From: an uncultured Roseibium sp.
GTDB lineage: Bacteria > Pseudomonadota > Alphaproteobacteria > Rhizobiales > Stappiaceae
Assembly (NCBI RefSeq): GCF_947499295.1
Contig: NZ_CANMNP010000021.1
Span: 2,092 to 66,091 of the forward strand
Direction: 5' to 3'
Length of the DNA: 64,000 nt
This document shows, piece after piece, positions 1-64,000 of this stretch. The notes under the pieces are model-generated. The model searched no databases, was not told where the DNA came from, and saw nothing but the letters and a program-made list of their open reading frames with translations. Made by a program: the position numbers and the translations under genes. Numbering within the stretch: the stretch's first letter is position 1; each line of letters begins with the position of its first letter.

Positions 1-409
1 CTTCAGCACGGCGACGTGAGATACGAATGCCGACACCTTGAGCTTCGTCGAAGATCTCCGGCTTGGTTACCTTGACCGTAACCCGCTCTGCCAAGGGATT
101 GGCGAGCACAAACTCTGCGACCGCTTCGGCCCAATCTTCAACCAGATCGATATGCCCGCCTGAAGCCGCTTTTTCCTGGATAAAAGTGACCGTGTCGGCG
201 TAGGAAACAAACGTTCCCTTTTCGCGCACGATTTTCCGGTAGCCGGGAATGGTAACGATTTCGACGTCGAACCGAACGGTTTGACGCCGCCCTTTCTCGC
301 TTTCCAGAATGCCGATCTCGGTTGGCAGCAACAATCCGTCGATCAGGATGGTGTCCTGAGCCTCCTCGATCAGTTCGTGTTTCAGCGGCAGGTCAGAATG
401 GACGGACAT
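1..409 (-). CDS. folB: Dihydroneopterin aldolase (3' end runs off window)
   Basis: Translated by hand (absent from the ORF track because no stop lies in the window): MSVHSDLPLKHELIEEAQDTILIDGLLLPTEIGILESEKGRRQTVRFDVEI...VSYADTV...GGHIDLVEDWAEAVAEFVL...VTVKVTKPEIFDEAQGVGIRISR. FolB-type IG..E...Q..D, SY and KP motifs. CAGGAG RBS upstream of ATG at 409. Confidence 0.85.
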   Translation of the reverse strand, partial: MSVHSDLPLKHELIEEAQDTILIDGLLLPTEIGILESEKGRRQTVRFDVEIVTIPGYRKIVREKGTFVSYADTVTFIQEKAASGGHIDLVEDWAEAVAEFVLANPLAERVTVKVTKPEIFDEAQGVGIRISRRRAE

Positions 410-617
410 TGAAACTCCTGTGTCCCGGGCGGTAAACGTGTGGTCATGGATGTAACCACATCCCGCACGGGGTCAAGTTGCTCAGGTCTCAAGTCTTGCT
501 TTGTGATGCTGCGCGCACAAATCAGCTGAGCCTGTGAGACACGGCTCAAAGCCAAGGCACTTGACCGCAGCAAACTTGCGGCAACCGCGGCCTGCTTGTC
601 GTCGCAATCTGGCTCTG

Positions 618-1643
618 TCAAGCACCCCAAGTGTCGCTCAACCGGTACCCGCTCGGCCAGGGATCGTCGGGATCCAGCATGTGCTGGTGAATTCCGGTAA
701 TCCACCCTCTTCCTGAGATTTCCGGGACAATTCCGGCGCGATCACCGATCCTCTGCTCTTTGACGATCCGGCCGAGAAACGTCGATCCGATGATTGAGAC
801 AGCCTTGAATTCCTGGCCGACACTCATTTCCCCCTTTGCGGCCAAGAGCGCCATGCGTGCCGACACTGCCGTTCCGGTTGGTGACCGGTCGATCTTACCA
901 GGCTGAATGGCGACCGCAGATTTCCCTGTGAGCCCGTTCGTCATCGGGGTCAGCGGCCCGCAATAAGCGCAAAATGAAATATGGTTCCAGTCAGGAACCT
1001 CGGGATGATGAAATCCAAGCTGTTCATTGGCTGCATTGGTGATCCGTACACCAAGGCTGGCAAGATCCTTGGCTCCATCTTCTTCGATGGCAAATCCGAG
1101 TTCACCGGCGTCGACCACAACGAAGCTGTCGCCGCCATAAGCCGTATCGACCGTTAAAGTGCCTATGCCTTCGACTTCCAGAGGGACCGAAATCTTGTCT
1201 GCGAAACTGGTCAGATTCTGGACCATAATCCGAACGGCCTTACCCTCACGGCATTCGGCCTTCACCTGCACCAGCCCGCCCGGCGCTTCCAGTGTCATGT
1301 CCGTGAAAGGCTCTTGCATCGGAATAATGCCGGCATCAAGCAGCACCGTGGACACACAAATAGAATTCGAGCCCGACATTGGTGGCGTGTCTTCGGGTTC
1401 CATGATGATGAACGCCGCATCGGCCTTTGGATGTTTGGGCGGCACGAGAAGATTGACATGCCGAAAGACACCGCCGCGTGGCTCGTTCAAGACGAAGTTT
1501 CGCAGGGTTTGGTCATTGGCAATATGGCTGCGTTGCTCCCAGAGCGTTTCGCCCGGAGGAGGAGCGACACCCCCGACAATCACATCGCCAACCTCACCTT
1601 CCGCATGGCAGGAAATCACATGGATGGTTTTGGCGCTGCGCAT
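618..1643 (-). CDS. Proline racemase family, Ser/Thr dyad; probable trans-3-hydroxy-L-proline dehydratase
   Basis: HAEGE N-terminus. MSGSN (Ser at the first catalytic site) and DRSPTGT (Thr at the second) replace the Cys/Cys pair. Lies in the hydroxyproline operon. Confidence 0.75.
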
Positions 1644-1652
1644 GAATCTGCC

Positions 1653-2756
1653 TCAAGTGTATCTGGCAACAGGAGCGCCCAACGCGTCAAAAATCGGCTC
1701 AATTCCCAGCCCCGGACGATCAGTGGCGGTCATGCGGCCATTCACCCGCTTTGGCGCACCGTCTGCAATATCTACCGTGCCATAACTGTTGAAATCCGTC
1801 GCCGAAAACGTGAATTCGGCAGGTGTTGAACGTGCAAGATGCGCGATGGCCGCTGTCGTAATGTCACCGCCCCATGTGTCTTCGATTGTCATCGGGATCC
1901 CATGTGCCACGCAAAGGTCCCGCATCAACTTGGCCCTGGTAAGCCCACCAACTTTTGAGATCTTCAGGTTGATGCAATCCATGGCATCTTCGGCAATACC
2001 CCTGACCAGCATATTAGGTCCATCGATGACCTCATCCAGCACAAAGGGCAATGTGGTGCGACGCCGGATAGAGAGGCATTCCTCGTAGGTCAGACAGGGC
2101 TGTTCGATATAAACGTCAAGATCAGCAACCGCACCAACAACACGTGCGGCCTCATGGCGGTTCCAACCGGTATTTGCATCGGCAACCAACAGATCAGTTG
2201 ACTTTAGAACGGCCCGTGTGGCGCGAATGCGCTCGATATCGTCATTCGCATTCCCACCCACCTTGAGTTGGAACTTGGTGTAACCCTCCGCCGCATAACC
2301 CTCTATCTTGCCGGCCATGACCTCCGGCGCTTCCTGACTGATCGCCCGGTAAAGAACAACATCATCCTGCGCAGCTCCGCCAAGCAGGGTAAAAAGCGGC
2401 TGCCCTGTAGCCTTGCCCAAAAGATCCCAGCAAGCGATATCGATCGGCGCTTTTGCATAAGGATGTCCACGCAGCGCGGCATCCATGACCCGATTGATGT
2501 CTCCGATATTGAGTGGGTTCCGGCCGATCAGCTGAGGGGAAAGCTCCTCAAGTCCCGCCCTCACACCGCGGGCAAAACTCGGCAGATAGGCAGATCCGAG
2601 CGGACAGCATTCAGCATATCCCTTCAAGCCTTCATCGGTTTCGACTTCAACGACCGTGCTGTCGAAAACCTCGACAAAGTTTCCATTCGACCAGCTGTAC
2701 CGTCCTTCTTTCAAGGGAAGGTCGACCTGATAGACGTTGATGGCCGAAATTTTCAT
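1653..2756 (-). CDS. Enolase superfamily (MLE subgroup) cis-3-hydroxy-L-proline dehydratase
   Basis: QLKVG, VADAN, IEQP, VLDE and NLKISK motifs. The sequence ([18 protein letters not shown]...[11 protein letters not shown]) closely matches my recollection of the Labrenzia aggregata cis-3-Hyp dehydratase, and the gene context agrees. Confidence 0.8.
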
Positions 2757-2774
2757 ATAGCTCTCCTTGCGGAT

Positions 2775-4025
2775 CTAGAAGCGGCGTGCGGAAAAAGCGC
2801 TCATGTCGATTGGCAGTGAGGCATCCGACGCCAATGCCGCCACCAGTTCGGCCGTTCCGGCTGATTGGGTCAACCCCAGATGACCATGACCGAAAGCATA
2901 AAGGACCCGGCGGTCGTTCGGAGACCGGTCAATAACCGGCAAACTGTCGGGCAGCGACGGCCGGAAGCCCATCCATTGGCGCCCCCCCTCGGTTTTAAGA
3001 CCGGGCAAAAAGCTCTGCGCCTTCTTCAACAAAATCTCAGATCGCTTGTAGTTGGGCTCAAGGTTGAGCCCACCCAGCTCAACAGCCCCACCAACACGAA
3101 CACCACCATTGATCCTGGTCACCACAAATCCGTGCCCGGAAAAACTCAAATGGGTTTTCAGATCAAATGCACCCTGAGGCAGGGTGGTGTTGTACCCGCG
3201 CTCGGTTTCAAGCGGGATCCTGTCACCGATTGATCGGGCGATATGATGTGACCAGGCACCGGCACAAACGACCACCTGTTTTGCCCCAAGACACTTTCCT
3301 TCGAGCTGGACGCTAACGCATGTGCTTTCAGATTTGAGCGTTTTGACGTCACCCGCACCGATCTCTCCACCGCGCTCCAGAAACCTTGCCCGCAGGCGAT
3401 CTAGCCAACGAGCCGGATCACAGGTGTTGATCCAGTCCGGTGTAAATCCGGCATGTGTAAATCGTCGATCGAGACCTGGTTGATAAGCGGCAATTGCGTC
3501 CGGCGTTTCAAGCAGTTCAAACCGGACCCCATGTTCACCGCGCCTTTGCCAGACGGGTAAGCTTGCCGCGAATTCCTTTGCACCCTCGAACAACTGCAGC
3601 TGACCCTCACGTTGAAGAAGCTCCTCACCATCAACATCTGCGACAAGGGCGTAAAGAGCCGACTGCGACACTTGCATCAGGCTGGCCTGCGCTCTCAGGG
3701 CAAGTTGGTGTCTATCCGGCCAGCTTGCGCGCCAGAAGCGCAACATCCAGGGCGCAATCTTGAACGCATAAGATGGCGGGATGGAGAGTGGGCCGAGCGG
3801 ATCCAGAAGCCACTTTGGCGCTTTTCGCATAATGCCCGGCGTTGCGAGTGGCTCGATGTCGGAAAAGGCAAAGGCACCGGCGTTCATTTCCGATGCCCTT
3901 TGAGACGTTTTCTGCCTGTCAACGATCAGAACGGACCGACCTCTGGATTGCAAGGCCAGAGCGCTGCAGATGCCCACGACCCCGGCACCTATTACAATGA
4001 CATCCTGCACCTGACTGCCAGCCAT
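2775..4025 (-). CDS. FAD-dependent D-amino acid dehydrogenase (probable D-hydroxyproline dehydrogenase)
   Basis: GAGVVG dinucleotide fold, WMGFRPSLPDSLPVI and FGHGHLGLTQ DadA-family motifs. Adjacent to the Hyp epimerase. Confidence 0.8.
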   Translation of the reverse strand: MAGSQVQDVIVIGAGVVGICSALALQSRGRSVLIVDRQKTSQRASEMNAGAFAFSDIEPLATPGIMRKAPKWLLDPLGPLSIPPSYAFKIAPWMLRFWRASWPDRHQLALRAQASLMQVSQSALYALVADVDGEELLQREGQLQLFEGAKEFAASLPVWQRRGEHGVRFELLETPDAIAAYQPGLDRRFTHAGFTPDWINTCDPARWLDRLRARFLERGGEIGAGDVKTLKSESTCVSVQLEGKCLGAKQVVVCAGAWSHHIARSIGDRIPLETERGYNTTLPQGAFDLKTHLSFSGHGFVVTRINGGVRVGGAVELGGLNLEPNYKRSEILLKKAQSFLPGLKTEGGRQWMGFRPSLPDSLPVIDRSPNDRRVLYAFGHGHLGLTQSAGTAELVAALASDASLPIDMSAFSARRF

Positions 4026-4078
4026 GGCCGAACCCCTGCTTAAGGCCTGCGGGTTACAACCTCCGCAAGCAATTCTCT

Positions 4079-5011
4079 CTAAAGGCGAATGCCAGATCTA
4101 TAAGGATCGCCAGGTTCAAAGATGAGATGGGCTTCAGAGGTCACGAAAGCCTGTCCCCTGACCTGAGGAACAACGCCGCCATTCTGCCCGGGCTGGTAGC
4201 TCATATCGTAGGTGCTTCCAACAATGCTCTCCTGCCTCCAGGGCTCACCTGGGGCAAGCAGACCGTCCTCAGCCAAACAAGCGAGTTTGGCCGAACAGCC
4301 TGTGCCGCACGGTGAACGGTCATAGGCTCCTCCGGGACAAAGCACGAAGTTCCGGCTGTTGGCGGTTGGCTCGACCGGTGAGCCGAACAGTTCGACATGA
4401 TCGATCCAGGCGCCGTCAGCGCCGGTGACACCGGCGCTTTCAAGTCCACTTCTGATCTTAAGTGTCAGGTCTGTAAGGGCACGGATGTTCGAACCGGCAA
4501 GTGCCAGCGGGCTTTCTTTGACAAGAAAAAACCAGTTGCCGCCCCAGGCAACATCGCCGGTTACCGGACCGATGCCTTCGACCTCAATCGTGACGCCCTT
4601 GGCATATCGGTAGCTTTCGACGTTGGTCACGGAAACCGTATTTGGGTCCAGAAGATCGACGTCGACAACGCCGACAGGTGTTTCAAACTTGTGCGCACCG
4701 ATGCCAATGCGGTTCAAATGCGCAAGCGTGACCGCAAGCCCGATTGTCGCGTGGCCGCACATCCCAAGGTTCTGAAGATTGTTGAAATAGATGACACCAG
4801 TGGCGCAATCTTCTCGGGTCGGCGGCACCAGGAGTGCACCTATGATCGCATCATGCCCTCTGGGTTCCAGAACAACAGACGCGCAGAAATCCATATATTC
4901 AGCTTCCAGCCGTGCCGCGCGTTCTGGAAGTGGCCCGGACCCCAAATCCGGACCGCCCTCGATCACAACACGTGTTGGCTCACCCGCCGTATGACTGTCG
5001 ACTACGCGCAT
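4079..5011 (-). CDS. lhpA: 4-hydroxyproline 2-epimerase (proline racemase family, Cys/Cys)
   Basis: DSHTAGEPTR, MCGH and DRSPCGTG motifs. Start reassigned to ATG 5011 (MRVVDSH). Confidence 0.85.
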   Translation of the reverse strand: MRVVDSHTAGEPTRVVIEGGPDLGSGPLPERAARLEAEYMDFCASVVLEPRGHDAIIGALLVPPTREDCATGVIYFNNLQNLGMCGHATIGLAVTLAHLNRIGIGAHKFETPVGVVDVDLLDPNTVSVTNVESYRYAKGVTIEVEGIGPVTGDVAWGGNWFFLVKESPLALAGSNIRALTDLTLKIRSGLESAGVTGADGAWIDHVELFGSPVEPTANSRNFVLCPGGAYDRSPCGTGCSAKLACLAEDGLLAPGEPWRQESIVGSTYDMSYQPGQNGGVVPQVRGQAFVTSEAHLIFEPGDPYRSGIRL

Positions 5012-5961
5012 TCGGCAATCACGCCTCCCTGTTTCGACCAATCGGCATACCAGGTTTTGAACAGCTCATATTGCGCTTCAACGTAGTTGCGCTGCGCGTC
5101 GGTCAACGCATCGGTTTCATTGAAATGCAGTCGATAGGCGTCCTCACCGTTCATGACCATCAGATGTTTGTAATAGAGAACAAGGTCTGGGCCTTCGTCG
5201 AAACTGGACAGAACCGCCAGCGCCTCTTCCAGCTCTTTTGCCCTTAAACGCGCCTCCGCATTCCCTGCCGCAGCTCTTTTGCAGAGAGAAACAAGAAGCA
5301 GCACCTCACGCGGCAGCGCGTTTCCGATACCGGTAATCGCCCCAGTCGCACCGCAGTTGACAAAGCCATGATAGACCGCGGTATCAACACCAACCATCAG
5401 CGTGACCTCGTCGTCCTGCGATGTGATGTTTTCTGCCGCATATCGCAGATCGTCCGGGCCACCGAACTCCTTGAAGCCGACGAGATTTGGATGATCCTTT
5501 CTCAAGTCGAAAAAGAGGTCTGCTCTCGTCGCAAATCCATAATACGGGCTGTTGTAGATGACTGCCGGAAGATTTGGTGCTGCAGCCAGGATCGCGCTGA
5601 AGTGCTGGCGCTGCGCGGACGCTGATACTCCGCGTGAGAGAACTCTCGGAATGACCATGAGGCCATGCGCACCAACTTTTGCGGCATGCCTCGCATGGGA
5701 GACCGCCGACGCGGAATTGATTGCGCCAGTGCCCACGACCACGGGAACGCCTGCTTTGACCAGACGCTCCACGCCCTCCATGCGGGCTTCGTCGGTCAAT
5801 AGCGGCCAATCTCCCATGGAACCGCAATAGACGACAGCCGACATGCCGACCTCCATCAGCTCCTGACCCTTTTTCACCAGAGCATCATAATCGGGCGAGC
5901 GGTCGGCTTTGCACGGCGTCATAAGTGCCGGCATGCATCCGGAAAAAACATTCGACGACAT
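5002..5961 (-). CDS. lhpC: DHDPS-family delta1-pyrroline-4-hydroxy-2-carboxylate deaminase
   Basis: GSMGDWP, YNSPYYG and GFKEFGG motifs. AGGAG RBS before ATG 5961. First gene of the Hyp operon. Confidence 0.8.
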   Translation of the reverse strand: MSSNVFSGCMPALMTPCKADRSPDYDALVKKGQELMEVGMSAVVYCGSMGDWPLLTDEARMEGVERLVKAGVPVVVGTGAINSASAVSHARHAAKVGAHGLMVIPRVLSRGVSASAQRQHFSAILAAAPNLPAVIYNSPYYGFATRADLFFDLRKDHPNLVGFKEFGGPDDLRYAAENITSQDDEVTLMVGVDTAVYHGFVNCGATGAITGIGNALPREVLLLVSLCKRAAAGNAEARLRAKELEEALAVLSSFDEGPDLVLYYKHLMVMNGEDAYRLHFNETDALTDAQRNYVEAQYELFKTWYADWSKQGGVIAECA

Positions 5962-6275
5962 TATCAACTCCTTACAGGGTCAGACAGTACAAGAAAATCG
6001 AGACGCCTGACGTCACGATGATTGCGCTGGCGAGCGCACATTGGCAAGAAAACTGCGCGTCTTCCCTTAAACTCAGGTTCCTGAATCCATCGGTAGAGCC
6101 CGTGGCCGTGTGGCCTGAAACCATTGCCCACCCGGCAAAGGCCAGACCATGGTTACGTCAATGATGAGCATTCGCATCGAAACAGTCGTATCCCATTCTA
6201 GCGAGGCACCGCTTCGCGGCGAATACTCAACCCTCGCAGTCCTACAATTCCCTCTCAACGGGATTGATAATCTAA

Positions 6276-6287
6276 ATTGGATCCAAT
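6276..6287. promoter_or_regulatory. Perfect 12-bp palindrome ATTGGATCCAAT, candidate GntR operator
   Basis: Lies in the AT-rich divergent region between the hyp operon and gntR. Confidence 0.4.
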
Positions 6288-6372
6288 ATTCAATATAAAA
6301 TATTCAAAAGCATTCCCTCTTCACGCAAACGGGCCGATCCCGTACAAGTCTGAAGTCAAGGAGAACGGGCAC

Positions 6373-7026
6373 ATGAAACTGGAATCGATGGACATTTCGG
6401 CGACTGCATCGGCGTCCTCGATTGTGTTCAGTGCGCTCAGGAAGGCCATTATCGAAGGCCAGCTCGAGGAGGGCGAACCTCTTCGGCAAGACGAAATTGC
6501 CAGGCTTTTCAACACCAGCCGGATCCCGGTTCGCGAAGCAATATCCAGGCTTGAAGAACAAGGACTGGTTAGAACACAGCGGTACAAAGGAGCGGTTGTC
6601 GCTGGCTTGTCTCCAAAGGAAACAGCCGAAATTTTCGACCTGCGCGCTCTGGTCGAGCCCGAAATTATCCGGGATGCCGTGCCGCGCATGACACCTGAAC
6701 TCCTGAGGACTGCACGAAAGAAATGCGCAGCATTCTCATCGGCCAAAGATCCGATGCACTACGGCGATCTCAATCGGGATTTTCACGAGACGCTTTATAG
6801 CGTCAGTGAACTGAAGTTCTTTCTGGAGATTGCCGACAACGCAATCGACCGGGTCGAACGGCAAATTCGCGCCCAGCTGGTAATGTCCGATGGCATGGAA
6901 CGGGCAAGCACCGAGCATGCGTCCATCCTGAACGCCTGCGAATCCGGCAATGCCGAACTTGCTGCGAAACTGACACGGGATCACATTCGGGGCGCAAAGA
7001 AGTCATTGCTGCAACATCTGGCCTGA
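6373..7026 (+). CDS. GntR/FCD transcriptional regulator (HypR-like)
   Basis: wHTH LRQDEIARLFNTSRIPVREAI plus FCD domain (NRDFHETL, EHASIL). AAGGAG RBS before ATG 6373. Confidence 0.88.
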   Translation: MKLESMDISATASASSIVFSALRKAIIEGQLEEGEPLRQDEIARLFNTSRIPVREAISRLEEQGLVRTQRYKGAVVAGLSPKETAEIFDLRALVEPEIIRDAVPRMTPELLRTARKKCAAFSSAKDPMHYGDLNRDFHETLYSVSELKFFLEIADNAIDRVERQIRAQLVMSDGMERASTEHASILNACESGNAELAAKLTRDHIRGAKKSLLQHLA

Positions 7027-7027
7027 A

Positions 7028-7054
7028 CCTGCCCCGTCGCTCAAGTTGGGCAGG
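7028..7054. terminator. Hairpin between convergent genes
   Basis: CCTGCCC...GGGCAGG 7-bp stem right after the gntR stop. No clear U-tract. Confidence 0.35.
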
Positions 7055-7080
7055 ACGCCGAAACGCCCTGCAAGCAGTTT

Positions 7081-7452
7081 TCATTTTGAGAGGTCTTGGG
7101 CAAGCATAAGCGCGTTGCCGTCCGGATCATAAAATGTCGCTGTGCTGACCATTCCCTCGACCGTCTCAGTCGGTCCGTCAAATTTGACGTCAACCCCCTC
7201 CAACGCCGTCCGTGCCGCCTCAATATCGGCGACGCCGAAAACGGGAACAGTGTTCCCGGGTGAAGGCTCCGCCTGCTCACCCAATCCCAGAGTGACCCCT
7301 TCAGTCTTGGTTTGCATCTCGCTCCAACCGGCCTCGTCAAAATGATAAAGCAGCTCGAAGCCGAGTTTCTCCACATACCAGGCAGCACTGATATGCCTGT
7401 CGCGCACAGAAAGTGCCAAAGTGATTGTATTGTCCAAAGAAACTACCGACAT
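7081..7452 (-). CDS. VOC/glyoxalase family protein
   Basis: WYVEKLGF and TFYDPDGNALML motifs. Confidence 0.85.
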   Translation of the reverse strand: MSVVSLDNTITLALSVRDRHISAAWYVEKLGFELLYHFDEAGWSEMQTKTEGVTLGLGEQAEPSPGNTVPVFGVADIEAARTALEGVDVKFDGPTETVEGMVSTATFYDPDGNALMLAQDLSK

Positions 7453-7473
7453 GACGCTTTCCTATGTAGCAAA

Positions 7474-7490
7474 AATATAGTAACTATATT
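7474..7490. promoter_or_regulatory. Inverted repeat AATATAG-TAA-CTATATT, candidate operator of the HxlR-type regulator
   Basis: Fills much of the 40-bp gap between divergent VOC and HxlR genes and ends 2 nt before the HxlR ATG. Confidence 0.5.
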
Positions 7491-7492
7491 TC

Positions 7493-8029
7493 ATGGATAT
7501 CACCTTGCTTGTCAAGCTCACATCCAAAGCGTGGTCCTTGAAAATCCTCGCTCTCATGCATGCCGGCACTCCCGGGCGGCAAGCCCCGCTCATTGCTGCG
7601 ACAAGTGCAAGCCGCTCGGCTTTTGCATCGAGCCTTGATCATCTGGTGCAACTTGGCCTGCTTGAGAAAAATCCGGGGCACGGCCATCCTTTGCGACCGG
7701 AATTCCGGCTGACTGCACTTGGCGTTCCTGTGGCTGCCGTTGCAAGCAAGATCATCGGCACGGTGCCTGACGAAACTGCATTGGCCATAATTCGCCGAAA
7801 CTGGGCCGTGCCTATTTTGGCCATCACGGCGAAACCGACCCGATTTTCAATCATCAAATCCGAACTGGGCTCAATCACAGACCGTGCCCTGTCCAAGTCA
7901 TTGTGCACCTTGGAAGACCAGCAATGGCTCAAACGCGAGATTGACGTATCCCAGCGCGCTCCTTTCCCGACGTATCTTGCGGTGAATGCAGGCTTGCAGA
8001 TTAACAAGGCCATTAGTTTGAGCCCCTAA
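7493..8029 (+). CDS. Tandem HxlR-type winged-helix regulator
   Basis: Two wHTH units: WSLKILAL...LVQLGLLEK...FRLTALG and WAVPILA...RFSIIKSELGSITDRALSKSLCTLE. Confidence 0.75.
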   Translation: MDITLLVKLTSKAWSLKILALMHAGTPGRQAPLIAATSASRSAFASSLDHLVQLGLLEKNPGHGHPLRPEFRLTALGVPVAAVASKIIGTVPDETALAIIRRNWAVPILAITAKPTRFSIIKSELGSITDRALSKSLCTLEDQQWLKREIDVSQRAPFPTYLAVNAGLQINKAISLSP

Positions 8030-8143
8030 TGCCCGCACTTTGGGAACGTTCAAACTTGAGCAAATTGCTGACCTGGCGCCCAACAGTATCAGCACAACGA
8101 CCGTCCTCGACTGTCAACATCTGTCCTTTTCGGGAAAAGTACC

Positions 8144-8195
8144 TTGACAAATTGGAACGTTCCAGTTTTTATAAAAGTCAATTGGAACGTTCCAA
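8144..8195 (+). promoter_or_regulatory. sigma70-like promoter overlapped by two LacI-type operators TGGAACGTTCCA
   Basis: TTGACA at 8144-8149. TGGAACGTTCCA at 8153-8164 and TTGGAACGTTCCAA at 8182-8195. A weaker copy (GGGAACGTTCAA) lies at 8042-8053. Confidence 0.75.
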
Positions 8196-8213
8196 AAAAC
8201 TTAGGGAGACAAG

Positions 8214-9215
8214 ATGCGCTGGGGTCTTATTGGTGCAAGCCGAATTGCGTCGAGTTACGTCATTGATGCCATCCGGGCACAGGCAGACTGCGATATCCTG
8301 TCTGTCTTGAGCTCCAATGCATCTCGCGGCGCATCTTTCGCCGCAGACCACGGCATCGTGGACAGCTACACGGATCTTGACGCGCTTCTAACCGACCCGT
8401 CAGTCGACGCCGTTTACATCTCGACCACAAACGATAAGCACCACGCACAAGCCATGGCAGCCATTGCGGCCGGCAAACATGTTTTGTGTGAAAAACCGCT
8501 TGCAATGACGCTCGCCGAGGCCAACGAAATGGTACGCAGCGCTGAAGAAAAGGGTGTCGTCTTTGCGACCAATCATCATCTGCGCAACGCAGGATCGCAT
8601 CTTGCCATTCAAGATCTGATCGCGAACGGCCGCATTGGCAAAGTGCTCAGCGCACGCGTCTTTCACGCGGTCAATCTGCCGGAGCACCTCCGCGGTTGGC
8701 GCATCAATGACGCTGCAGCAGGCGGCGGTGTCATTCCGGACATCACCGTTCATGATGCCGACACCATCCGCTTTCATCTCTCTGAAGACCCTGTTGATGT
8801 GGTTGCCAAGTCTGGCTCTTCCGGCCTTGGCGAAGGCGTCGAGGACAGCGTCATGTCGGTCTGGAGCATGCCGTCGGGTGCGATGGTCCAGACCCATGAG
8901 AGCTTCACACATGGATATGCCGGGACCGGCATCGAGTTTCACGGCACAAAGGGCTCCATCTTCGCCCGCAACGTCATGACACAGGAACCTGTCGGCGAAA
9001 TCCGCCTGGTCGACGCGCAGGGTGAAGCGGCAATTTCCTACGAAAAGCACAATCTCTATCACCGCGCGCTCGGCTTGTTTGTTCAAGCCGTCGCGGGCCG
9101 TGGCCGGCCGTCAGCCAACGGTGTGGATGGCGTCAAGTCCCTGGCCGTCGCACTTGCAGTGCGTGAAGCAGCCAAATCCGGCAATGCCACTCGTGTCGAC
9201 TATGGAGGGTTATGA
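8214..9215 (+). CDS. afr: Gfo/Idh/MocA oxidoreductase, 1,5-anhydro-D-fructose reductase-like
   Basis: WGLIGAS, STTNxxH, HVLCEKPLA, TNHHLRNA, DITVHDADT and NVMTQxPVG closely follow my recollection of the Sinorhizobium Afr sequence. Confidence 0.75.
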   Translation: MRWGLIGASRIASSYVIDAIRAQADCDILSVLSSNASRGASFAADHGIVDSYTDLDALLTDPSVDAVYISTTNDKHHAQAMAAIAAGKHVLCEKPLAMTLAEANEMVRSAEEKGVVFATNHHLRNAGSHLAIQDLIANGRIGKVLSARVFHAVNLPEHLRGWRINDAAAGGGVIPDITVHDADTIRFHLSEDPVDVVAKSGSSGLGEGVEDSVMSVWSMPSGAMVQTHESFTHGYAGTGIEFHGTKGSIFARNVMTQEPVGEIRLVDAQGEAAISYEKHNLYHRALGLFVQAVAGRGRPSANGVDGVKSLAVALAVREAAKSGNATRVDYGGL

Positions 9216-9219
9216 GACC

Positions 9220-10794
9220 ATGTCCTCGAAAGTCGTTTCCATGGAAGATGCCGCCGCCCGGATCTCCGATGACGCCGTCGTGACCATTTCCTCCTCCTCC
9301 GGCCTCGGGTGTCCCGACAAGATACTGGAAGCAATTGGTGACCGGTTTGATCAGGAAGGACACCCGAGGAACCTCACGACGCTGCACCCGATTGCCGCCG
9401 GTGACATGTATGGCATCAAGGGCATCGACCACATTGCCAAAGATGGCTTGCTTTCCGCCATCATTGCCGGTTCCTATCCCTCAGGACCGTCTTCTTTGCC
9501 AATGCCGCAGATCTGGCAAATGCTGGTTGAAGACCGGGTCGCGGCTTACAATGTTCCCTCCGGCATCCTGTTTGACATGCACCGTGACGTAGCTGCCCGC
9601 CGCCCCGGCGTGTTTACGAAAATCGGGCTGGACACGTTTGTCGACCCCCGACGCCAGGGCTGCGCCATGAACGATGCGGCAAGCAAAAAGCCAATCGTCT
9701 CGCGCGTGGAACTTGGCGGCGAAACCTGGCTTCATTTTCCTAACATTGTTCCCGATGTCGCAATCATTCGCGCCACCACCGCAGATGAGCGCGGCAATCT
9801 GACCTATGAACACGAAGGGGCATATCTTGGCGGTCTTGAACAGGCGATTGCCGTGCGCAACCATGGCGGCCTGGTTATTGCACAGGTCAAGCGGATTACG
9901 GCCGCCGGGTCCTTGCGCCCGCATGATGTCAGGGTTCCGGGTCATCTGGTGGACTTGATCGTCGTCGACCCGGACCAGCGTCAGACAACTGAAACTGAAT
10001 ATGACCCGGCGATTTCCGGCGAAATCATGCGCCCTTGGTCCAGTTTCTCGCTCGCAGAACATGGCGTTGAAAAGATTGTTGCGCGCCGGGCAGCCATGGA
10101 GCTGAGCTCAGGCCAGACGGCGAATCTCGGTTTCGGCATCTCCGCCATGGTCCCGCGCGTCTTGCTGGAAGCAGGTCAGGAACAGGCAGTCACCTGGGCC
10201 ATCGAGCAAGGCGCGACCGGCGGTATGCCACTGACTGGTTTCGCCTTTGGTTGCGCATCCAATGCTGATGCCTACATGCCCTCGCCTCAGCAATTCACTT
10301 ACTTTCAGGGTGGTGGGTTCGACGTCTCCTTCCTGTCGTTTCTGGAGATCGATCTGGAAGGCAACGTGAATGTTTCCAAGCTCGGAAAGAAACCCTACCT
10401 GACGGCCGGTTGCGGCGGCTTTGTCGACATCACCGCGCATGCCCGAAAGATAGTGTTTTCCGGCCTCTTTGAGGCAGGCGCAGACCTTGACCTGAGCAAT
10501 GATGCACTAACGGTCAAATCCCCCGGCAAATTCACCAAGATGGTTGATGAGGTCGAACACATCACTTTCTCAGGCCGCAGAGCGCGCGAACTGGGGCAGG
10601 AAGTTCTCTATGTCACGGAACGCTGCGTCATCGAATTGAAGAATAACGGTCTGATGGCAACGGAAATCATGCCGGGCATCAATCCAGAACGCGACATTGT
10701 CGATGCTTCGAAGGGCCGCGTTCGTCTTGCCAACAGCCTGAAGGAAATGCCGAAGGCCCTCTTGCGGAGCGAAGCGATGGAGCTGAGCCTTTGA
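9220..10794 (+). CDS. Acyl-CoA:acetate CoA transferase (YdiF/Pct family, fused alpha/beta)
   Basis: DVAIIRATTADERGNL, NLGFGIS, IEQGATGG and GCGGFVDI motifs. Start reassigned to ATG 9220 after GGAGGG. Confidence 0.88.
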   Translation: MSSKVVSMEDAAARISDDAVVTISSSSGLGCPDKILEAIGDRFDQEGHPRNLTTLHPIAAGDMYGIKGIDHIAKDGLLSAIIAGSYPSGPSSLPMPQIWQMLVEDRVAAYNVPSGILFDMHRDVAARRPGVFTKIGLDTFVDPRRQGCAMNDAASKKPIVSRVELGGETWLHFPNIVPDVAIIRATTADERGNLTYEHEGAYLGGLEQAIAVRNHGGLVIAQVKRITAAGSLRPHDVRVPGHLVDLIVVDPDQRQTTETEYDPAISGEIMRPWSSFSLAEHGVEKIVARRAAMELSSGQTANLGFGISAMVPRVLLEAGQEQAVTWAIEQGATGGMPLTGFAFGCASNADAYMPSPQQFTYFQGGGFDVSFLSFLEIDLEGNVNVSKLGKKPYLTAGCGGFVDITAHARKIVFSGLFEAGADLDLSNDALTVKSPGKFTKMVDEVEHITFSGRRARELGQEVLYVTERCVIELKNNGLMATEIMPGINPERDIVDASKGRVRLANSLKEMPKALLRSEAMELSL

Positions 10795-11564
10795 GCGCAC
10801 TGCATCTCATACGCCACAGCCCGGTTGCCGAGCTGAAACTGGACAATCCGGGAAAGCTCAACGCGTTCACGCTGGAGATGTTGCGCGCGGTTGAACCGAT
10901 CTGCGACGACCTGGAGCGCGACCCGGGCATCCTTGCTGTTATCATCACTGCAGCAGACAGCAAAGCCTTCTGCGCCGGTGCCGACATACTGGAATGGTCT
11001 GAGCTTTCTCCCTACGAGTTTGCACGGCACTGGGTGCGTGAAGGTCACCGAGTATTCGATCGGCTGGCGCGATTGTCGAAACCCACAATTGCTGCTGTCG
11101 GCGCACATGCATTTGGCGGTGGACTTGAATTTGCTGCAACCGCAGACATTCGCATCATGGCCCCAGGCGCAACACTCGCCCTTCCCGAGGCTTCGGTCGG
11201 GATTGTCCCGGGCTGGTCGGGAACACAGCGGCTGATCCGCTTGCTCGGCGAGCCGCTGGTCAAGGAGATGGCCCTCTTCGGCCGCCGCATCTCGGCAGCG
11301 CGTGCCCATTCGATTGGGTTTGCAGCAGATATTGCCGAAGATCCGCGCTCTTTTGCCTTCGAGTGTGCTCAGAAACTTTCGGCCAGGTCCCAACATGCAT
11401 CCGAAGTGGCGAAATACATGATCCACGCGGCCGTTGGCGAAGATCGCGGTGCCATGATCGAGACCCTCGGGGCCGGCATGATCAGCCCGACCGACGACCG
11501 CAACGAAGGCGTCGCAGCCTTTCGTGAAAAGCGTAAACCGAACTTTTCCGGAAACCAGTCATGA
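10791..11564 (+). CDS. Enoyl-CoA hydratase/isomerase family
   Basis: AFCAGADI, GGGLEFA and PEASVGIVPG; both catalytic Glu positions are retained. Confidence 0.88.
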   Translation: MSALHLIRHSPVAELKLDNPGKLNAFTLEMLRAVEPICDDLERDPGILAVIITAADSKAFCAGADILEWSELSPYEFARHWVREGHRVFDRLARLSKPTIAAVGAHAFGGGLEFAATADIRIMAPGATLALPEASVGIVPGWSGTQRLIRLLGEPLVKEMALFGRRISAARAHSIGFAADIAEDPRSFAFECAQKLSARSQHASEVAKYMIHAAVGEDRGAMIETLGAGMISPTDDRNEGVAAFREKRKPNFSGNQS

Positions 11565-13081
11565 GCGAATTGAACGTTGTCTCCATTAGTGAAGCACAAA
11601 TCCCAAGCGAAACTTTTGTCGCCCGTCACCTGATCGACGGATCCTGGCAAGCCAGCACTGACGGCGCGACCTTTGAAAGAACTTCGCCGTCACATGGCTG
11701 CGTGGTCACCCTGGCCAGCAAGGGCAGCGCCCGGGATGTGGATGCCGCAATTTCCGCGGCCCGCCTCGCGTTCGACAAAGGCCGCTGGCCGCGAACATCC
11801 GGCAAGGAGCGAGCAACGCTATTGCTCAAGGTGGCTGACCTGATCGACCGGGAGCGCGATCGGATTGCCCTCATGGAAACTCTCGAGTCCGGCAAGCCAA
11901 TCAGCCAGGCAAAAGCCGAGATAGAAGGTGCCGCAGATATCTGGCGGTATGCAGCCTCGCTCGCACGTACGCTCCACGGCGAGAGTTACAATTCGCTTGG
12001 AAACGACTTTCTTGGTCTCGTTCTGAAGGAACCGATTGGTGTCGTTTCAATTATCACACCCTGGAATTTCCCGTTCCTTATTGTCACGCAAAAACTGCCA
12101 TTTGCGCTCGCAGCAGGTTGTACGGCGGTCATCAAGCCTTCCGAAATGACCCCTGCGACAACCGTGATCCTGGGCGAGCTTCTCCATGAAGCGGGATTGC
12201 CTGCCGGTGTTGTTAACATCATCCTTGGTTACGGCGATCCTGTTGGCGCTGCAATGACCGCAGACAAGCGGGTCGATATGGTGACCTTCACCGGTTCGAC
12301 AGCTGTCGGAAAATCCATCGTAAGCGCTGCTTCAGGCACCTTGAAAAAGGTTTCGCTGGAACTTGGCGGCAAGAACCCGCAAGTCATTTTTCCGGACGCG
12401 GACCTCGAAAGCGCAGTCGATGCCGTCGTGTTCGGCGTTTACTTCAATGCCGGCGAATGCTGCAACTCCGGATCCCGGATCATCGTGCACGAGGATATTG
12501 CCGAGGATTTTACGAAGCGAACGGTCGCGCTGTCGCGGCAAGTGCCCTTCGGCGACCCATTGGACCCATCGACCAAAGTCGGCGCGATCATCACACCCGA
12601 GCATCAAAACAAGATCGACAGATATGTTCGGGAAGCCGCCCGATCGGGAGCTACAGTTGAACTTGGTGGGGAGGCTTTGGCCGTTCCCGGCCTGAAGGGT
12701 CAGTTCTATCAGCCAACGGTGGTCTCCAATGTGAGGAGCAACATGCCGATTGCGCGCGAGGAAGTCTTTGGGCCCGTGTTGTCCGTTCTGACTTTCAAGA
12801 CGCTTGATGAAGCCATTGAGCTGGTCAACGACGCCGACTATGGACTTTCGGCCGGCGTTTGGAGTGACAACGTTCACACCTGCCTTGAATTCGCACGCCG
12901 TGCTCAGGCTGGAACTGTCTGGACCAACACCTGGATGGATGGATTTTCCGAACTTCCCTTCGGCGGTGTCAAGGAGAGCGGTCAGGGACGGGAGCTTGGC
13001 AAACACGGCCTTGAGGAATTTCTTGAAGCCAAAACCGTGACCATGCGGATCGGCCGCTCACGCGCGCCCTGGGTCTCCTGA
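11561..13081 (+). CDS. NAD(P)-dependent aldehyde dehydrogenase (sorbosone dehydrogenase-like)
   Basis: ITPWNFP, FTGST, LELGGKNP, AGECCNSG and EEVFGPV motifs. Confidence 0.92.
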   Translation: MSELNVVSISEAQIPSETFVARHLIDGSWQASTDGATFERTSPSHGCVVTLASKGSARDVDAAISAARLAFDKGRWPRTSGKERATLLLKVADLIDRERDRIALMETLESGKPISQAKAEIEGAADIWRYAASLARTLHGESYNSLGNDFLGLVLKEPIGVVSIITPWNFPFLIVTQKLPFALAAGCTAVIKPSEMTPATTVILGELLHEAGLPAGVVNIILGYGDPVGAAMTADKRVDMVTFTGSTAVGKSIVSAASGTLKKVSLELGGKNPQVIFPDADLESAVDAVVFGVYFNAGECCNSGSRIIVHEDIAEDFTKRTVALSRQVPFGDPLDPSTKVGAIITPEHQNKIDRYVREAARSGATVELGGEALAVPGLKGQFYQPTVVSNVRSNMPIAREEVFGPVLSVLTFKTLDEAIELVNDADYGLSAGVWSDNVHTCLEFARRAQAGTVWTNTWMDGFSELPFGGVKESGQGRELGKHGLEEFLEAKTVTMRIGRSRAPWVS

Positions 13082-13089
13082 TGAGACAC

Positions 13090-14139
13090 TTAGCCGGAAA
13101 TGGAAAACGGCCCATTGGGCTTGAGGAGAACCTGCATCTCCTCCATTGGCCTGCCGTCTATCCTTGCGAGCAGAACCTCAGCCATGGCGCGGCCCGTGGC
13201 GCGAAGGTCTTCGTCCACTGTCTCAATGCGCGGACGAAAATGATTGGAAATCGGAGAGGCGCGTTTGGCGACAAGATCGACTTCCTTTCCAGGGGTCAGC
13301 CCCATGTCATTCAGACCGGCAAGCGTGATCAAGGCCATCACTTCACCAACGCACACATATCCATCCGGCGCATCCGGTCCGGCGTGAAGCGCACGAAGTG
13401 TCGCGGCAATCTCGTCAGGTTCGCTGTCAAGATCTACACCTTCGGGGATCGTGAGCTGTGCACCACAGGAAATAGCCGCCTGCCGGGCCCCAAAGCGCAA
13501 GTGCTGCCCAAACGTGTACCGCTCATTCGGCATGACGATGCAAATATGCTGACGCCCTTTTTGAACAAGGCGCTCGATTGCCTGGCGCACGAAGGCCTCA
13601 TTGTCGAAGTCGACAAAGGGATGCGGCGTGGTGAAATCCGTCCGGCCGTGGCTGACAAACGGAAAGCCGTGCTCAAGCAGATATCGCACACGGTCATCGA
13701 AGCATTCTGTACGCGTGAACACGATGGCATCCGCAAGCGAATGGCGCCGTATCTGGCGGATTACATCCAGCCGGTCGCCGCCAAGGCTGTCGGCCGTGAT
13801 GTTGATTGCGTATCCGGTTCCCTGCAGTCCCTCACTCATACCGGCGAGAAACTCGGACGTGAAACTGAGATACTCGTGCCGGGTGTTGAGCAAAAGGCTA
13901 ATGACTTTTGTGCGGCCGGTGCGCAGCCGCTGCGCCGCACGGTTGGGAACGTAGCCTTGTCTGTTGGCAACTTCCGTAACCCGCTTGCGGGTGGCTTCCG
14001 CGATCCTGGGATCGTCGGCAAGTGCGCGCGAAACAGTGGTAACCGCAAGACCTGCCTCCGCCGCAACTGTGCGCAGGGTCGGTCGCGGCAAAACGTCAGC
14101 GGCATTTTCTTCTTTGGAAACCAAATTCTTTCGCGGCAT
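13090..14139 (-). CDS. LacI-family transcriptional regulator
   Basis: TLRTVAAEAGLAVTTVSRAL HTH, YVPNRAAQRL hinge and a sugar-binding domain. Confidence 0.9.
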   Translation of the reverse strand: MPRKNLVSKEENAADVLPRPTLRTVAAEAGLAVTTVSRALADDPRIAEATRKRVTEVANRQGYVPNRAAQRLRTGRTKVISLLLNTRHEYLSFTSEFLAGMSEGLQGTGYAINITADSLGGDRLDVIRQIRRHSLADAIVFTRTECFDDRVRYLLEHGFPFVSHGRTDFTTPHPFVDFDNEAFVRQAIERLVQKGRQHICIVMPNERYTFGQHLRFGARQAAISCGAQLTIPEGVDLDSEPDEIAATLRALHAGPDAPDGYVCVGEVMALITLAGLNDMGLTPGKEVDLVAKRASPISNHFRPRIETVDEDLRATGRAMAEVLLARIDGRPMEEMQVLLKPNGPFSISG

Positions 14140-14200
14140 GCCCGTTCAACTCACCCCAAGCCTTGTAGCGCAGAAACCAAAACAAGTCTAATCAGCTCAT

Positions 14201-14214
14201 TTATAACGTTACAA
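14201..14214. promoter_or_regulatory. LacI-type operator TTATAACGTTACAA
   Basis: Near-palindrome with an AACGTT core, upstream of the divergent LacI gene. Confidence 0.6.
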
Positions 14215-14308
14215 CAAAAATTTTTAACCCAGATCAGAATTTCGAAAAATCTTATAATAGTATGTAAAAAAAGAGCAAAACTAATTCCGAAACAAAATCG
14301 AAAAGCCA

Positions 14309-14339
14309 TTGACACAGATCATGTTTGCAACGTTACAAT
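14309..14339 (+). promoter_or_regulatory. sigma70-like promoter with LacI-type operator TTGCAACGTTACAA
   Basis: TTGACA at 14309-14314 and TACAAT at 14334-14339. The operator at 14325-14338 overlaps the -10. Confidence 0.6.
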
Positions 14340-14414
14340 AGACGTTGCGTAATCATCGGACTGACGGACACCCGCAATCCGAAACGCCTACTGGCACGCA
14401 AAGGGAGGAATACC

Positions 14415-15659
14415 ATGCGTAAATTGACCATGATGACAGCGGCTGCCGCCCTGATGGCAGCAAGCACCAGCGTTCAGGCGGAAGATGTTGAAGTTCTGCA
14501 CTGGTGGACATCCGGCGGCGAAGCAGCTGCTCTCAATGTTCTGAAAGAAGACTTGCAAGGCCAGGGCATTGGCTGGCAGGACATGCCGGTTGCCGGCGGC
14601 GGCGGAACCCAGGCCATGACCGTGCTTCGTGCCCGTGTTACCTCTGGCAACCCGCCTACTGCGGTTCAGATGCTCGGTTTTGATATCCTTGACTGGGCAG
14701 GCGAAGGCGCATTGGCCGACCTCAACATTCAGGCAGGCCTGGAAGGTTGGGACGATGTCGTGCCCGAGGCACTTCAGCAATTTGCCAAGCACGACGGCAA
14801 ATGGGTGTCTGCACCGGTCAACGTGCACTCCACCAACTGGGTATGGGCCAACAAGGCAATACTGGATGAACTGGGCATTGCCGTTCCGACGACCTGGGAT
14901 GAGTTTGTTGCCGCGCTTGAAAAAGTGAAGGCATCCGGCAAAACTCCGATTGCTCATGGCGGCCAAGCCTGGCAGGACGCAACTGTGTTTGATGCAGTCG
15001 CCATGTCAACCGGCGGTCCGGAGTTCTACAAGAAAGCCTTTATTGATCTCGACGAGGAAACCCTCGGTTCGGACACGATGAAGGAAGCCTTCGACCGGAT
15101 GGCTGTGATCCGTTCACACGTGGACGACAACTTTTCCGGCCGCGACTGGAACCTGGCTACAGCCATGGTGATCAACGGCGATGCCGCTTTCCAGATGATG
15201 GGCGACTGGGCAAAGGGTGAATTCCTGAACGCCGACAAGAAGCCGGACACGGACTTCCTGTGTTTCCGTTTCCCGGGCACTCAGGACCAGGTCACATTCA
15301 ATGCCGATCAGTTCGCAATGTTTGCGCAGGGCAAGGAAGTCGGCAAGGAGCAGGCTGCACTTGCAACTGCAATCCTGTCCCCGAGCTTTCAGTCAGCCTT
15401 CAATGTGGTCAAAGGGTCTGTTCCGGCACGCACGGATGTCTCCGACGATGCTTTTGATGCCTGCGGCAAGAAAGGCATGGCGGATCTGAAGGCAGCTGCT
15501 GACAGCGGCAACCTTTATGGCTCGATGGCCCATGGCCATGCGAACCCGGCAGCGGTGAAGAACGCCATGTACGATGTCATCACGGCACACTTCAACGGCG
15601 AATACGACAGCGCCACCGCCGTTGAGGAACTCGTGACCGCAGTACAAATCAACAAGTAA
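14415..15659 (+). CDS. Carbohydrate ABC transporter substrate-binding protein (CUT1)
   Basis: Sec signal ([22 protein letters not shown]), [16 protein letters not shown] and [19 protein letters not shown] before ATG 14415. Confidence 0.92.
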
Positions 15660-15668
15660 TCTGCCCTT

Positions 15669-15694
15669 GAGAGCGGTGATACGTCACCGCTCTC
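15669..15694 (+). other. 11-bp perfect stem-loop with a UACG tetraloop after the SBP gene
   Basis: GAGAGCGGTGA-TACG-TCACCGCTCTC. No U-tract, so it more likely stabilises or processes the mRNA than terminates it. Confidence 0.6.
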
Positions 15695-15715
15695 GCATGG
15701 GACCGGGGACCGACA

Positions 15716-16621
15716 ATGTCTATTTCTGAAACGGCGAACCCAAGGGGTTCCGTTGTTGACAGACTGCGTGATGCGCTGCCCAAACTCGTCCTGAGTCCGA
15801 CTGTCGCAATCGTTGCGATCTTCGTCTACGGGTTCATCTTCTTCACGCTATATCTGTCCTTCACCGACAGCCGTATTCTGCCCTCCTTCGGCTGGGTTGG
15901 CTGGAAAAACTTTGAAAACCTGTTCCGGATCCGGGCCTGGGATACAGCTGTCTGGAACCTTGTCATTTTCGGTTCGCTCTACATTGTCGTCTGTTGCGTG
16001 CTCGGCCTTCTGCTTGCCATCCTGCTCGATCAGCGGATCCGCGCCGAAGGGTTCATTCGGACCATTTATCTTTATCCGATGGCGCTCAGCTTCATTGTGA
16101 CAGGTGTTGCCTGGAAGTGGTTTCTCGACCCTGGTATCGGCATCGAGGCCGTGGTTCAGGGCTGGGGCTGGACCAGTTTTGAATTCAACTGGATCAAGGA
16201 CCGTGAAATGGCGATCTACACGATCGTGATTGCTGCGGTCTGGCAGACATCCGGTTTTGTCATGGCGATGTTTCTTGCAGGTCTGCGCGGAATCGACAGT
16301 GAAATGATGAAGGCTGCCCAGATTGATGGCGCCTCGACATTTGCGCTCTACCGCCGGATCGTCATCCCGCAGCTGCGGCCCGCTTTCATGTCGGCCTTTG
16401 TCGTCCTCGCCCACATGGCGATCAAGTCCTACGACCTCGTTATCGCACTGACCGGCGGCGGCCCCGGCACGGCAACCGAATTGCCGGCAACCTTTATGTA
16501 TTCCTACACCTTCACACGAAACCAGATGGGCATAGGCGCAGCCTCCGCGGTCATCATGCTGATGACGATTGCCGCGATCATCGTGCCATATCTCTGGTCG
16601 GAACTGCGGGAGAAGAAGTGA
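15716..16621 (+). CDS. Carbohydrate ABC permease
   Basis: Multiple TM helices and the EAA-like loop LRGIDSEMMKAAQIDGA. Confidence 0.92.
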   Translation: MSISETANPRGSVVDRLRDALPKLVLSPTVAIVAIFVYGFIFFTLYLSFTDSRILPSFGWVGWKNFENLFRIRAWDTAVWNLVIFGSLYIVVCCVLGLLLAILLDQRIRAEGFIRTIYLYPMALSFIVTGVAWKWFLDPGIGIEAVVQGWGWTSFEFNWIKDREMAIYTIVIAAVWQTSGFVMAMFLAGLRGIDSEMMKAAQIDGASTFALYRRIVIPQLRPAFMSAFVVLAHMAIKSYDLVIALTGGGPGTATELPATFMYSYTFTRNQMGIGAASAVIMLMTIAAIIVPYLWSELREKK

Positions 16622-17493
16622 TGTCGACCGCAGCAAAATCCTCTTCGTTCAGCGCGGGCCGTATCATTCTGTACATCCTGCTCTTGCTGTTCTGCATCTA
16701 CTACCTCCTGCCGCTCTATGTGATGGTGGTAAATTCGCTCAAGCCGCTGTCGGAGATTACCGCAGGCGGCATGATGGCGTTGCCGCGGGATTGGACCGCG
16801 GCACCCTGGTTCAGCGCCTGGTCGACCGCGCAGGTTGGAGTTGAGGCAACGGGCCTGCGTCCATACTTCCTCAACTCCATCATCATGGTCGTTCCGGCCG
16901 TTGCCCTGTCGACCCTCGTGGGTGCCTTGAACGGCTACGTTTTGACCAAATGGGCCTTCAAGGGCTCCACGATCCTTTTCGGCCTGCTTCTCTTCGGCTG
17001 CTTCATCCCGTTCCAGATGGTTCTGATCCCGATGGCGCGCATGCTTGGGCTGATGGGACTGGCCGGCTCGGTGCCCGGACTGATCTTCGTTCACTTTGTC
17101 TACGGCATCGGGTTCTCGACGCTCTATTTCCGCAACTATTATGCAGCATTCCCCACGGAACTTGTCCGTGCCGCGCAAATCGATGGCGCCGGTTTCTTCC
17201 GCATCTTCTGGCGCATTTTGTTGCCCTCATCCGGTCCGATCGCGGTTGTCTGCATCATCTGGCAGTTCACCAACATCTGGAACGACTTCCTGTTCGGAGC
17301 GTCTTTCTCCGACTTTGACAGCCAACCGATGACCGTTGCCCTGAACAACCTGGTGCAGTCTTCAACCGGGGTGAAGGAATACAACGTCCATTTTGCAGGC
17401 GCGATCATGGCCGCGCTGCCAACACTCCTCGTCTACATCGTGGCGGGACGCTACTTCGTCCGCGGTCTGATGGCTGGCTCAGTAAAAGGATAA
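16621..17493 (+). CDS. Carbohydrate ABC permease
   Basis: FPTELVRAAQIDGA and WQFTNIWNDFL motifs. Confidence 0.92.
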   Translation: MSTAAKSSSFSAGRIILYILLLLFCIYYLLPLYVMVVNSLKPLSEITAGGMMALPRDWTAAPWFSAWSTAQVGVEATGLRPYFLNSIIMVVPAVALSTLVGALNGYVLTKWAFKGSTILFGLLLFGCFIPFQMVLIPMARMLGLMGLAGSVPGLIFVHFVYGIGFSTLYFRNYYAAFPTELVRAAQIDGAGFFRIFWRILLPSSGPIAVVCIIWQFTNIWNDFLFGASFSDFDSQPMTVALNNLVQSSTGVKEYNVHFAGAIMAALPTLLVYIVAGRYFVRGLMAGSVKG

Positions 17494-17497
17494 AACA

Positions 17498-18607
17498 ATG
17501 GGCTTTCTCGACATCAAACAAGCGACCAAGTCCTATGGTGCCCTCCAGGTTCTTCAGGAAACCGACATTTCGGTGGAAGAAGGTGAGTTCCTCGTGCTCG
17601 TCGGGCCTTCAGGTTGCGGCAAGTCTACCCTGCTCAACATGATTGCCGGGCTTGAGGACATCACATCGGGCGAAATTGCCATTCGCGGCAAAAGCATGAA
17701 CGGCGTCAAACCCGCAGACCGCAACATCGCGATGGTGTTTCAGTCCTATGCGCTCTACCCGAACATGACAGTACGCGGAAACATCTCCTTTGGCATGGAA
17801 ATGCACGGCATCCAGAAACAGGAACGGGAAAAGCGTATCGACCAGGTTTCCGATCTTCTGCAGATCAGTCATCTGCTTGACCGCAAACCAGGCCAGCTCT
17901 CTGGCGGCCAACGGCAACGTGTTGCCATGGGGCGGGCACTTGTGCGCGAGCCGGATGTATTCCTGTTCGACGAACCGCTCTCCAATCTTGATGCCAAGCT
18001 GCGTGTCGACATGCGCACCGAAATCAAGAAGCTTCACCAAAAGCTTGGAACGACCATTGTTTACGTGACACACGATCAGATCGAGGCGCTGACCCTTTCG
18101 ACCCGAATTGCAGTCATGTTCGGCGGCTATGTACAGCAGCTCGGCACACCGAAGGAAATATACGACAATCCGGCAAACATGTTTGTTGCCGGTTTCATGG
18201 GGTCTCCATCCATGAATCTGTTTCCGGCCAAAGTTGTTTCCGGCGACGGCAAACCTGCTGCTGAAATCAAGCTTGCCGACGGCAAGACTGCGGCAGTGCC
18301 ATTTGCCAAGGACGCACTGGCCTCCAGCATCGGACGCGACATAATCCTTGGCATCCGGCCGGAAGCGATTACCGACAAGGATGGCGCGGACCGCAACTCA
18401 CAAGCTGTGCACATTGTAGAGGCCCCTGTCGAGGTTACGGAACCGGCAGGGTCCGACACCTTTGTCGTCAGCCAGATTGGCGGCAAGGACGTGACCGGAC
18501 GCTTCCGAGCAGATGTTGCGGTGAATGCGGGCGATGTCTTCCCGTTCGCCTTTAACATGGAAAAGGCCGTCGCCTTTGATCCGAAGACAGAAAACCGGAT
18601 CGCCTGA
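17498..18607 (+). CDS. Carbohydrate ABC ATPase (MalK-like)
   Basis: GPSGCGKST, LSGGQRQRV, FLFDEPLSNLD and a TOBE tail. Confidence 0.95.
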   Translation: MGFLDIKQATKSYGALQVLQETDISVEEGEFLVLVGPSGCGKSTLLNMIAGLEDITSGEIAIRGKSMNGVKPADRNIAMVFQSYALYPNMTVRGNISFGMEMHGIQKQEREKRIDQVSDLLQISHLLDRKPGQLSGGQRQRVAMGRALVREPDVFLFDEPLSNLDAKLRVDMRTEIKKLHQKLGTTIVYVTHDQIEALTLSTRIAVMFGGYVQQLGTPKEIYDNPANMFVAGFMGSPSMNLFPAKVVSGDGKPAAEIKLADGKTAAVPFAKDALASSIGRDIILGIRPEAITDKDGADRNSQAVHIVEAPVEVTEPAGSDTFVVSQIGGKDVTGRFRADVAVNAGDVFPFAFNMEKAVAFDPKTENRIA

Positions 18608-18610
18608 CAT

Positions 18611-20095
18611 ATGAAAACCGCACCGGACATCGTCATCATTGGCAGCGGCATGGGCGGCGCGACCCTTGCTGCAGGTCTGGCGCCGTCCGGTGCACGCATA
18701 ACGATTCTGGAACGCGGGCATCACATACCCGACGATGCGCCAACGCGGGATCCTTGGCGCATTTATACCAACAGTGCATTCCGGTCCGATGAGACCTGGC
18801 TGGACGCCGAAAACAGGCCTTTTGAACCAGGCAACTATTACAATGTTGGTGGGAATTCCAAACTTTACGGCGCCGTTCTGCTCCGCTACCGGCAGGAAGA
18901 TTTCGGCGAACTGGAGCATTTTGACGGCGTATCTCCAGCCTGGCCGTTTGGTTATGAGGAGCTGGCACCCTGGTACGATGCCGCCGAAGCGCTCTACAAT
19001 GTGCGCGGCGACAGCAGCTCAGACGGCACGGAACCTCCGCATGCATCCGATTATCCTTTCCCACCTGTCCCTGATGAACCCGCGATCAAAATAGCGCGTC
19101 AGCGGCTTGAGAATGCAGACACCAAACCATTCAGTCTGCCGCTTGGCATCGACATCGACCGTTGGCTCCAAGCCGGTGAAACCGGCTGGGACGGCTATCC
19201 GGATGTTAGATGCGGCAAGATGGATGCCGAGACCTGTGCACTCGCGGAAGCCCTTTCCCATGACAATGTTGACCTGATCACGGGCGCCGAAGTCACCCGG
19301 CTTGAAATGGAGCCGGGTTCACGGCGCATCACCTCTGTAACCTACAGCAAGGACGGAACGGACAGGTCGTTGAAACCGGCATATGTCGTCTTATGTTCAG
19401 GCGCAGTTCAATCCGCGGCCACGCTGCTCCGGTCAGGTGTTGCCAACAGCTCCGGTTACGTTGGCCGCTGTTTCATGAATCACAACGCAACAGCTGTCAT
19501 CGCCGTCGATCCGAGATTTCGAAACGATGCTGTCTACCAAAAAACCTTCGGTATCAACGACTGGTATCTGTCCGACGGGTCGGAGGGGAAACCGCTTGGC
19601 AATGTGCAACTTCTCGGACGGGTCACGCCCGATATCTTGAAAATTCAGGTACCTTATTTGCCGATGTTCGCCGCCCGCTGGGTGTCACACCACGCATTGG
19701 ACCTTTATCTGATCTCAGAAGACCTGCCGGATCCTGAAAGCCGGGTGGTTCTGAAGGATGGCAAGATCCAACTGCGCTGGCGGCGGTCGAACATGACCGC
19801 GCACACCAAACTCGTCGCCAAGACAAAGAATACTCTTCGAAAGGCAGGCTTTCCGATTATTCTGACGCGCCTCTTCGACGGACGTGTGCCGTCGCACCAA
19901 TGCGGCACGGTTCGATTGGGAAGCGATCCGGAAACATCCGTTGTTGATCCTGATTGCCGTTCCTGGGACCACCCGAACCTTTTTGTAGCAGACGCAGCAG
20001 CACTGCCGACGTCAGCTGCCGTCAATCCGGCACTGACGGTCGCAGCCCTTGCCCTTCGCACCGCCAAAAGAATTGAAAAGGATATGGCGGCATGA
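18611..20095 (+). CDS. GMC-family FAD oxidoreductase
   Basis: GSGMGG, NVGGNSKLYGA and HQCGTVRLG...HPNLFVADA motifs. No signal peptide. Confidence 0.88.
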   Translation: MKTAPDIVIIGSGMGGATLAAGLAPSGARITILERGHHIPDDAPTRDPWRIYTNSAFRSDETWLDAENRPFEPGNYYNVGGNSKLYGAVLLRYRQEDFGELEHFDGVSPAWPFGYEELAPWYDAAEALYNVRGDSSSDGTEPPHASDYPFPPVPDEPAIKIARQRLENADTKPFSLPLGIDIDRWLQAGETGWDGYPDVRCGKMDAETCALAEALSHDNVDLITGAEVTRLEMEPGSRRITSVTYSKDGTDRSLKPAYVVLCSGAVQSAATLLRSGVANSSGYVGRCFMNHNATAVIAVDPRFRNDAVYQKTFGINDWYLSDGSEGKPLGNVQLLGRVTPDILKIQVPYLPMFAARWVSHHALDLYLISEDLPDPESRVVLKDGKIQLRWRRSNMTAHTKLVAKTKNTLRKAGFPIILTRLFDGRVPSHQCGTVRLGSDPETSVVDPDCRSWDHPNLFVADAAALPTSAAVNPALTVAALALRTAKRIEKDMAA

Positions 20096-20850
20096 CCAAG
20101 ACTGCACTCGTCACAGGCGGACAAAGAGGCATTGGACGCGGCATTTGCGAAGCGCTCGTCAAGGCGGGCTACCAGGTCGCGCTTCTTGCCCAGGTCGAAT
20201 CCGACGATCGGGACGTAATCGATGCGCTCGATCAGCTCGGCTCAAAAGCTCGGTACTATCGTCACGACCTTCAGGAAGTAGCGGGTCACGCTGCCATACT
20301 CGACCGCATCGAAAACGAGCTCGGCTCCATCACCACACTTGTTTCAAATGCGGGCGTGCCGGCCAAATCACGTGGTGACCTGCTTGAGGTTCAACCAGAC
20401 AGTTTTGATTTCGTTCTGGGCGTCAACCTGCGGGGTGCTTTCTTTCTTGCGCAAGAAGTAGCGCGGCGAATGCTTGCAGTGCCTTCAGAGGCCTACCGGT
20501 CCTTGATCTTCGTGACCTCGGTCAGTGCCGAGATGGTGTCCGTAGAGCGCGCCGAATATTGCGTGTCGAAGGCCGGTGCAGCGATGATGGCGGACCTTTT
20601 TACCGCAAGGCTGGCGCCTCACGGCATTGGTGTCTTCCAGATACAGCCAGGCATCATTGAAAGCCCGATGACCGCAAGTGTGAAAGACAAATACACCACA
20701 CGCATCGATGACGGCCTCGTACCGGTCCGGCGATGGGGCCAGCCGGAGGACATCGGCTCTGCAGTTGTCCCCCTGGTGCAGGGACAAATGGCCTACGCAA
20801 CAGGCACGACGATCAAGGTTGACGGCGGGCTTTCAATCCCACGCCTTTGA
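20092..20850 (+). CDS. Short-chain dehydrogenase/reductase
   Basis: TGGQRGIG, NAG and YCVSK motifs. Confidence 0.9.
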   Translation: MTKTALVTGGQRGIGRGICEALVKAGYQVALLAQVESDDRDVIDALDQLGSKARYYRHDLQEVAGHAAILDRIENELGSITTLVSNAGVPAKSRGDLLEVQPDSFDFVLGVNLRGAFFLAQEVARRMLAVPSEAYRSLIFVTSVSAEMVSVERAEYCVSKAGAAMMADLFTARLAPHGIGVFQIQPGIIESPMTASVKDKYTTRIDDGLVPVRRWGQPEDIGSAVVPLVQGQMAYATGTTIKVDGGLSIPRL

Positions 20851-20853
20851 GAG

Positions 20854-22452
20854 ATGAAAATGGAAAACGGCTACGACTTCATCATAATCGGTGGCGGAAG
20901 CGCAGGGTCGGTTGTTGCGGCCCGACTGACCGAGGATCCGAACATCCAGGTGCTTCTTCTGGAAGCCGGAGGGCGTGACCGTCACCCATTTTATCATTTG
21001 CCGGCAGGTTTCGCGAAAATGACCAAGGGCATCGGGTCATGGGGTTGGCATACAGTCCCGCAAAAGCACATGAACAACAGGGTCTTCCGCTATACGCAAG
21101 CCAAGGTGATTGGCGGCGGGTCCGCGATCAACGCTCAGATTTACACACGCGGAAACGCCCGGGACTACGACGAATGGCGTCAACTGGGATGCGAGGGATG
21201 GGGTTTTGACGATGTCCTGCCCTACTACCGGAAAGCTGAAGACAACGACACTTATGACAACCGGTATCACGGCAAGGGTGGACCGCTCGGCGTTTCGAAG
21301 CCTTGTGCGCCTCTTCCGATTTGCGAAGCTTATTTCGAAGCAGCGGCCAAGCTGGGCATTCCAAGAAACGAAGACGTGACCGGCGAGACACAGGACGGAG
21401 TTGCCTACTATCAGTTGACCCAGAAAAATGCGCGCAGGTCGTCTGTGGCGATGGCCTATCTCGCCCCAAATCGTGACCGTTCCAATCTGCATGTGCGCAC
21501 CGGCGCCAATGTTCGCCGGATCGTTGTGGAGGGTGGCAGGGCAACAGGCGTGGAATTGGTCGACGGTACCAGGCTCTCAGCCGGCACGGAAGTCATCCTT
21601 TCTTCCGGTTCCATCGGCTCGCCGCGCCTTCTCCAACTTTCGGGTATCGGCCCGGCAGCAGAGTTGCGTGATCTTGGAATTGACGTCGTTCTCGATCGGC
21701 CTTCCGTCGGTACAAACCTTCAGGATCACCTGGATCTTTATTGTATCTGCGAGGTCAGCGGCCCGCACACTTACGACCGTTTCGCCAAACCGCATCTGTC
21801 AGTGCTTGCCGGACTGCAATACATCTTCACGCGGCGTGGGCCGGTATCCTCCAGTCTCTTTGAAACGGGAGGCTTCTGGTACGCAGATCCGGAAGCACGC
21901 TCGCCGGATCTTCAGTTTCACCTTGGTCTTGGTACCGGCATCGAATCCGGTGTCGCGGCAATGCCGGACGGCGGCGTCACGCTCAATTCGTGCTACCTGC
22001 GACCGCGCTCGCGCGGAACCGTCCGGCTCCGCAGTTCAGACCCCTCGGATGAGCCTCTGATCGACCCGAACTACCTGCAAGACCCCAAAGATCGCGAGAT
22101 GTCGATCCGAGGGCTCAGGCTCACACAGGAAATCCTGGCACAGGAACCGTTGAAACCGTTCATAAAGGCAGAGCGACTTCCTGGCCCCGATATCAAGAGC
22201 GATGAGGCCTACTTTCGCTTCATCTGCGAACACTCAAAGACGTCCCACCACCCAGCCGGCACATGCCGGATGGGCATTGACGACCAGGCGGTCGTTGACC
22301 CCAGATTGCGGTTCAACGGCATCGAAAATTTGCGTGTCGTCGATGCCTCCATCATGCCGAATGTCATTTCGTCCAACACCAATGCTGCGGCCATCATGAT
22401 CGGCGAAAAAGCCTCCGACATGATCCGCCAAGATCACGGAACCACATCATGA
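20854..22452 (+). CDS. GMC oxidoreductase (choline/L-sorbose dehydrogenase-like)
   Basis: GGGSAG, AKVIGGGSAIN, GTNLQDH, HHPAGTCRMG and SSNTNAAAIMIGEK motifs. Confidence 0.9.
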   Translation: MKMENGYDFIIIGGGSAGSVVAARLTEDPNIQVLLLEAGGRDRHPFYHLPAGFAKMTKGIGSWGWHTVPQKHMNNRVFRYTQAKVIGGGSAINAQIYTRGNARDYDEWRQLGCEGWGFDDVLPYYRKAEDNDTYDNRYHGKGGPLGVSKPCAPLPICEAYFEAAAKLGIPRNEDVTGETQDGVAYYQLTQKNARRSSVAMAYLAPNRDRSNLHVRTGANVRRIVVEGGRATGVELVDGTRLSAGTEVILSSGSIGSPRLLQLSGIGPAAELRDLGIDVVLDRPSVGTNLQDHLDLYCICEVSGPHTYDRFAKPHLSVLAGLQYIFTRRGPVSSSLFETGGFWYADPEARSPDLQFHLGLGTGIESGVAAMPDGGVTLNSCYLRPRSRGTVRLRSSDPSDEPLIDPNYLQDPKDREMSIRGLRLTQEILAQEPLKPFIKAERLPGPDIKSDEAYFRFICEHSKTSHHPAGTCRMGIDDQAVVDPRLRFNGIENLRVVDASIMPNVISSNTNAAAIMIGEKASDMIRQDHGTTS

Positions 22453-22763
22453 TCCGCCATATCGTTCTCATCAAATTCAATCCGGATGTAACGGAAGAGA
22501 CGATCGCCGAGCTCTTTCAGGAGCTTCGCGAGATCGAAAAGCAGGTACCGGGCATCCGCGACATCACGTCCGGACGCAGCGAGAGCCCTGAGAAAATAGA
22601 ACGCGGTTACATGCACGGTTTTGTTGTCGATTTCGATGACTGGGACGCACTGGAACGGTATCAGATCCATCCCGATCACAAGGCGCTCGGCGCCAAACTG
22701 GTCGCCAACGCCATCGGCGGAATTGACGGCATTCTGGTGCTGGATATTCCAGTGCCGGCCTGA
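22449..22763 (+). CDS. Dabb (stress-responsive A/B barrel) protein
   Basis: IRHIVLIKF...HGFVVDFDDWDALERYQIHPDH. Confidence 0.85.
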   Translation: MIRHIVLIKFNPDVTEETIAELFQELREIEKQVPGIRDITSGRSESPEKIERGYMHGFVVDFDDWDALERYQIHPDHKALGAKLVANAIGGIDGILVLDIPVPA

Positions 22764-22792
22764 GCAGCTGCCAACAAAATCCGGAGCCGCAG

Positions 22793-23956
22793 ATGCTGAA
22801 CCTCCCGACTTACGAAAACAGGCTCGAAGTTTATACGCCGACAGGCGATGCCCTGACACCGCGAGCCCCACGAACAACGTTGACCCGTACCGCTTTTGCA
22901 GCCGCCCATGTGGTCTCCGACCCGCTTGCTGAACGCGCGCCCTGGGAGGGATCCCCCGCGGTGGACTGGGACAATACATTGCGATTCCGTCGCTGGCTCT
23001 GGGACCAGGGCCTTGGACTGGCAGAGGCCATGGATACGGCACAGCGCGGCATGGGCGTTGACTGGCCAACGGCAAAGGAACTGATCGAACGCACCATGCG
23101 AGAAGCCAAGGTGCATCCGTTGAAACCGCGTGTTGCCTGTGGTGCCGGGACGGACCAGAAAGCGCCGGAAGAGCTGGCAACACTCCATGACATTCAAGCA
23201 GCCTATTGCGAGCAGATGGAAGCGATTGAGGCTGCAGGCGGGCAAATCATCTTGATGGCATCACGCGCCTTTCCAGCTATCGATGCCAGTGCCGACGATT
23301 ATGCCAAAGCCTATAGTGCATTGCTTGAGCAAGCGTCTGAACCAGTGGTTCTTCACTGGCTGGGAAACATGTTTGATCCCGCTTTGAAAGGATACTGGGG
23401 CAGTGAAGACGTTGACACAGCATCAGACCTCGTTCTTCAGATCATCAATGCAAACAAATCGAAGGTCGACGGCATCAAGATATCGCTTTTGGATCAGGCG
23501 CACGAAGAAAGCTTTCGTGCACGGCTACCCGAAGGTGTCCGTCTCTATACCGGTGATGACTTCAACTACGCTCCGTTGATTGAGGGCGATGGCACGCGCC
23601 ATTCCCACGCACTTCTGGGTGCTTTCGCAGCCATTGCGCCGGTGGCGAGCCAGGCATTGGAAGCGCTTGCGGAAAATGATCTTGAAACCTACCACGCGCT
23701 GTTCGCACCGACAGTTCCCCTCAGCCGCGAATTGTTCAAGGCGCCAACCCGTTTCTACAAGGCGGGAATTGCCTTTCTGGCGTGGTTGAACGATGCCCAG
23801 AACCACTTCGTCATGCCGGGCGGGTTTCAATCTTCGCGTGAAATTACGCATTATGCCGAGGTCTTTCGGCTTGCAGACAAGGCTCGATTGTTGTCAAAGC
23901 CTGATATAGCCGTGGAACGAATGCGACTTTTGTTAAAGCTTCACGGCGTTGGTTGA
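22793..23956 (+). CDS. DUF993 family (DHDPS/class I aldolase-like TIM barrel)
   Basis: AFAAAHVVSDP, AEAMDTAQRGMG, HWLGNMFDPAL, DGIKISLL and YTGDDFNY motifs. Confidence 0.82.
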   Translation: MLNLPTYENRLEVYTPTGDALTPRAPRTTLTRTAFAAAHVVSDPLAERAPWEGSPAVDWDNTLRFRRWLWDQGLGLAEAMDTAQRGMGVDWPTAKELIERTMREAKVHPLKPRVACGAGTDQKAPEELATLHDIQAAYCEQMEAIEAAGGQIILMASRAFPAIDASADDYAKAYSALLEQASEPVVLHWLGNMFDPALKGYWGSEDVDTASDLVLQIINANKSKVDGIKISLLDQAHEESFRARLPEGVRLYTGDDFNYAPLIEGDGTRHSHALLGAFAAIAPVASQALEALAENDLETYHALFAPTVPLSRELFKAPTRFYKAGIAFLAWLNDAQNHFVMPGGFQSSREITHYAEVFRLADKARLLSKPDIAVERMRLLLKLHGVG

Positions 23957-23973
23957 TCAGCTTTGGAAGGCGA

Positions 23974-24981
23974 ATGAAGAAAAGACCGACGATCCTGGAT
24001 GTCGCAAAACACGCCGGTGTATCAAAATCGACCGTGTCGCTCGTTTTGCAGAATTCCCCGTCGGTGAAGAAGTCGACCCGCGATGAAGTCAACCACGCCA
24101 TCGAAATCCTCGGCTATGTCTACAACAGATCAGCGGCCGGTTTGCGCGGCGCGTCATCAGGACTGGTCGGACTGATTATCAATGACTTGCGAAATCCGTT
24201 CTTCACCGAGTTCGCAGCATCGGCTCAGATGACCTTTGCGCGCAAAGGCTATTCAACGGTTGTTGCCAACACGGACGAAGACCCTGAGACTCAATCTCAG
24301 GTGATCGCTTCCATGATTGAGCATGGCGTCTCGGCATTCGTGATTTCTCCGGCCTATGACGCAAGTGGCTCAGCCTTTGACAGCATCCAGCGTGCCGGCA
24401 TTCCAACGCTACAGGTCCTCAGACAGATCGATGAGAGAACCAGCGTCTTTCCGTTCGCTTCGCACAATTATGTTGCCGGGGGAGAGTTGGCAACAAACCA
24501 CTTGATTGAAGCAGGTTGCCGAAAAATAGCCTTTGCCGGGGGCCTGGAAGAGCGCCCGGTCACCCTGGAAAGGATGTCGGGATACTGCAATGTCATGAAG
24601 GCGCGAGGCCTTCCCGTCGAAACTTTCTATGGCCGCCCGTCGCGAGCCTTCGGCCGTGAAATCGCACTGGAGATCACGACCAAGCATCCGGATATCGACG
24701 CGGCGATATGCTTCAGTGATCTGGTGGCTCTCGGCATGCTGTCCGGTTTTGCTGAAGCAGGTGTGCGCGTTGGAGATGAATTCAAGCTCATCGGCTTCGA
24801 CGACATTGAAGAAAGTTCCCTTGTCTATCCCCGTCTCAGTTCTGTACGGTGCGACACCGGAGCGTTCGGAGAACACGCGGCAGAAGCCATGCTTGCGTGG
24901 ATTGTGGATGGCGTACGTCCACCCGACACCAAGCGCTACGACGTGGAACTGATCAAACGCCAATCCAGCCTCGGAATCTGA
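23974..24981 (+). CDS. LacI-family transcriptional regulator
   Basis: TILDVAKHAGVSKSTVSLVL HTH, YVYNRSAAGL and IGFDDI motifs. Confidence 0.92.
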   Translation: MKKRPTILDVAKHAGVSKSTVSLVLQNSPSVKKSTRDEVNHAIEILGYVYNRSAAGLRGASSGLVGLIINDLRNPFFTEFAASAQMTFARKGYSTVVANTDEDPETQSQVIASMIEHGVSAFVISPAYDASGSAFDSIQRAGIPTLQVLRQIDERTSVFPFASHNYVAGGELATNHLIEAGCRKIAFAGGLEERPVTLERMSGYCNVMKARGLPVETFYGRPSRAFGREIALEITTKHPDIDAAICFSDLVALGMLSGFAEAGVRVGDEFKLIGFDDIEESSLVYPRLSSVRCDTGAFGEHAAEAMLAWIVDGVRPPDTKRYDVELIKRQSSLGI

Positions 24982-24983
24982 TC

Positions 24984-26246
24984 ATGAAAATTAGCCCTGA
25001 TGCGCTCTTGAAGCGCCTGTTCGATGTTGCCGTCGCGGCGGCCGATCCGATGGTCTGTGTTCCAAAACACCTGCCGGAAAAACCCCCTGGCCGCTGTTTG
25101 GTTATTGGAGCCGGCAAAGCCTCTGCGCGTATGGCGGAAGCGCTCGAGGCGGCGTGGGGTCCGGTTGACGGGCTTGTCATTACACGCGATGGCTACGCGA
25201 GGCCCTGCGCCGGAATAGAGGTAATAGAAGCGTCTCATCCGGTCCCGGACCAGCGAGGTCTCGACGCCACTGCCAGACTTTTGGAACTCCTCGAAGGTCT
25301 TGAAGACGGTGATAGGGTCATCGCTCTTATCTCCGGCGGTGCGTCCGCATTACTGGAAAATCCAGCTGGTGAAATCTCGCTCGAAGACTTGCGCAAACTC
25401 AACGAGGATCTTCTGTCCTCCGGCGCGCCCATCGATCAGATGAATACGGTGAGGAAGCATGTGAGCCGCGTCAAAGGCGGACAGCTGGCAGCGGCCGCCT
25501 ATCCTGCGCACATGACCTCGCTGATCGTTTCCGACGTCGCAGGCGACGACCCCGCCTTTATTGCATCTGGTCCGACTGTTGGAGACAACACCAGCTCTGA
25601 AGATGCGAAGTCGATTTTGGCAAGCAACGAAATCAAAATTCCAAAATCCATTGAAGAGGTGCTGATGGCGCCAACCGGCGTATTGCCGGTGGGTGCACCA
25701 AAGCTGTCACAGACTGAAAACATCATTGTCGCCGCACCTTCCTTGTCCCTAAATGCGGCAAGCGAATTGGCTGAGGCGGAAGGAATTGCGGTTACGCTCT
25801 TGGGCGATGCCATTGAGGGCGAAGCGCGTGACCTTGCACAAGAGCATGCAAGCCTGGCCCTTAAGGTACAGGCAGAGCTTTCACCCGGTGACAAGCCCCG
25901 GCTGCTCCTCTCAGGCGGAGAATGTACCGTCACGCGCCGAGGTGACGGTATCGGTGGACCAAACGCGGAATATGCACTCGCGCTCGCATTGGCTTTGAAC
26001 AACCAGCCGGGCATTTACGCAATTGCCTGCGATACGGATGGTGTGGACGGAGCAGCGGATGTTGCCGGGGCACGCGTCAGTCCTCAGACATTGTCAAAGG
26101 CATCAGAAAATGGGGTCAATGCGGCGGCCATGCTGGCGGGCAACGACAGTCACAGTTTCTTTGATTTGATCGGCGACCAGATTGTCACAGGCCCAACTTT
26201 GACCAATGTGAACGATTTCCGGGCAATCCTGATCGAAAGTGTCTGA
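24984..26246 (+). CDS. Glycerate 2-kinase (TtuD/MOFRL family)
   Basis: GAGKAS, ASHPVPD, ISGGASAL, SGGECTVT, DTDGVDG and TLTNVNDFR motifs. Start at ATG 24984. Confidence 0.88.
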   Translation: MKISPDALLKRLFDVAVAAADPMVCVPKHLPEKPPGRCLVIGAGKASARMAEALEAAWGPVDGLVITRDGYARPCAGIEVIEASHPVPDQRGLDATARLLELLEGLEDGDRVIALISGGASALLENPAGEISLEDLRKLNEDLLSSGAPIDQMNTVRKHVSRVKGGQLAAAAYPAHMTSLIVSDVAGDDPAFIASGPTVGDNTSSEDAKSILASNEIKIPKSIEEVLMAPTGVLPVGAPKLSQTENIIVAAPSLSLNAASELAEAEGIAVTLLGDAIEGEARDLAQEHASLALKVQAELSPGDKPRLLLSGGECTVTRRGDGIGGPNAEYALALALALNNQPGIYAIACDTDGVDGAADVAGARVSPQTLSKASENGVNAAAMLAGNDSHSFFDLIGDQIVTGPTLTNVNDFRAILIESV

Positions 26247-26835
26247 AATGCGGGACCTTGAAGCACGGATCAATGCCGCAGAAGCATTGATTTTCGATTG
26301 CGACGGGACGCTCTTGAAGACGCCGGATCTATATACGCTTGGCTGGCAGTCAGCTTTTGGCGCAGCAGGGCTGAAGATGGATGCAGATTGGTATCACGCG
26401 CGCGCCGGCATGTCCGAACATGTGCTCATGGATGAGTTCGAGGCGGAAAGGGGCGTGACCCTCGATCGCAGCAAGACAGTCCGCGACCTCCGAAAGGCCG
26501 TCCTTCGGCAAATGCACACGGTCGCGGAAATCCCTGCCATCGCCTCAATTGCCCGCAAGTATCATGACAGAAAACCGGTCGCTGTGGCATCGGGAGGCCC
26601 AAAGGCCATTGTGATCCCGGCTTTGGAGGCGGCCGGTTTACTGCCGCTTTTCAAGTCCGTCGTCACAATGGACGACGTCGCCAACGCAAAGCCCTCGCCG
26701 GACCTGTTTCTTTTGGCTGCCGAAAATCTGGCAATTCCAGCAAAGGCCTGTCTGGTCTTTGAAGATAGTCCACAGGGGCTACTTGCCGCCGAAAGAGCCG
26801 GGATGTCAGCAATTGACGTAAACGGTCTTATGTAG
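26239..26835 (+). CDS. HAD-superfamily phosphatase (beta-PGM/YqaB-like)
   Basis: IFDCDGTL, ASGG, KPSPD and VFEDS motifs. Confidence 0.88.
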   Translation: MSEMRDLEARINAAEALIFDCDGTLLKTPDLYTLGWQSAFGAAGLKMDADWYHARAGMSEHVLMDEFEAERGVTLDRSKTVRDLRKAVLRQMHTVAEIPAIASIARKYHDRKPVAVASGGPKAIVIPALEAAGLLPLFKSVVTMDDVANAKPSPDLFLLAAENLAIPAKACLVFEDSPQGLLAAERAGMSAIDVNGLM

Positions 26836-26837
26836 TC

Positions 26838-28325
26838 TCACGCAGTTGCAGTCTGCGCCGCGCGCTGTTGCCCGGGCAATGTGTGCTGTTCAATGCATGT
26901 TTGCGCAAAGACATCGCCCACAGCAATGAGAACCGGACCTGTGGACTGCAGACTGTCGACACCTTTTGCCAAATTTGTAAGGCAACCTGACCATGAAGCC
27001 GCGTTGTGGCGGGAGATATTGGTCATCACTCTCACGGGCGTTTGTGATGACAGGCCCTCGGCAATCAATCGCGCACTGATCCGCTCCGCCATACGCCCGG
27101 CCATGTAAAACACCGTCGTGGTCGCAGGGTCTGTGAGCCCTTTCCAGTCGACGGTTTCTGGCAACTTTCCATTGCGCGCATGCCCTGTCACGAACCGTAC
27201 CGATTGCGCGTGATCGCGATGGGTCAGCGAAATGCCGAGTTCGGCAGCCATCGCGGATGCAGAAGTAATGCCCGGCACAACGCTCGCTGGAATACCCTCA
27301 TCAGAAAGGCGCTGAAGTTCCTCGCCCGCACGGCCGAATATCATCGGGTCGCCGGATTTCAGCCGAACCACATTCTTGCCCTGCCTTGCCAGGGAGACCA
27401 TCAGATCGTTGATATCCTCTTGCCGGCAGCTCTCCCGGCCACCCCGTTTTCCGACCATCATTCGTTTCGCCTCTCGGCGGGCGAGCTCCAACACAGTGTC
27501 GTCAACCAGATCGTCGAACAAAATGACATCGGCGGCCTGCAAGGCCCGCATCGCTTTCAACGTCAGGTTTTCCGCATCGCCCGGGCCTGCTCCGACCAGC
27601 GTCACGCGCCCTTGCCTTACATGGCCGGCCTCGTCGAGGAGTTGTTCGAATTCTTCAAGATTCATTGTTTCGGGGGCTGATCTGGATGAAAACGCCAGGT
27701 CGACGAAACGCTCCCAGAAGCGGCGGCGTTCAGCCCCCACCGCCAGCGATTTCATAACGCGCCCGCGGATTTGTTGCGCCAGCACAGCCCAAACGCGCAG
27801 TGAGGACGGCAATAGAGTTTCAATCCGCCGGCGAATCGCTTGCCCCAAGATGGGCGCAGCCCCATTGGTTGAAACGCCAATGACGACGGGCGATCTATTT
27901 ACTATCGATCCGAACTGGAACTCACAAAACGGCGGATTATCGATAACGTTGACAGGTACACCGGCAGCCTTTGCCGCGCAGAAAAATGCTTGCGCTTCGC
28001 CTTGCGACCGCGCATCGGCGATCGCAAGGCATGCACCTTCAAAGCTGTCCATCGACCAGCACTTTTGGTGGTGAACAAAACGCCCTTTGACACTTCCGGC
28101 CTCGAGCAACCGCTCGAAAGTCTGCTCCAACTGCTCAGCGAAAACGTGAACTTCCGCTCCTGCTGCCGCCAGAAGTTCAGCCTTCCAGGCTGCGGCATCC
28201 GTTCCACCGGCCAGAACAACCCGCTTGCCTTCCAGGGAGAAAAACAAAGGCACACTTGCCAGGGGTTCGACCCGGACAGCCTGGCGTTTGGACCCGACTT
28301 CAACCGGCCTGCGCAATGTCGACAT
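26838..28325 (-). CDS. cysG: Siroheme synthase (fused dehydrogenase/ferrochelatase + uroporphyrinogen-III C-methyltransferase)
   Basis: VNVIDNP, LVGAGPGD, RLKSGDPMIFGRAGEE and VVPGITSA motifs. The start codon is uncertain (28325 or 28352). Confidence 0.92.
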   Translation of the reverse strand: MSTLRRPVEVGSKRQAVRVEPLASVPLFFSLEGKRVVLAGGTDAAAWKAELLAAAGAEVHVFAEQLEQTFERLLEAGSVKGRFVHHQKCWSMDSFEGACLAIADARSQGEAQAFFCAAKAAGVPVNVIDNPPFCEFQFGSIVNRSPVVIGVSTNGAAPILGQAIRRRIETLLPSSLRVWAVLAQQIRGRVMKSLAVGAERRRFWERFVDLAFSSRSAPETMNLEEFEQLLDEAGHVRQGRVTLVGAGPGDAENLTLKAMRALQAADVILFDDLVDDTVLELARREAKRMMVGKRGGRESCRQEDINDLMVSLARQGKNVVRLKSGDPMIFGRAGEELQRLSDEGIPASVVPGITSASAMAAELGISLTHRDHAQSVRFVTGHARNGKLPETVDWKGLTDPATTTVFYMAGRMAERISARLIAEGLSSQTPVRVMTNISRHNAASWSGCLTNLAKGVDSLQSTGPVLIAVGDVFAQTCIEQHTLPGQQRAAQTATA

Positions 28326-30990
28326 CCTCCGAGATCTCCCTGCTGAAACCATCAATGATCGCCTGGATCTCAGAACGGCAAGACCCGCAATTCGTTCCGG
28401 CCTCCAGGCAAGCACCAATGGCGCTTAAACTGGTGGCTCCATCCTTGACAGCAGCTGCAATCTGGCTGTTGCCGACCTGAAAGCAGGAACAGACGATAGC
28501 GCCCTTGTCGGGCATATCAGCTGGAGAGCGACCCGCCAGAACCTTGAAACGCTGGTCCCTGGAAAGGGCAGGGTTCTCAAGCAGGCTGCAGGCCCATTGA
28601 CGCGACACGGAAACTGGATCTTTTGAAAAGAAAAATGCCCCGTCCAAATCATCGCCGCACCACCCGGCAAAGCGCAGATTTCCAGATTTGCGATCTTCGA
28701 AACTGAGCGGCTCTATTGCGTCGCCCATAAGGCTTTCGGCAAGAGCTGCGAGATCGATCTGCTCAATTCCGGCCATCTCGATCCGCCAACCGCCTCTGGT
28801 CGGTGCGACCGCCCAATAATCAACGTCCAGCTTCTGTGGCTTGATGCGCACGACAGCGAAGCCGTACCAGGAAAACTGTATTTTCCGAATTGCGACCGGG
28901 GTGAATTTCGATCCCGGTTGACCGGAGACAGGGTCGGTTTCAGGCGCGACAACGGCGTCCACCCGTGCTTGGGAGGCGACCTGATCCGTCCAGTGCATCG
29001 GCACAAACACTGTGCCTTTGAGGACTTTTTCCGTCACCTGCGCACGCACCACGACCGCGCCAAACGGGCTTTTCACCTCAACCAGGTCGGCCGCTTTGAT
29101 GCCGGATTGCTCTGCATCCGATGGATGAATTTCCAGGTAAGGCTCTGCAATATGTGTGGCGAGGCGCGGAGTCTTACCGGTCCGGGTCATCGTATGCCAT
29201 TGATCGCGGATACGGCCTGTGTTGAGAACAAAAGGATATTTGCGTCCGATCTCGCGCGGCTCTCCGACTTTCGTTGCCACGAAAGTCGCCTTGCTATCTG
29301 GGGTGAAGAAGTTTCCGTGTGCGAAAAAACGTGTATCTCCGTCTGACCGCCTCTTACTCGACTGCGGCCACTGGAGGGGTTCCAGGCCGTCGAATTCCGA
29401 AAGTGTCAGGCCAGCCAAGGCGCTGATATCAAAATCGCGGCTGCCCCGGTTTTCATGTCCGGAGAGAGCGGCGTGTTCGCGAAAGATCGCATCAGGACCT
29501 GAATAGTCAAAGGCCTCTTCGAAGCCCATACGACAGGCAACCTCACTCAATTGCCACCAATCAGGTCTGGTTTCTCCCGGAAGATCGAGCAGGCTTCTCT
29601 GCCTTGAAATCCGCCGTTCTGAATTGGTAACAGTGCCATCTTTTTCGCCCCAGGCAGCTGCTGGCAGCAGCACATTGGCATACTCAACCGTATCAGCGGC
29701 CCTGGTCACGTCGGAAACAACAACGAACGGACACGTTTTCAGAGCATCGGCAACGCCATCGGCATCCGGCAGGCTGTCGACAGGGTTTGTCGCCATGATC
29801 CACAAAGCCTTGATCTTACCGCTGCGCACCGCACGGAACAGATCAACCGCCTTGAGCCCTGGCCTTTCGGCAATGACCGGACTTTGCCAGAATTCTTGTA
29901 CAATGGCGCGATGCCTCGGGTTCTCGATCGCCATATGCGCTGCAAGCATATTGGCAAGGCCGCCAACCTCTCGCCCACCCATAGCATTGGGTTGCCCTGT
30001 CACCGAGAAGGGGCCCATGCCTGCTCTACCGATGCGTCCGGTTGCCAAGTGGGTATTGATGATCGCATTGACCTTGTCGGTCCCGGTGGTGGACTGATTG
30101 ACGCCCTGGCTATAAACGGTGACGGTTTTTTCCGTGCGCGCAACCATAGTGTAATAAGTTGCCAGATCACGCGGCGCCAGACCTGTCGCCTTTGCAATCT
30201 GTTTGATTTCACAAGCGCCAGCCATCGCCAACGCGTCTTCAAATCCCTTCGTGTGGGTCTTGATATAGGCCTGGTTCAACGCCCCGGCTTCCGACAGGAA
30301 TGCCAGCAGACCGTTGAACAGGGCGACGTCAGTGTCGGGCTTCAGCGCCAGATGCAGATCCGCGATGGCGCAGGTTGCCGTTTCTCTCGGGTCAACCACA
30401 ACGACCTGCATCTGCGGATTGGCCGCCTTCGCAGCTTCGACCCTCTGAAATAGAACAGGATGGCACCAGGCAAGGTTGGACCCGACCAGCACCAGCAGCT
30501 CACAGGTCTCCAGATCCTCATAGGTTCCCGGGACCGTATCACTGCCAAATGCGCGCCGATGACCGGCAACCGAAGAGGCCATGCACAAACGCGAATTCGT
30601 GTCGATATTGGCCGACCCGATAAACCCCTTCATCAGCTTGTTCGCGACGTAATAATCTTCAGTCAGTATTTGACCTGATACATAAAAGGCAACGCTATCG
30701 GGCCCGTGTTCGCGAACAGCCTGGGAGAAGCGCCCTGCGACAAGATCGAGAGCCTCGTCCCAACTTGCTTGTGTGCCCTCGATTTCCGGATGAAGCAGCC
30801 GATCGTCCAGTGAAAGCGTCTCACCCAGGGCCGAGCCCTTGGAACACAGTCGTCCGAAATTCGACGGGTGTTCCGGATCACCTGAAATGGCGACCGACCC
30901 ATCCTCCTTGACCTGTGCAAGCACGCCGCAACCCACCCCGCAATAGGGGCACGTTGTCTTGACCGTTTTTACTGTTTCTTGACCGGCCAT
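28300..30990 (-). CDS. nasA: Assimilatory nitrate reductase catalytic subunit (Mo-bisPGD)
   Basis: TTCPYCGVGCG...LCSKG, SNLAWCHP, LNTGRIRDQWHTMTRT and a C-terminal BFD-like CSCFQVG...CGSC. Start at ATG 30990 after AAGGAG. Confidence 0.95.
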   Translation of the reverse strand: MAGQETVKTVKTTCPYCGVGCGVLAQVKEDGSVAISGDPEHPSNFGRLCSKGSALGETLSLDDRLLHPEIEGTQASWDEALDLVAGRFSQAVREHGPDSVAFYVSGQILTEDYYVANKLMKGFIGSANIDTNSRLCMASSVAGHRRAFGSDTVPGTYEDLETCELLVLVGSNLAWCHPVLFQRVEAAKAANPQMQVVVVDPRETATCAIADLHLALKPDTDVALFNGLLAFLSEAGALNQAYIKTHTKGFEDALAMAGACEIKQIAKATGLAPRDLATYYTMVARTEKTVTVYSQGVNQSTTGTDKVNAIINTHLATGRIGRAGMGPFSVTGQPNAMGGREVGGLANMLAAHMAIENPRHRAIVQEFWQSPVIAERPGLKAVDLFRAVRSGKIKALWIMATNPVDSLPDADGVADALKTCPFVVVSDVTRAADTVEYANVLLPAAAWGEKDGTVTNSERRISRQRSLLDLPGETRPDWWQLSEVACRMGFEEAFDYSGPDAIFREHAALSGHENRGSRDFDISALAGLTLSEFDGLEPLQWPQSSKRRSDGDTRFFAHGNFFTPDSKATFVATKVGEPREIGRKYPFVLNTGRIRDQWHTMTRTGKTPRLATHIAEPYLEIHPSDAEQSGIKAADLVEVKSPFGAVVVRAQVTEKVLKGTVFVPMHWTDQVASQARVDAVVAPETDPVSGQPGSKFTPVAIRKIQFSWYGFAVVRIKPQKLDVDYWAVAPTRGGWRIEMAGIEQIDLAALAESLMGDAIEPLSFEDRKSGNLRFAGWCGDDLDGAFFFSKDPVSVSRQWACSLLENPALSRDQRFKVLAGRSPADMPDKGAIVCSCFQVGNSQIAAAVKDGATSLSAIGACLEAGTNCGSCRSEIQAIIDGFSREISEDVDIAQAG

Positions 30991-31039
30991 ACGGCGAAGC
31001 TCCTTGGGCTTTCCTCGATTTTTGTTTTGATGTGTTTGT

Positions 31040-31387
31040 TCAGGCAGCCGTTCGGCGGGCCAGATCGTCGGCTGCGAGCAAAATCGTTCCGTTCTCGATC
31101 TTTGCGGTCGTGACGGGAACCTTGCCGTTGTCAGCGCCTTGTGCGAGGCCCGTTGCGAGATCAAAAACCCAGTTGTGCAAGGGGCAGGTCACAGACGTCC
31201 CATGGACGATGCCCTGGCTGAGCGGCCCGCCCTTGTGAGGGCAGCGATCATCAAGCGCGTAGACCTCATCATTGACGGTTCTGAACACCGCGATACAACC
31301 AGCCGATGTTTTCACAACCCGTGCGCCCTCGCGAGGTATGTCGGACAACGCTCCGATAGCGACCCAGTTTCTGGTTTCCGCCGTCAT
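31040..31387 (-). CDS. nirD: Nitrite reductase small subunit (Rieske)
   Basis: CPHKGGPL and CPLHNW motifs. Confidence 0.92.
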   Translation of the reverse strand: MTAETRNWVAIGALSDIPREGARVVKTSAGCIAVFRTVNDEVYALDDRCPHKGGPLSQGIVHGTSVTCPLHNWVFDLATGLAQGADNGKVPVTTAKIENGTILLAADDLARRTAA

Positions 31388-33837
31388 TCCGCAGCCTCCC
31401 TGGTGAATACAGCCATAGGATTGAATTCGTGTTTGTCCTTCCCGGACACACGCTCTGACCAGGGATCAACCTGTGCGAATTTCTGCGAGAAGACGAAGCG
31501 CTCGAAATAGGCTTTGCGCCGATCATGATCTTCCATGATCTGTTGCCGGATCTCGTCATATCCGACACGCTTTGCCCATTTGTAGATCCGCTCCAGATAC
31601 CAGCCCTGCTCCCGGTACATCTGCGTGAGCGCGACAACATGCTCAAGGACCTCTTTCTCGGTCTTGACCAGCCCAAGGACTTCCGTCCCCTTGATATCGA
31701 GGCCGGCGGCACCGGCGTAGTGGATCTCAAATCCGCTGTCGACACAGACCACGCCAATGTCCTTGCAAGTCGCCTCAGAACAGTTGCGCGGGCAGCCGGA
31801 GACCGCCAGTTTCAGTTTTGCCGGCGTCCAGGACCCCCACATGAATTTTTCGAGCTTGATGCCGAGACCGGTAGAATCCTGAGTTCCGAAACGGCACCAG
31901 TCGGATCCAACACAGGTTTTGACGGTACGCAGGCCCTTTGCATACGCTTGACCGGAAACAAATCCCGCCTTCCCAAGGTCTTCCCAGACCGCCGGCAGGT
32001 CTTCTTTCTTGATACCCAGCATGTCGATGCGCTGACCGCCGGTACATTTGACCGCCGGGATGTCGAATTTGTCGACAACGTCGGCAATCGCCCTCAGTTC
32101 CTTGGACGATGTCATCCCGCCCCACATCCGCGGAACAACCGAATATGTGCCGTCTTTCTGAATGTTGGCGTGAACACGCTCATTGATGAACCGGGATTGA
32201 TAGTCATCGGCATATTCATCCGGCCAGTCCGAAACCAGATAATAGTTCAGCGCCGGGCGGCACTTGGCACAGCCACCGGACGTCGTCCACTCCAGTTCCT
32301 GCATGACTGACGGAATGGTTTTGAGTTCCTTCGACTTGATAAGACGACGAACCTCGTCATGGCCCAGAGGGGTACAGCCGCACATGGGTGTCACCGCCGC
32401 CGGGTTGTATGCATCGCCAAGGGTCACTTGCATCAGCTGCTCGACCAGGCCGGAGCAGGTTCCGCAAGACGCAGAAGCCTTGGTATGCGCCCGGACATCA
32501 TCCAGGCTGTTCAGGTCCTTTTCCCTGATCGTGGTAACGATCTTTCCTTTACATACGCCGTTGCAGCCGCAGATTTCCGCATCATCCGGCAAGGCTGCAA
32601 CGGCCGCCATAGGGTCCAGCGGGGCACTCCCCTGGTAGGCCTGGCCAAAAATCAGTGTCTCGCGCATTTCCGAGACATCCGTTCCCTTCTTGAGCAGATC
32701 GAAGAACCAAGGACCATCGGACGTCTCCCCATAAAGGACCGCTCCAATGATCTTGTCGTCCTTCAGGACAAGGCGTTTGTAGACACCAGCAGCCGCGTCC
32801 CGCAGTACGATCTCTTCGCGATCCTCGCCTTCTGCAAAGTCGCCAGCGGAATAAAGATCAACTCCGGTTACCTTGAGCTTGGTCGCCGTGACAGAGCCGG
32901 CGTAGCCCGACGATCCCTCCAGCAGATTGTCGGCAATCACCTCCGCCATTTCATAAAGGGGTGCAACCAGACCGTAGCAGGCGCCCTGATGTTCGACACA
33001 TTCGCCAAGGGCGAAAATGTCGGTATCGCTGGTCCGCATGTCATCCGTGACGAGTATACCGCGATTAACGTCTAGCCCGATGGATTTCGCCAGTCCGGTT
33101 GATGGCCGGATGCCAACAGCCATGACGATGATACCCGCTTCGATCTCCGCACCGTCATCCAGACGTATAGCCTTCACATTGCCATTGCCGTCATCGACAA
33201 TCTCGTGGCTATTGGCTTTGGTACGGACATCAATGCCACGCCGCTTGAATTCTTCTTCCAGTAGGTGCCCTGCGGCCGGGTCGAGCTGACGTTCCATAAG
33301 GGTCGGCATGAGATGAAGAACGGTGACCTCCATACCCTGCATTTTCAAACCGGCGGCCGCTTCCAATCCCAGAAGTCCGCCACCAATCACCACTGCGCGC
33401 CCACCGCGTTCAGCCGCTGCAAGCATCTTGTCCACATCATCCAGATCCCGGTAGGTCAGAACGCCATCGAGGTCTTTGCCCGGAAGCGGAATGATGAATG
33501 GGTTGGAACCTGTCGCAATCACCAGCTTGTCGTACGTGGCAGTAACACCGTTTTCCGACGTGACGGTTTTTGAGGTCCGGTCGATATTGCTCACACGCGC
33601 CGACTTGTGAAGCGTGATGCCATGCTCGGCATACCAATCATCACCATGGGTGATGATGTCTTCATAGGTTTTCTCCCCAGAGAGGACAGGGGACAACATC
33701 AACCTGTTGTAGTTGACCCTCGGCTCGGCGTTGAAAATTGTGACCTCGTAGGCCTCTTTGTCCTTTTCGAGCAGATATTCAAGCATCCGCCCTGGGGCCA
33801 TGCCGTTCCCGACGATGACAAGTTTCTGTTTGCTCAT
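31384..33837 (-). CDS. nirB: NAD(P)H nitrite reductase large subunit
   Basis: GNGMA, GGGLLGLE, CGCNGVCK, KTCVGSDWC and SGCPRNC siroheme motifs. Start at ATG 33837 after GGGGAGG. Confidence 0.96.
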   Translation of the reverse strand: MSKQKLVIVGNGMAPGRMLEYLLEKDKEAYEVTIFNAEPRVNYNRLMLSPVLSGEKTYEDIITHGDDWYAEHGITLHKSARVSNIDRTSKTVTSENGVTATYDKLVIATGSNPFIIPLPGKDLDGVLTYRDLDDVDKMLAAAERGGRAVVIGGGLLGLEAAAGLKMQGMEVTVLHLMPTLMERQLDPAAGHLLEEEFKRRGIDVRTKANSHEIVDDGNGNVKAIRLDDGAEIEAGIIVMAVGIRPSTGLAKSIGLDVNRGILVTDDMRTSDTDIFALGECVEHQGACYGLVAPLYEMAEVIADNLLEGSSGYAGSVTATKLKVTGVDLYSAGDFAEGEDREEIVLRDAAAGVYKRLVLKDDKIIGAVLYGETSDGPWFFDLLKKGTDVSEMRETLIFGQAYQGSAPLDPMAAVAALPDDAEICGCNGVCKGKIVTTIREKDLNSLDDVRAHTKASASCGTCSGLVEQLMQVTLGDAYNPAAVTPMCGCTPLGHDEVRRLIKSKELKTIPSVMQELEWTTSGGCAKCRPALNYYLVSDWPDEYADDYQSRFINERVHANIQKDGTYSVVPRMWGGMTSSKELRAIADVVDKFDIPAVKCTGGQRIDMLGIKKEDLPAVWEDLGKAGFVSGQAYAKGLRTVKTCVGSDWCRFGTQDSTGLGIKLEKFMWGSWTPAKLKLAVSGCPRNCSEATCKDIGVVCVDSGFEIHYAGAAGLDIKGTEVLGLVKTEKEVLEHVVALTQMYREQGWYLERIYKWAKRVGYDEIRQQIMEDHDRRKAYFERFVFSQKFAQVDPWSERVSGKDKHEFNPMAVFTREAAE

Positions 33838-33854
33838 TGTCTTCCTCCCCGGCT

Positions 33855-35615
33855 TCACTCAGCTGCCTCTATCGCGGCTCTCTGCCTGGCCATGCGGGCT
33901 GCGCGTTTTTCCTGGATGGATTTCAGTTGGTCTTCACTTGGATCTGCGCCGCCCTCATAAGCTTCAAGGAAATCGAGAAGCTCTTCGCGATAGGCGTAAT
34001 AATCCGGATGCGCGAGCAGCTCTTTACGCGAACGAGGGCGCGGAAGATCGACCTCCATGATGTTGCCGATCCGGGCATTCGGCCCGTTCGACATCATCAC
34101 AACCCGGTCTGCGAGCAGAATGGCTTCGTCGACGTCATGAGTGACGCAGACCGCAGTCACCTGCGTGCGCTTCCAGACATCCATCAGAACGTCCTGAAGC
34201 TCCCAACGCGTCAGGCTGTCCAGCATTCCAAAAGGCTCGTCGAGCAGAAGCAACTTCGGTGACAACGCGAATGCACGTGCAATACCGACGCGTTGTTTCA
34301 TGCCGTTGGAAAGATCCACCGCCGCCTTTTGCATGGCATCTGCCAGGCCAACTTTCGACAGGTAGTATTCGATGACATCGCGCTTTTCTGCCTTGGATGC
34401 ATCTGGATACACCTTGTCGACACCCAGTTCGACATTCTCATAAGCTGTCAGCCAGGGCATCAGACTTGGAGCCTGAAATACAACGGCCCTGTCAGGACCG
34501 GCCTGGGTGACATGAGTGCCGTCGAGGACGATCGCACCTTCCGTGATCGGGTTTAGCCCTGCGACCATTGAAAGGACCGTTGACTTGCCGCAGCCGGAGT
34601 GACCAATCAGGGTGATGAACTCGCCCTTCTTCATCTTCAGTTCAAAACCGTCGACAACGGTCAGCGGCCCTTTGGGGGTCGGATAGACCTTCTTCAACTG
34701 TGAGAAATCGAGAAAACGGTCCTGATTGAAGCTCTCTGCCGCGCGCTCATAGGCGACGGGCAGCTTGTCGCCCTTCTTGGTCCGCTGCGTGATCGGCACA
34801 ATATTGGGCAAGACGATATCGCGTTCCAGATCAGCTCCACGCTCGGCGCCGACCTGCATCAGGTATTCCGTAACTTCGGCACGCAATCTGATGAAATCGT
34901 CGTCGTGGTTCAGTTCACCCCGTTCACGTGGCCGCTTGAACGGCACCTTGAATTCAGGACCAAGCGTCGCTGGCGTGCCCGGTTTGAGCGGAAGGATACG
35001 GTCGGCAAGAAGAATGGCTTCGTCCACATCATTGGTGATGAGGACAATCGTCTTCTTCTCCTCTTCGCAAATTGCCGCGAATTCGTCCTGAAGCTTCGCA
35101 CGGGTCAGAGCGTCGAGTGCCGATAGCGGCTCATCAAGCAAGAGCAACTCCGGCTGCATCGCAAGCGCTCGGGCAACCGCAACACGCTGGCGCATACCGC
35201 CGGAAAGCTCAGCAGGCTTTCGCTCGCGGGCATGACCCAGCCCCACCATGTCGATATACTTGTCGCAGATTTCCTTGCGTTCCTTGGCGCTCTTCTTTTT
35301 GAAGACACTGTCGACCGCGAGCGCGACATTTCCTGAAACCGAGAGCCACGGCATCAGCGAATAGGACTGAAACACGACACCCCGGTCCGGGCTCGGCCCA
35401 TCTATCTCCTTGCCTTTGAACACAATGCCGCCCGCATCAGGTTCCATGAGGCCAGCCAGAAGCGAGATGAGCGTTGTCTTGCCGGTGCCGGAGAACCCGA
35501 CAATGGCAATGAATTCGCCTTCTTCCACTTTCAGGTTGATGTCTTCAAGGACGTCAGTCCGGCTTGCAGCTTCGCCATAACATTTGGAGACGCCGGCTAT
35601 TTCCAGAAAGGACAT
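33855..35615 (-). CDS. Nitrate ABC transporter ATPase, tandem NrtC/NrtD fusion
   Basis: Two NBDs: [18 protein letters not shown] and [18 protein letters not shown]. Confidence 0.9.
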
Positions 35616-35626
35616 ATCTGCACTCC

Positions 35627-36709
35627 TTATCTGTTGGCCGAGAAAGTGAAGGCACGCTGGAGGGCAAACATCAGACGGTCGAGCATGAAGCCGATAATCC
35701 CGATGGTCAGAACAGCGACCATGATTTTCGCAAGCGACTGGGAAGACCCGTTCTGGAATTCATCCCAAACGAACTTTCCAAGACCCGGGTTCTGGGCCAG
35801 CATTTCCGCTGCAATCAACACCATCCAGCCCACGCCGAGAGACAGGCGCAAACCAGTGAAAATCAAAGGAAGTGAAGACGGCAGGACCAGCTTGGTCACC
35901 GTTTTCCATGTCGGCAGTTGAAGGACTCTGCCGACATTCATCAGGTCCTTGTCGACCGATGCGACACCGAGCGCGGTGTTGATCAGCGTCGGCCACATGG
36001 AGCAGAGCGTAACAGTGACGGCAGAGATCAGGAGCGACTTCGACAACCAGTCATAGGGATTGGCGTAGGTTGCCGACACGATCATGGTCACGATAGGCAG
36101 CCAGGCGAGCGGCGAAACAGGTTTGAAGATCTGTATGAGTGGGTTGATCGCACCGTTGAAGGTTCTGGAAAGACCGGACGCAATGCCAAGCGGCACCGCG
36201 ATGATTGTGGCGATCAGAAAACCGAGGCCGACGGTTTTAAGCGATGTCCCGATCTGATCGATGTAAGTCGGCTTGCCTGTATAGGTACGCCACTTAATCT
36301 TGTCGGTCTTGCCTTCGGCTTCAAATTTGGCGTTGCGCGTGTCTTGCCGCTCATAAAACACAGCGGCTTTTTCGCGTTCGCGGACATGATCTTCCCAAAG
36401 ATTGATTGTTTGCGCCCAAACCTGCGCGGGCCCGGGCACCGCTCCAAGAGACGTTTGAACCTGTGGCGCCAGAACACCCCAGAGCGCCAGAAATGCAGCA
36501 ATCCCGAGAATGGGAATTAAAAGAACGCGCTTCAACTCACCGAGTTGCTCTTTTGGACTGTCGCCGGCAGCGATTTTCAAGAGCGGCACAGACCAGGACA
36601 GGCCAAGTGCATCCAGCCAACCGGCAGCTTTGTTAATTCGGGTGAAAAGCCGTTCCTTGCGCGCGATGCGCTCAAGGTCCTGGCTGCCTGCAATATCGGC
36701 ATTGGCCAT
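35627..36709 (-). CDS. nrtB: Nitrate ABC transporter permease
   Basis: [21 protein letters not shown] and IAAEML motifs. Confidence 0.9.
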
Positions 36710-36805
36710 GATGAGTGTCCTTGGTCGGATTTCTTTTGTTTCGTTTGAACTTGGAAAAGAGGAGCGGCGAAGGCTGCAAATCCGCCACTCCAGTTTCTCT
36801 GTGGC

Positions 36806-38206
36806 TTAGCCGCCCACAACCTCGTTGCCATCGACGACCTGCTTGCCTTTCAGGCCGATTGGGAGGCTGTCGAGATAGGCATTGGGTTGCTTGCCGTCGT
36901 AGGGGATGCCATCGATGATGTCTTCAGCCGGGGTCGGAGCGCGGTATCCGTCCGTGTCCCATGGGAAGTCTTCTTCGGCGACATGGCCTTCCTCGACCAG
37001 CAATCGTGCTGCCGCCAGGTAGATTTCCGGCTGATAAACCGACTTGGCAACTTCATCATACCAACTGTCGGGTTTGTGCTCGCCGATCTGCCCCCAACGG
37101 CGCATCTGGGTAAGGTACCAGACGGCATCAGAATAGTAGGGATAGGTCGCGAAGTAGCGGTAGAAGACATTGAAGTCCGGAACGTCGCGCTTGTCACCTT
37201 TTTCGTATTCGAAAGTGCCGGTCATGGAGTTCGCAATGACCTCCGCATCAGCACCGACATATTCGGACCTCGCCAGGATCTCGACGGCCTCCATGCGATT
37301 GGCGTTGTCGTTTTCATCGAGCCATTTGGCTGCGCGGATCAGAGCTTTCGTGATTGCAAGCGTCGTGTTCGGGTTTTCTTCGGTAAACGCCTTGGTGAGA
37401 CCGAAGACTTTTTCAGGATTGTTTTTCCAGATCTCGAAGTCGGTGATGACCGGGACGCCGATCCCTTTGAAGACGGCTTGCTGGTTCCATGGCTCTCCCA
37501 CGCAATAGCCATAGATGGTACCGGCTTCCAGGGTTGCCGGCATTTGGGGCGGCGGCGTAACAGACAGCATGGCTTCTGCCTGGATCTGACCGGAAATATC
37601 TGACTCCGAATAAAAACCTGGATGAATGTCACCTGACGCAAGCCAGTAACGCAGTTCGTAATTGTGCGTGGAAACCGGGAAAACCATCCCCATGTTGAAC
37701 GGCTTGCCCTCGTCAATGAACTTGTCGACCACGGGCTTCAGCGCTTTTGCTGAAATCGGATGCTGCGGGCGCCCATCATCCATCTTCGGAATGTTCGGCT
37801 TCATCATTTCCCAAATCTCATTGGAAACGGTGATGCCGTTGCCGTTGAGATCCATGGAGAACGGTGTAACGATATGCGCCTTGGTGCCGAAACCAATCGT
37901 GGCCGCAAGCGGCTGACCAGCCAGCATATGTGCGCCATCAAGTTCACCTGTGATGACCCGATCCAGCAGAACTTTCCAGTTCGCCTGAGGCTCCAGGGTT
38001 ACAAAGAGCCCTTCTTCTTCGAAATAGCCAAGTTCATAGGCGACCGCGAGCGGCGCCATATCTGTCAGTTTGATGAAGCCGAAGGTCAATTCATCCTTTT
38101 CAACATCAAGCATTTCTGCAAATGCGCCGGAAGACGGCACCAAGGCGGTTGCAGCCATGAGTGCGCCAAGAGCAACCCGGCGAGTCATCTGGAAGGTTTT
38201 TGCCAT
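36806..38206 (-). CDS. nrtA: Nitrate ABC transporter periplasmic binding protein
   Basis: Signal peptide ([10 protein letters not shown]), [19 protein letters not shown] and YCVGEPWN motifs. Start at ATG 38206. Confidence 0.9.
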
Positions 38207-38254
38207 TGTCACGTCCTGTTCCCTTTTTTGCCCCGCTGCCTTGGCATTGGGGCC

Positions 38255-38351
38255 AAACAAAAGAAAAGCCGCCGACTGACCCTGCATGTATGGGAGGAGG
38301 AAACATGCAGATCAGAGCGGCGGCTTTGCCTGTGCGCCCTTCGATGGACGC
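38255..38351 (-). promoter_or_regulatory. ANTAR (NasT) antitermination leader with overlapping intrinsic terminator
   Basis: P1 GCGTCC-ATCGAA-GGGCGC (38351-38334) and P2 GGC-AAAGCC-GCC (38330-38319) both have hexaloops with A1/G4. The terminator arm AAAGCCGCC overlaps P2 and pairs with GGCGGCTTT, followed by TCTTTTGTTT (to 38255). Confidence 0.88.
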
Positions 38352-38390
38352 GATATCGGTTGGGCCAACGTCGGCCACGTCACAATTAAA

Positions 38391-38406
38391 AGCATGAAGT
38401 GTGCCA
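38391..38406 (-). promoter_or_regulatory. sigma54 promoter of the nrt/nir/nas operon
   Basis: TGGCAC-ACTTC-ATGCT (GG-N10-GC) just upstream of the ANTAR leader. Confidence 0.75.
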
Positions 38407-38617
38407 GTTCGTGGAAAACTTTCTTTATTGCTTAAAAACAGACACTTAATTGAAAAAATGGTCTCGATGCATTTCCATAACCTGCTCGTTTAGTCAGCTA
38501 ATGCAGCAGGCAAATGATCTTTTTTTGTGCAACGCAGCGAAATCCGGTGTTTGTTTACCGGCTCATTCGCAAGTCTGATCCGATACCCTGGTAACAAGGG
38601 TCGCACTTCATATCATC

Positions 38618-38648
38618 TGCACCCGATCCGCTTACACATCATGGTGCA
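38618..38648. promoter_or_regulatory. Possible NtrC enhancer half-sites
   Basis: TGCACC at 38618 and ATGGTGCA ending at 38648, about 230 bp upstream of the sigma54 site. Neither 17-mer is a full consensus. Confidence 0.35.
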
Positions 38649-38721
38649 GGGGAACGCTTCGGCAGTCTCCAATCTCTTTCAAAGGGATGGTGTAACGACT
38701 GAACAGAGCATCTCGTTGGCG

Positions 38722-39825
38722 CTAGGCATCAAAGAGTTTGATCGCGGGCTCCAGCCAACTGTCCTCAAGCCCGAGCGCAGACCGGTAGATCTGCGGAGAA
38801 AAAACTGCTTCCGCCTGACTGAAGGCCTCTTCAGATGCAGACGCTTGTCCCCAACGCACCATTTGTTCAAAAAACCAACGGCCATGGGCGGGCATTGGCG
38901 CCGCTTTGGAGCCTCCGGAAAAACTCAAAAAATCGGGTTGGGATAACTCCGGCTCGCCAATATCGAAACGCATCTGTCCGGTGATTGCTGGCATGCAAAT
39001 TTCCATTGGACAAGAAAGAAGATCCGGACGGGAGAGTATGCCAGCCAGTTGCTCGGCGTTTTCCGGAGATGCGCACCATTCGGCCGCCGCTGAAAATGCG
39101 CGTAGCAAGGCAGCAAGTGTTTCGGGATTACGTTCCGCCCAAGTATGCGTCACACCCAATACTTTTTCAGGACTATCCGGCCAGATCGCTTGTTTGTATG
39201 TGACAATCCGACCGGTTCCCGCCGAAACCGCCGCCGTGTTCCATGGTTCGCCAACGCAGTATCCGTCAATCTGCTTTGCTTGCAACGCATCTGCCATGAC
39301 CTGAGGCGCAAGGACTGAAATCTCAACATGAGTGTCCGGATCGACGCCTGCTGCCGCCAGCCAATATCGGAGTTCGTAAGCATGCCCGGAAAAGGGATGC
39401 ACGACACCAAACCGCAAAGGCGGATTTCCGTCGGAGTGCCGCGAAAAGATTATGGATGCCAATGCTTTGCCAGTTGTAACCGGATCCCCTTTCAAATCAG
39501 CTCCAGAGTCAGTCATTTGCTGCCACAGGTCCATCGACACCGTGATGGCGTTACCTCCGAGGCCCAGAAGCATTGGAGCTTTCATGGGGACCGCCAAACT
39601 CGTGAGATTGAGCGTCGCGGCGATCGGCATCGGGGCAAGCATGTGAGCAACATCGAAATGACCGACCGAGATGCGATCTCGGATATTTGCCCAGGAAGTT
39701 TCGCGGACCAGTTTAAGAGCAACCCCCTCTTCCTCGGCAAATCCCATCTCAGCGGCAATTACCGGAACAGCGCAATCAAGCAACGGAATGAAACCAGCTA
39801 TGACGGGTCTTAACTTAGGGTCCAT
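38722..39825 (-). CDS. nasS: Cytoplasmic nitrate/nitrite sensor
   Basis: NrtA-like ([24 protein letters not shown]) without a signal peptide, directly downstream of nasT. Confidence 0.88.
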   Translation of the reverse strand: MDPKLRPVIAGFIPLLDCAVPVIAAEMGFAEEEGVALKLVRETSWANIRDRISVGHFDVAHMLAPMPIAATLNLTSLAVPMKAPMLLGLGGNAITVSMDLWQQMTDSGADLKGDPVTTGKALASIIFSRHSDGNPPLRFGVVHPFSGHAYELRYWLAAAGVDPDTHVEISVLAPQVMADALQAKQIDGYCVGEPWNTAAVSAGTGRIVTYKQAIWPDSPEKVLGVTHTWAERNPETLAALLRAFSAAAEWCASPENAEQLAGILSRPDLLSCPMEICMPAITGQMRFDIGEPELSQPDFLSFSGGSKAAPMPAHGRWFFEQMVRWGQASASEEAFSQAEAVFSPQIYRSALGLEDSWLEPAIKLFDA

Positions 39826-39884
39826 TACTCTTCGCTCCCCTGGTAGGCCGCTCCTCCCCGACCGTTCAATCTGACTGTCATGAT

Positions 39885-40472
39885 CTAGTCTCCCAGCAAA
39901 CCGCTGGCGATAACCAGACTTTGCGCGACATCTATAATCTTGCGGCTTTGGTTCATGGCTGTTCTGCGCAGAAGATCGTAGGCCTCCTGCTCTGACAGCC
40001 CTTTCGATTTCATCAAGATACCTTTGGCCCGGTCGACAGTTTTCCGATCGGCAAGTTCTGTTCGCGCTTCTTCAAGGTCACTCGCAAGTTTTGAAAAAGC
40101 GCGGAAGCGGCTGATCGCCATATCCAGTATGGGCTTGACCCGTTCCCGTCGGAGCCCGTCAACAACATACGCCGAGACACCGGCATCGACTGCAGCTTCA
40201 ATCGACTGACTGTCGGCACTGTCCACGAACATGGCAATCGGTCTGTGAACCGCCCGTGACACCTGAAACATGTGTTCGAGCTGATCGCGATTTGGATTTT
40301 CCAGATCGATAACAATTACATCGGGATTGATGTCGGCAATTTGCCGAACGAGACCGTCCATCTGATGAACGACAATGACTTTGTCATGTCCCGCGTCCTG
40401 CAAGCCTTCTTCGATGATCGACGCTCGGATCTTGTTGTCATCTATGACCAGTATGGACAAACCACCATTCAT
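39885..40472 (-). CDS. nasT: ANTAR-domain RNA antiterminator (receiver-like + ANTAR)
   Basis: ILVIDDN receiver-like domain and DRKTVDRAKGILM...AYDLLRRTAMNQ ANTAR domain. Start at ATG 40472. Confidence 0.92.
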   Translation of the reverse strand: MNGGLSILVIDDNKIRASIIEEGLQDAGHDKVIVVHQMDGLVRQIADINPDVIVIDLENPNRDQLEHMFQVSRAVHRPIAMFVDSADSQSIEAAVDAGVSAYVVDGLRRERVKPILDMAISRFRAFSKLASDLEEARTELADRKTVDRAKGILMKSKGLSEQEAYDLLRRTAMNQSRKIIDVAQSLVIASGLLGD

Positions 40473-40733
40473 GCCGCCATTATGCGCAGGACTATTTTTT
40501 ATGCAATCAATTTGCTGCACTGCGTCATTTCAATTCCTGAGAGCAAGGCAACAAGGCTAACATTGCCACCCAACCTTTCTTTTTGGGCCGTGTTTGTTTC
40601 ACGAAGAATGCCCACAGGTTTGGTTCCTGTTTGATATGGTCGTAGTGCTTTCCCCTTCTGGGGAACTGCGCTTATGGTTCTTCGGCGCGTTTTGAAAGTT
40701 TCATCTGGCTTTGCAGGGCATCGGCCTTCCGGC

Positions 40734-41120
40734 TCAGGCGTATTCGTCGATCATGCTGACATGAGCCGCCACGACCTGCCATCCTGCATCCGTCCTGACC
40801 CAGGTCTGCATCTGGCGGCCGACCTTGCCCGGAGACGTGTCGCGGTAGAAGAGCGTTGCGGCTGTCGCAAAATCGGCTCCGTAGGTGGTAATGACGGTCT
40901 TGGCCAATGTCCGATCAAGATTGCCACCGGCCCTTGCCGACCGGAACGCGGCGATTTCAGCGTAGCCGTAGAGATTTTCCCCACCGCCATAGCGGATCGT
41001 GGTCGGCGCGTTCAGGAACAGCCGGTCCAGCGTATCGACATCATTGCTCACCAGCGCCGTCTCATATTCCTCGAAAACCGCCTCGACCTCTGCCTTAACG
41101 GCTGCGATGTTGATCTCCAT
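40734..41120 (-). CDS. atzH: AtzH/HpxZ-like protein (DUF3225, NTF2 fold)
   Basis: YETALVSNDVDTLD, IRYGGGENLYG, GRQMQTWVR and VAAHVS motifs. Linked to atzG/atzE. Confidence 0.85.
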   Translation of the reverse strand: MEINIAAVKAEVEAVFEEYETALVSNDVDTLDRLFLNAPTTIRYGGGENLYGYAEIAAFRSARAGGNLDRTLAKTVITTYGADFATAATLFYRDTSPGKVGRQMQTWVRTDAGWQVVAAHVSMIDEYA

Positions 41121-41896
41121 CAGTCTTGGCTCCCTGCAGTTTCCATGCGTGCACGCAGTTTATTTAGGAACGGGATGTCCCGGTACTGGTCCGGCTGCAC
41201 TTTATCCCAGGCGACACCGCGCGGCTGTGCGAAGGCCGTCCCGGTCTCGATAAGTTCCGCTTCCGTCGCGATGGCATGCAGCGGGCTGTCATGACCCATC
41301 ATCACCAGCCGGTCGTTGTCTACGACCTGTGAAGAATGCACCGTCGTCGTGATCGGCGCGTTCGGTTTCAGCTTCGAGAGTTCACGAAAGATGCCGAGTT
41401 CCAGGTCGGCAAATCCGCCGCCCTTTCCCGTGCGCGCGCCCTGACGGCTGACCGCAACGCAACCGACGACAACAAAATCCAGAAGCTCCATATCCTCGAA
41501 CTCGACCGGGTCGCCATGTTCGACGAAGCCTTGCGAGGTCGCCGCCAGTTCGAACTGGATACCTTTGCGCGCAAGTGTTTCGGGGTCCAGCCGGACGAAG
41601 GGAAAAGGCTTCAGGAGTTCCGGAACGGGCGCATAGACGATCTTGCCCTCGTAGAGCGCGCGCAGCCGGACCGGAATCTGCGGCGGATCGGGATTGCACT
41701 TGACGACCCTGGCCGCCTGCCATTCCGGCAGCCTGGCAAGGTTGCGAGCCGCCAAGTCCGCGCCGGCGAAATTCGGGATGCAGCTGAAAGCGGGCCCAAT
41801 GCTGGTCCCGCTGTCTTCGAGACCGGCCCAGACCGCCTGCCGGATATTGTCCTTGTCCTGATTCCGGCCCGCCCAGCGCGCGTTGTCCATGATCAT
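41120..41896 (-). CDS. 5-formyl-THF cyclo-ligase paralog (COG0212/MTHFSD-like)
   Basis: IPNFAGA, VKCNPDPPQ, DFVVVGCVAV and RTGKGGGFADLE motifs. Start at ATG 41896, overlapping the atzE stop; its own stop overlaps the atzH start. Confidence 0.8.
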   Translation of the reverse strand: MIMDNARWAGRNQDKDNIRQAVWAGLEDSGTSIGPAFSCIPNFAGADLAARNLARLPEWQAARVVKCNPDPPQIPVRLRALYEGKIVYAPVPELLKPFPFVRLDPETLARKGIQFELAATSQGFVEHGDPVEFEDMELLDFVVVGCVAVSRQGARTGKGGGFADLELGIFRELSKLKPNAPITTTVHSSQVVDNDRLVMMGHDSPLHAIATEAELIETGTAFAQPRGVAWDKVQPDQYRDIPFLNKLRARMETAGSQD

Positions 41897-43311
41897 GTCC
41901 CCTGGCTCACAAGTTCGGCCCGCCGGGCCGCGACTGGCGCTTTGCAGGTGCCGTCCTGCTCGAGGCGCGACGCAATCCTGAGCGCGATATCCTCCCGCCA
42001 CGCCGGTGCGATCACCTGGACGCCGATCGGAAGCGAAGCCTCTTCAAGCCAGACCGGCACCGCGACGACAGGCAGGCCGATAAAGGAGATCGGTTGGGTG
42101 AAGAGGCCGATATTCGGCCGCGCGGGCATAGTCTCCCCGTCGAGCGTGATGGTTTTCGTTCCGGAGGGAAGCGCCGAGAACGGCGTTGCTGGTGCCAGTA
42201 AGGCATCGACATGCTCGAAGATGCCGCGCATCATCGCCCGGAACCAGCTTCGGAAGCGCTGTGCCTGTTGCACCCAGAGGGCAGGGACCATGGTGCCGGA
42301 CAGGAACCTGTCGCGCGTGTCCGGATCGAAGTCCTGCGGCCTGTTGGTGATCCGCTCGAGATGAAGGGCGGCACCTTCCGCCACAGTGATCACATAGGCG
42401 GACGCGCGCGCCCTCGCAGCTTCGGGAATGTCGATTTCAGCCGAGACGCCAAGCGCGTTGGCAACCGCGTCCACGGCAGCAAGAGCTTCCGGTTCGGCTT
42501 TCTGCCTGAAATAGCCTCCGGCGACGGCGATCCGCAGGCCATCCGTGCCCTTTACCAGCTCCCCGCCCGTTGACAGGACCGGCCGATCCGGTTGGGCCGG
42601 ATCGCTGATGTCGCGTCCCTGCAGCGCATCGAACACCAGCGCAAGATCCTGCGCCGAGCGGGCCAGAGGGCCGAGATGATCGAGACTGCCGACAAACGGA
42701 AAGGTTCCGTGGCGCGACAGACGGCCATAGGTAGGTTTCAGCCCGAACAGGCCGCAGAAAGAAGAGGGCACGCGGATGGAGCCGTTGGTGTCCGAACCGA
42801 GGGTAACGGGAACCATGCCGCTGGCCACCGCCGAACCGGCTCCGGAAGAGGAGCCACCGCTCATGCGGCCGGGATCGTGCGGATTGAGGCAATTCCCGTC
42901 ATGTGCGTTTTCGCCGGTAAAGTCATAGGCGTATTCGCCCATGTGCAAGCCGCCCATCAGGATACCGCCGGCCCGGCACAGCTTGGTTGTCAGGGTCGCA
43001 TCGGTCGTGGCCGGCAGGTTTTCCAGGTTGATCTTCGACCCGGCCCGGGTCACCAAACCCTTGATGTCGAACAGGTTCTTGACCGCGAAAGGCACCCCGG
43101 CCAGAGGCAGATCCGCACCGACGGCAATCGCAGCATCAACGCTCTCGGCCTCGGCCATGGCCCGATCCGCGGTCACATCGGTGAACGCATTGAAAACCGG
43201 GTTGAGCGTCTCGATCCGCGACAGCGACGACCGGACGACGTCGACTGCCCTCAGCTCGCCAGATCCGACGGCGGAGGCAATCGCGGCCGCGCTTTCCGGT
43301 ACAGCGCTCAT
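41893..43311 (-). CDS. atzE: AtzE-family amidase (1-carboxybiuret hydrolase-like)
   Basis: Amidase signature KNLF, GGSSSG and GSDTNGSIR; YDFTGEN; RPNIGLFTQP. Confidence 0.88.
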   Translation of the reverse strand: MSAVPESAAAIASAVGSGELRAVDVVRSSLSRIETLNPVFNAFTDVTADRAMAEAESVDAAIAVGADLPLAGVPFAVKNLFDIKGLVTRAGSKINLENLPATTDATLTTKLCRAGGILMGGLHMGEYAYDFTGENAHDGNCLNPHDPGRMSGGSSSGAGSAVASGMVPVTLGSDTNGSIRVPSSFCGLFGLKPTYGRLSRHGTFPFVGSLDHLGPLARSAQDLALVFDALQGRDISDPAQPDRPVLSTGGELVKGTDGLRIAVAGGYFRQKAEPEALAAVDAVANALGVSAEIDIPEAARARASAYVITVAEGAALHLERITNRPQDFDPDTRDRFLSGTMVPALWVQQAQRFRSWFRAMMRGIFEHVDALLAPATPFSALPSGTKTITLDGETMPARPNIGLFTQPISFIGLPVVAVPVWLEEASLPIGVQVIAPAWREDIALRIASRLEQDGTCKAPVAARRAELVSQGT

Positions 43312-43493
43312 GCCTCGAACACCGGAGCAGCTTCGATGTCTTCCCCGAGTGGGAAGGACAGCACAAGTTCTGCGGCTTTCTGCGTGGCGGCGATATGGGC
43401 TTCCACGACGGGACGCCAGTCGTCCTCAATGGCCAGCCCCATGATTTTTTCCATGTGGGCGACATGCGAATTGGCATCGAATTCAGCGCTCAT
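43308..43493 (-). CDS. atzG: AtzG-like small subunit (DUF4089)
   Basis: 61 aa ending LVLSFPLGEDIEAAPVFEA, directly upstream of atzE. GGGAG RBS before ATG 43493. Confidence 0.8.
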   Translation of the reverse strand: MSAEFDANSHVAHMEKIMGLAIEDDWRPVVEAHIAATQKAAELVLSFPLGEDIEAAPVFEA

Positions 43494-43510
43494 GGACACT
43501 CCCGTTATTG

Positions 43511-44170
43511 CTATATTGCTTTTTCGAACGAAGCCAGCGGCGCGGTCCAGCCGACAATGCCGCCCTGCGCGCGGATCATGTCGAGTGTCGCCGCCTTGAA
43601 CGCAGGGAAATAGCTTTCCGTCGCCTCCTCGATCAGGAGACATTCGAAGCCGCGGTCATTGGCCTCGCGCATGGTTGTCTGGACGCAGACTTCCGTGGTA
43701 ACGCCGGCAAAGACCAGGCTTCTCGCACCAAGCTCTTCCAGGATAATGCCCAGCTCCGTTGCGTAGAACGCGCCCTTGCCAGGTTTGTCGATGACGGTTT
43801 CCCCGGCGACCGGCGCGCACTCGGCGATGATCTCGGCACCCGGCTCGCCCTGGATCAGGATCCGCCCCATAGGCCCGATGTCGCCAATCCGAAGCGCCGG
43901 GCTGCCACGGTCCCGTTTGGCGGGCGGACAGTTGCTCAGGTCCTGCGCATGCGTCTCCCGCGTATGGATGACAGGCCAGCCCTCCTCCCTGAACAGGCGA
44001 AGCAGCATTGCCGTTGGGGCGATGGCCCGTTGCATGTGGGAGATATCGTTGCCGAGCGTCTCGCCGAAGCCGCCCGGCTCTATGAAATCCCGCTGCATGT
44101 CGATGACGACCAGGGCCGTTGCGGCGGGGTCAAACGTGAACTCGAAAGGCGAAGCATCGACCGTGATCAT
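43511..44170 (-). CDS. trtA: Isochorismatase-like cysteine hydrolase, triuret hydrolase-like
   Basis: D-K-C triad ([26 protein letters not shown]). The GGFG..LGND, MGRIL and YFP..AQGGIVG motifs match my recollection of TrtA rather than BiuH. Start at ATG 44170. Confidence 0.72.
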
Positions 44171-45711
44171 CAGTGATGCCCCGCCATTGCATGGCCGATC
44201 GTGGCCCTGTCCGTTTCCGTCATAGGCGACTGGTATGTGACCCTGCCTTCCGACATTACCGCGACCGTGTCTGCAAGCTCCAGAATCTCGTCGAGATCCT
44301 CGGACACAAGAAGGATAGCGGCACCCTTGTTGCGCTGGTCCATGATCTGCGCCCGGATTTCCGCGACCGAGGCAAAATCGAGCCCGAAACACGGGTTGGC
44401 GACGATGAGGATATCGACCTCGTGAGACAGTTCCCGCGCCAGGATCGCCCGCTGTACGTTGCCGCCGGAGAGGTTCTCGATCGGCTCTTCGGTCGAGGGG
44501 GTCTTGACCCGGTAGGCGGCAATCAACTCTCGTGCCCGCTTGCGCATCGGCGGCGGCGAAAGCCAGCCCTTGAAAGGCGAGATCGGTGCCTTGTCGAAGG
44601 TTCGGAAGGCCATGTTTTCCGCAACGCTCATGTTTGGCACGGCCACGTTTTTCAAGGGTTCCTCGGAAAAGCCGAACACCTTGAACCGGTCCATTTGGTC
44701 CCGCTCCGGTTCATAGGGCTGCTTGTCGACGAAAATCCGTCCGTCCGTTGGCTGCCGCTGCCCGGACAGGACCTCGATCAACTCGGACTGGCCATTGCCG
44801 GAAACACCTGCGATGCCGAGGATCTCACCCGCGTGGATCTTCAGGCTGATCGCCTCAATGGCAGGCAGCTCAGAATCGTCATCCGCGAACAAACCGGCAA
44901 GCTCCAGCTTCAGGGCCTTCTCCGGCTGGTCTACCCGGGCCGCGCTTTCGCGGATCTCCGTTTCGCCGATCATCATGCGGCTCATTTCCTCGACGGAGAG
45001 ATCCTGAACCCGGCCACTGTCGACGACACGCCCGCGCCGCAGCACCGTGACATCATCGGCATAGGCCGTCACTTCCCGAAACTTGTGGGTGATCATAAGA
45101 ATGGTGAGCTCGCCCGCTTCGGTCATGCCGCGCAGGAGCCCGAGCACCTCGTCCGCCTCGTCCGGCGTCAGCACCGATGTCGGCTCGTCGAGGATCAGGA
45201 AGCGCTGATCGAGGTAGAGCTGCTTCAGAATCTCCAGCTTCTGCTTTTCGCCCGCGGAAAGGCTCGAGACCTGTACATCCAGCGGGACCTTGAAGGGTGT
45301 TGTCTCGAGAAAAGCATTGAGCGCCCTGCGTTCACTCTTCCAGTCGATCACCGCCGGGGTGTCGGCGCGGGCGATGACAAGGTTTTCCGCCGCCGTCAGG
45401 GACGGCACAAGCGTGAAATGCTGATAGACCATGCCGATCCCGCACGCATGTGCCGCGCGTGGATTGGGGATCTCGACTTCGCTGTCGTCGACCAGCATCG
45501 TGCCACTTGTCGGCTGGTAGAAGCCCATCATGCATTTGACGAGCGTGGATTTCCCGGCACCGTTCTCGCCCAAAAGCGCGTGAAAGGACCCGGGTGTGAC
45601 CCGGATCGACACGTCGTCGAGTGCGGTCAGGCTCGCAAACACCTTGGTCATGCCGAGGGTTTCAACGCCAATGGCTCGGAACTCAGGGTCCGCGAACTGT
45701 GTAACACTCAT
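44170..45711 (-). CDS. CUT2/nucleoside-type ABC ATPase (two NBDs)
   Basis: [17 protein letters not shown] and LSGGNVQR motifs. Start at ATG 45711. Confidence 0.92.
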
Positions 45712-46454
45712 TTCGGCGCTCCTCCGACGGCAAGTTCCAGTCCGGCCAGCAGCGCGTCGCTGTCGGCGACCGCACCGAAAACCCCACCCTGCATGGTCAC
45801 CATCTTCAGCGCCGCCTCGTGATTGCCTGGATCGGTCGCCGCGCAGCAATCCGACACAATCAGACATTCAAAGCCGCGGTCATTGGCCTCGCGCATGGTG
45901 GTGTGCACGCAAACATCGGTGGTGATCCCGGTCAGGATCAGGTTGTCGATGCCTCGGGTTCTGAGCAGCAGTTCCAGGTCCGTGGCGCAGAAGGAGCCCT
46001 TGCCCGGTTTGTCGATAACCGGTTCGCCGTCGGCGGGCGCAAGTTCGGGAATGATCTCCCAGCCTGGCTCGCCGCGAACCAGGATCTTGCCGCAGGGACC
46101 CGGGTCACCTATCCCCGCTCCGATCTGTTGGGACCGCCAGCGCTTGTTGGCCGGCAGATCGGCGAGATCCGGGCGGTGCCCCTCGCGGGTGTGAATGATG
46201 TGATAGCCTCTGGCACGCATGGACGCGAGCACCTTGCCGATCGGCACGATCGGCGCGCGTGTCAGGCCGATATCGTAGCCCATGCTGTCTACATAACCGC
46301 CTTTGCCGCAGAAATCGGTCTGCATGTCTATGATGATCAGCGCCGTGTTCTCCGGCCTGAGATCACCGTTATAGGGCCAGCTATAGGGAACCGAGGCGAC
46401 CTGCCCCTTGACCTCGTCCGCATCGAGCGTTTGCGCAAGGCTCATGTAAGTCAC
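45708..46454 (-). CDS. biuH: Biuret hydrolase
   Basis: [52 protein letters not shown] and MQGGVFG closely match my recollection of Rhizobium BiuH. Confidence 0.88.
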
Positions 46455-47470
46455 TCCGCCGCGTCGCTGAGGGCTTTTTCACCGAAAACCCGCACCGGCT
46501 CTTCGAAGCCGCAGGAGGTTCCGTCCGTGTGCAGGACCTCGTCTTCCCATGGCAACCGGTACCGACCCGCCGCGAGATCAGTCATGTAGGTGTAGGGACA
46601 GTCCTGCGCCCCGCCCTTCACGGCAACATAGCCGCGATGGCCAAACTGGTAGATATTGTTTTCCACGCTCCAATTGATGCGCGCCTCGCGCACGAGGTCC
46701 GGCCGGACCTCGGCGGTGATGATCTCGTTCGGCCGACCGTTGGTACCGTGGGCCAGGATTGTGCCGTCGAAATTGACGATCATGCCCTCGCCCATACTGT
46801 CGAAAGTTCCGTCAGTGCCGCACATGCAGACATTGGCAGTCACCATGAGATTGCAGAACGCGTTGGACTGGTTGGTGAATTTCCAGCTGTCACGGATCGG
46901 GGCCGTGTAGCCAGCGGTCCGGATCATGATTTCCGCGCCTTTGTAAGCGCATTCGCGGGCCATTTCCGGAAACATGCCGTCATGGCAGATGATCAGCGCC
47001 ATCCTGCAGCCGTTCGGGCCGTCGATCACCGGAATGCCCTGGTCTCCTGGCTCCCACGGCTCCACCGGCACCCATGGATGCATCTTGCGGTAATAGAGCT
47101 TCAGCTCGCCGGTATTGTCGATGATTAGCCCGGAATTGTAGGGCATGCCGCCGGGATTCAGCTCCATGATGGAGAAGCAGCCCCAGATGTCGTTGTCGAC
47201 ACAGGCCTGCTTGAAGGCGGCAACCTCCGGCCCGTCGAGCGAGCACATGATGTCCGGGTTGGTGTCCATTGACAGGCCGTGCAGGGCGTATTCAGGAAAG
47301 ACGACCATATCCATGCTCGGCATGTTGCGCCGCGCCTTGGCCACCATGTCGACAATCACCTGCGTCTGGTTCGCAAGGTCGACCTCGCTCACCACCGTCG
47401 GCAGCTGCAGCTGCACCATGCCCAGGACCACGCCGTTCGGGGCTTTATTCAGTCCACCAAGTCCGCTCAT
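46451..47470 (-). CDS. Formamidase (nitrilase superfamily, AmiF-like)
   Basis: E-K-C triad: [20 protein letters not shown] and IICHDG. Confidence 0.82.
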
Positions 47471-47481
47471 GTCGTGGCTCC

Positions 47482-48405
47482 TTATTTGGTGATCGAGAGT
47501 TCGCCCGGCGCACCCTTAAGGGACCGCCTCGGTGAGGAGCTCGCAATCATGATCAAGAGGGTGAGGATGTAGGGCGCCGCATTGAAGAAGTGATAGCCGC
47601 GCGAGATGCCGATGGACTGCAGCGCTGGTCCGAGCGCCCCTGCCGCGCCGAAGAGCAGCGCCGCCCAGAAGCAGGCGATCGGGTTCCACCTGGCAAAGAT
47701 CACCAACGCAACTGCCATCAGGCCCTGACCCGACGACAGACCTTCCGTCCAGCTGCCCGGATAGTAGAGCGACAGGAAGGAACCGCCGATGCCGGCGAAA
47801 AACCCGCCCGCCATGGTCGACAGCAACCGGACCTTGTCGACATTGATGCCGAGCGCGAGGGCTGCCGGTGCACTGTCACCGGTGGTGCGGATGGTCAGGC
47901 CGTACCGGGTGTTCTTGAGCGCCCACCAAAGGAACACGGCAAGCGCGATGCCAAGCAGGAACAGCGGATTGATTTCCAGTGCCTGGCGTACGCCCGGATG
48001 TTCGCTCCAGGTGCCGAAGGAGATCGACGGCAAGCGCGGTGCGGATGGCTGGATATAGGCCTTGCCGAAAAAGAAGGCGAGGCCCGTGCCGAACAGCATC
48101 AGGGCGATGCCGATGGCAATGTCGTTGACCTTCGGCAGCTTGCACAGATAGCCGTGCAGTGCCCCGAAGCCCGAGCCGCAGATGCCGGCGACGAGCACGC
48201 CCAGCCAGGGTAAGCCCGTGTGATAAGAAATCGCGTAACCGGACATGGCACCGAAGACGAGTGTTCCCTCGAGACCCAGATTGATGCGGCCGGATTTCTC
48301 CGTCAGCATTTCACCCAGACTGACGAACAGGAACGGGGTCGAAACCCGGATGGCTCCGGCAAACATCGCCAGAAGCACGGTCATGAGACCTGCGTCGCCG
48401 CTCAC
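47482..48405 (-). CDS. ABC permease (nucleoside/BMP type)
   Basis: GEMLTEKSGRINLGLEG and GQGLMAVALVIFARWNP motifs. Confidence 0.9.
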   Translation of the reverse strand: MSGDAGLMTVLLAMFAGAIRVSTPFLFVSLGEMLTEKSGRINLGLEGTLVFGAMSGYAISYHTGLPWLGVLVAGICGSGFGALHGYLCKLPKVNDIAIGIALMLFGTGLAFFFGKAYIQPSAPRLPSISFGTWSEHPGVRQALEINPLFLLGIALAVFLWWALKNTRYGLTIRTTGDSAPAALALGINVDKVRLLSTMAGGFFAGIGGSFLSLYYPGSWTEGLSSGQGLMAVALVIFARWNPIACFWAALLFGAAGALGPALQSIGISRGYHFFNAAPYILTLLIMIASSSPRRSLKGAPGELSITK

Positions 48406-49517
48406 AGCACCCCTCCTTTAGACCTGAAGATGGCAAAGCGTCCGTAGAAGGTTTCGGACACCAGGATGACCAGAAACAGCAGCCCCTGCAGGACCAGCAC
48501 CGTTGCATCCGGCAGGTCCATACGCCGTTGGATCAACCCACCCGAAGCGGCGATGCCTCCGAGGAAGATGGCCACGGGTATGATCACCAGTGGATTGTGG
48601 CGTGCGAGAAACGAAACAAGGATCCCGGTAAAGCCGTAGCCCGCGATCAGCGAGGCATTGGCCTTACCGTGTATGGCCGCCACCTCGAAGAATCCGGCAA
48701 GCCCCGCGCAGGCCCCCGCGATTGCGCAGGACACCACGACCAGCCGACCAACAGGCAGACCCTGCGCCTGGGCGGCCCTGAGATTGCCGCCGGCGATCTG
48801 AGCGGCAAAGCCGAAGGTGGTCCGGTTCATCAGCAGATAGAGCAGCCCGCACAGGACAACGCCGGTCAGCAGTCCCCAGTGCACGTCCGTGCCGGGGATT
48901 GCGCCGATCATGTTGTCCGAGCCGATCGGCCGTGTTGACGGCTTGTTCGGATCGGAGGGATCGCGCAGGGCGCCTTCGACGAAGAAATTCAGGATCGAGA
49001 CGGCAATGTAGAACATCAGCAACGAGGCGATAGTCTCGTTGACACCCCGGTAGTGGCGCAGCGCACCGACGCAGCCGATCCAGAGGCCACCCGCCAGCAT
49101 GGCGGCGATCACCATGACACCGAGCAGCAGGAAGCCGGGCGCCCAGTCGACCATGGGAATGGCGATCGCAGCTGCAGCGAAACCGCCGAGCACCAGCGCG
49201 CCCTCGCCGCCGATGATGACAAGCCCGAGCCGCGCCGGAACGGCAACGCACAGCGCCGTAAAAATGAACGGCGCGGAGCGCACCAGTGTATTCTGCCAGG
49301 AAAAACTCGTGCCGAAGCCGCCGCGCCAGACCAGCGAGAAGAAGTCCGCTGGAGATTTGCCGAGTGTGAGCAGGAAAATGGAGAAAAGGATGCCAGAAAA
49401 GACCAGCGCCAGAAGGGGAATTACCACATATTCCGCCGAGCGCCGAAACCTATCCAGAAGATCGGCCGCGAAGCTGGATTGAACGGCAATCCCGGGTGTT
49501 TCCGTGGTATCTGCCAT
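48402..49517 (-). CDS. ABC permease (nucleoside/BMP type)
   Basis: IGGEGAL, GVNETIASLL and GYGFTGILVSFLAR motifs. Start at ATG 49517. Confidence 0.9.
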   Translation of the reverse strand: MADTTETPGIAVQSSFAADLLDRFRRSAEYVVIPLLALVFSGILFSIFLLTLGKSPADFFSLVWRGGFGTSFSWQNTLVRSAPFIFTALCVAVPARLGLVIIGGEGALVLGGFAAAAIAIPMVDWAPGFLLLGVMVIAAMLAGGLWIGCVGALRHYRGVNETIASLLMFYIAVSILNFFVEGALRDPSDPNKPSTRPIGSDNMIGAIPGTDVHWGLLTGVVLCGLLYLLMNRTTFGFAAQIAGGNLRAAQAQGLPVGRLVVVSCAIAGACAGLAGFFEVAAIHGKANASLIAGYGFTGILVSFLARHNPLVIIPVAIFLGGIAASGGLIQRRMDLPDATVLVLQGLLFLVILVSETFYGRFAIFRSKGGVL

Positions 49518-49635
49518 ACCTTCTCCCTGAAGATTGGGCTGCTGCCGCACCATTCGTCGACAGACGCACCGAATTCCTGGCCACACCGGAGGCCCGTTTT
49601 CCAACGGGCTCGTCCAATGTGGCGGTTTTCTTCGA

Positions 49636-50748
49636 TCAGGTGATCGAGCCGATCACGCCTTCGATCAGGTAGTCGGTCTGGTCGAGGGAGGGTTCGTAAT
49701 TTTCGAAGCTGGCGCCTGCAGCCAATAGCGACGAACCGTCCTGTTTGTTGATCGGGCCGACAAAGATCGACTTACCGGCCTTGACGTCCGCGCGGGCCGC
49801 GTCAGCGGCCGCGATTGCGGCTTCCGTCGCGCCAGCGCCGTAAGGCGTGGAGCGCACGAAATCGACATCGAACCCGCCGCCGGTGAAGTTCGGCAACGGC
49901 TCGCCCTCGGCCAGATCTGTGGCGAACATCTTGTAAATGGTCTCCCACTTGTATTCCGCGCCGGTGATAAAGCCATTCGGTGCCAGAGGTGACTGGGAGG
50001 CATTGTGGCCACAGCACTTGATGCCGCGGGACTCGGCAGTTTCGATCACCACCTTCGGTCCGTCGACATGACAGGTGAGCACATCGCAACCGGCATCGAC
50101 CAGGGCGTTAGCGGCCTCGGCTTCGCGAACCGGCATCGACCATTCACCGGTGAAGATCACCTGGACCGTGGCTTCCGGATTGACCTTGCGTGCGCCCAAA
50201 AGGAAGGAATTGATGTTGCGCAGGACTGTGCCGATCGGTTTGGCTGCGACAAAGCCGAGCTTGTTGCTTGTCGTCGACAGGCCAGCAGCAACACCGTCTA
50301 CATAATGCGCCTGGTCGAGATATCCGAAATAGCTGCCGGCATTCTTCGGGTCGGCCTCGGTCCAGAGCGGTGCAGCGTGGCGGAATTCGACGTCGGTATA
50401 TTTCGCCGCCAGATCCAGCACGAACGGTTTGTAGTAGCCGAAGGAGGTCGCGAAGATCAGCTTGGCGCCGTCCAGGTTAATCATGGATTCCATGGATTTC
50501 TGAACCGCGATCGTTTCCGGCACGTTTTCCTCTTCCACCACCGTTACGCCCGGCACGTCCTTCAGGGCGGTGGCGGCGACGGCATGAGCCTGGTTCCAAC
50601 CGAAGTCGTCACGCGGACCGACATAGACAATGCCGACAGTCAGCTCTGACGCTTGCGCCAGCCGCGGCAACCCGGCCGAGGACAACGCGGCAAGGCCCGC
50701 TGCGGATGATTTCAGGATGGTTCGGCGAGAGAGTTCGAATTTAGACAT
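49636..50748 (-). CDS. BMP-family ABC substrate-binding protein (Tat signal)
   Basis: SRRTILK twin-arginine signal; YVGPRDDFGWNQAH and IFATSFGY motifs. Confidence 0.9.
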   Translation of the reverse strand: MSKFELSRRTILKSSAAGLAALSSAGLPRLAQASELTVGIVYVGPRDDFGWNQAHAVAATALKDVPGVTVVEEENVPETIAVQKSMESMINLDGAKLIFATSFGYYKPFVLDLAAKYTDVEFRHAAPLWTEADPKNAGSYFGYLDQAHYVDGVAAGLSTTSNKLGFVAAKPIGTVLRNINSFLLGARKVNPEATVQVIFTGEWSMPVREAEAANALVDAGCDVLTCHVDGPKVVIETAESRGIKCCGHNASQSPLAPNGFITGAEYKWETIYKMFATDLAEGEPLPNFTGGGFDVDFVRSTPYGAGATEAAIAAADAARADVKAGKSIFVGPINKQDGSSLLAAGASFENYEPSLDQTDYLIEGVIGSIT

Positions 50749-50816
50749 GACGTCCTCCGTATTATGACGAAGCCACGCAGTACCCGCCTGCCTCCGTCTT
50801 GCCTCTGGTTAATTTT

Positions 50817-50832
50817 AGCAATCCCTGTGCCA
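50817..50832 (-). promoter_or_regulatory. sigma54 promoter of the BMP-ABC/biuret operon
   Basis: Consensus TGGCAC-AGGGA-TTGCT, about 70 bp upstream of the SBP ATG, with AT-rich DNA further upstream. Confidence 0.85.
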
Positions 50833-50999
50833 ACTCGCCCTGCTCCGGGCACAACAGTCCGGAATCTTTCAAGGTGCTGACTTACAAGTTGTTTTCCTGT
50901 TCCTTCCCCAGTCCCCGGGCCATTACCCCAAGCCTTTTCAAGTGAACGGCACTTTTGATTTTGCCTATTTATTAATCACTTGCTGTTTTTGATTATATT

Positions 51000-51983
51000 T
51001 TATTCAATTTGGACATGACCCGTGGCCGCCTTCACCGGCTCATAGCTCGCGTCGAGTTTGGATTTCAGGTAATCGGCACCCGAGATCGGGTCATATTTCG
51101 CTTCATCGCCCGGTGCTACGCAGCTGGGCAGACAGGCCACGTCCGCATCCGGATTGGGGTCCAGAAAGAACGCGATCGAGTAACGCTCAAGACCACTTGC
51201 ATTGACCACCCGGTGAGGCGTCGACACATAGACATCGTTTGTCCAGCGCATCAGGCAGTCGCCGATGTTGCAGACAAAGGCACCTTCCAGCGTGGGCGCC
51301 TTGAGCCAGACGCCGTCCCGCCGTCGCACTTCCAGACCGCCGACAGCATCGGGTAGCAATATTGTAATGTTGCCGTAATCCGTGTGGGTTCCCGCGCCGA
51401 TCTGCCCCTTTTCCGCGCCAGCGTGCTGCGGCGGGTAATGCAGCAGCCGAAGCGTTGCCATCGGCGCATCGAGCTTGTCTTCGAAGAAGTCCGGATGCGC
51501 TCCGAGATCCGCTGCGACCGCCCTGTGCATCTGCTGCCCCAACATCCAGACGGCGTTGAAATAGGCCAACACGACCTCCTTCCAACCGGGCAGGTCGGGC
51601 CAGAGATTGACAGCCCGGAAGGGTTCCCCGGCAAGGATCCGCGGATCGTCCTCAGCAAGGTCGAGCCCGATATTAAACGCTTCCTTCAGGTCGGACGGTT
51701 TCGTCGGATCAAGATTTTCTCCCTTCATCGGCACATAGCCACGATTGGTTTTGAAGAAATCCTTCGTCAGCGCCATCTTGGCATCCAGCGGCTGCGTAAA
51801 GAGCTTATGTGCCGCCGCGAAGACCTCCCCGATCAGGACCTGATCGACCCCGTGGTTCTTCACATAGAAAAACCCGGTTTCGCGGGCCGCGCAGCCGATC
51901 TCCGCAGCGACGGTCTCAAGACCACCCGGCGCGCCGGACACCAGCGGCTTTAGATCGATGATAGGAAGATCCAGGTCAGTCAT
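51000..51983 (-). CDS. 2-oxoglutarate/Fe(II) oxygenase (IPNS/DIOX family)
   Basis: GFFYVKNHG, LRLLHYPP, HTDYG (HxD), STPHRV and RYSIAFF (RxS) motifs. Confidence 0.9.
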   Translation of the reverse strand: MTDLDLPIIDLKPLVSGAPGGLETVAAEIGCAARETGFFYVKNHGVDQVLIGEVFAAAHKLFTQPLDAKMALTKDFFKTNRGYVPMKGENLDPTKPSDLKEAFNIGLDLAEDDPRILAGEPFRAVNLWPDLPGWKEVVLAYFNAVWMLGQQMHRAVAADLGAHPDFFEDKLDAPMATLRLLHYPPQHAGAEKGQIGAGTHTDYGNITILLPDAVGGLEVRRRDGVWLKAPTLEGAFVCNIGDCLMRWTNDVYVSTPHRVVNASGLERYSIAFFLDPNPDADVACLPSCVAPGDEAKYDPISGADYLKSKLDASYEPVKAATGHVQIE

Positions 51984-52000
51984 CCTGCGCATCCGCCTTT

Positions 52001-53824
52001 TCACTCAGCCGCCGCAACGGGCTGCTGCGCCGTCACCGACGCAATGAATTTCCGCCAGCTGCCGAGATGGGAAATGTTCTCCGCGCGCTCAACCCCGGCG
52101 GCCTCGCAGATGAAGCCGGTCACACTGGTACTGTCGGAGAGGTCCACCGTACCCAGGCCGAGCGGCGCCGGAATACCGGCCAGGAACCCGCCCACTTCGG
52201 TGGCGGGCAGCGCCCAGACTTCCAACTCGATCGCGGCACCTGAGCCCGCAGGTCCACGCACGAGACCGGGCCGTTTCGGCGGACCGCCCGCAAGCGCAAA
52301 AAGTGAATAGGCATCGCTGGTCTCGGCAGACTTCAGAAAGCGCCCGCCGCGCCCAGTCAATTCGCCGTTCAGCGCCATACCGGACATGTGTGCGCCACAG
52401 ACCGCAATGGCGATCTCACTGGTATCGGGAGCGGGTTGAAGATCTGCCGGGGCGGGCAGTGCCCAGCCTGTCGCACCAAGCGTGTGCGGCGCCATCTGTT
52501 CCAGCCGGCTGCCGACCGCAGCCAGGAAACCGTCGCGGCCCGCGGACGCCAACAGGGTCACGTTGCCCGGCCGTCCGTCCGAACGCGGTTTCACCGGCAC
52601 AGCGAGGCCACACATGTCCAGAAGGTTGACGAAATTGGTGTAGGTGCCGTTTCGCGAATTCGGACCGACCGGGTCGGCTTCGAGATCGGCCACGCTGTAG
52701 AAGGTCGGCATGGTCGGTACGCACAGAAGATCCAATTCAGACAGGACCGGCTCCGTTTTCCGGGCAAGCTCCTTCAGCCGGTAGAACCCCCGGAACGCAT
52801 CCGTCGCACTCAGGTCCAGCGCAGCCCCGACGATTTTGCGGGTCACCGGGTGGACTGCCTCCAGATTCTCGTTCATCAGTTCTTCGATGACCGTATGCCG
52901 CTCGGCGACCCAGGCCCCCTCGTAAAGCATGTGTGCGACATCGTAGAAGGGCGTGAAATCGACCTCGACGATCTCTGCCCCTTCCGCCCTCAGCAGTGCG
53001 ACCGTGTCGCGGAAGGACTGTTCCTGGACGGCATCTCCGCAGAACTCGATTGATCCCGCATCCGGTATGCCGATCCGCAGGCTGGGCGGCACCGGTGACA
53101 GGTCCGGAGCGGCGATCTTTCTGGAATAGGCATCGGCTTCGTCGTATCCGGCGGCAGCCTGATATGCGGTGTAGGCATCCTCCACCGTGAGGGCGAAAAT
53201 CGAAATCGTGTCGAGTGTGCGGCAGGCCGGTACAACACCGGATGCGGAGAGAGCGCCGAGCGTCGGCTTCAGGCCGACGATGTTGTTGAGCGCCGCCGGT
53301 ACCCGGCCGGAGCCGGCCGTATCCGTTCCGAGCGAGAAACTGACGATGCCATGGCCGACCGCAACGGCGGACCCGGAAGAGGAGCCACCCGGAACGATAG
53401 CCGGGTCTACGGAATTTTTTGGCGGCTGGTAGGGAGATCGCACGCCGACCAGCCCGGTCGCGAACTGGTCGAGATTCGTCTTGCCGATCAGAAGTGCGCC
53501 CGCCTGGCGCAGGTTCCTGACGACAAAGGCATCTTCCCCGGCCTGATACTCGTAGGCTGGACAGGCGGCCGTGGTCGGTTTGCCACCCGCGTCGATATTG
53601 TCCTTGATGACAAAGGGAATACCCCAGAGCGGTTTCGTGGCGTTGAACGCTCCGAGTTCGGCCGCCTGCTCAAGCACTTCCTGCTTGTCGAGGAGATAGA
53701 TGAAAATGCCCGGATCGCCGATGGTCTCGATCCGCCTGTAGACTTCCTCGACAATATCCGCAGGGCTTGCTCCGCCAGAATAGGCGGTCTTCAGGGATGA
53801 AAGCGTAAAGGGAAGATCGAACAT
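52001..53824 (-). CDS. atzF: Allophanate hydrolase
   Basis: KDNID, GKTNLDQFATGL, GGSSSGS, GTDTAGSGRVP and the C-terminal VCGAHMSG domain. GAGGAC RBS before ATG 53824. Confidence 0.95.
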   Translation of the reverse strand: MFDLPFTLSSLKTAYSGGASPADIVEEVYRRIETIGDPGIFIYLLDKQEVLEQAAELGAFNATKPLWGIPFVIKDNIDAGGKPTTAACPAYEYQAGEDAFVVRNLRQAGALLIGKTNLDQFATGLVGVRSPYQPPKNSVDPAIVPGGSSSGSAVAVGHGIVSFSLGTDTAGSGRVPAALNNIVGLKPTLGALSASGVVPACRTLDTISIFALTVEDAYTAYQAAAGYDEADAYSRKIAAPDLSPVPPSLRIGIPDAGSIEFCGDAVQEQSFRDTVALLRAEGAEIVEVDFTPFYDVAHMLYEGAWVAERHTVIEELMNENLEAVHPVTRKIVGAALDLSATDAFRGFYRLKELARKTEPVLSELDLLCVPTMPTFYSVADLEADPVGPNSRNGTYTNFVNLLDMCGLAVPVKPRSDGRPGNVTLLASAGRDGFLAAVGSRLEQMAPHTLGATGWALPAPADLQPAPDTSEIAIAVCGAHMSGMALNGELTGRGGRFLKSAETSDAYSLFALAGGPPKRPGLVRGPAGSGAAIELEVWALPATEVGGFLAGIPAPLGLGTVDLSDSTSVTGFICEAAGVERAENISHLGSWRKFIASVTAQQPVAAAE

Positions 53825-53848
53825 TTTTGTCCTCAATGTCTCTTGTTC

Positions 53849-55501
53849 TCATTCGGCGGCGGAACTGGCCGGCTCCGCCAGGACAGGCGGGGCGGGCGCA
53901 GCGGCCAGCAATTCCTGTGTATAGGGATGGGCGGGCATCTCCATAAGCTTGTCGGCAGGTCCCTCCTCGACGATCTCGCCGTCCCGCATGACGATGACAT
54001 GGTCACAGAGCAGGCGCACGACATGCAGGTCGTGGCTGACAAAGAGGTAGCTGATACCGAGCCTTGCCCTAAGGTCGACCAACAGGTTGAGCACGATCGC
54101 CTGGATGGAGACGTCCAATGCTGCGGTCGGTTCATCGAGAATGAGAAAATCAGGATCGACCGCGATCGCTCGCGCAATGCCGACACGCGCTTTCTGCCCA
54201 CCTGACAGCTGGTGCGGGAACCGGTCGAGAAGTGGGCGCGGTAGGCCGACCAGGTCCGCCAGCTCCTCGATTCGAGCCCGGCGATGCGTGCCGGACAGCC
54301 CTGTCAGGCGCGCCAAAGGTTCGCCGATGGAATGGCGCGCCGTGTGCCGTGGATTGAAGCTGTCGGTGGCGTCCTGAAACACCATCTGGATCCTTGATCG
54401 GCGGGTATCACGAGCGAACGCCTTTGCCGGCGTTTTCGCAAGGTCCTCACCGTTGAAGAGAATTTCGCCACTGGTCGGGTCCGCGAGCCGCACGAGGATG
54501 GACGAGGTCGTCGATTTGCCGCATCCGCTTTCGCCAACGAGACCAACGCTCTGGCCCTTCTTCACGGTGAAGGAAATGCCCTTGACCGCATGCACGGGAC
54601 CGGACTTGCCCTGGTAGGTTTTCACGAGGTCCCGGACATCAAGAAGCGGTGCCTCAGAGGGCGTGAGAACCGGAGCCGGCGAACGCAAGTCCACAGGCAA
54701 CAACGAGCGCACGGAAGCTCCCGCCCGCGGCGTAGCATCCACCAGCTTGCGGGTATAGGCATGCCGGGGTGCCGCGAACAAACGCTCGGCATCGCCTTCC
54801 TCGACGACCTCGCCGTCCTTCATCACCGCAATCCGGCCGCAATACTGCGCGGCAAGGCCGAGATCATGCGTGATCACCATGGCGCTCATACCACGCTCGG
54901 TAATCAGCTCGGCAATCAGGTCCATCACCGCCTTCTGGGTGGTAATGTCGAGGCCGGTGGTCGGCTCGTCGGCAATCAGCAGCTTGGGATCACAAGCGAG
55001 CGCAAGCGCGATGACTATGCGCTGGCACATGCCGCCGGAAAGTTCGAACGGGTAAGCATTGTAGCGTGCTTCTGCGTCCCGGATCCGGACCGCCTCCAGC
55101 GCCTTGATCGCCTCGGACCGCGCATTTGATCGCGTGGCTTTGGCATGCCGGCGCAGCACATCCTCGATCTGGTGCCCGACTTTGCGGATCGGATTAAGGG
55201 CCGCACGCGGATTCTGGAAGATCATCGAGATTTCCCGGCCACGCAGGTCTCGCATCGTGCTTTCCCTGACGGTTCGCAAATCGATGCCGCCGTAGGTCAA
55301 CGCGCCGCCGGTGATGCGGCCGTTGCTTTCCAGAAGCCGCATCAGCGCATAGGAGGTGACCGACTTCCCGGATCCGGATTCACCGACAATGCCGAGCACT
55401 TCGCCCTTGGCAACCTCGAGCGACACACCTCGCACCGCATCGACGTCACCGCGCCGGGTCTTGAAAGAAACTTTCAGGTCCTTGATCGACAGAAGGCTCA
55501 T
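53849..55501 (-). CDS. Dpp/Opp-type ABC ATPase (fused DppD/F)
   Basis: GESGSGKS/LSGGMCQR and GESGCGKS/LSGGQKAR motifs. Start at ATG 55501. Confidence 0.92.
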   Translation of the reverse strand: MSLLSIKDLKVSFKTRRGDVDAVRGVSLEVAKGEVLGIVGESGSGKSVTSYALMRLLESNGRITGGALTYGGIDLRTVRESTMRDLRGREISMIFQNPRAALNPIRKVGHQIEDVLRRHAKATRSNARSEAIKALEAVRIRDAEARYNAYPFELSGGMCQRIVIALALACDPKLLIADEPTTGLDITTQKAVMDLIAELITERGMSAMVITHDLGLAAQYCGRIAVMKDGEVVEEGDAERLFAAPRHAYTRKLVDATPRAGASVRSLLPVDLRSPAPVLTPSEAPLLDVRDLVKTYQGKSGPVHAVKGISFTVKKGQSVGLVGESGCGKSTTSSILVRLADPTSGEILFNGEDLAKTPAKAFARDTRRSRIQMVFQDATDSFNPRHTARHSIGEPLARLTGLSGTHRRARIEELADLVGLPRPLLDRFPHQLSGGQKARVGIARAIAVDPDFLILDEPTAALDVSIQAIVLNLLVDLRARLGISYLFVSHDLHVVRLLCDHVIVMRDGEIVEEGPADKLMEMPAHPYTQELLAAAPAPPVLAEPASSAAE

Positions 55502-56373
55502 GAGCGCTGCCGGGGGTCGACAATGTCGCGCAGCCCGTCTCCCAGGAGGTTGAAGGTAAAAACGGCGAACATCAGCGCAAATCCGGGAAAGATCGCCAGC
55601 CACCATTCGCCGGACACAATGAAGTTCGCACCTTCCGCGACCATGATGCCCCATTCCGCCGTGGGCGGCCGGACGCCGAGACCGATGAAGCTCAGCCCGG
55701 CGGCATTAAGGATCGCCCAGCCGAGATTGAGCGAGACCTGCACCATCATCGGTGGCAGCGCGTTCGGGAAAATGTGCAGCGCCAGCACCCGAACATCGGA
55801 ATTGCCGGCCAGCTTGGCCGCCTGCGCGAAGCCGGAATCCCGGCGGATGTTGACTTCCGCCCTTACCAGCCTTGCATAGAAGGGAATATTGATGACCGCG
55901 GTCGCGTAGACGATGTTTTCCACCGTGTTGCCCAGTGCCGCGACGATCCCCATGGCAAGCACAAACAGCGGAAAGGCCATGATCGTGTCGAACAGGCGGT
56001 TCAGCACCGCGTCCAACCAGCCGCCCCAGTATCCGGCGATGCTTCCGAGGACCGACCCGATCAGAAACGACAAGGCGACCGCCGCCACGGAAATCGCCAG
56101 ATCCAGCCGTGCGGCGACGATGACCCGGCTGAAGACGTCCCGACCCAGGTTGTCGGTGCCGAACCAGTGGTCAAACGAAGGCGGCTGAAGCGCCAAGGCT
56201 GCGTTCGAGGCCAGTGGGTCGTAAGGCACGAGCACAGGTCCGAGGATCGCAGCCACCAGCAGAACCGCAAACATCGAAAAGGCCAACAGGGTTACCGGAT
56301 TGGACCGCAGTACATAGACCACATGCGCAAGGGCGCCGTCGGTTTTTGGAGTGGAGGCAGCCAGGTCGCTCAT
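55498..56373 (-). CDS. Dpp-type ABC permease (DppC-like)
   Basis: HWFGTDNLGRD and AGLSFIGLG motifs. Confidence 0.92.
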   Translation of the reverse strand: MSDLAASTPKTDGALAHVVYVLRSNPVTLLAFSMFAVLLVAAILGPVLVPYDPLASNAALALQPPSFDHWFGTDNLGRDVFSRVIVAARLDLAISVAAVALSFLIGSVLGSIAGYWGGWLDAVLNRLFDTIMAFPLFVLAMGIVAALGNTVENIVYATAVINIPFYARLVRAEVNIRRDSGFAQAAKLAGNSDVRVLALHIFPNALPPMMVQVSLNLGWAILNAAGLSFIGLGVRPPTAEWGIMVAEGANFIVSGEWWLAIFPGFALMFAVFTFNLLGDGLRDIVDPRQRS

Positions 56374-57401
56374 TTGGTTTCAAATCCGATACGAGGGTCG
56401 ATGAGCGTGTAGGTGAGGTCGATCACCAGGTTCAGGGCAACAAAGAGAAGTGCCATCGCCAGCACGAAGCCCTGGACGGCCGCATAGTCGGACACCACAA
56501 GCGCCTCGACCGCGTAGGACCCGATGCCTGGCCAGGCAAAGACCTTTTCCACCAGGACATTGGCGCCAAGCGTGAAGGAGAACACCATGCCAAGGGTGGT
56601 GATGACCGGCAGGAGCGCATTGCGGAACGCATAGGTGAACAACACCTTGTCCTCCGTCAGACCGGCCGCGCGCGCGGTCCGGATATAGTCTGAGGAGAGC
56701 GCGCTGAGCATCGCCGCGCGGGTCATCCGCGCCAGCGGCGCCAGGGTGAACAGCGCCAGGGTTGTTGCAGGCAGCACCAGTTGCTTGAGAGCCCCGGTCC
56801 AGGTTTCCCAGTCTCCGGCGATGGCTGCGTCGATCAGGTAAAAACCGGTGACACGGTCCGGTTCGATATAGATGAAATCGAGCCGGCCGAGCGGCGACGG
56901 TGCGATTCCAAGCAGGTAGTAGAAGACGTAAATCAGAACGACACCGGTAAAAAAGGTCGGCAGCGATACCCCCGCCGTAACGAGCACCCGGCACAGGTGA
57001 TCGACTGCCGACCCCGGGCGCGTTGCTGCCAGCACGCCAAGCGGAATGGCAATGCCGCAGGAAAGCAGCAGTGCCGTAAGTGTGAGTTCGAGCGACGCGG
57101 GTAGCCGGTTTGCGAGGTCCTGGAGTACCGGCTGGCCCGTAGAGAGCGAGTTGCCGAGATTGCCGGTGATCACGTCCCCGGCATAAATCAGGAACTGCTC
57201 CATCAAAGGCTTGTCGAGACCGAGCGCTGTCCGGATTTCGGCGATCGACTGTTCATCGGCGGCGGCGCCGGCAAAATAGACGGCCGGGTCGCCGGGAAGG
57301 GCGCGGGTCAGCAGGAAGCTGACCACGACCACTCCCAGGATCACGGGAATGGCATGTGTGATCCTTAACCCGACCGTCGACAGGCGCCCGGCCATCGGCA
57401 T
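56370..57401 (-). CDS. Dpp-type ABC permease (DppB-like)
   Basis: LPGDPA, ARMTRAAML, YIRTARAAG and VEKVFAWPGIG motifs. Confidence 0.92.
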   Translation of the reverse strand: MPMAGRLSTVGLRITHAIPVILGVVVVSFLLTRALPGDPAVYFAGAAADEQSIAEIRTALGLDKPLMEQFLIYAGDVITGNLGNSLSTGQPVLQDLANRLPASLELTLTALLLSCGIAIPLGVLAATRPGSAVDHLCRVLVTAGVSLPTFFTGVVLIYVFYYLLGIAPSPLGRLDFIYIEPDRVTGFYLIDAAIAGDWETWTGALKQLVLPATTLALFTLAPLARMTRAAMLSALSSDYIRTARAAGLTEDKVLFTYAFRNALLPVITTLGMVFSFTLGANVLVEKVFAWPGIGSYAVEALVVSDYAAVQGFVLAMALLFVALNLVIDLTYTLIDPRIGFETK

Positions 57402-59026
57402 CAGGCCTTTTTCAGTCCGCGGACATCAAGCTGGCGGTGGAACCAGTACTCGTAGCCCTCGAGGTTGCGCGTACCAACGTTCAGCGCCGGCTGCCACAGG
57501 GCAATGCGAGGCACCTCGTCCCAGGCGATCTCGATCATGCGCTTGATCTTGGGGGCATAGTCCGGATCCTCGACCGACATGTGCAACGCTTCCGACGTCA
57601 GCGTTTCGATCTCCTCGTTCCGGTAGTTGGACGAGTTGAAGAGATGGCCTTCCTGGTAAGCCCAGAAAAAGTAATAGCAGGGGTAGTTCAGCCAGCCACC
57701 GAAGGTTTCCAGATGAAGCGGCAAGCGTTTTTCGACCAATGAGGCAGTGCGCCAGTTGGCACCCGGGATTTTCTCGATGGTTGCCGTGATCCCTATCTTG
57801 GCGAGGTTTTCCTGGATCAACAGCGCCGTAGGCTCCATCCAGTCGCTCTGCGACAGGTCGATCGACAGCGGCACTTCGAAACCGTCGGCATAACCGGCTT
57901 CCGCCAGAAGTGCCTTGGCCTTGTCGAGATCCGTCGAATAGGGAAATTTCTGCGGCCAGGCGATATCTGCCGGCGCCGTCGACGGCCCACCCCACATAGG
58001 TGCGCCCCGCCCATAGGCGGCGGTCTGGAACACTTCCTCGTAAGGCACCGCCCATGCGATGGCCTGACGGACCTTCTTGTCCTTGAAGGGCTCGAATGCC
58101 AGGTTCGGGCACAGGCAGTAGATGGCATTCTCGATCGGCGTCGTGGCGACCGTGATGTCCTCGGTGCCCGACAGCTCCTTGGCGTCCTTGTTGGGCATGT
58201 TGAACGACATATTGACGTCACCGCGTTCCAGCAGCGCGCGTCGTGTGGCCGAGCTCGGCACCTCGCGCAGGACGACGCGCTGAACCGCCGGCACCGGACC
58301 GGAAGTCCAGCCGTCATTGCGCTCATAGACAAGCTGTTCGCCAGGCTTCCACGAAGCGACCTTGAAGGCGCCCGAGCCAGCTGGGGTCTTGTGCAGATAT
58401 TCCATCGCCCATGGATCGTCTTCGGTCGCGTGTTCACGCGCCACCTTGGCGTTGATGATCATCGGCACCGGCACCGCCAGATCCGGCAGGGTCAGCTTGG
58501 ACTTGCGCAGCAGATTGATCTTGAACGTGAACTCGTCGACGACCTCGAACTGCTCCGGCTTTTCAAGGGAACCTGCCTTCATCTGAACCGTCGGGAACCC
58601 GCCGACGCTGACCGCTCTATCGAAGGACCATTTCACATCCTCGGCGGTGATCGGCGAACCGTCCTGGAATTTGCCGTCGGGACGCAACTTGAAGACGATC
58701 GCCATGTCGTCATCGGTGAATTCCCAGCTTTCGGCAACTTCCGGCTCGATCACCGAGTAGTCGTAGGACAGGCTGCCGTCCTCGAGCGTCTTGGTGCCGA
58801 AACTGACCAGCCGGTCATAGACGTTGACCGCAACCTGGTAGCTCGGGCGGTTCGTGCCCGTGCGTTGAATGTCAAGGCTGTTGATGGTCTGGCCAGTAAC
58901 AGCCACCACCACATCACCTGCCGCCGCGGAGGCCGGAAGCACTTTCAGAAAAGGTAAAACGGACGCTCCGAGGACCGTTGCACCGGCACCTGTCAGGAAC
59001 CCGCGGCGTGAAGTTTTATAGGTCAT
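57401..59026 (-). CDS. Family 5 ABC substrate-binding protein (Tat signal)
   Basis: SRRGFL twin-arginine signal; YDRLV, FQDGSPITAEDVKWSF and PAGSGAFKV motifs. GAGGGG RBS before ATG 59026. Confidence 0.92.
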   Translation of the reverse strand: MTYKTSRRGFLTGAGATVLGASVLPFLKVLPASAAAGDVVVAVTGQTINSLDIQRTGTNRPSYQVAVNVYDRLVSFGTKTLEDGSLSYDYSVIEPEVAESWEFTDDDMAIVFKLRPDGKFQDGSPITAEDVKWSFDRAVSVGGFPTVQMKAGSLEKPEQFEVVDEFTFKINLLRKSKLTLPDLAVPVPMIINAKVAREHATEDDPWAMEYLHKTPAGSGAFKVASWKPGEQLVYERNDGWTSGPVPAVQRVVLREVPSSATRRALLERGDVNMSFNMPNKDAKELSGTEDITVATTPIENAIYCLCPNLAFEPFKDKKVRQAIAWAVPYEEVFQTAAYGRGAPMWGGPSTAPADIAWPQKFPYSTDLDKAKALLAEAGYADGFEVPLSIDLSQSDWMEPTALLIQENLAKIGITATIEKIPGANWRTASLVEKRLPLHLETFGGWLNYPCYYFFWAYQEGHLFNSSNYRNEEIETLTSEALHMSVEDPDYAPKIKRMIEIAWDEVPRIALWQPALNVGTRNLEGYEYWFHRQLDVRGLKKA

Positions 59027-59126
59027 AGCAATCCCCTCTTGGCAGGAAAGGGGAGAAGGCCCTTCCCACTGGCCTTCACGATGCGCGTCTTTGGTGAGTA
59101 CTTCTATTGCTATTTTTGCACCTTTG

Positions 59127-59145
59127 TGCTTCGTAATTTGCAGCA
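59127..59145. promoter_or_regulatory. LysR box TGCT-N11-AGCA
   Basis: Dyad with T-N11-A spacing in the divergent promoter, about 20 bp before the lysR ATG. Confidence 0.55.
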
Positions 59146-59165
59146 CCATACGCAAAGCATTGAAA

Positions 59166-60095
59166 ATGAAACACCTTCAAACACTCAAGCTGATCGACGC
59201 GGTGAACAAGGCAGGCTCCATTCGCAAGGCCGCCGAAGACATGAACATCACCTCGTCCGCCCTGAATAGGCGCATCCTGGGGTTCGAGGAGGAATTCGGC
59301 GCACCCATTTTCGAGCGTCTGCATGGCGGCGTACGCCTCAACCCGGCCGGCGAGCTGCTGATCCAGCACATCCGCGGCCAGATCGCCGATCTCGAGCGGG
59401 TCCGCAGCCAGGTGGCCGACCTGTCGGGCCTGCGCCGCGGCCATGTCAGCATCGCTTGTTCCCAGGCGATTCAGCCCTATTTCATGCCAGCCCAGATTGC
59501 CGCCTACCGGGCGGAACATCCCAGCGTCTCCTTCTCCGTCCACGTGCGCGACCGGGATGCGGCGGAAGAAGACCTACGCGCCTTCGAAAGCGACCTCGCC
59601 CTCGTATTCGAACCGGTTCACCTGGGAGATTTCGATGTGCTCCTCTCGGTGGAACAGCCGGTTTACGCGGTCATGGCCAGGGACCATCCCCTTGCGGCGA
59701 AGGAAAAGCTCCGCCTGCGGGACTGCCTAGGCTTTCCGCACATTGTTCCGCCGAAGCGGATCGGCATCCGCTACCTTCTCGACCTTGCCGTTGCCAGCAT
59801 GAGCCAGAAGATGGAGCCGACCGCAGAAGCCGATTCCTTTGAATTCATGCGTCACTATGTGCAGCAGGAAGCGGCCGTCGGCTTCCAGTTCCCCATCGGG
59901 CTCAACCTGTCCGGCGATGACCGCCTGACCTTCCGCCCGCTCGCCAAGGAAGACGTGCCCTATGGCAACCTGACCCTGATGCAGATGCGTGGCCGGACCC
60001 TGTCCGTCGCCTCGGCTCGATTCGCCAACCAGCTTGCGGCGGCCCTCAACAGCTTGCCGAACGAACTGATCAGGCTTGCCCGGCAATCGCGTTGA
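59166..60095 (+). CDS. LysR-family transcriptional regulator
   Basis: GSIRKAAEDMNITSSALNRRI HTH. Divergent from the dpp-atzF operon. Start at ATG 59166. Confidence 0.92.
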   Translation: MKHLQTLKLIDAVNKAGSIRKAAEDMNITSSALNRRILGFEEEFGAPIFERLHGGVRLNPAGELLIQHIRGQIADLERVRSQVADLSGLRRGHVSIACSQAIQPYFMPAQIAAYRAEHPSVSFSVHVRDRDAAEEDLRAFESDLALVFEPVHLGDFDVLLSVEQPVYAVMARDHPLAAKEKLRLRDCLGFPHIVPPKRIGIRYLLDLAVASMSQKMEPTAEADSFEFMRHYVQQEAAVGFQFPIGLNLSGDDRLTFRPLAKEDVPYGNLTLMQMRGRTLSVASARFANQLAAALNSLPNELIRLARQSR

Positions 60096-61638
60096 ACCGG
60101 TAAGACGGCGGGCTCGTCTCCGGATAGCGGGCTTCGAACCAGTCCGCCATGTATCGGACAAGGCGCGCCGTTCGGTTCCGTGCTTCCATTTCGGACACAG
60201 TGAAGGGCGCGGACAGCAAGGCGCCTATTTCCTCAAGAACCATGTCTCGGTCTATCGAGATCACCCTGCCATCGGCGACGACCTTGCAGCCGCCGACAAA
60301 GACCGTCCGCGCGGCCATCTGCCTGCTGCGCTGCAGGACCGCATCTACCAGAGGCACACTGTCATCTATGAAAGGACGGGCAATGTCGGCCCAGTCGACC
60401 AGGACAACGTCCGCCGCCTTGCCAGCGTCCAGTCGCCCGATACGCCCCTCGAAGCCCGTGCTCGCCGCGCCGTGTTCCGTCGCCATCCTGAAAACATGCC
60501 CGGCAGACGGGCGGAAGGTGTCCAACCCCGGCTCCCGGTGCAGCGCCCAGGCCAGCCGCATCTCCTGAAGCATGTCGCGGTCATCGTTGATCCCGGCCTG
60601 GTCGATGCCGAGGCAGACGGGCACACCCCTCTTCAGCATCTCGTTGACAGGCGCGATGCCGCTGGCTAGACGCAGGCCCGAACTGGCATTGTGACAGATG
60701 GTACAGCCGCAGTTGCGAACGAGGTCAAGGTCTTCCGGGTCGGTCCAGATGCCGTGGCCGAGCGTAAGGTTGCCTGTCAGACAGCCGAGATCCGCAAGAT
60801 GGCGAATGGCTGACTTGCCATAGGTCCGCCGGGCAAATTCCGCCTGCAGCCGGGTTTCCACCAAATGCATGTGGATCTTCGAACCCGTGCGTGCCGCCGT
60901 GTCGAAAATGGCACTCAGGCAGTCATCTGAGCACCAGTGCAGGTTGGCCGGTGCGAGCTGCCAGGACACCCCGTCCGGATCCGATTTTGCCCAGACAGTC
61001 TTTTGCTCCTCGAACCAGCTCATGTGGGATAAGATCGGCGCCTTGCTCGCGGCAAGCTTCGGCCGCCAGTAGGCAGCCTCATCTTCCGGTAATCCGGACA
61101 GGAACGGTTCGTCGTCTTCGTGAACGAGCTGGTTGCGGTCCCGGATCATGAAGGAGAAGGACACTCGCATACCGATGTCGCGATAGGCCCCGATCACCTT
61201 GTTTGACAGATTGGTCCAGGTGTCCGGTTCACCTGTAAGGCCGGGGTGAATATGCTGGACCGTCGTCGTACCTGATTCCAGCATCTCGATCGCCGAATAG
61301 AGCGTGTCGAGCCTGTGCCCTACATAACGCATGCCCCGGAACTGCGGCAGCCAAAGCTCCAGCGGCCCGTAGGGAACCCCGAGCTGGAGCGGCGTCAGCC
61401 CCGAATGGTGATGGCTGTTGACGAGGCCTGGAAAGGCAATTGCGTCAGGCCCACCCTCGACCGGCAGGTCCGGATGGTCGGTGCGCAGATCCTCAAAGGG
61501 TTTCACGGCGACGACAAGCCCGTCCCGGACATGGATAGCCGCGCCTTCGATCACCTCACCAGTTGAGGCATCGTCGACGCCGGTGATCGTGGCACAGGTA
61601 CGGATCAGGAATTCCCGGTCGGCCGGACAGTCACTCAT
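60070..61638 (-). CDS. Metal-dependent amidohydrolase (AtzA/TrzA/8-oxoguanine deaminase-like, COG0402)
   Basis: GLVNSHHH, IHMHLVET, LGHGIW and CLGIDQAG motifs. Start at ATG 61638. Confidence 0.85.
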   Translation of the reverse strand: MSDCPADREFLIRTCATITGVDDASTGEVIEGAAIHVRDGLVVAVKPFEDLRTDHPDLPVEGGPDAIAFPGLVNSHHHSGLTPLQLGVPYGPLELWLPQFRGMRYVGHRLDTLYSAIEMLESGTTTVQHIHPGLTGEPDTWTNLSNKVIGAYRDIGMRVSFSFMIRDRNQLVHEDDEPFLSGLPEDEAAYWRPKLAASKAPILSHMSWFEEQKTVWAKSDPDGVSWQLAPANLHWCSDDCLSAIFDTAARTGSKIHMHLVETRLQAEFARRTYGKSAIRHLADLGCLTGNLTLGHGIWTDPEDLDLVRNCGCTICHNASSGLRLASGIAPVNEMLKRGVPVCLGIDQAGINDDRDMLQEMRLAWALHREPGLDTFRPSAGHVFRMATEHGAASTGFEGRIGRLDAGKAADVVLVDWADIARPFIDDSVPLVDAVLQRSRQMAARTVFVGGCKVVADGRVISIDRDMVLEEIGALLSAPFTVSEMEARNRTARLVRYMADWFEARYPETSPPSYRFNAIAGQA

Positions 61639-61721
61639 GCCCCTTGTCCCCATGCTGTGCGGCACATTCCTTCAGCGCGCCGCAGCAGTGCTTCCCGGCT
61701 GTCCGCCTGCCTGCCCGCGAC

Positions 61722-61763
61722 CGTTCTATCGACCAGCTCCATCTGCTGCTGGTTGATAGAACG
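61722..61763. repeat. 16-bp inverted repeat (one mismatch) in the intergenic gap
   Basis: CGTTCTATCGACCAGC (61722-61737) / GCTGGTTGATAGAACG (61748-61763). Confidence 0.7.
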
Positions 61764-61929
61764 ACAATCGCGTGTCGTCTCGCATCTCCGGAAGCCATGC
61801 CTACCTCATTTTGTGTACTCGAAACTTTTCTTCAGTATCGGCGATTGCAAGCTATTCGCATCAGGAATGGTTCTTTGCCGAGGAAGGCACGCTCCGGGAG
61901 CGTGGATCGGTTTTTCTTGTCCGGAATTG

Positions 61930-63189
61930 TCAAACGGTCTCCGTTTCGACCTCGTGTCCCTGGACCGTCTCCGGCGCCAGCAGCCGCGCTACCGGCTGTT
62001 CGAAGCTGATGCGTCCCAGCTTCATGCCCCAGCTAGGCCGCGCAATCTCGGCGATCGCCTGTGCGCCCGTCTCGGCGGGCAAGGCGACGAAAGTCGCCTC
62101 TTCGCCGACCACCAATGAACGGGGCCGGCTGATCAGCTGCATGGGCGCCGCCGTGACCATATCGAAACAGGCTTCCAGCTCGGTCGCTGTGCTCAGCTGA
62201 TGCACATTGGCATAAAGATTGGCCACGCGCGTCAGCGAACAGTCGCCATAAGGCGTGAACGGGTTGAGCACATTGTTGGTCGCGACTGTGCAACAGACAC
62301 CGGCAGCATGGAATACATGCGCCGGCGCGACACCCCGCGGAACAAGATGATCGCGGTTCCGACCCATCAGGAAGAGATCCGTTACCGGCAGCACCGTCAG
62401 AGCGATGCCGGCGTCCTTCATCAGCAGGACAGACTCCCGAAGCTGGCGCGGCGGCAAGGCCGACAGCTTGGTGACATGGCCAATGGCGACCCTGCCCTGC
62501 CAGGCGAAGGCGATGGCCTGGCGCGCGATCTCGTCCAAATGCCGCCAGCCTGGATCCAGATCAAAATCCAGATGAAAATCCAGATCAACGTCATGGCGCG
62601 TTGCCATCTCGAACAGGAGCCGGATCTGGGCATTCGGATCGGTGTCGGTATAGGGACAGCCACCGAGCACATCCGCCCCTTTCGAAAGCGCCGCCTCGAG
62701 CAGTTCCTCAGTTCCCGGATTGTTGGTCATGCCTTCCTGAGGAAAGACGCATATCTGCAGGTCGAGCGCCCAGGCAAAGTCCCGTTTCAGCCGCAGAACG
62801 GCATTAAAACCGGTCAGGCCGATCACCGGATCGATCTCGACATGGGTGCGCATGGCGTTGGTGCCCTGGACGATCGCCTTCTTAAGAACCCTGGCACCGC
62901 GCGCGTGGACATCCTCCTCCGTGAAGCCCATCTTCGCCACTCCGACAGAGGCGATCGCCCCCTCAAGCGTACCTGTCTCGTTGTGACAGCGGTCCAGGAT
63001 ACAGGCCTTGTCGAGATGAATATGGCTTTCGACGAACCCGGGCGTCAGCAGCGCCCCGTTGCCTGAAACCTGCCGGACGTCGGTCACGATACGCGGCCCG
63101 ATTGCCGCGATCAGGCCATTGCGGACGAGAAGATCCACGCGGGACGCATGATCCGGAAGCCTGACGTCACGAATGACGCATTCACTCAT
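61930..63189 (-). CDS. Cytosine deaminase-like (CodA fold) amidohydrolase
   Basis: GFVESHIHLDKA, RTHVE, VFPQEG, DFHLD, IGHVTKL and TNNVLNPFTPYG motifs. Confidence 0.85.
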   Translation of the reverse strand: MSECVIRDVRLPDHASRVDLLVRNGLIAAIGPRIVTDVRQVSGNGALLTPGFVESHIHLDKACILDRCHNETGTLEGAIASVGVAKMGFTEEDVHARGARVLKKAIVQGTNAMRTHVEIDPVIGLTGFNAVLRLKRDFAWALDLQICVFPQEGMTNNPGTEELLEAALSKGADVLGGCPYTDTDPNAQIRLLFEMATRHDVDLDFHLDFDLDPGWRHLDEIARQAIAFAWQGRVAIGHVTKLSALPPRQLRESVLLMKDAGIALTVLPVTDLFLMGRNRDHLVPRGVAPAHVFHAAGVCCTVATNNVLNPFTPYGDCSLTRVANLYANVHQLSTATELEACFDMVTAAPMQLISRPRSLVVGEEATFVALPAETGAQAIAEIARPSWGMKLGRISFEQPVARLLAPETVQGHEVETETV

Positions 63190-64000
63190 GCAATGGCCTC
63201 CTTTACAGCTTCGTCCGGTTCGCCGCCCCCCAGATAGGCTGCCGTCAGACGCGGGTCGGCGGAGAGCTCGCCGGCCGGCCCTTCGACGACCACCCTGCCC
63301 TGTTCAAGCACATAGGCGTAGTCGGCGACCGACAGCGCCATGGTCGCCATCTGGTCGACCAGAAGGATGGTCTTGCCTTCGTCCCGCAGCTCCCCAAGAA
63401 TGGCATATAGCTCGTTGACCATAGCCGGCGCCAACCCCAGCGATGGCTCGTCCAGCAGCAGGATTTCAGGCTTGGCCATGAGCCCCCGTGCAATTGCCAT
63501 CATTTGCTGCTCGCCCCCGGACAGCAGTCCGGCGCGGCTGAAAAGCCGATCCTTGAGGCGCGGAAACCGGTCCAGGTGGGCCGCGATTTCGTCCTGCGAT
63601 ATGTCCTTGCGGCGTTTGTAGGCACCAAGTTCGATATTCTCCAGAACGGTGAGTTCGGGAAACACCTGGCGCCCTTCGGGCACCAGCACCAGACCGCGTT
63701 TCACCAGATCATGCGGCGCCAGGTCATGGACCGCGGCATCGTTCAGAATGATCCGGCCGCCGACGGGCCGGTGCAGTCCGGCAAGTGCCGACAGGAAAGT
63801 GGATTTGCCTGCACCGTTCGCACCCAGAAGCGCAACCATCTCGCCGGGACGCACCTTCACGGAGACCTCTGTCAGGACAGGCGCCGCGCCGTAGCCCGCG
63901 GTCAACCTGAGGGTCGACAGGACAGGTGTCTCCACCGTCTCGAGCAGTACGGAACGCGGATGGGCCGAAGACGATCCATCACCCAGATAGGCGGCGATAA
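63186..64000 (-). CDS. Fused LivG-LivF-type ABC ATPase (5' part outside window)
   Basis: LivF domain (GANGAGKS, LSGGEQQM). The frame stays open upstream of the GTG at 63935 to the window edge and reads IAAYLGDG..., the C-terminal motif of a preceding LivG-type domain. Confidence 0.85.
   Translation of the reverse strand, partial: IAAYLGDGSSSAHPRSVLLETVETPVLSTLRLTAGYGAAPVLTEVSVKVRPGEMVALLGANGAGKSTFLSALAGLHRPVGGRIILNDAAVHDLAPHDLVKRGLVLVPEGRQVFPELTVLENIELGAYKRRKDISQDEIAAHLDRFPRLKDRLFSRAGLLSGGEQQMMAIARGLMAKPEILLLDEPSLGLAPAMVNELYAILGELRDEGKTILLVDQMATMALSVADYAYVLEQGRVVVEGPAGELSADPRLTAAYLGGGEPDEAVKEAIA

Follow-up and report, generated by a model that had tools for sequence, protein, structure and literature searches.

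A 2-oxoglutarate-dependent oxygenase recurrently linked to triuret/biuret genes in Roseibium and its relatives, with a tentative role as an oxidative feeder of ureide catabolism

What could an oxygenase contribute to a pathway that works by hydrolysis? The question is raised by a 64,000-nucleotide stretch of contig NZ_CANMNP010000021.1 of an uncultured Roseibium sp. (hereafter the window), in which the gene of an Fe(II)/2-oxoglutarate (2OG) oxygenase stands next to that of the allophanate hydrolase AtzF. An earlier note on this DNA had pointed out that the biuret and cyanurate routes are purely hydrolytic as known, with which we agree, and had proposed that the oxygenase supplies an oxidative entry step for the substrate of a neighbouring Dpp transporter. 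The oxygenase gene and the genes upstream of it are as follows.

51000..51983, minus strand: Fe(II)/2-oxoglutarate oxygenase of the IPNS/DIOX_N subfamily (PaIPNS-like), 327 aa (Pfam, residues, AF2 model)
52001..53836, minus strand: allophanate hydrolase AtzF with amidase and AH_C domains (TIGR02713, PF01425, PF21986)
53849..59026, minus strand: Dpp/Opp-type ABC importer (Pfam and NCBIfam matches), made up of the next three entries
53849 to about 55500, minus strand: fused double ATPase DppD/F
56370-57401 and 55498-56373, minus strand: permeases DppB and DppC
57401-59026, minus strand: SBP_bac_5 binding protein (best PDB match AgaA, 6HLX, E 1e-37)
59091..60095, plus strand: AtzR-like LysR-type regulator, divergent from dppA (PF00126, PF03466)

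The open reading frame of the oxygenase spans 51000-52004 on the minus strand (334 aa as ORF); its start is likely the ATG at 51983, which is preceded by AAAGGCGGA, and from this ATG to the atzF stop codon (52003-52001) there are exactly 17 nt, the distance that the earlier note had given. More than 100 homologues of at least 60% identity were found, so that the frame is a genuine gene rather than a fortuitous one. A DIOX_N domain (PF14226, E 5e-29; residues 13-137 of the 334-aa ORF) precedes the catalytic 2OG-FeII_Oxy domain (PF03171, E 3e-23), and the intact HxD..H/RxS signature claimed before is present as H200-x-D202...H257 and R267-x-S269. The metal ligands H200, D202 and H257, together with the 2OG-binding R267, S269, Y183 and R179, are invariant in all 42 compared orthologues (at least 47% identity), and the facial triad is likewise unchanged in 38 aligned homologues and 44 locus-derived sequences. 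The AlphaFold model (mean pLDDT 89, pTM 0.89) predicts a jelly-roll (double-stranded beta-helix) fold, which Foldseek aligned with the best PDB matches of the protein, 9OVH, 6JYV and 5C3P, at a probability of 1.00 and TM scores of 0.81-0.85. Residues and model together suggest that the product of the gene is catalytically active as an Fe(II)/2OG-dependent enzyme. A protein atlas query with the oxygenase returned only the family's own clusters.

The pocket was compared with that of thymine-7-hydroxylase (T7H). R267-Y-S269, Y183 and R179 align to T7H R286, S288, Y194 and R190, and four of the six base-binding residues are identical (T7H N87, R190, Y217 and F292 correspond to N80, R179, Y203 and F273), while E122 and N294 are changed to N104 and D275. 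All six positions are invariant among the oxygenase orthologues. The T7H-like residues are weak evidence of specificity because they are partly common to the whole PaIPNS-like family; with four of six residues and 33% identity the likeness is enough for the suggestion that the enzyme may work like T7H, not for membership of the T7H family.

As the earlier note had stated, the oxygenase is the last gene of a tightly packed unit (dppABCDF-atzF, with LysR divergent), whose genes overlap or stand 1-17 nt apart, and a 252-nt AT-rich spacer lies 3' of it. AtzF scores 758 bits against the TIGR02713 cut-off of 511 (AH_C PF21986, E 3e-44) and is the sole copy over the family cut-off in a whole-genome search. 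The same genome yielded neither a urea nor a guanidine carboxylase, so AtzF cannot serve either of them. Across 95% of its length the LysR protein shares 42.5% identity with the LysR encoded on pADP-1 between atzDGEHF and a BMP importer, and copies of 59-63% identity adjoin atzF-2OG in Mesorhizobium, a Rhizobiaceae MAG and Hoeflea. The Dpp binding protein was considered as a clue to specificity and set aside, its best match being only the AgaA opine binder at the E-value listed above.

Downstream of the oxygenase, on the same strand, lies a second set of genes.

50817..50833, minus strand: sigma54-type -24/-12 promoter, TTGGCAC-N5-TTGCT (read from sequence)
43511..50748, minus strand: block of Bmp importer, formamidase, BiuH and TrtA, made up of the next six entries
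49636-50748, minus strand: Bmp binding protein (matches 3S99 and AtzT 6PI5)
48402-49604 and 47482-48405, minus strand: Bmp permeases
46451-47470, minus strand: formamidase (NF009803, 573 against a cut-off of 406)
45708-46454, minus strand: biuret hydrolase BiuH (NF050097, 424 against a cut-off of 370; best PDB match 6AZO, 411 bits)
44170 to about 45700, minus strand: ATPase of the Bmp importer
43511-44176, minus strand: triuret hydrolase TrtA (300 bits to PDB TrtA 6XIX, 214 bits to BiuH 6XJM)
40734..43490, minus strand: AtzG/AtzE/5-FCL-like/AtzH block (PF13318, PF01812, PF11533), made up of the next four entries
43308-43490, minus strand: AtzG-like
41893-43311, minus strand: AtzE, 1-carboxybiuret hydrolase (NF006631, 675 against a cut-off of 461)
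41120 to about 41900, minus strand: 5-formyl-THF cyclo-ligase-family gene
40734-41120, minus strand: AtzH-like

Both isochorismatase-like paralogues could be assigned, one exceeding the BiuH cut-off and the other being nearest to TrtA, and the operon from the Bmp importer through formamidase, BiuH, TrtA, AtzGE and the 5-FCL-like gene to AtzH makes up the established triuret/biuret route leading to AtzF. Its sigma54 promoter lies inside the 3' spacer of the oxygenase, about 70-85 nt ahead of the gene for the Bmp binding protein, and every Roseibium locus, as well as several other genera, has the motif at this distance, whether or not the oxygenase is present; because the Bmp operon has its own promoter, the oxygenase is set apart from it in the window. 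On the other side of LysR there is a further module.

60070..63935, minus strand: two amidohydrolase-superfamily genes and an ABC ATPase, including the next two entries
60070-61665, minus strand: TRZ/ATZ-like amidohydrolase
61930-63189, minus strand: cytosine-deaminase-like amidohydrolase

This module recurs adjoining oxygenase clusters in Hoeflea, and two loci (L131 and L150) carry homologues of it at 51-52% identity, together with a second Bmp binding protein, beside Amh-2OG-Bmp.

Gene neighbourhoods of relatives were reconstructed from genome regions with tblastn, and an independent scan of species-representative genomes covered 80 loci (oxygenase 53-82% identical, linkage window 10 kb). 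The oxygenase lies within 10 kb of a triuret/biuret cluster in 41 of the 80 species-level loci, at its head in 31, at its tail in 6 and divergent from it in 4, a variety of arrangements that points to selection and not to mere inheritance of a gene order. Among 19 non-Roseibium homologues of an order-wide sample, 13 stand directly upstream of a Bmp-BiuH-TrtA operon. The linkage to atzF, for which the earlier note had suggested a co-occurrence check, extends beyond Roseibium: atzF is directly upstream of the oxygenase, 56-201 nt away, in 12 of the 80 loci (Roseibium, Propylenella, a Beijerinckiaceae MAG, a Rhizobiaceae MAG and Mesorhizobium). In 12 other loci this place is taken by a member of the NF006055 '8-oxoguanine deaminase' (guanine-analogue) equivalog (626 bits against a cut-off of 532), and in 7 by other Amidohydro_1 genes; Rhodobacterales homologues of the oxygenase form an operon with a deaminase-like amidohydrolase, an FAD oxidase and a creatininase. 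The genome under study has an 8-oxoguanine-deaminase-like gene of its own (C1:85544-86950), which shares only 44% identity with the type linked to the oxygenase and whose flanks were matched by none of the cluster query proteins.

The Dpp transporter, which the earlier note had taken as the partner of the oxygenase, did not hold up in this role. It occurs in 7 of the 80 relatives' loci; by lineage, it was found in 13 of 14 cluster-bearing Roseibium loci and one Rhizobiaceae MAG and nowhere else, and one Roseibium genome keeps LysR, atzF and the oxygenase in the same divergent arrangement without dpp. The Dpp importer is thus an optional, lineage-restricted insert. The conserved partner is the adjacent sigma54-driven triuret/biuret operon (Bmp/BiuH/TrtA/AtzGEH), which the earlier note had overlooked.

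Co-occurrence in the order sample pointed the same way from the side of the oxygenase, with TrtA/BiuH present in 20 of 22 oxygenase-bearing genomes versus 71 of 279 (~25%) of those without it. From the side of the cluster, the oxygenase adjoins it in about 14-15 of roughly 78 TrtA-positive genomes of this sample; about four fifths of the TrtA clusters do without it, which makes it a non-constant component, and 19 of 20 sampled oxygenase-negative clusters carry a core of the same genes. Use of triuret and biuret therefore needs no oxygenase. Conversely, five Roseibium genomes in which none of atzF, biuH and trtA was found keep an intact orthologue, nested in the cluster-linked clade, in a GntR-2OG-DCC1 context, so the oxygenase must be of some use in its own right. 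Being absent from the majority of TrtA clusters and kept in these five genomes, it is an accessory and separable element. A search for an 'entry-enzyme slot' in oxygenase-less clusters gave no pattern (neighbours were GntR, FAD oxidoreductase, HAD, MCP and FAA hydrolase genes), and formamidase was not correlated with the oxygenase, being present in 8 of 15 oxygenase-bearing clusters and in 11 of 19 others. The ring-opening AtzD bears no consistent relation to the oxygenase-bearing clusters: some contain it, for others it is encoded elsewhere in the same genome, and for the rest it was not found.

Taken with the neighbourhood, the pocket leads us to a tentative reading, to which we give a probability of roughly 45%: the oxygenase would be an accessory oxidative feeder of a triuret/biuret/allophanate nitrogen-scavenging pathway. 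It would be transcribed with atzF, and here with the Dpp importer, under the AtzR-like LysR, upstream of the sigma54-driven Bmp/BiuH/TrtA operon. Its substrate may be a planar 2,4-dioxo N-heterocycle or an acyl-ureide, for example a purine-, triazine- or pyrimidine-derived base, which in many genomes would be the product of the adjacent guanine-analogue deaminase and would be held in a pocket like that of T7H. Spending 2OG and O2, the enzyme would hydroxylate a C-H (or N-alkyl) position, and the product would collapse or be hydrolysed to triuret, 1-carboxybiuret or biuret, ureides that TrtA, AtzEGH, BiuH and AtzF would then mineralise to NH3 and CO2. A heterocycle theme is suggested, at the level of sequence, by the adjacent deaminases, by the likeness of the Bmp binding protein to AtzT (a purine/triazine binder) and by the AtzR-like regulator; our best guess is that the enzyme hydroxylates a planar dioxo N-heterocycle or a ureide, which then enters the triuret/biuret route.

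The oxidative entry step of the earlier note stands in part. The T7H-like active site and the adjacent deaminase genes fit a feeder that acts on a ring or a ureide, but the simplest version, in which a C-H triazine is hydroxylated to cyanuric acid and opened by AtzD, is disfavoured here because no AtzD was found in this genome, a search that did find it in 41 of 301 genomes of the order. A narrower version of the feeder, in which a purine-derived 2,6-dioxo base is oxidised to a ring-opened polyureide, so that the oxygenase would be the enzymatic source of triuret or carboxybiuret, appears improbable to us as a specific claim; candidate substrates would be urate or xanthine, as supplied by the adjacent 8-oxoguanine/guanine-analogue deaminase, or else an oxidised purine derivative, for example 5-azauracil or oxonate. 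The oxygenase was also considered as a missing urate oxidase and rejected in this role: there is no hole in the urate-oxidase pathway, because genes for a PuuD-type urate oxidase, an OHCU decarboxylase and an HIU hydrolase are present in the genome (the cofactor-free uricase PF01014 is absent from it).

The oxygenase might instead be independent of the pathway, acting on another small molecule of value under nitrogen limitation, so that only its regulation (AtzR-like LysR, NtrC/sigma54) and its neighbourhood are common with the ureide genes and its product lies outside the triuret/biuret route. The intact copies in the five GntR-2OG-DCC1 Roseibium genomes, the many TrtA clusters that lack it, the 39 of 80 relatives' loci unlinked within 10 kb, a transcription unit separate from the Bmp operon and the equally orphan substrate of PaIPNS would all suit such an enzyme. 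Against this, the linkage recurs in three gene orders and about nine families, TrtA/BiuH is enriched in oxygenase-positive genomes, and gaps of only 36-235 nt to atzF, AtzH or amidohydrolase genes indicate co-transcription with pathway enzymes; we consider independence unlikely, while giving it real weight.

The two remaining alternatives concern the chemistry. An oxidative N- or C-dealkylase would act on a substituted ureide or purine base (for instance a methylated biuret, urea or guanine analogue), stripping off its methyl or alkyl group or oxidising it, by formaldehyde release or by T7H-like methyl-to-carboxyl steps, and leave an unsubstituted substrate for the hydrolases. T7H, the nearest enzyme of defined substrate, does oxidise the methyl group of a uracil ring three times (PMC4787775), the adjacent amidohydrolase family includes N2,N2-dimethylguanine hydrolases and so points to modified-purine catabolism (PMC13054789), and the formamidase and 5-formyl-THF cyclo-ligase-family genes of the cluster hint at C1/formyl handling; the formamidase, however, is uncorrelated with the oxygenase, as noted, no formaldehyde-handling genes were seen adjoining the oxygenase, and no neighbour points to a specific methylated substrate, which leaves dealkylation a minor prospect. 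Far less credible is an arginine or guanidino hydroxylase like the ethylene-forming enzymes (EFE), which would free guanidine or urea and reach AtzF through a carboxylase. Some database copies are labelled 'ethylene/succinate-forming enzyme' and the best PDB match, 9OVH, bears the EFE name, yet 9OVH is a reconstructed ancestor (Anc357) that, like PaIPNS, gives trace ethylene and no detectable P5C; natural EFEs match at E about 1e-19 only, over about 200 residues, and the L-Arg-binding residues of EFE are different in PaIPNS, the nearest natural structure (the comparison being of PaIPNS itself). With this ancestor devoid of EFE activity as top match and a genome in which no urea or guanidine carboxylase was found, an EFE/guanidine identity was rejected.

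TrtA/BiuH/AtzF/Bmp-importer clusters occur widely among soil, plant-associated, marine and nitrifying bacteria, and an oxygenase that recurrently joins them, often behind a guanine-analogue deaminase, is a clonable candidate for an enzymatic ureide-making step. A feeder role would give the first physiological handle on the PaIPNS-like subfamily. If the purine-derived polyureide version were true, purine nitrogen would have a second route to mineralisation, an oxidative one by way of triuret, biuret and allophanate, and the orphan PaIPNS-like oxygenases would have a first function. Should the oxygenase prove unrelated to the pathway, the 'ethylene-forming enzyme' annotation of some copies would still be corrected.

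Among known systems, the closest relatives of the protein itself are PaIPNS of Pseudomonas aeruginosa (PDB 6JYV) and Anc357 (9OVH), of the same DIOX_N plus 2OG-FeII_Oxy subfamily (phmmer E 3e-57 and 9e-69), which are also the top Foldseek matches and have identical metal and 2OG ligands; unlike the Roseibium oxygenase with N80 and N104, PaIPNS has W and Y at the positions of T7H N87 and E122. This subfamily is structurally characterised and has served as the outgroup in work on the evolution of ethylene-forming enzymes. The closest enzyme of defined substrate is T7H of Neurospora crassa (PDB 5C3P to 5C3S; E 2e-42, 33% identity, TM 0.83-0.85), which acts on a free planar 2,4-dioxo base by means of residues of which N87, R190, Y217 and F292 are kept here. 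T7H is, in contrast, a fungal salvage enzyme, whereas the oxygenase is set among genes of bacterial ureide catabolism, and an iso-orotate decarboxylase was not seen as its partner. Hydroxylation of a purine heteroaromatic C-H in nitrogen catabolism has a precedent in XanA, the fungal 2OG-dependent xanthine hydroxylase, which belongs to the TauD family and not to IPNS/DIOX_N. PaIPNS is an orphan as to function, with uncoupled 2OG turnover only (PMC12329707).

As to gene clusters, the window has in common with the atzR-atzDGEHF plus atzT system of pADP-1 (Pseudomonas sp. ADP) the LysR (42.5% identity), a BMP-type importer, AtzG, AtzE, AtzH and AtzF; the pADP-1 route begins with the cyanuric acid hydrolase AtzD, whereas the Roseibium genome, in which no AtzD was found, has TrtA, BiuH and the oxygenase instead. 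The TrtA-BiuH-AtzF plus bmpA-nupABC clusters of Herbaspirillum sp. BH-1 and Rhizobium leguminosarum 3841 have orthologues in the window for TrtA, BiuH, AtzF, AtzH/TrtB and the Bmp importer. The pathway described for them is purely hydrolytic (PMC7948467, PMC12625717), the searchable papers on TrtA-BiuH-AtzF clusters mention no oxygenase, and our literature search found no paper that describes a link of the oxygenase to triuret/biuret genes. Compared with these hydrolytic clusters, a 2OG oxygenase is attached in Roseibium and in roughly a fifth of the Hyphomicrobiales clusters.

The 2-oxoglutarate (2OG) oxygenase gene closes a compact gene set spanning window positions 51000-60095, all on the minus strand except LysR:

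59091-60095, plus strand: LysR gene, divergent from the binding-protein gene
57401-59026, minus strand: binding-protein gene, first of the minus-strand set
52001-53836, minus strand: allophanate hydrolase gene (atzF), a 611-aa amidase with TIGR02713 and AH_C
51000-51983, minus strand: 2OG oxygenase gene, 327 aa, with DIOX_N and 2OG-FeII_Oxy domains

The binding-protein gene is followed by two permease genes, a fused double ATPase gene, the 611-aa amidase and the 327-aa ORF. The amidase scores 758 bits against TIGR02713 (cut-off 511) and carries the AH_C domain at its C-terminus. The likely ATG of the oxygenase, at 51983, is preceded by a Shine-Dalgarno-like AAAGGCGGA and lies 17 nt past the atzF stop codon, last in the LysR-dpp-atzF set, as the earlier note had described. 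AtzF serves the triuret/biuret ureide route here, because it is the only allophanate hydrolase of the genome over the cut-off and neither urea carboxylase nor guanidine carboxylase was found in the genome; this and the other negative search results refer to the genomes and thresholds searched. The LysR protein is 42.5% identical to the regulator located between atzDGEHF and a BMP-type importer on pADP-1, the plasmid of Pseudomonas sp. ADP, and is thus AtzR-like. For the fused DppD/F ATPase, the longest ORF (53849-55654) overlaps dppC by 157 nt; family alignments start near residue 52, so that the true start is probably around 55500.

A 252-nt spacer 3' of the oxygenase gene holds a sigma54-type promoter (TTGGCAC-N5-TTGCT, 50833-50817), which all Roseibium relatives and several further genera keep at an equal distance. 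It heads the Bmp/BiuH/TrtA/AtzGE/AtzH operon, which comprises:

Bmp-type binding protein and two permeases, at the operon start
formamidase (NF009803, 573 bits, cut-off 406)
biuret hydrolase BiuH (NF050097, 424 against 370; best PDB match 6AZO)
ABC ATPase, between BiuH and the second isochorismatase-like gene
second isochorismatase-like hydrolase, TrtA by its best solved relative (triuret hydrolase TrtA, 6XIX, 300 bits against 214 for BiuH)
AtzG-like protein, ahead of AtzE
AtzE (NF006631, 675 against 461)
5-formyl-THF cyclo-ligase-family protein, between AtzE and the AtzH-like gene
AtzH-like protein, last

Among solved structures, the Bmp binding protein is related to a Brucella BMP lipoprotein and to AtzT of pADP-1. 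Several genera carry a PF09663 cyanuric acid hydrolase/barbiturase-family gene between biuH and the ATPase gene of this operon (L033 at about 16200-17270, L040, L054, L060-L063, L092, L095, L108), whether or not the oxygenase is present; the gene is absent from Roseibium.

Among 19 Roseibium orthologues, the window included, 13 lie in the full LysR-dpp-atzF-2OG-Bmp block, one in the same arrangement without dpp, and five elsewhere. These five nest within the cluster-linked Roseibium clade of the tree; they are orthologues that survived loss of the cluster. Four of them (L023:8698-10978, L024, L026, L027) sit between genes for a GntR/FCD regulator and a DCC1-like thiol-disulfide oxidoreductase, near glutathione peroxidase and universal stress protein genes, and in their genomes AtzF and BiuH/TrtA were not found.

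Of 301 genomes sampled evenly across the order (Rhizobiales/Hyphomicrobiales), 22 hold an oxygenase homologue (E below 1e-95). Outside Roseibium, 13 of 19 homologues (18 from this sample, one from an earlier draw of relatives) are co-oriented and immediately upstream of the Bmp-BiuH-TrtA operon. TrtA/BiuH occurs in 20/22 oxygenase-positive against 71/279 other genomes, a descriptive comparison since relatives are not independent; formamidase presence does not correlate with the oxygenase. With a TrtA orthologue in about 78 of the 301 genomes, and the same core lacking the oxygenase in 19 of 20 fetched oxygenase-negative clusters, the oxygenase accompanies roughly one TrtA cluster in five.

A second, independent scan of species-representative genomes gave 80 loci with oxygenase relatives of 53-82% identity, whose neighbourhoods, like those of the other samples, were rebuilt by tblastn with the window proteins as queries, dissimilar neighbours being visible only where Pfam-scanned. 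The oxygenase lies within 10 kb of BiuH in 41 loci, at the operon head in 31, divergent in four and at the tail in six, there behind AtzE, AtzH or an amidohydrolase. The co-occurrence with atzF to which the earlier note had pointed was recovered in several genera and families: atzF is directly upstream in 12/80 loci (gap 56-201 nt), from Roseibium, Propylenella, a Beijerinckiaceae MAG, a Rhizobiaceae MAG and Mesorhizobium. Only seven of the 80 have dpp. A Rhizobiaceae MAG locus (OZ246966.1) shows the complete Roseibium LysR-dppABCDF-atzF-2OG-Bmp order at 59-80% protein identity in a different family, so the dpp insert either is ancient or travelled together with the module.

In 19/80 loci, the gene just upstream, in the same orientation, belongs to the amidohydrolase superfamily. 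Twelve of these are equivalog-level '8-oxoguanine deaminases' (NF006055, 626 bits against 532; PDB 3HPA, 7WW2), 36-166 nt from the oxygenase and on its strand, as at L036:7163-8497 and L028:8157-9491; further such loci are L089, L097-L099, L103, L104, L118, L121-L123, L131 and L150. The Bmp-BiuH-TrtA operon follows in most of them, and the arrangement points to a deaminase-oxygenase pair with a guanine analogue as substrate. The products of the 8-oxoguanine deaminase group are 2,6-dioxopurines. The group acts at C2 of guanine analogues and includes N2,N2-dimethylguanine hydrolases (PMC13054789). Rhodobacterales homologues (52-54% identity; Paroceanicella plasmid pD4M1A, Sulfitobacter pontiacus plasmid p2) lie in a different, conserved operon encoding an NMT1-type ABC importer, a cytosine-deaminase-like amidohydrolase, an FAD-linked oxidase, two NAD(P)H-dependent (flavodoxin-like) oxidoreductases, the 2OG oxygenase and a creatininase-family protein; it appears to be a heterocycle-degrading operon not described before. 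The theme common to the partners is nitrogen-rich heterocycle catabolism.

The oxygenase itself is intact, as had been claimed: it has the motifs H200-x-D202...H257 and R267-x-S269, which do not vary among homologues, and its AlphaFold model (pLDDT 89) shows a jelly-roll fold, as expected. Its closest structures are Anc357 (9OVH), PaIPNS of P. aeruginosa (6JYV) and fungal thymine-7-hydroxylase (T7H, Neurospora crassa), which is the nearest enzyme whose substrate is defined. The base-contacting N87, R190, Y217 and F292 of T7H are conserved as N80, R179, Y203 and F273, whereas N104 and D275 stand in place of E122 and N294; the six residues are invariant in the orthologues. PaIPNS and Anc357, unlike the oxygenase, have W and Y at the first two pocket positions, those of T7H N87 and E122. 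The pocket would suit a planar dioxo ring or an acyl-ureide as a possible substrate, but is weak evidence for one. 9OVH is no natural ethylene-forming enzyme but an ancestral reconstruction; it and PaIPNS, which has no known function, show only uncoupled 2OG turnover without arginine hydroxylation (PMC12329707). The EFE/guanidine reading was rejected on these grounds and because no urea or guanidine carboxylase was found in the genome.

We propose, with a probability of about 0.45, that the oxygenase has an accessory role and feeds the triuret/biuret/allophanate pathway by oxidation. Its substrate would be a planar N-heterocycle or ureide delivered by the importers and, in many genomes, pre-processed by a deaminase; hydroxylation would yield a product that ends as triuret, carboxybiuret or biuret. 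That the oxygenase has an independent function and merely shares regulation and neighbourhood with the pathway is the main rival, which we regard as rather unlikely; it is favoured by the Roseibium orthologues in genomes without the cluster, the many clusters without the oxygenase and the Bmp operon's own promoter, and it faces a linkage across three gene orders and about nine families that inherited synteny alone can hardly explain. A dealkylase or stepwise methyl-oxidase, improbable in our view, is a variant to which T7H chemistry and the dimethylguanine hydrolase relatives point. Replacement of urate oxidase was dropped, since PuuD, HIU hydrolase and OHCU decarboxylase are all encoded in the genome and leave no such gap to fill. 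A simple route from azauracil to cyanurate is unlikely in Roseibium, because AtzD was not found in this genome, although the search used detects it easily elsewhere in the order.

Convergent to the LysR gene lie two genes of the amidohydrolase superfamily and one for an ABC ATPase (60070-63935). In Hoeflea (L131, L150), their homologues (51-52% identity) and a second Bmp binding protein adjoin the deaminase-oxygenase-Bmp cluster, so the ureide island may extend beyond the two operons. Beside the ureide genes, 26838-40520 holds an assimilatory nitrate/nitrite cluster (sirohaem synthase, molybdopterin nitrate reductase, NirB-type nitrite reductase, NMT1-type ABC importer, ANTAR response regulator); taken as a whole, the stretch resembles an island for nitrogen acquisition.

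The oxygenase superfamily and the hydrolytic cluster are each already known. Their recurrent association appears undescribed: no paper in the searchable literature combines triuret with 2-oxoglutarate, or biuret with the DIOX_N/IPNS-type oxygenase family, and an oxygenase is not mentioned in the text of the TrtA paper. The window operon corresponds to the triuret/biuret route known from Herbaspirillum and Rhizobium (PMC7948467), recently noted with bmpA-nupABC in nitrifiers (PMC12625717).
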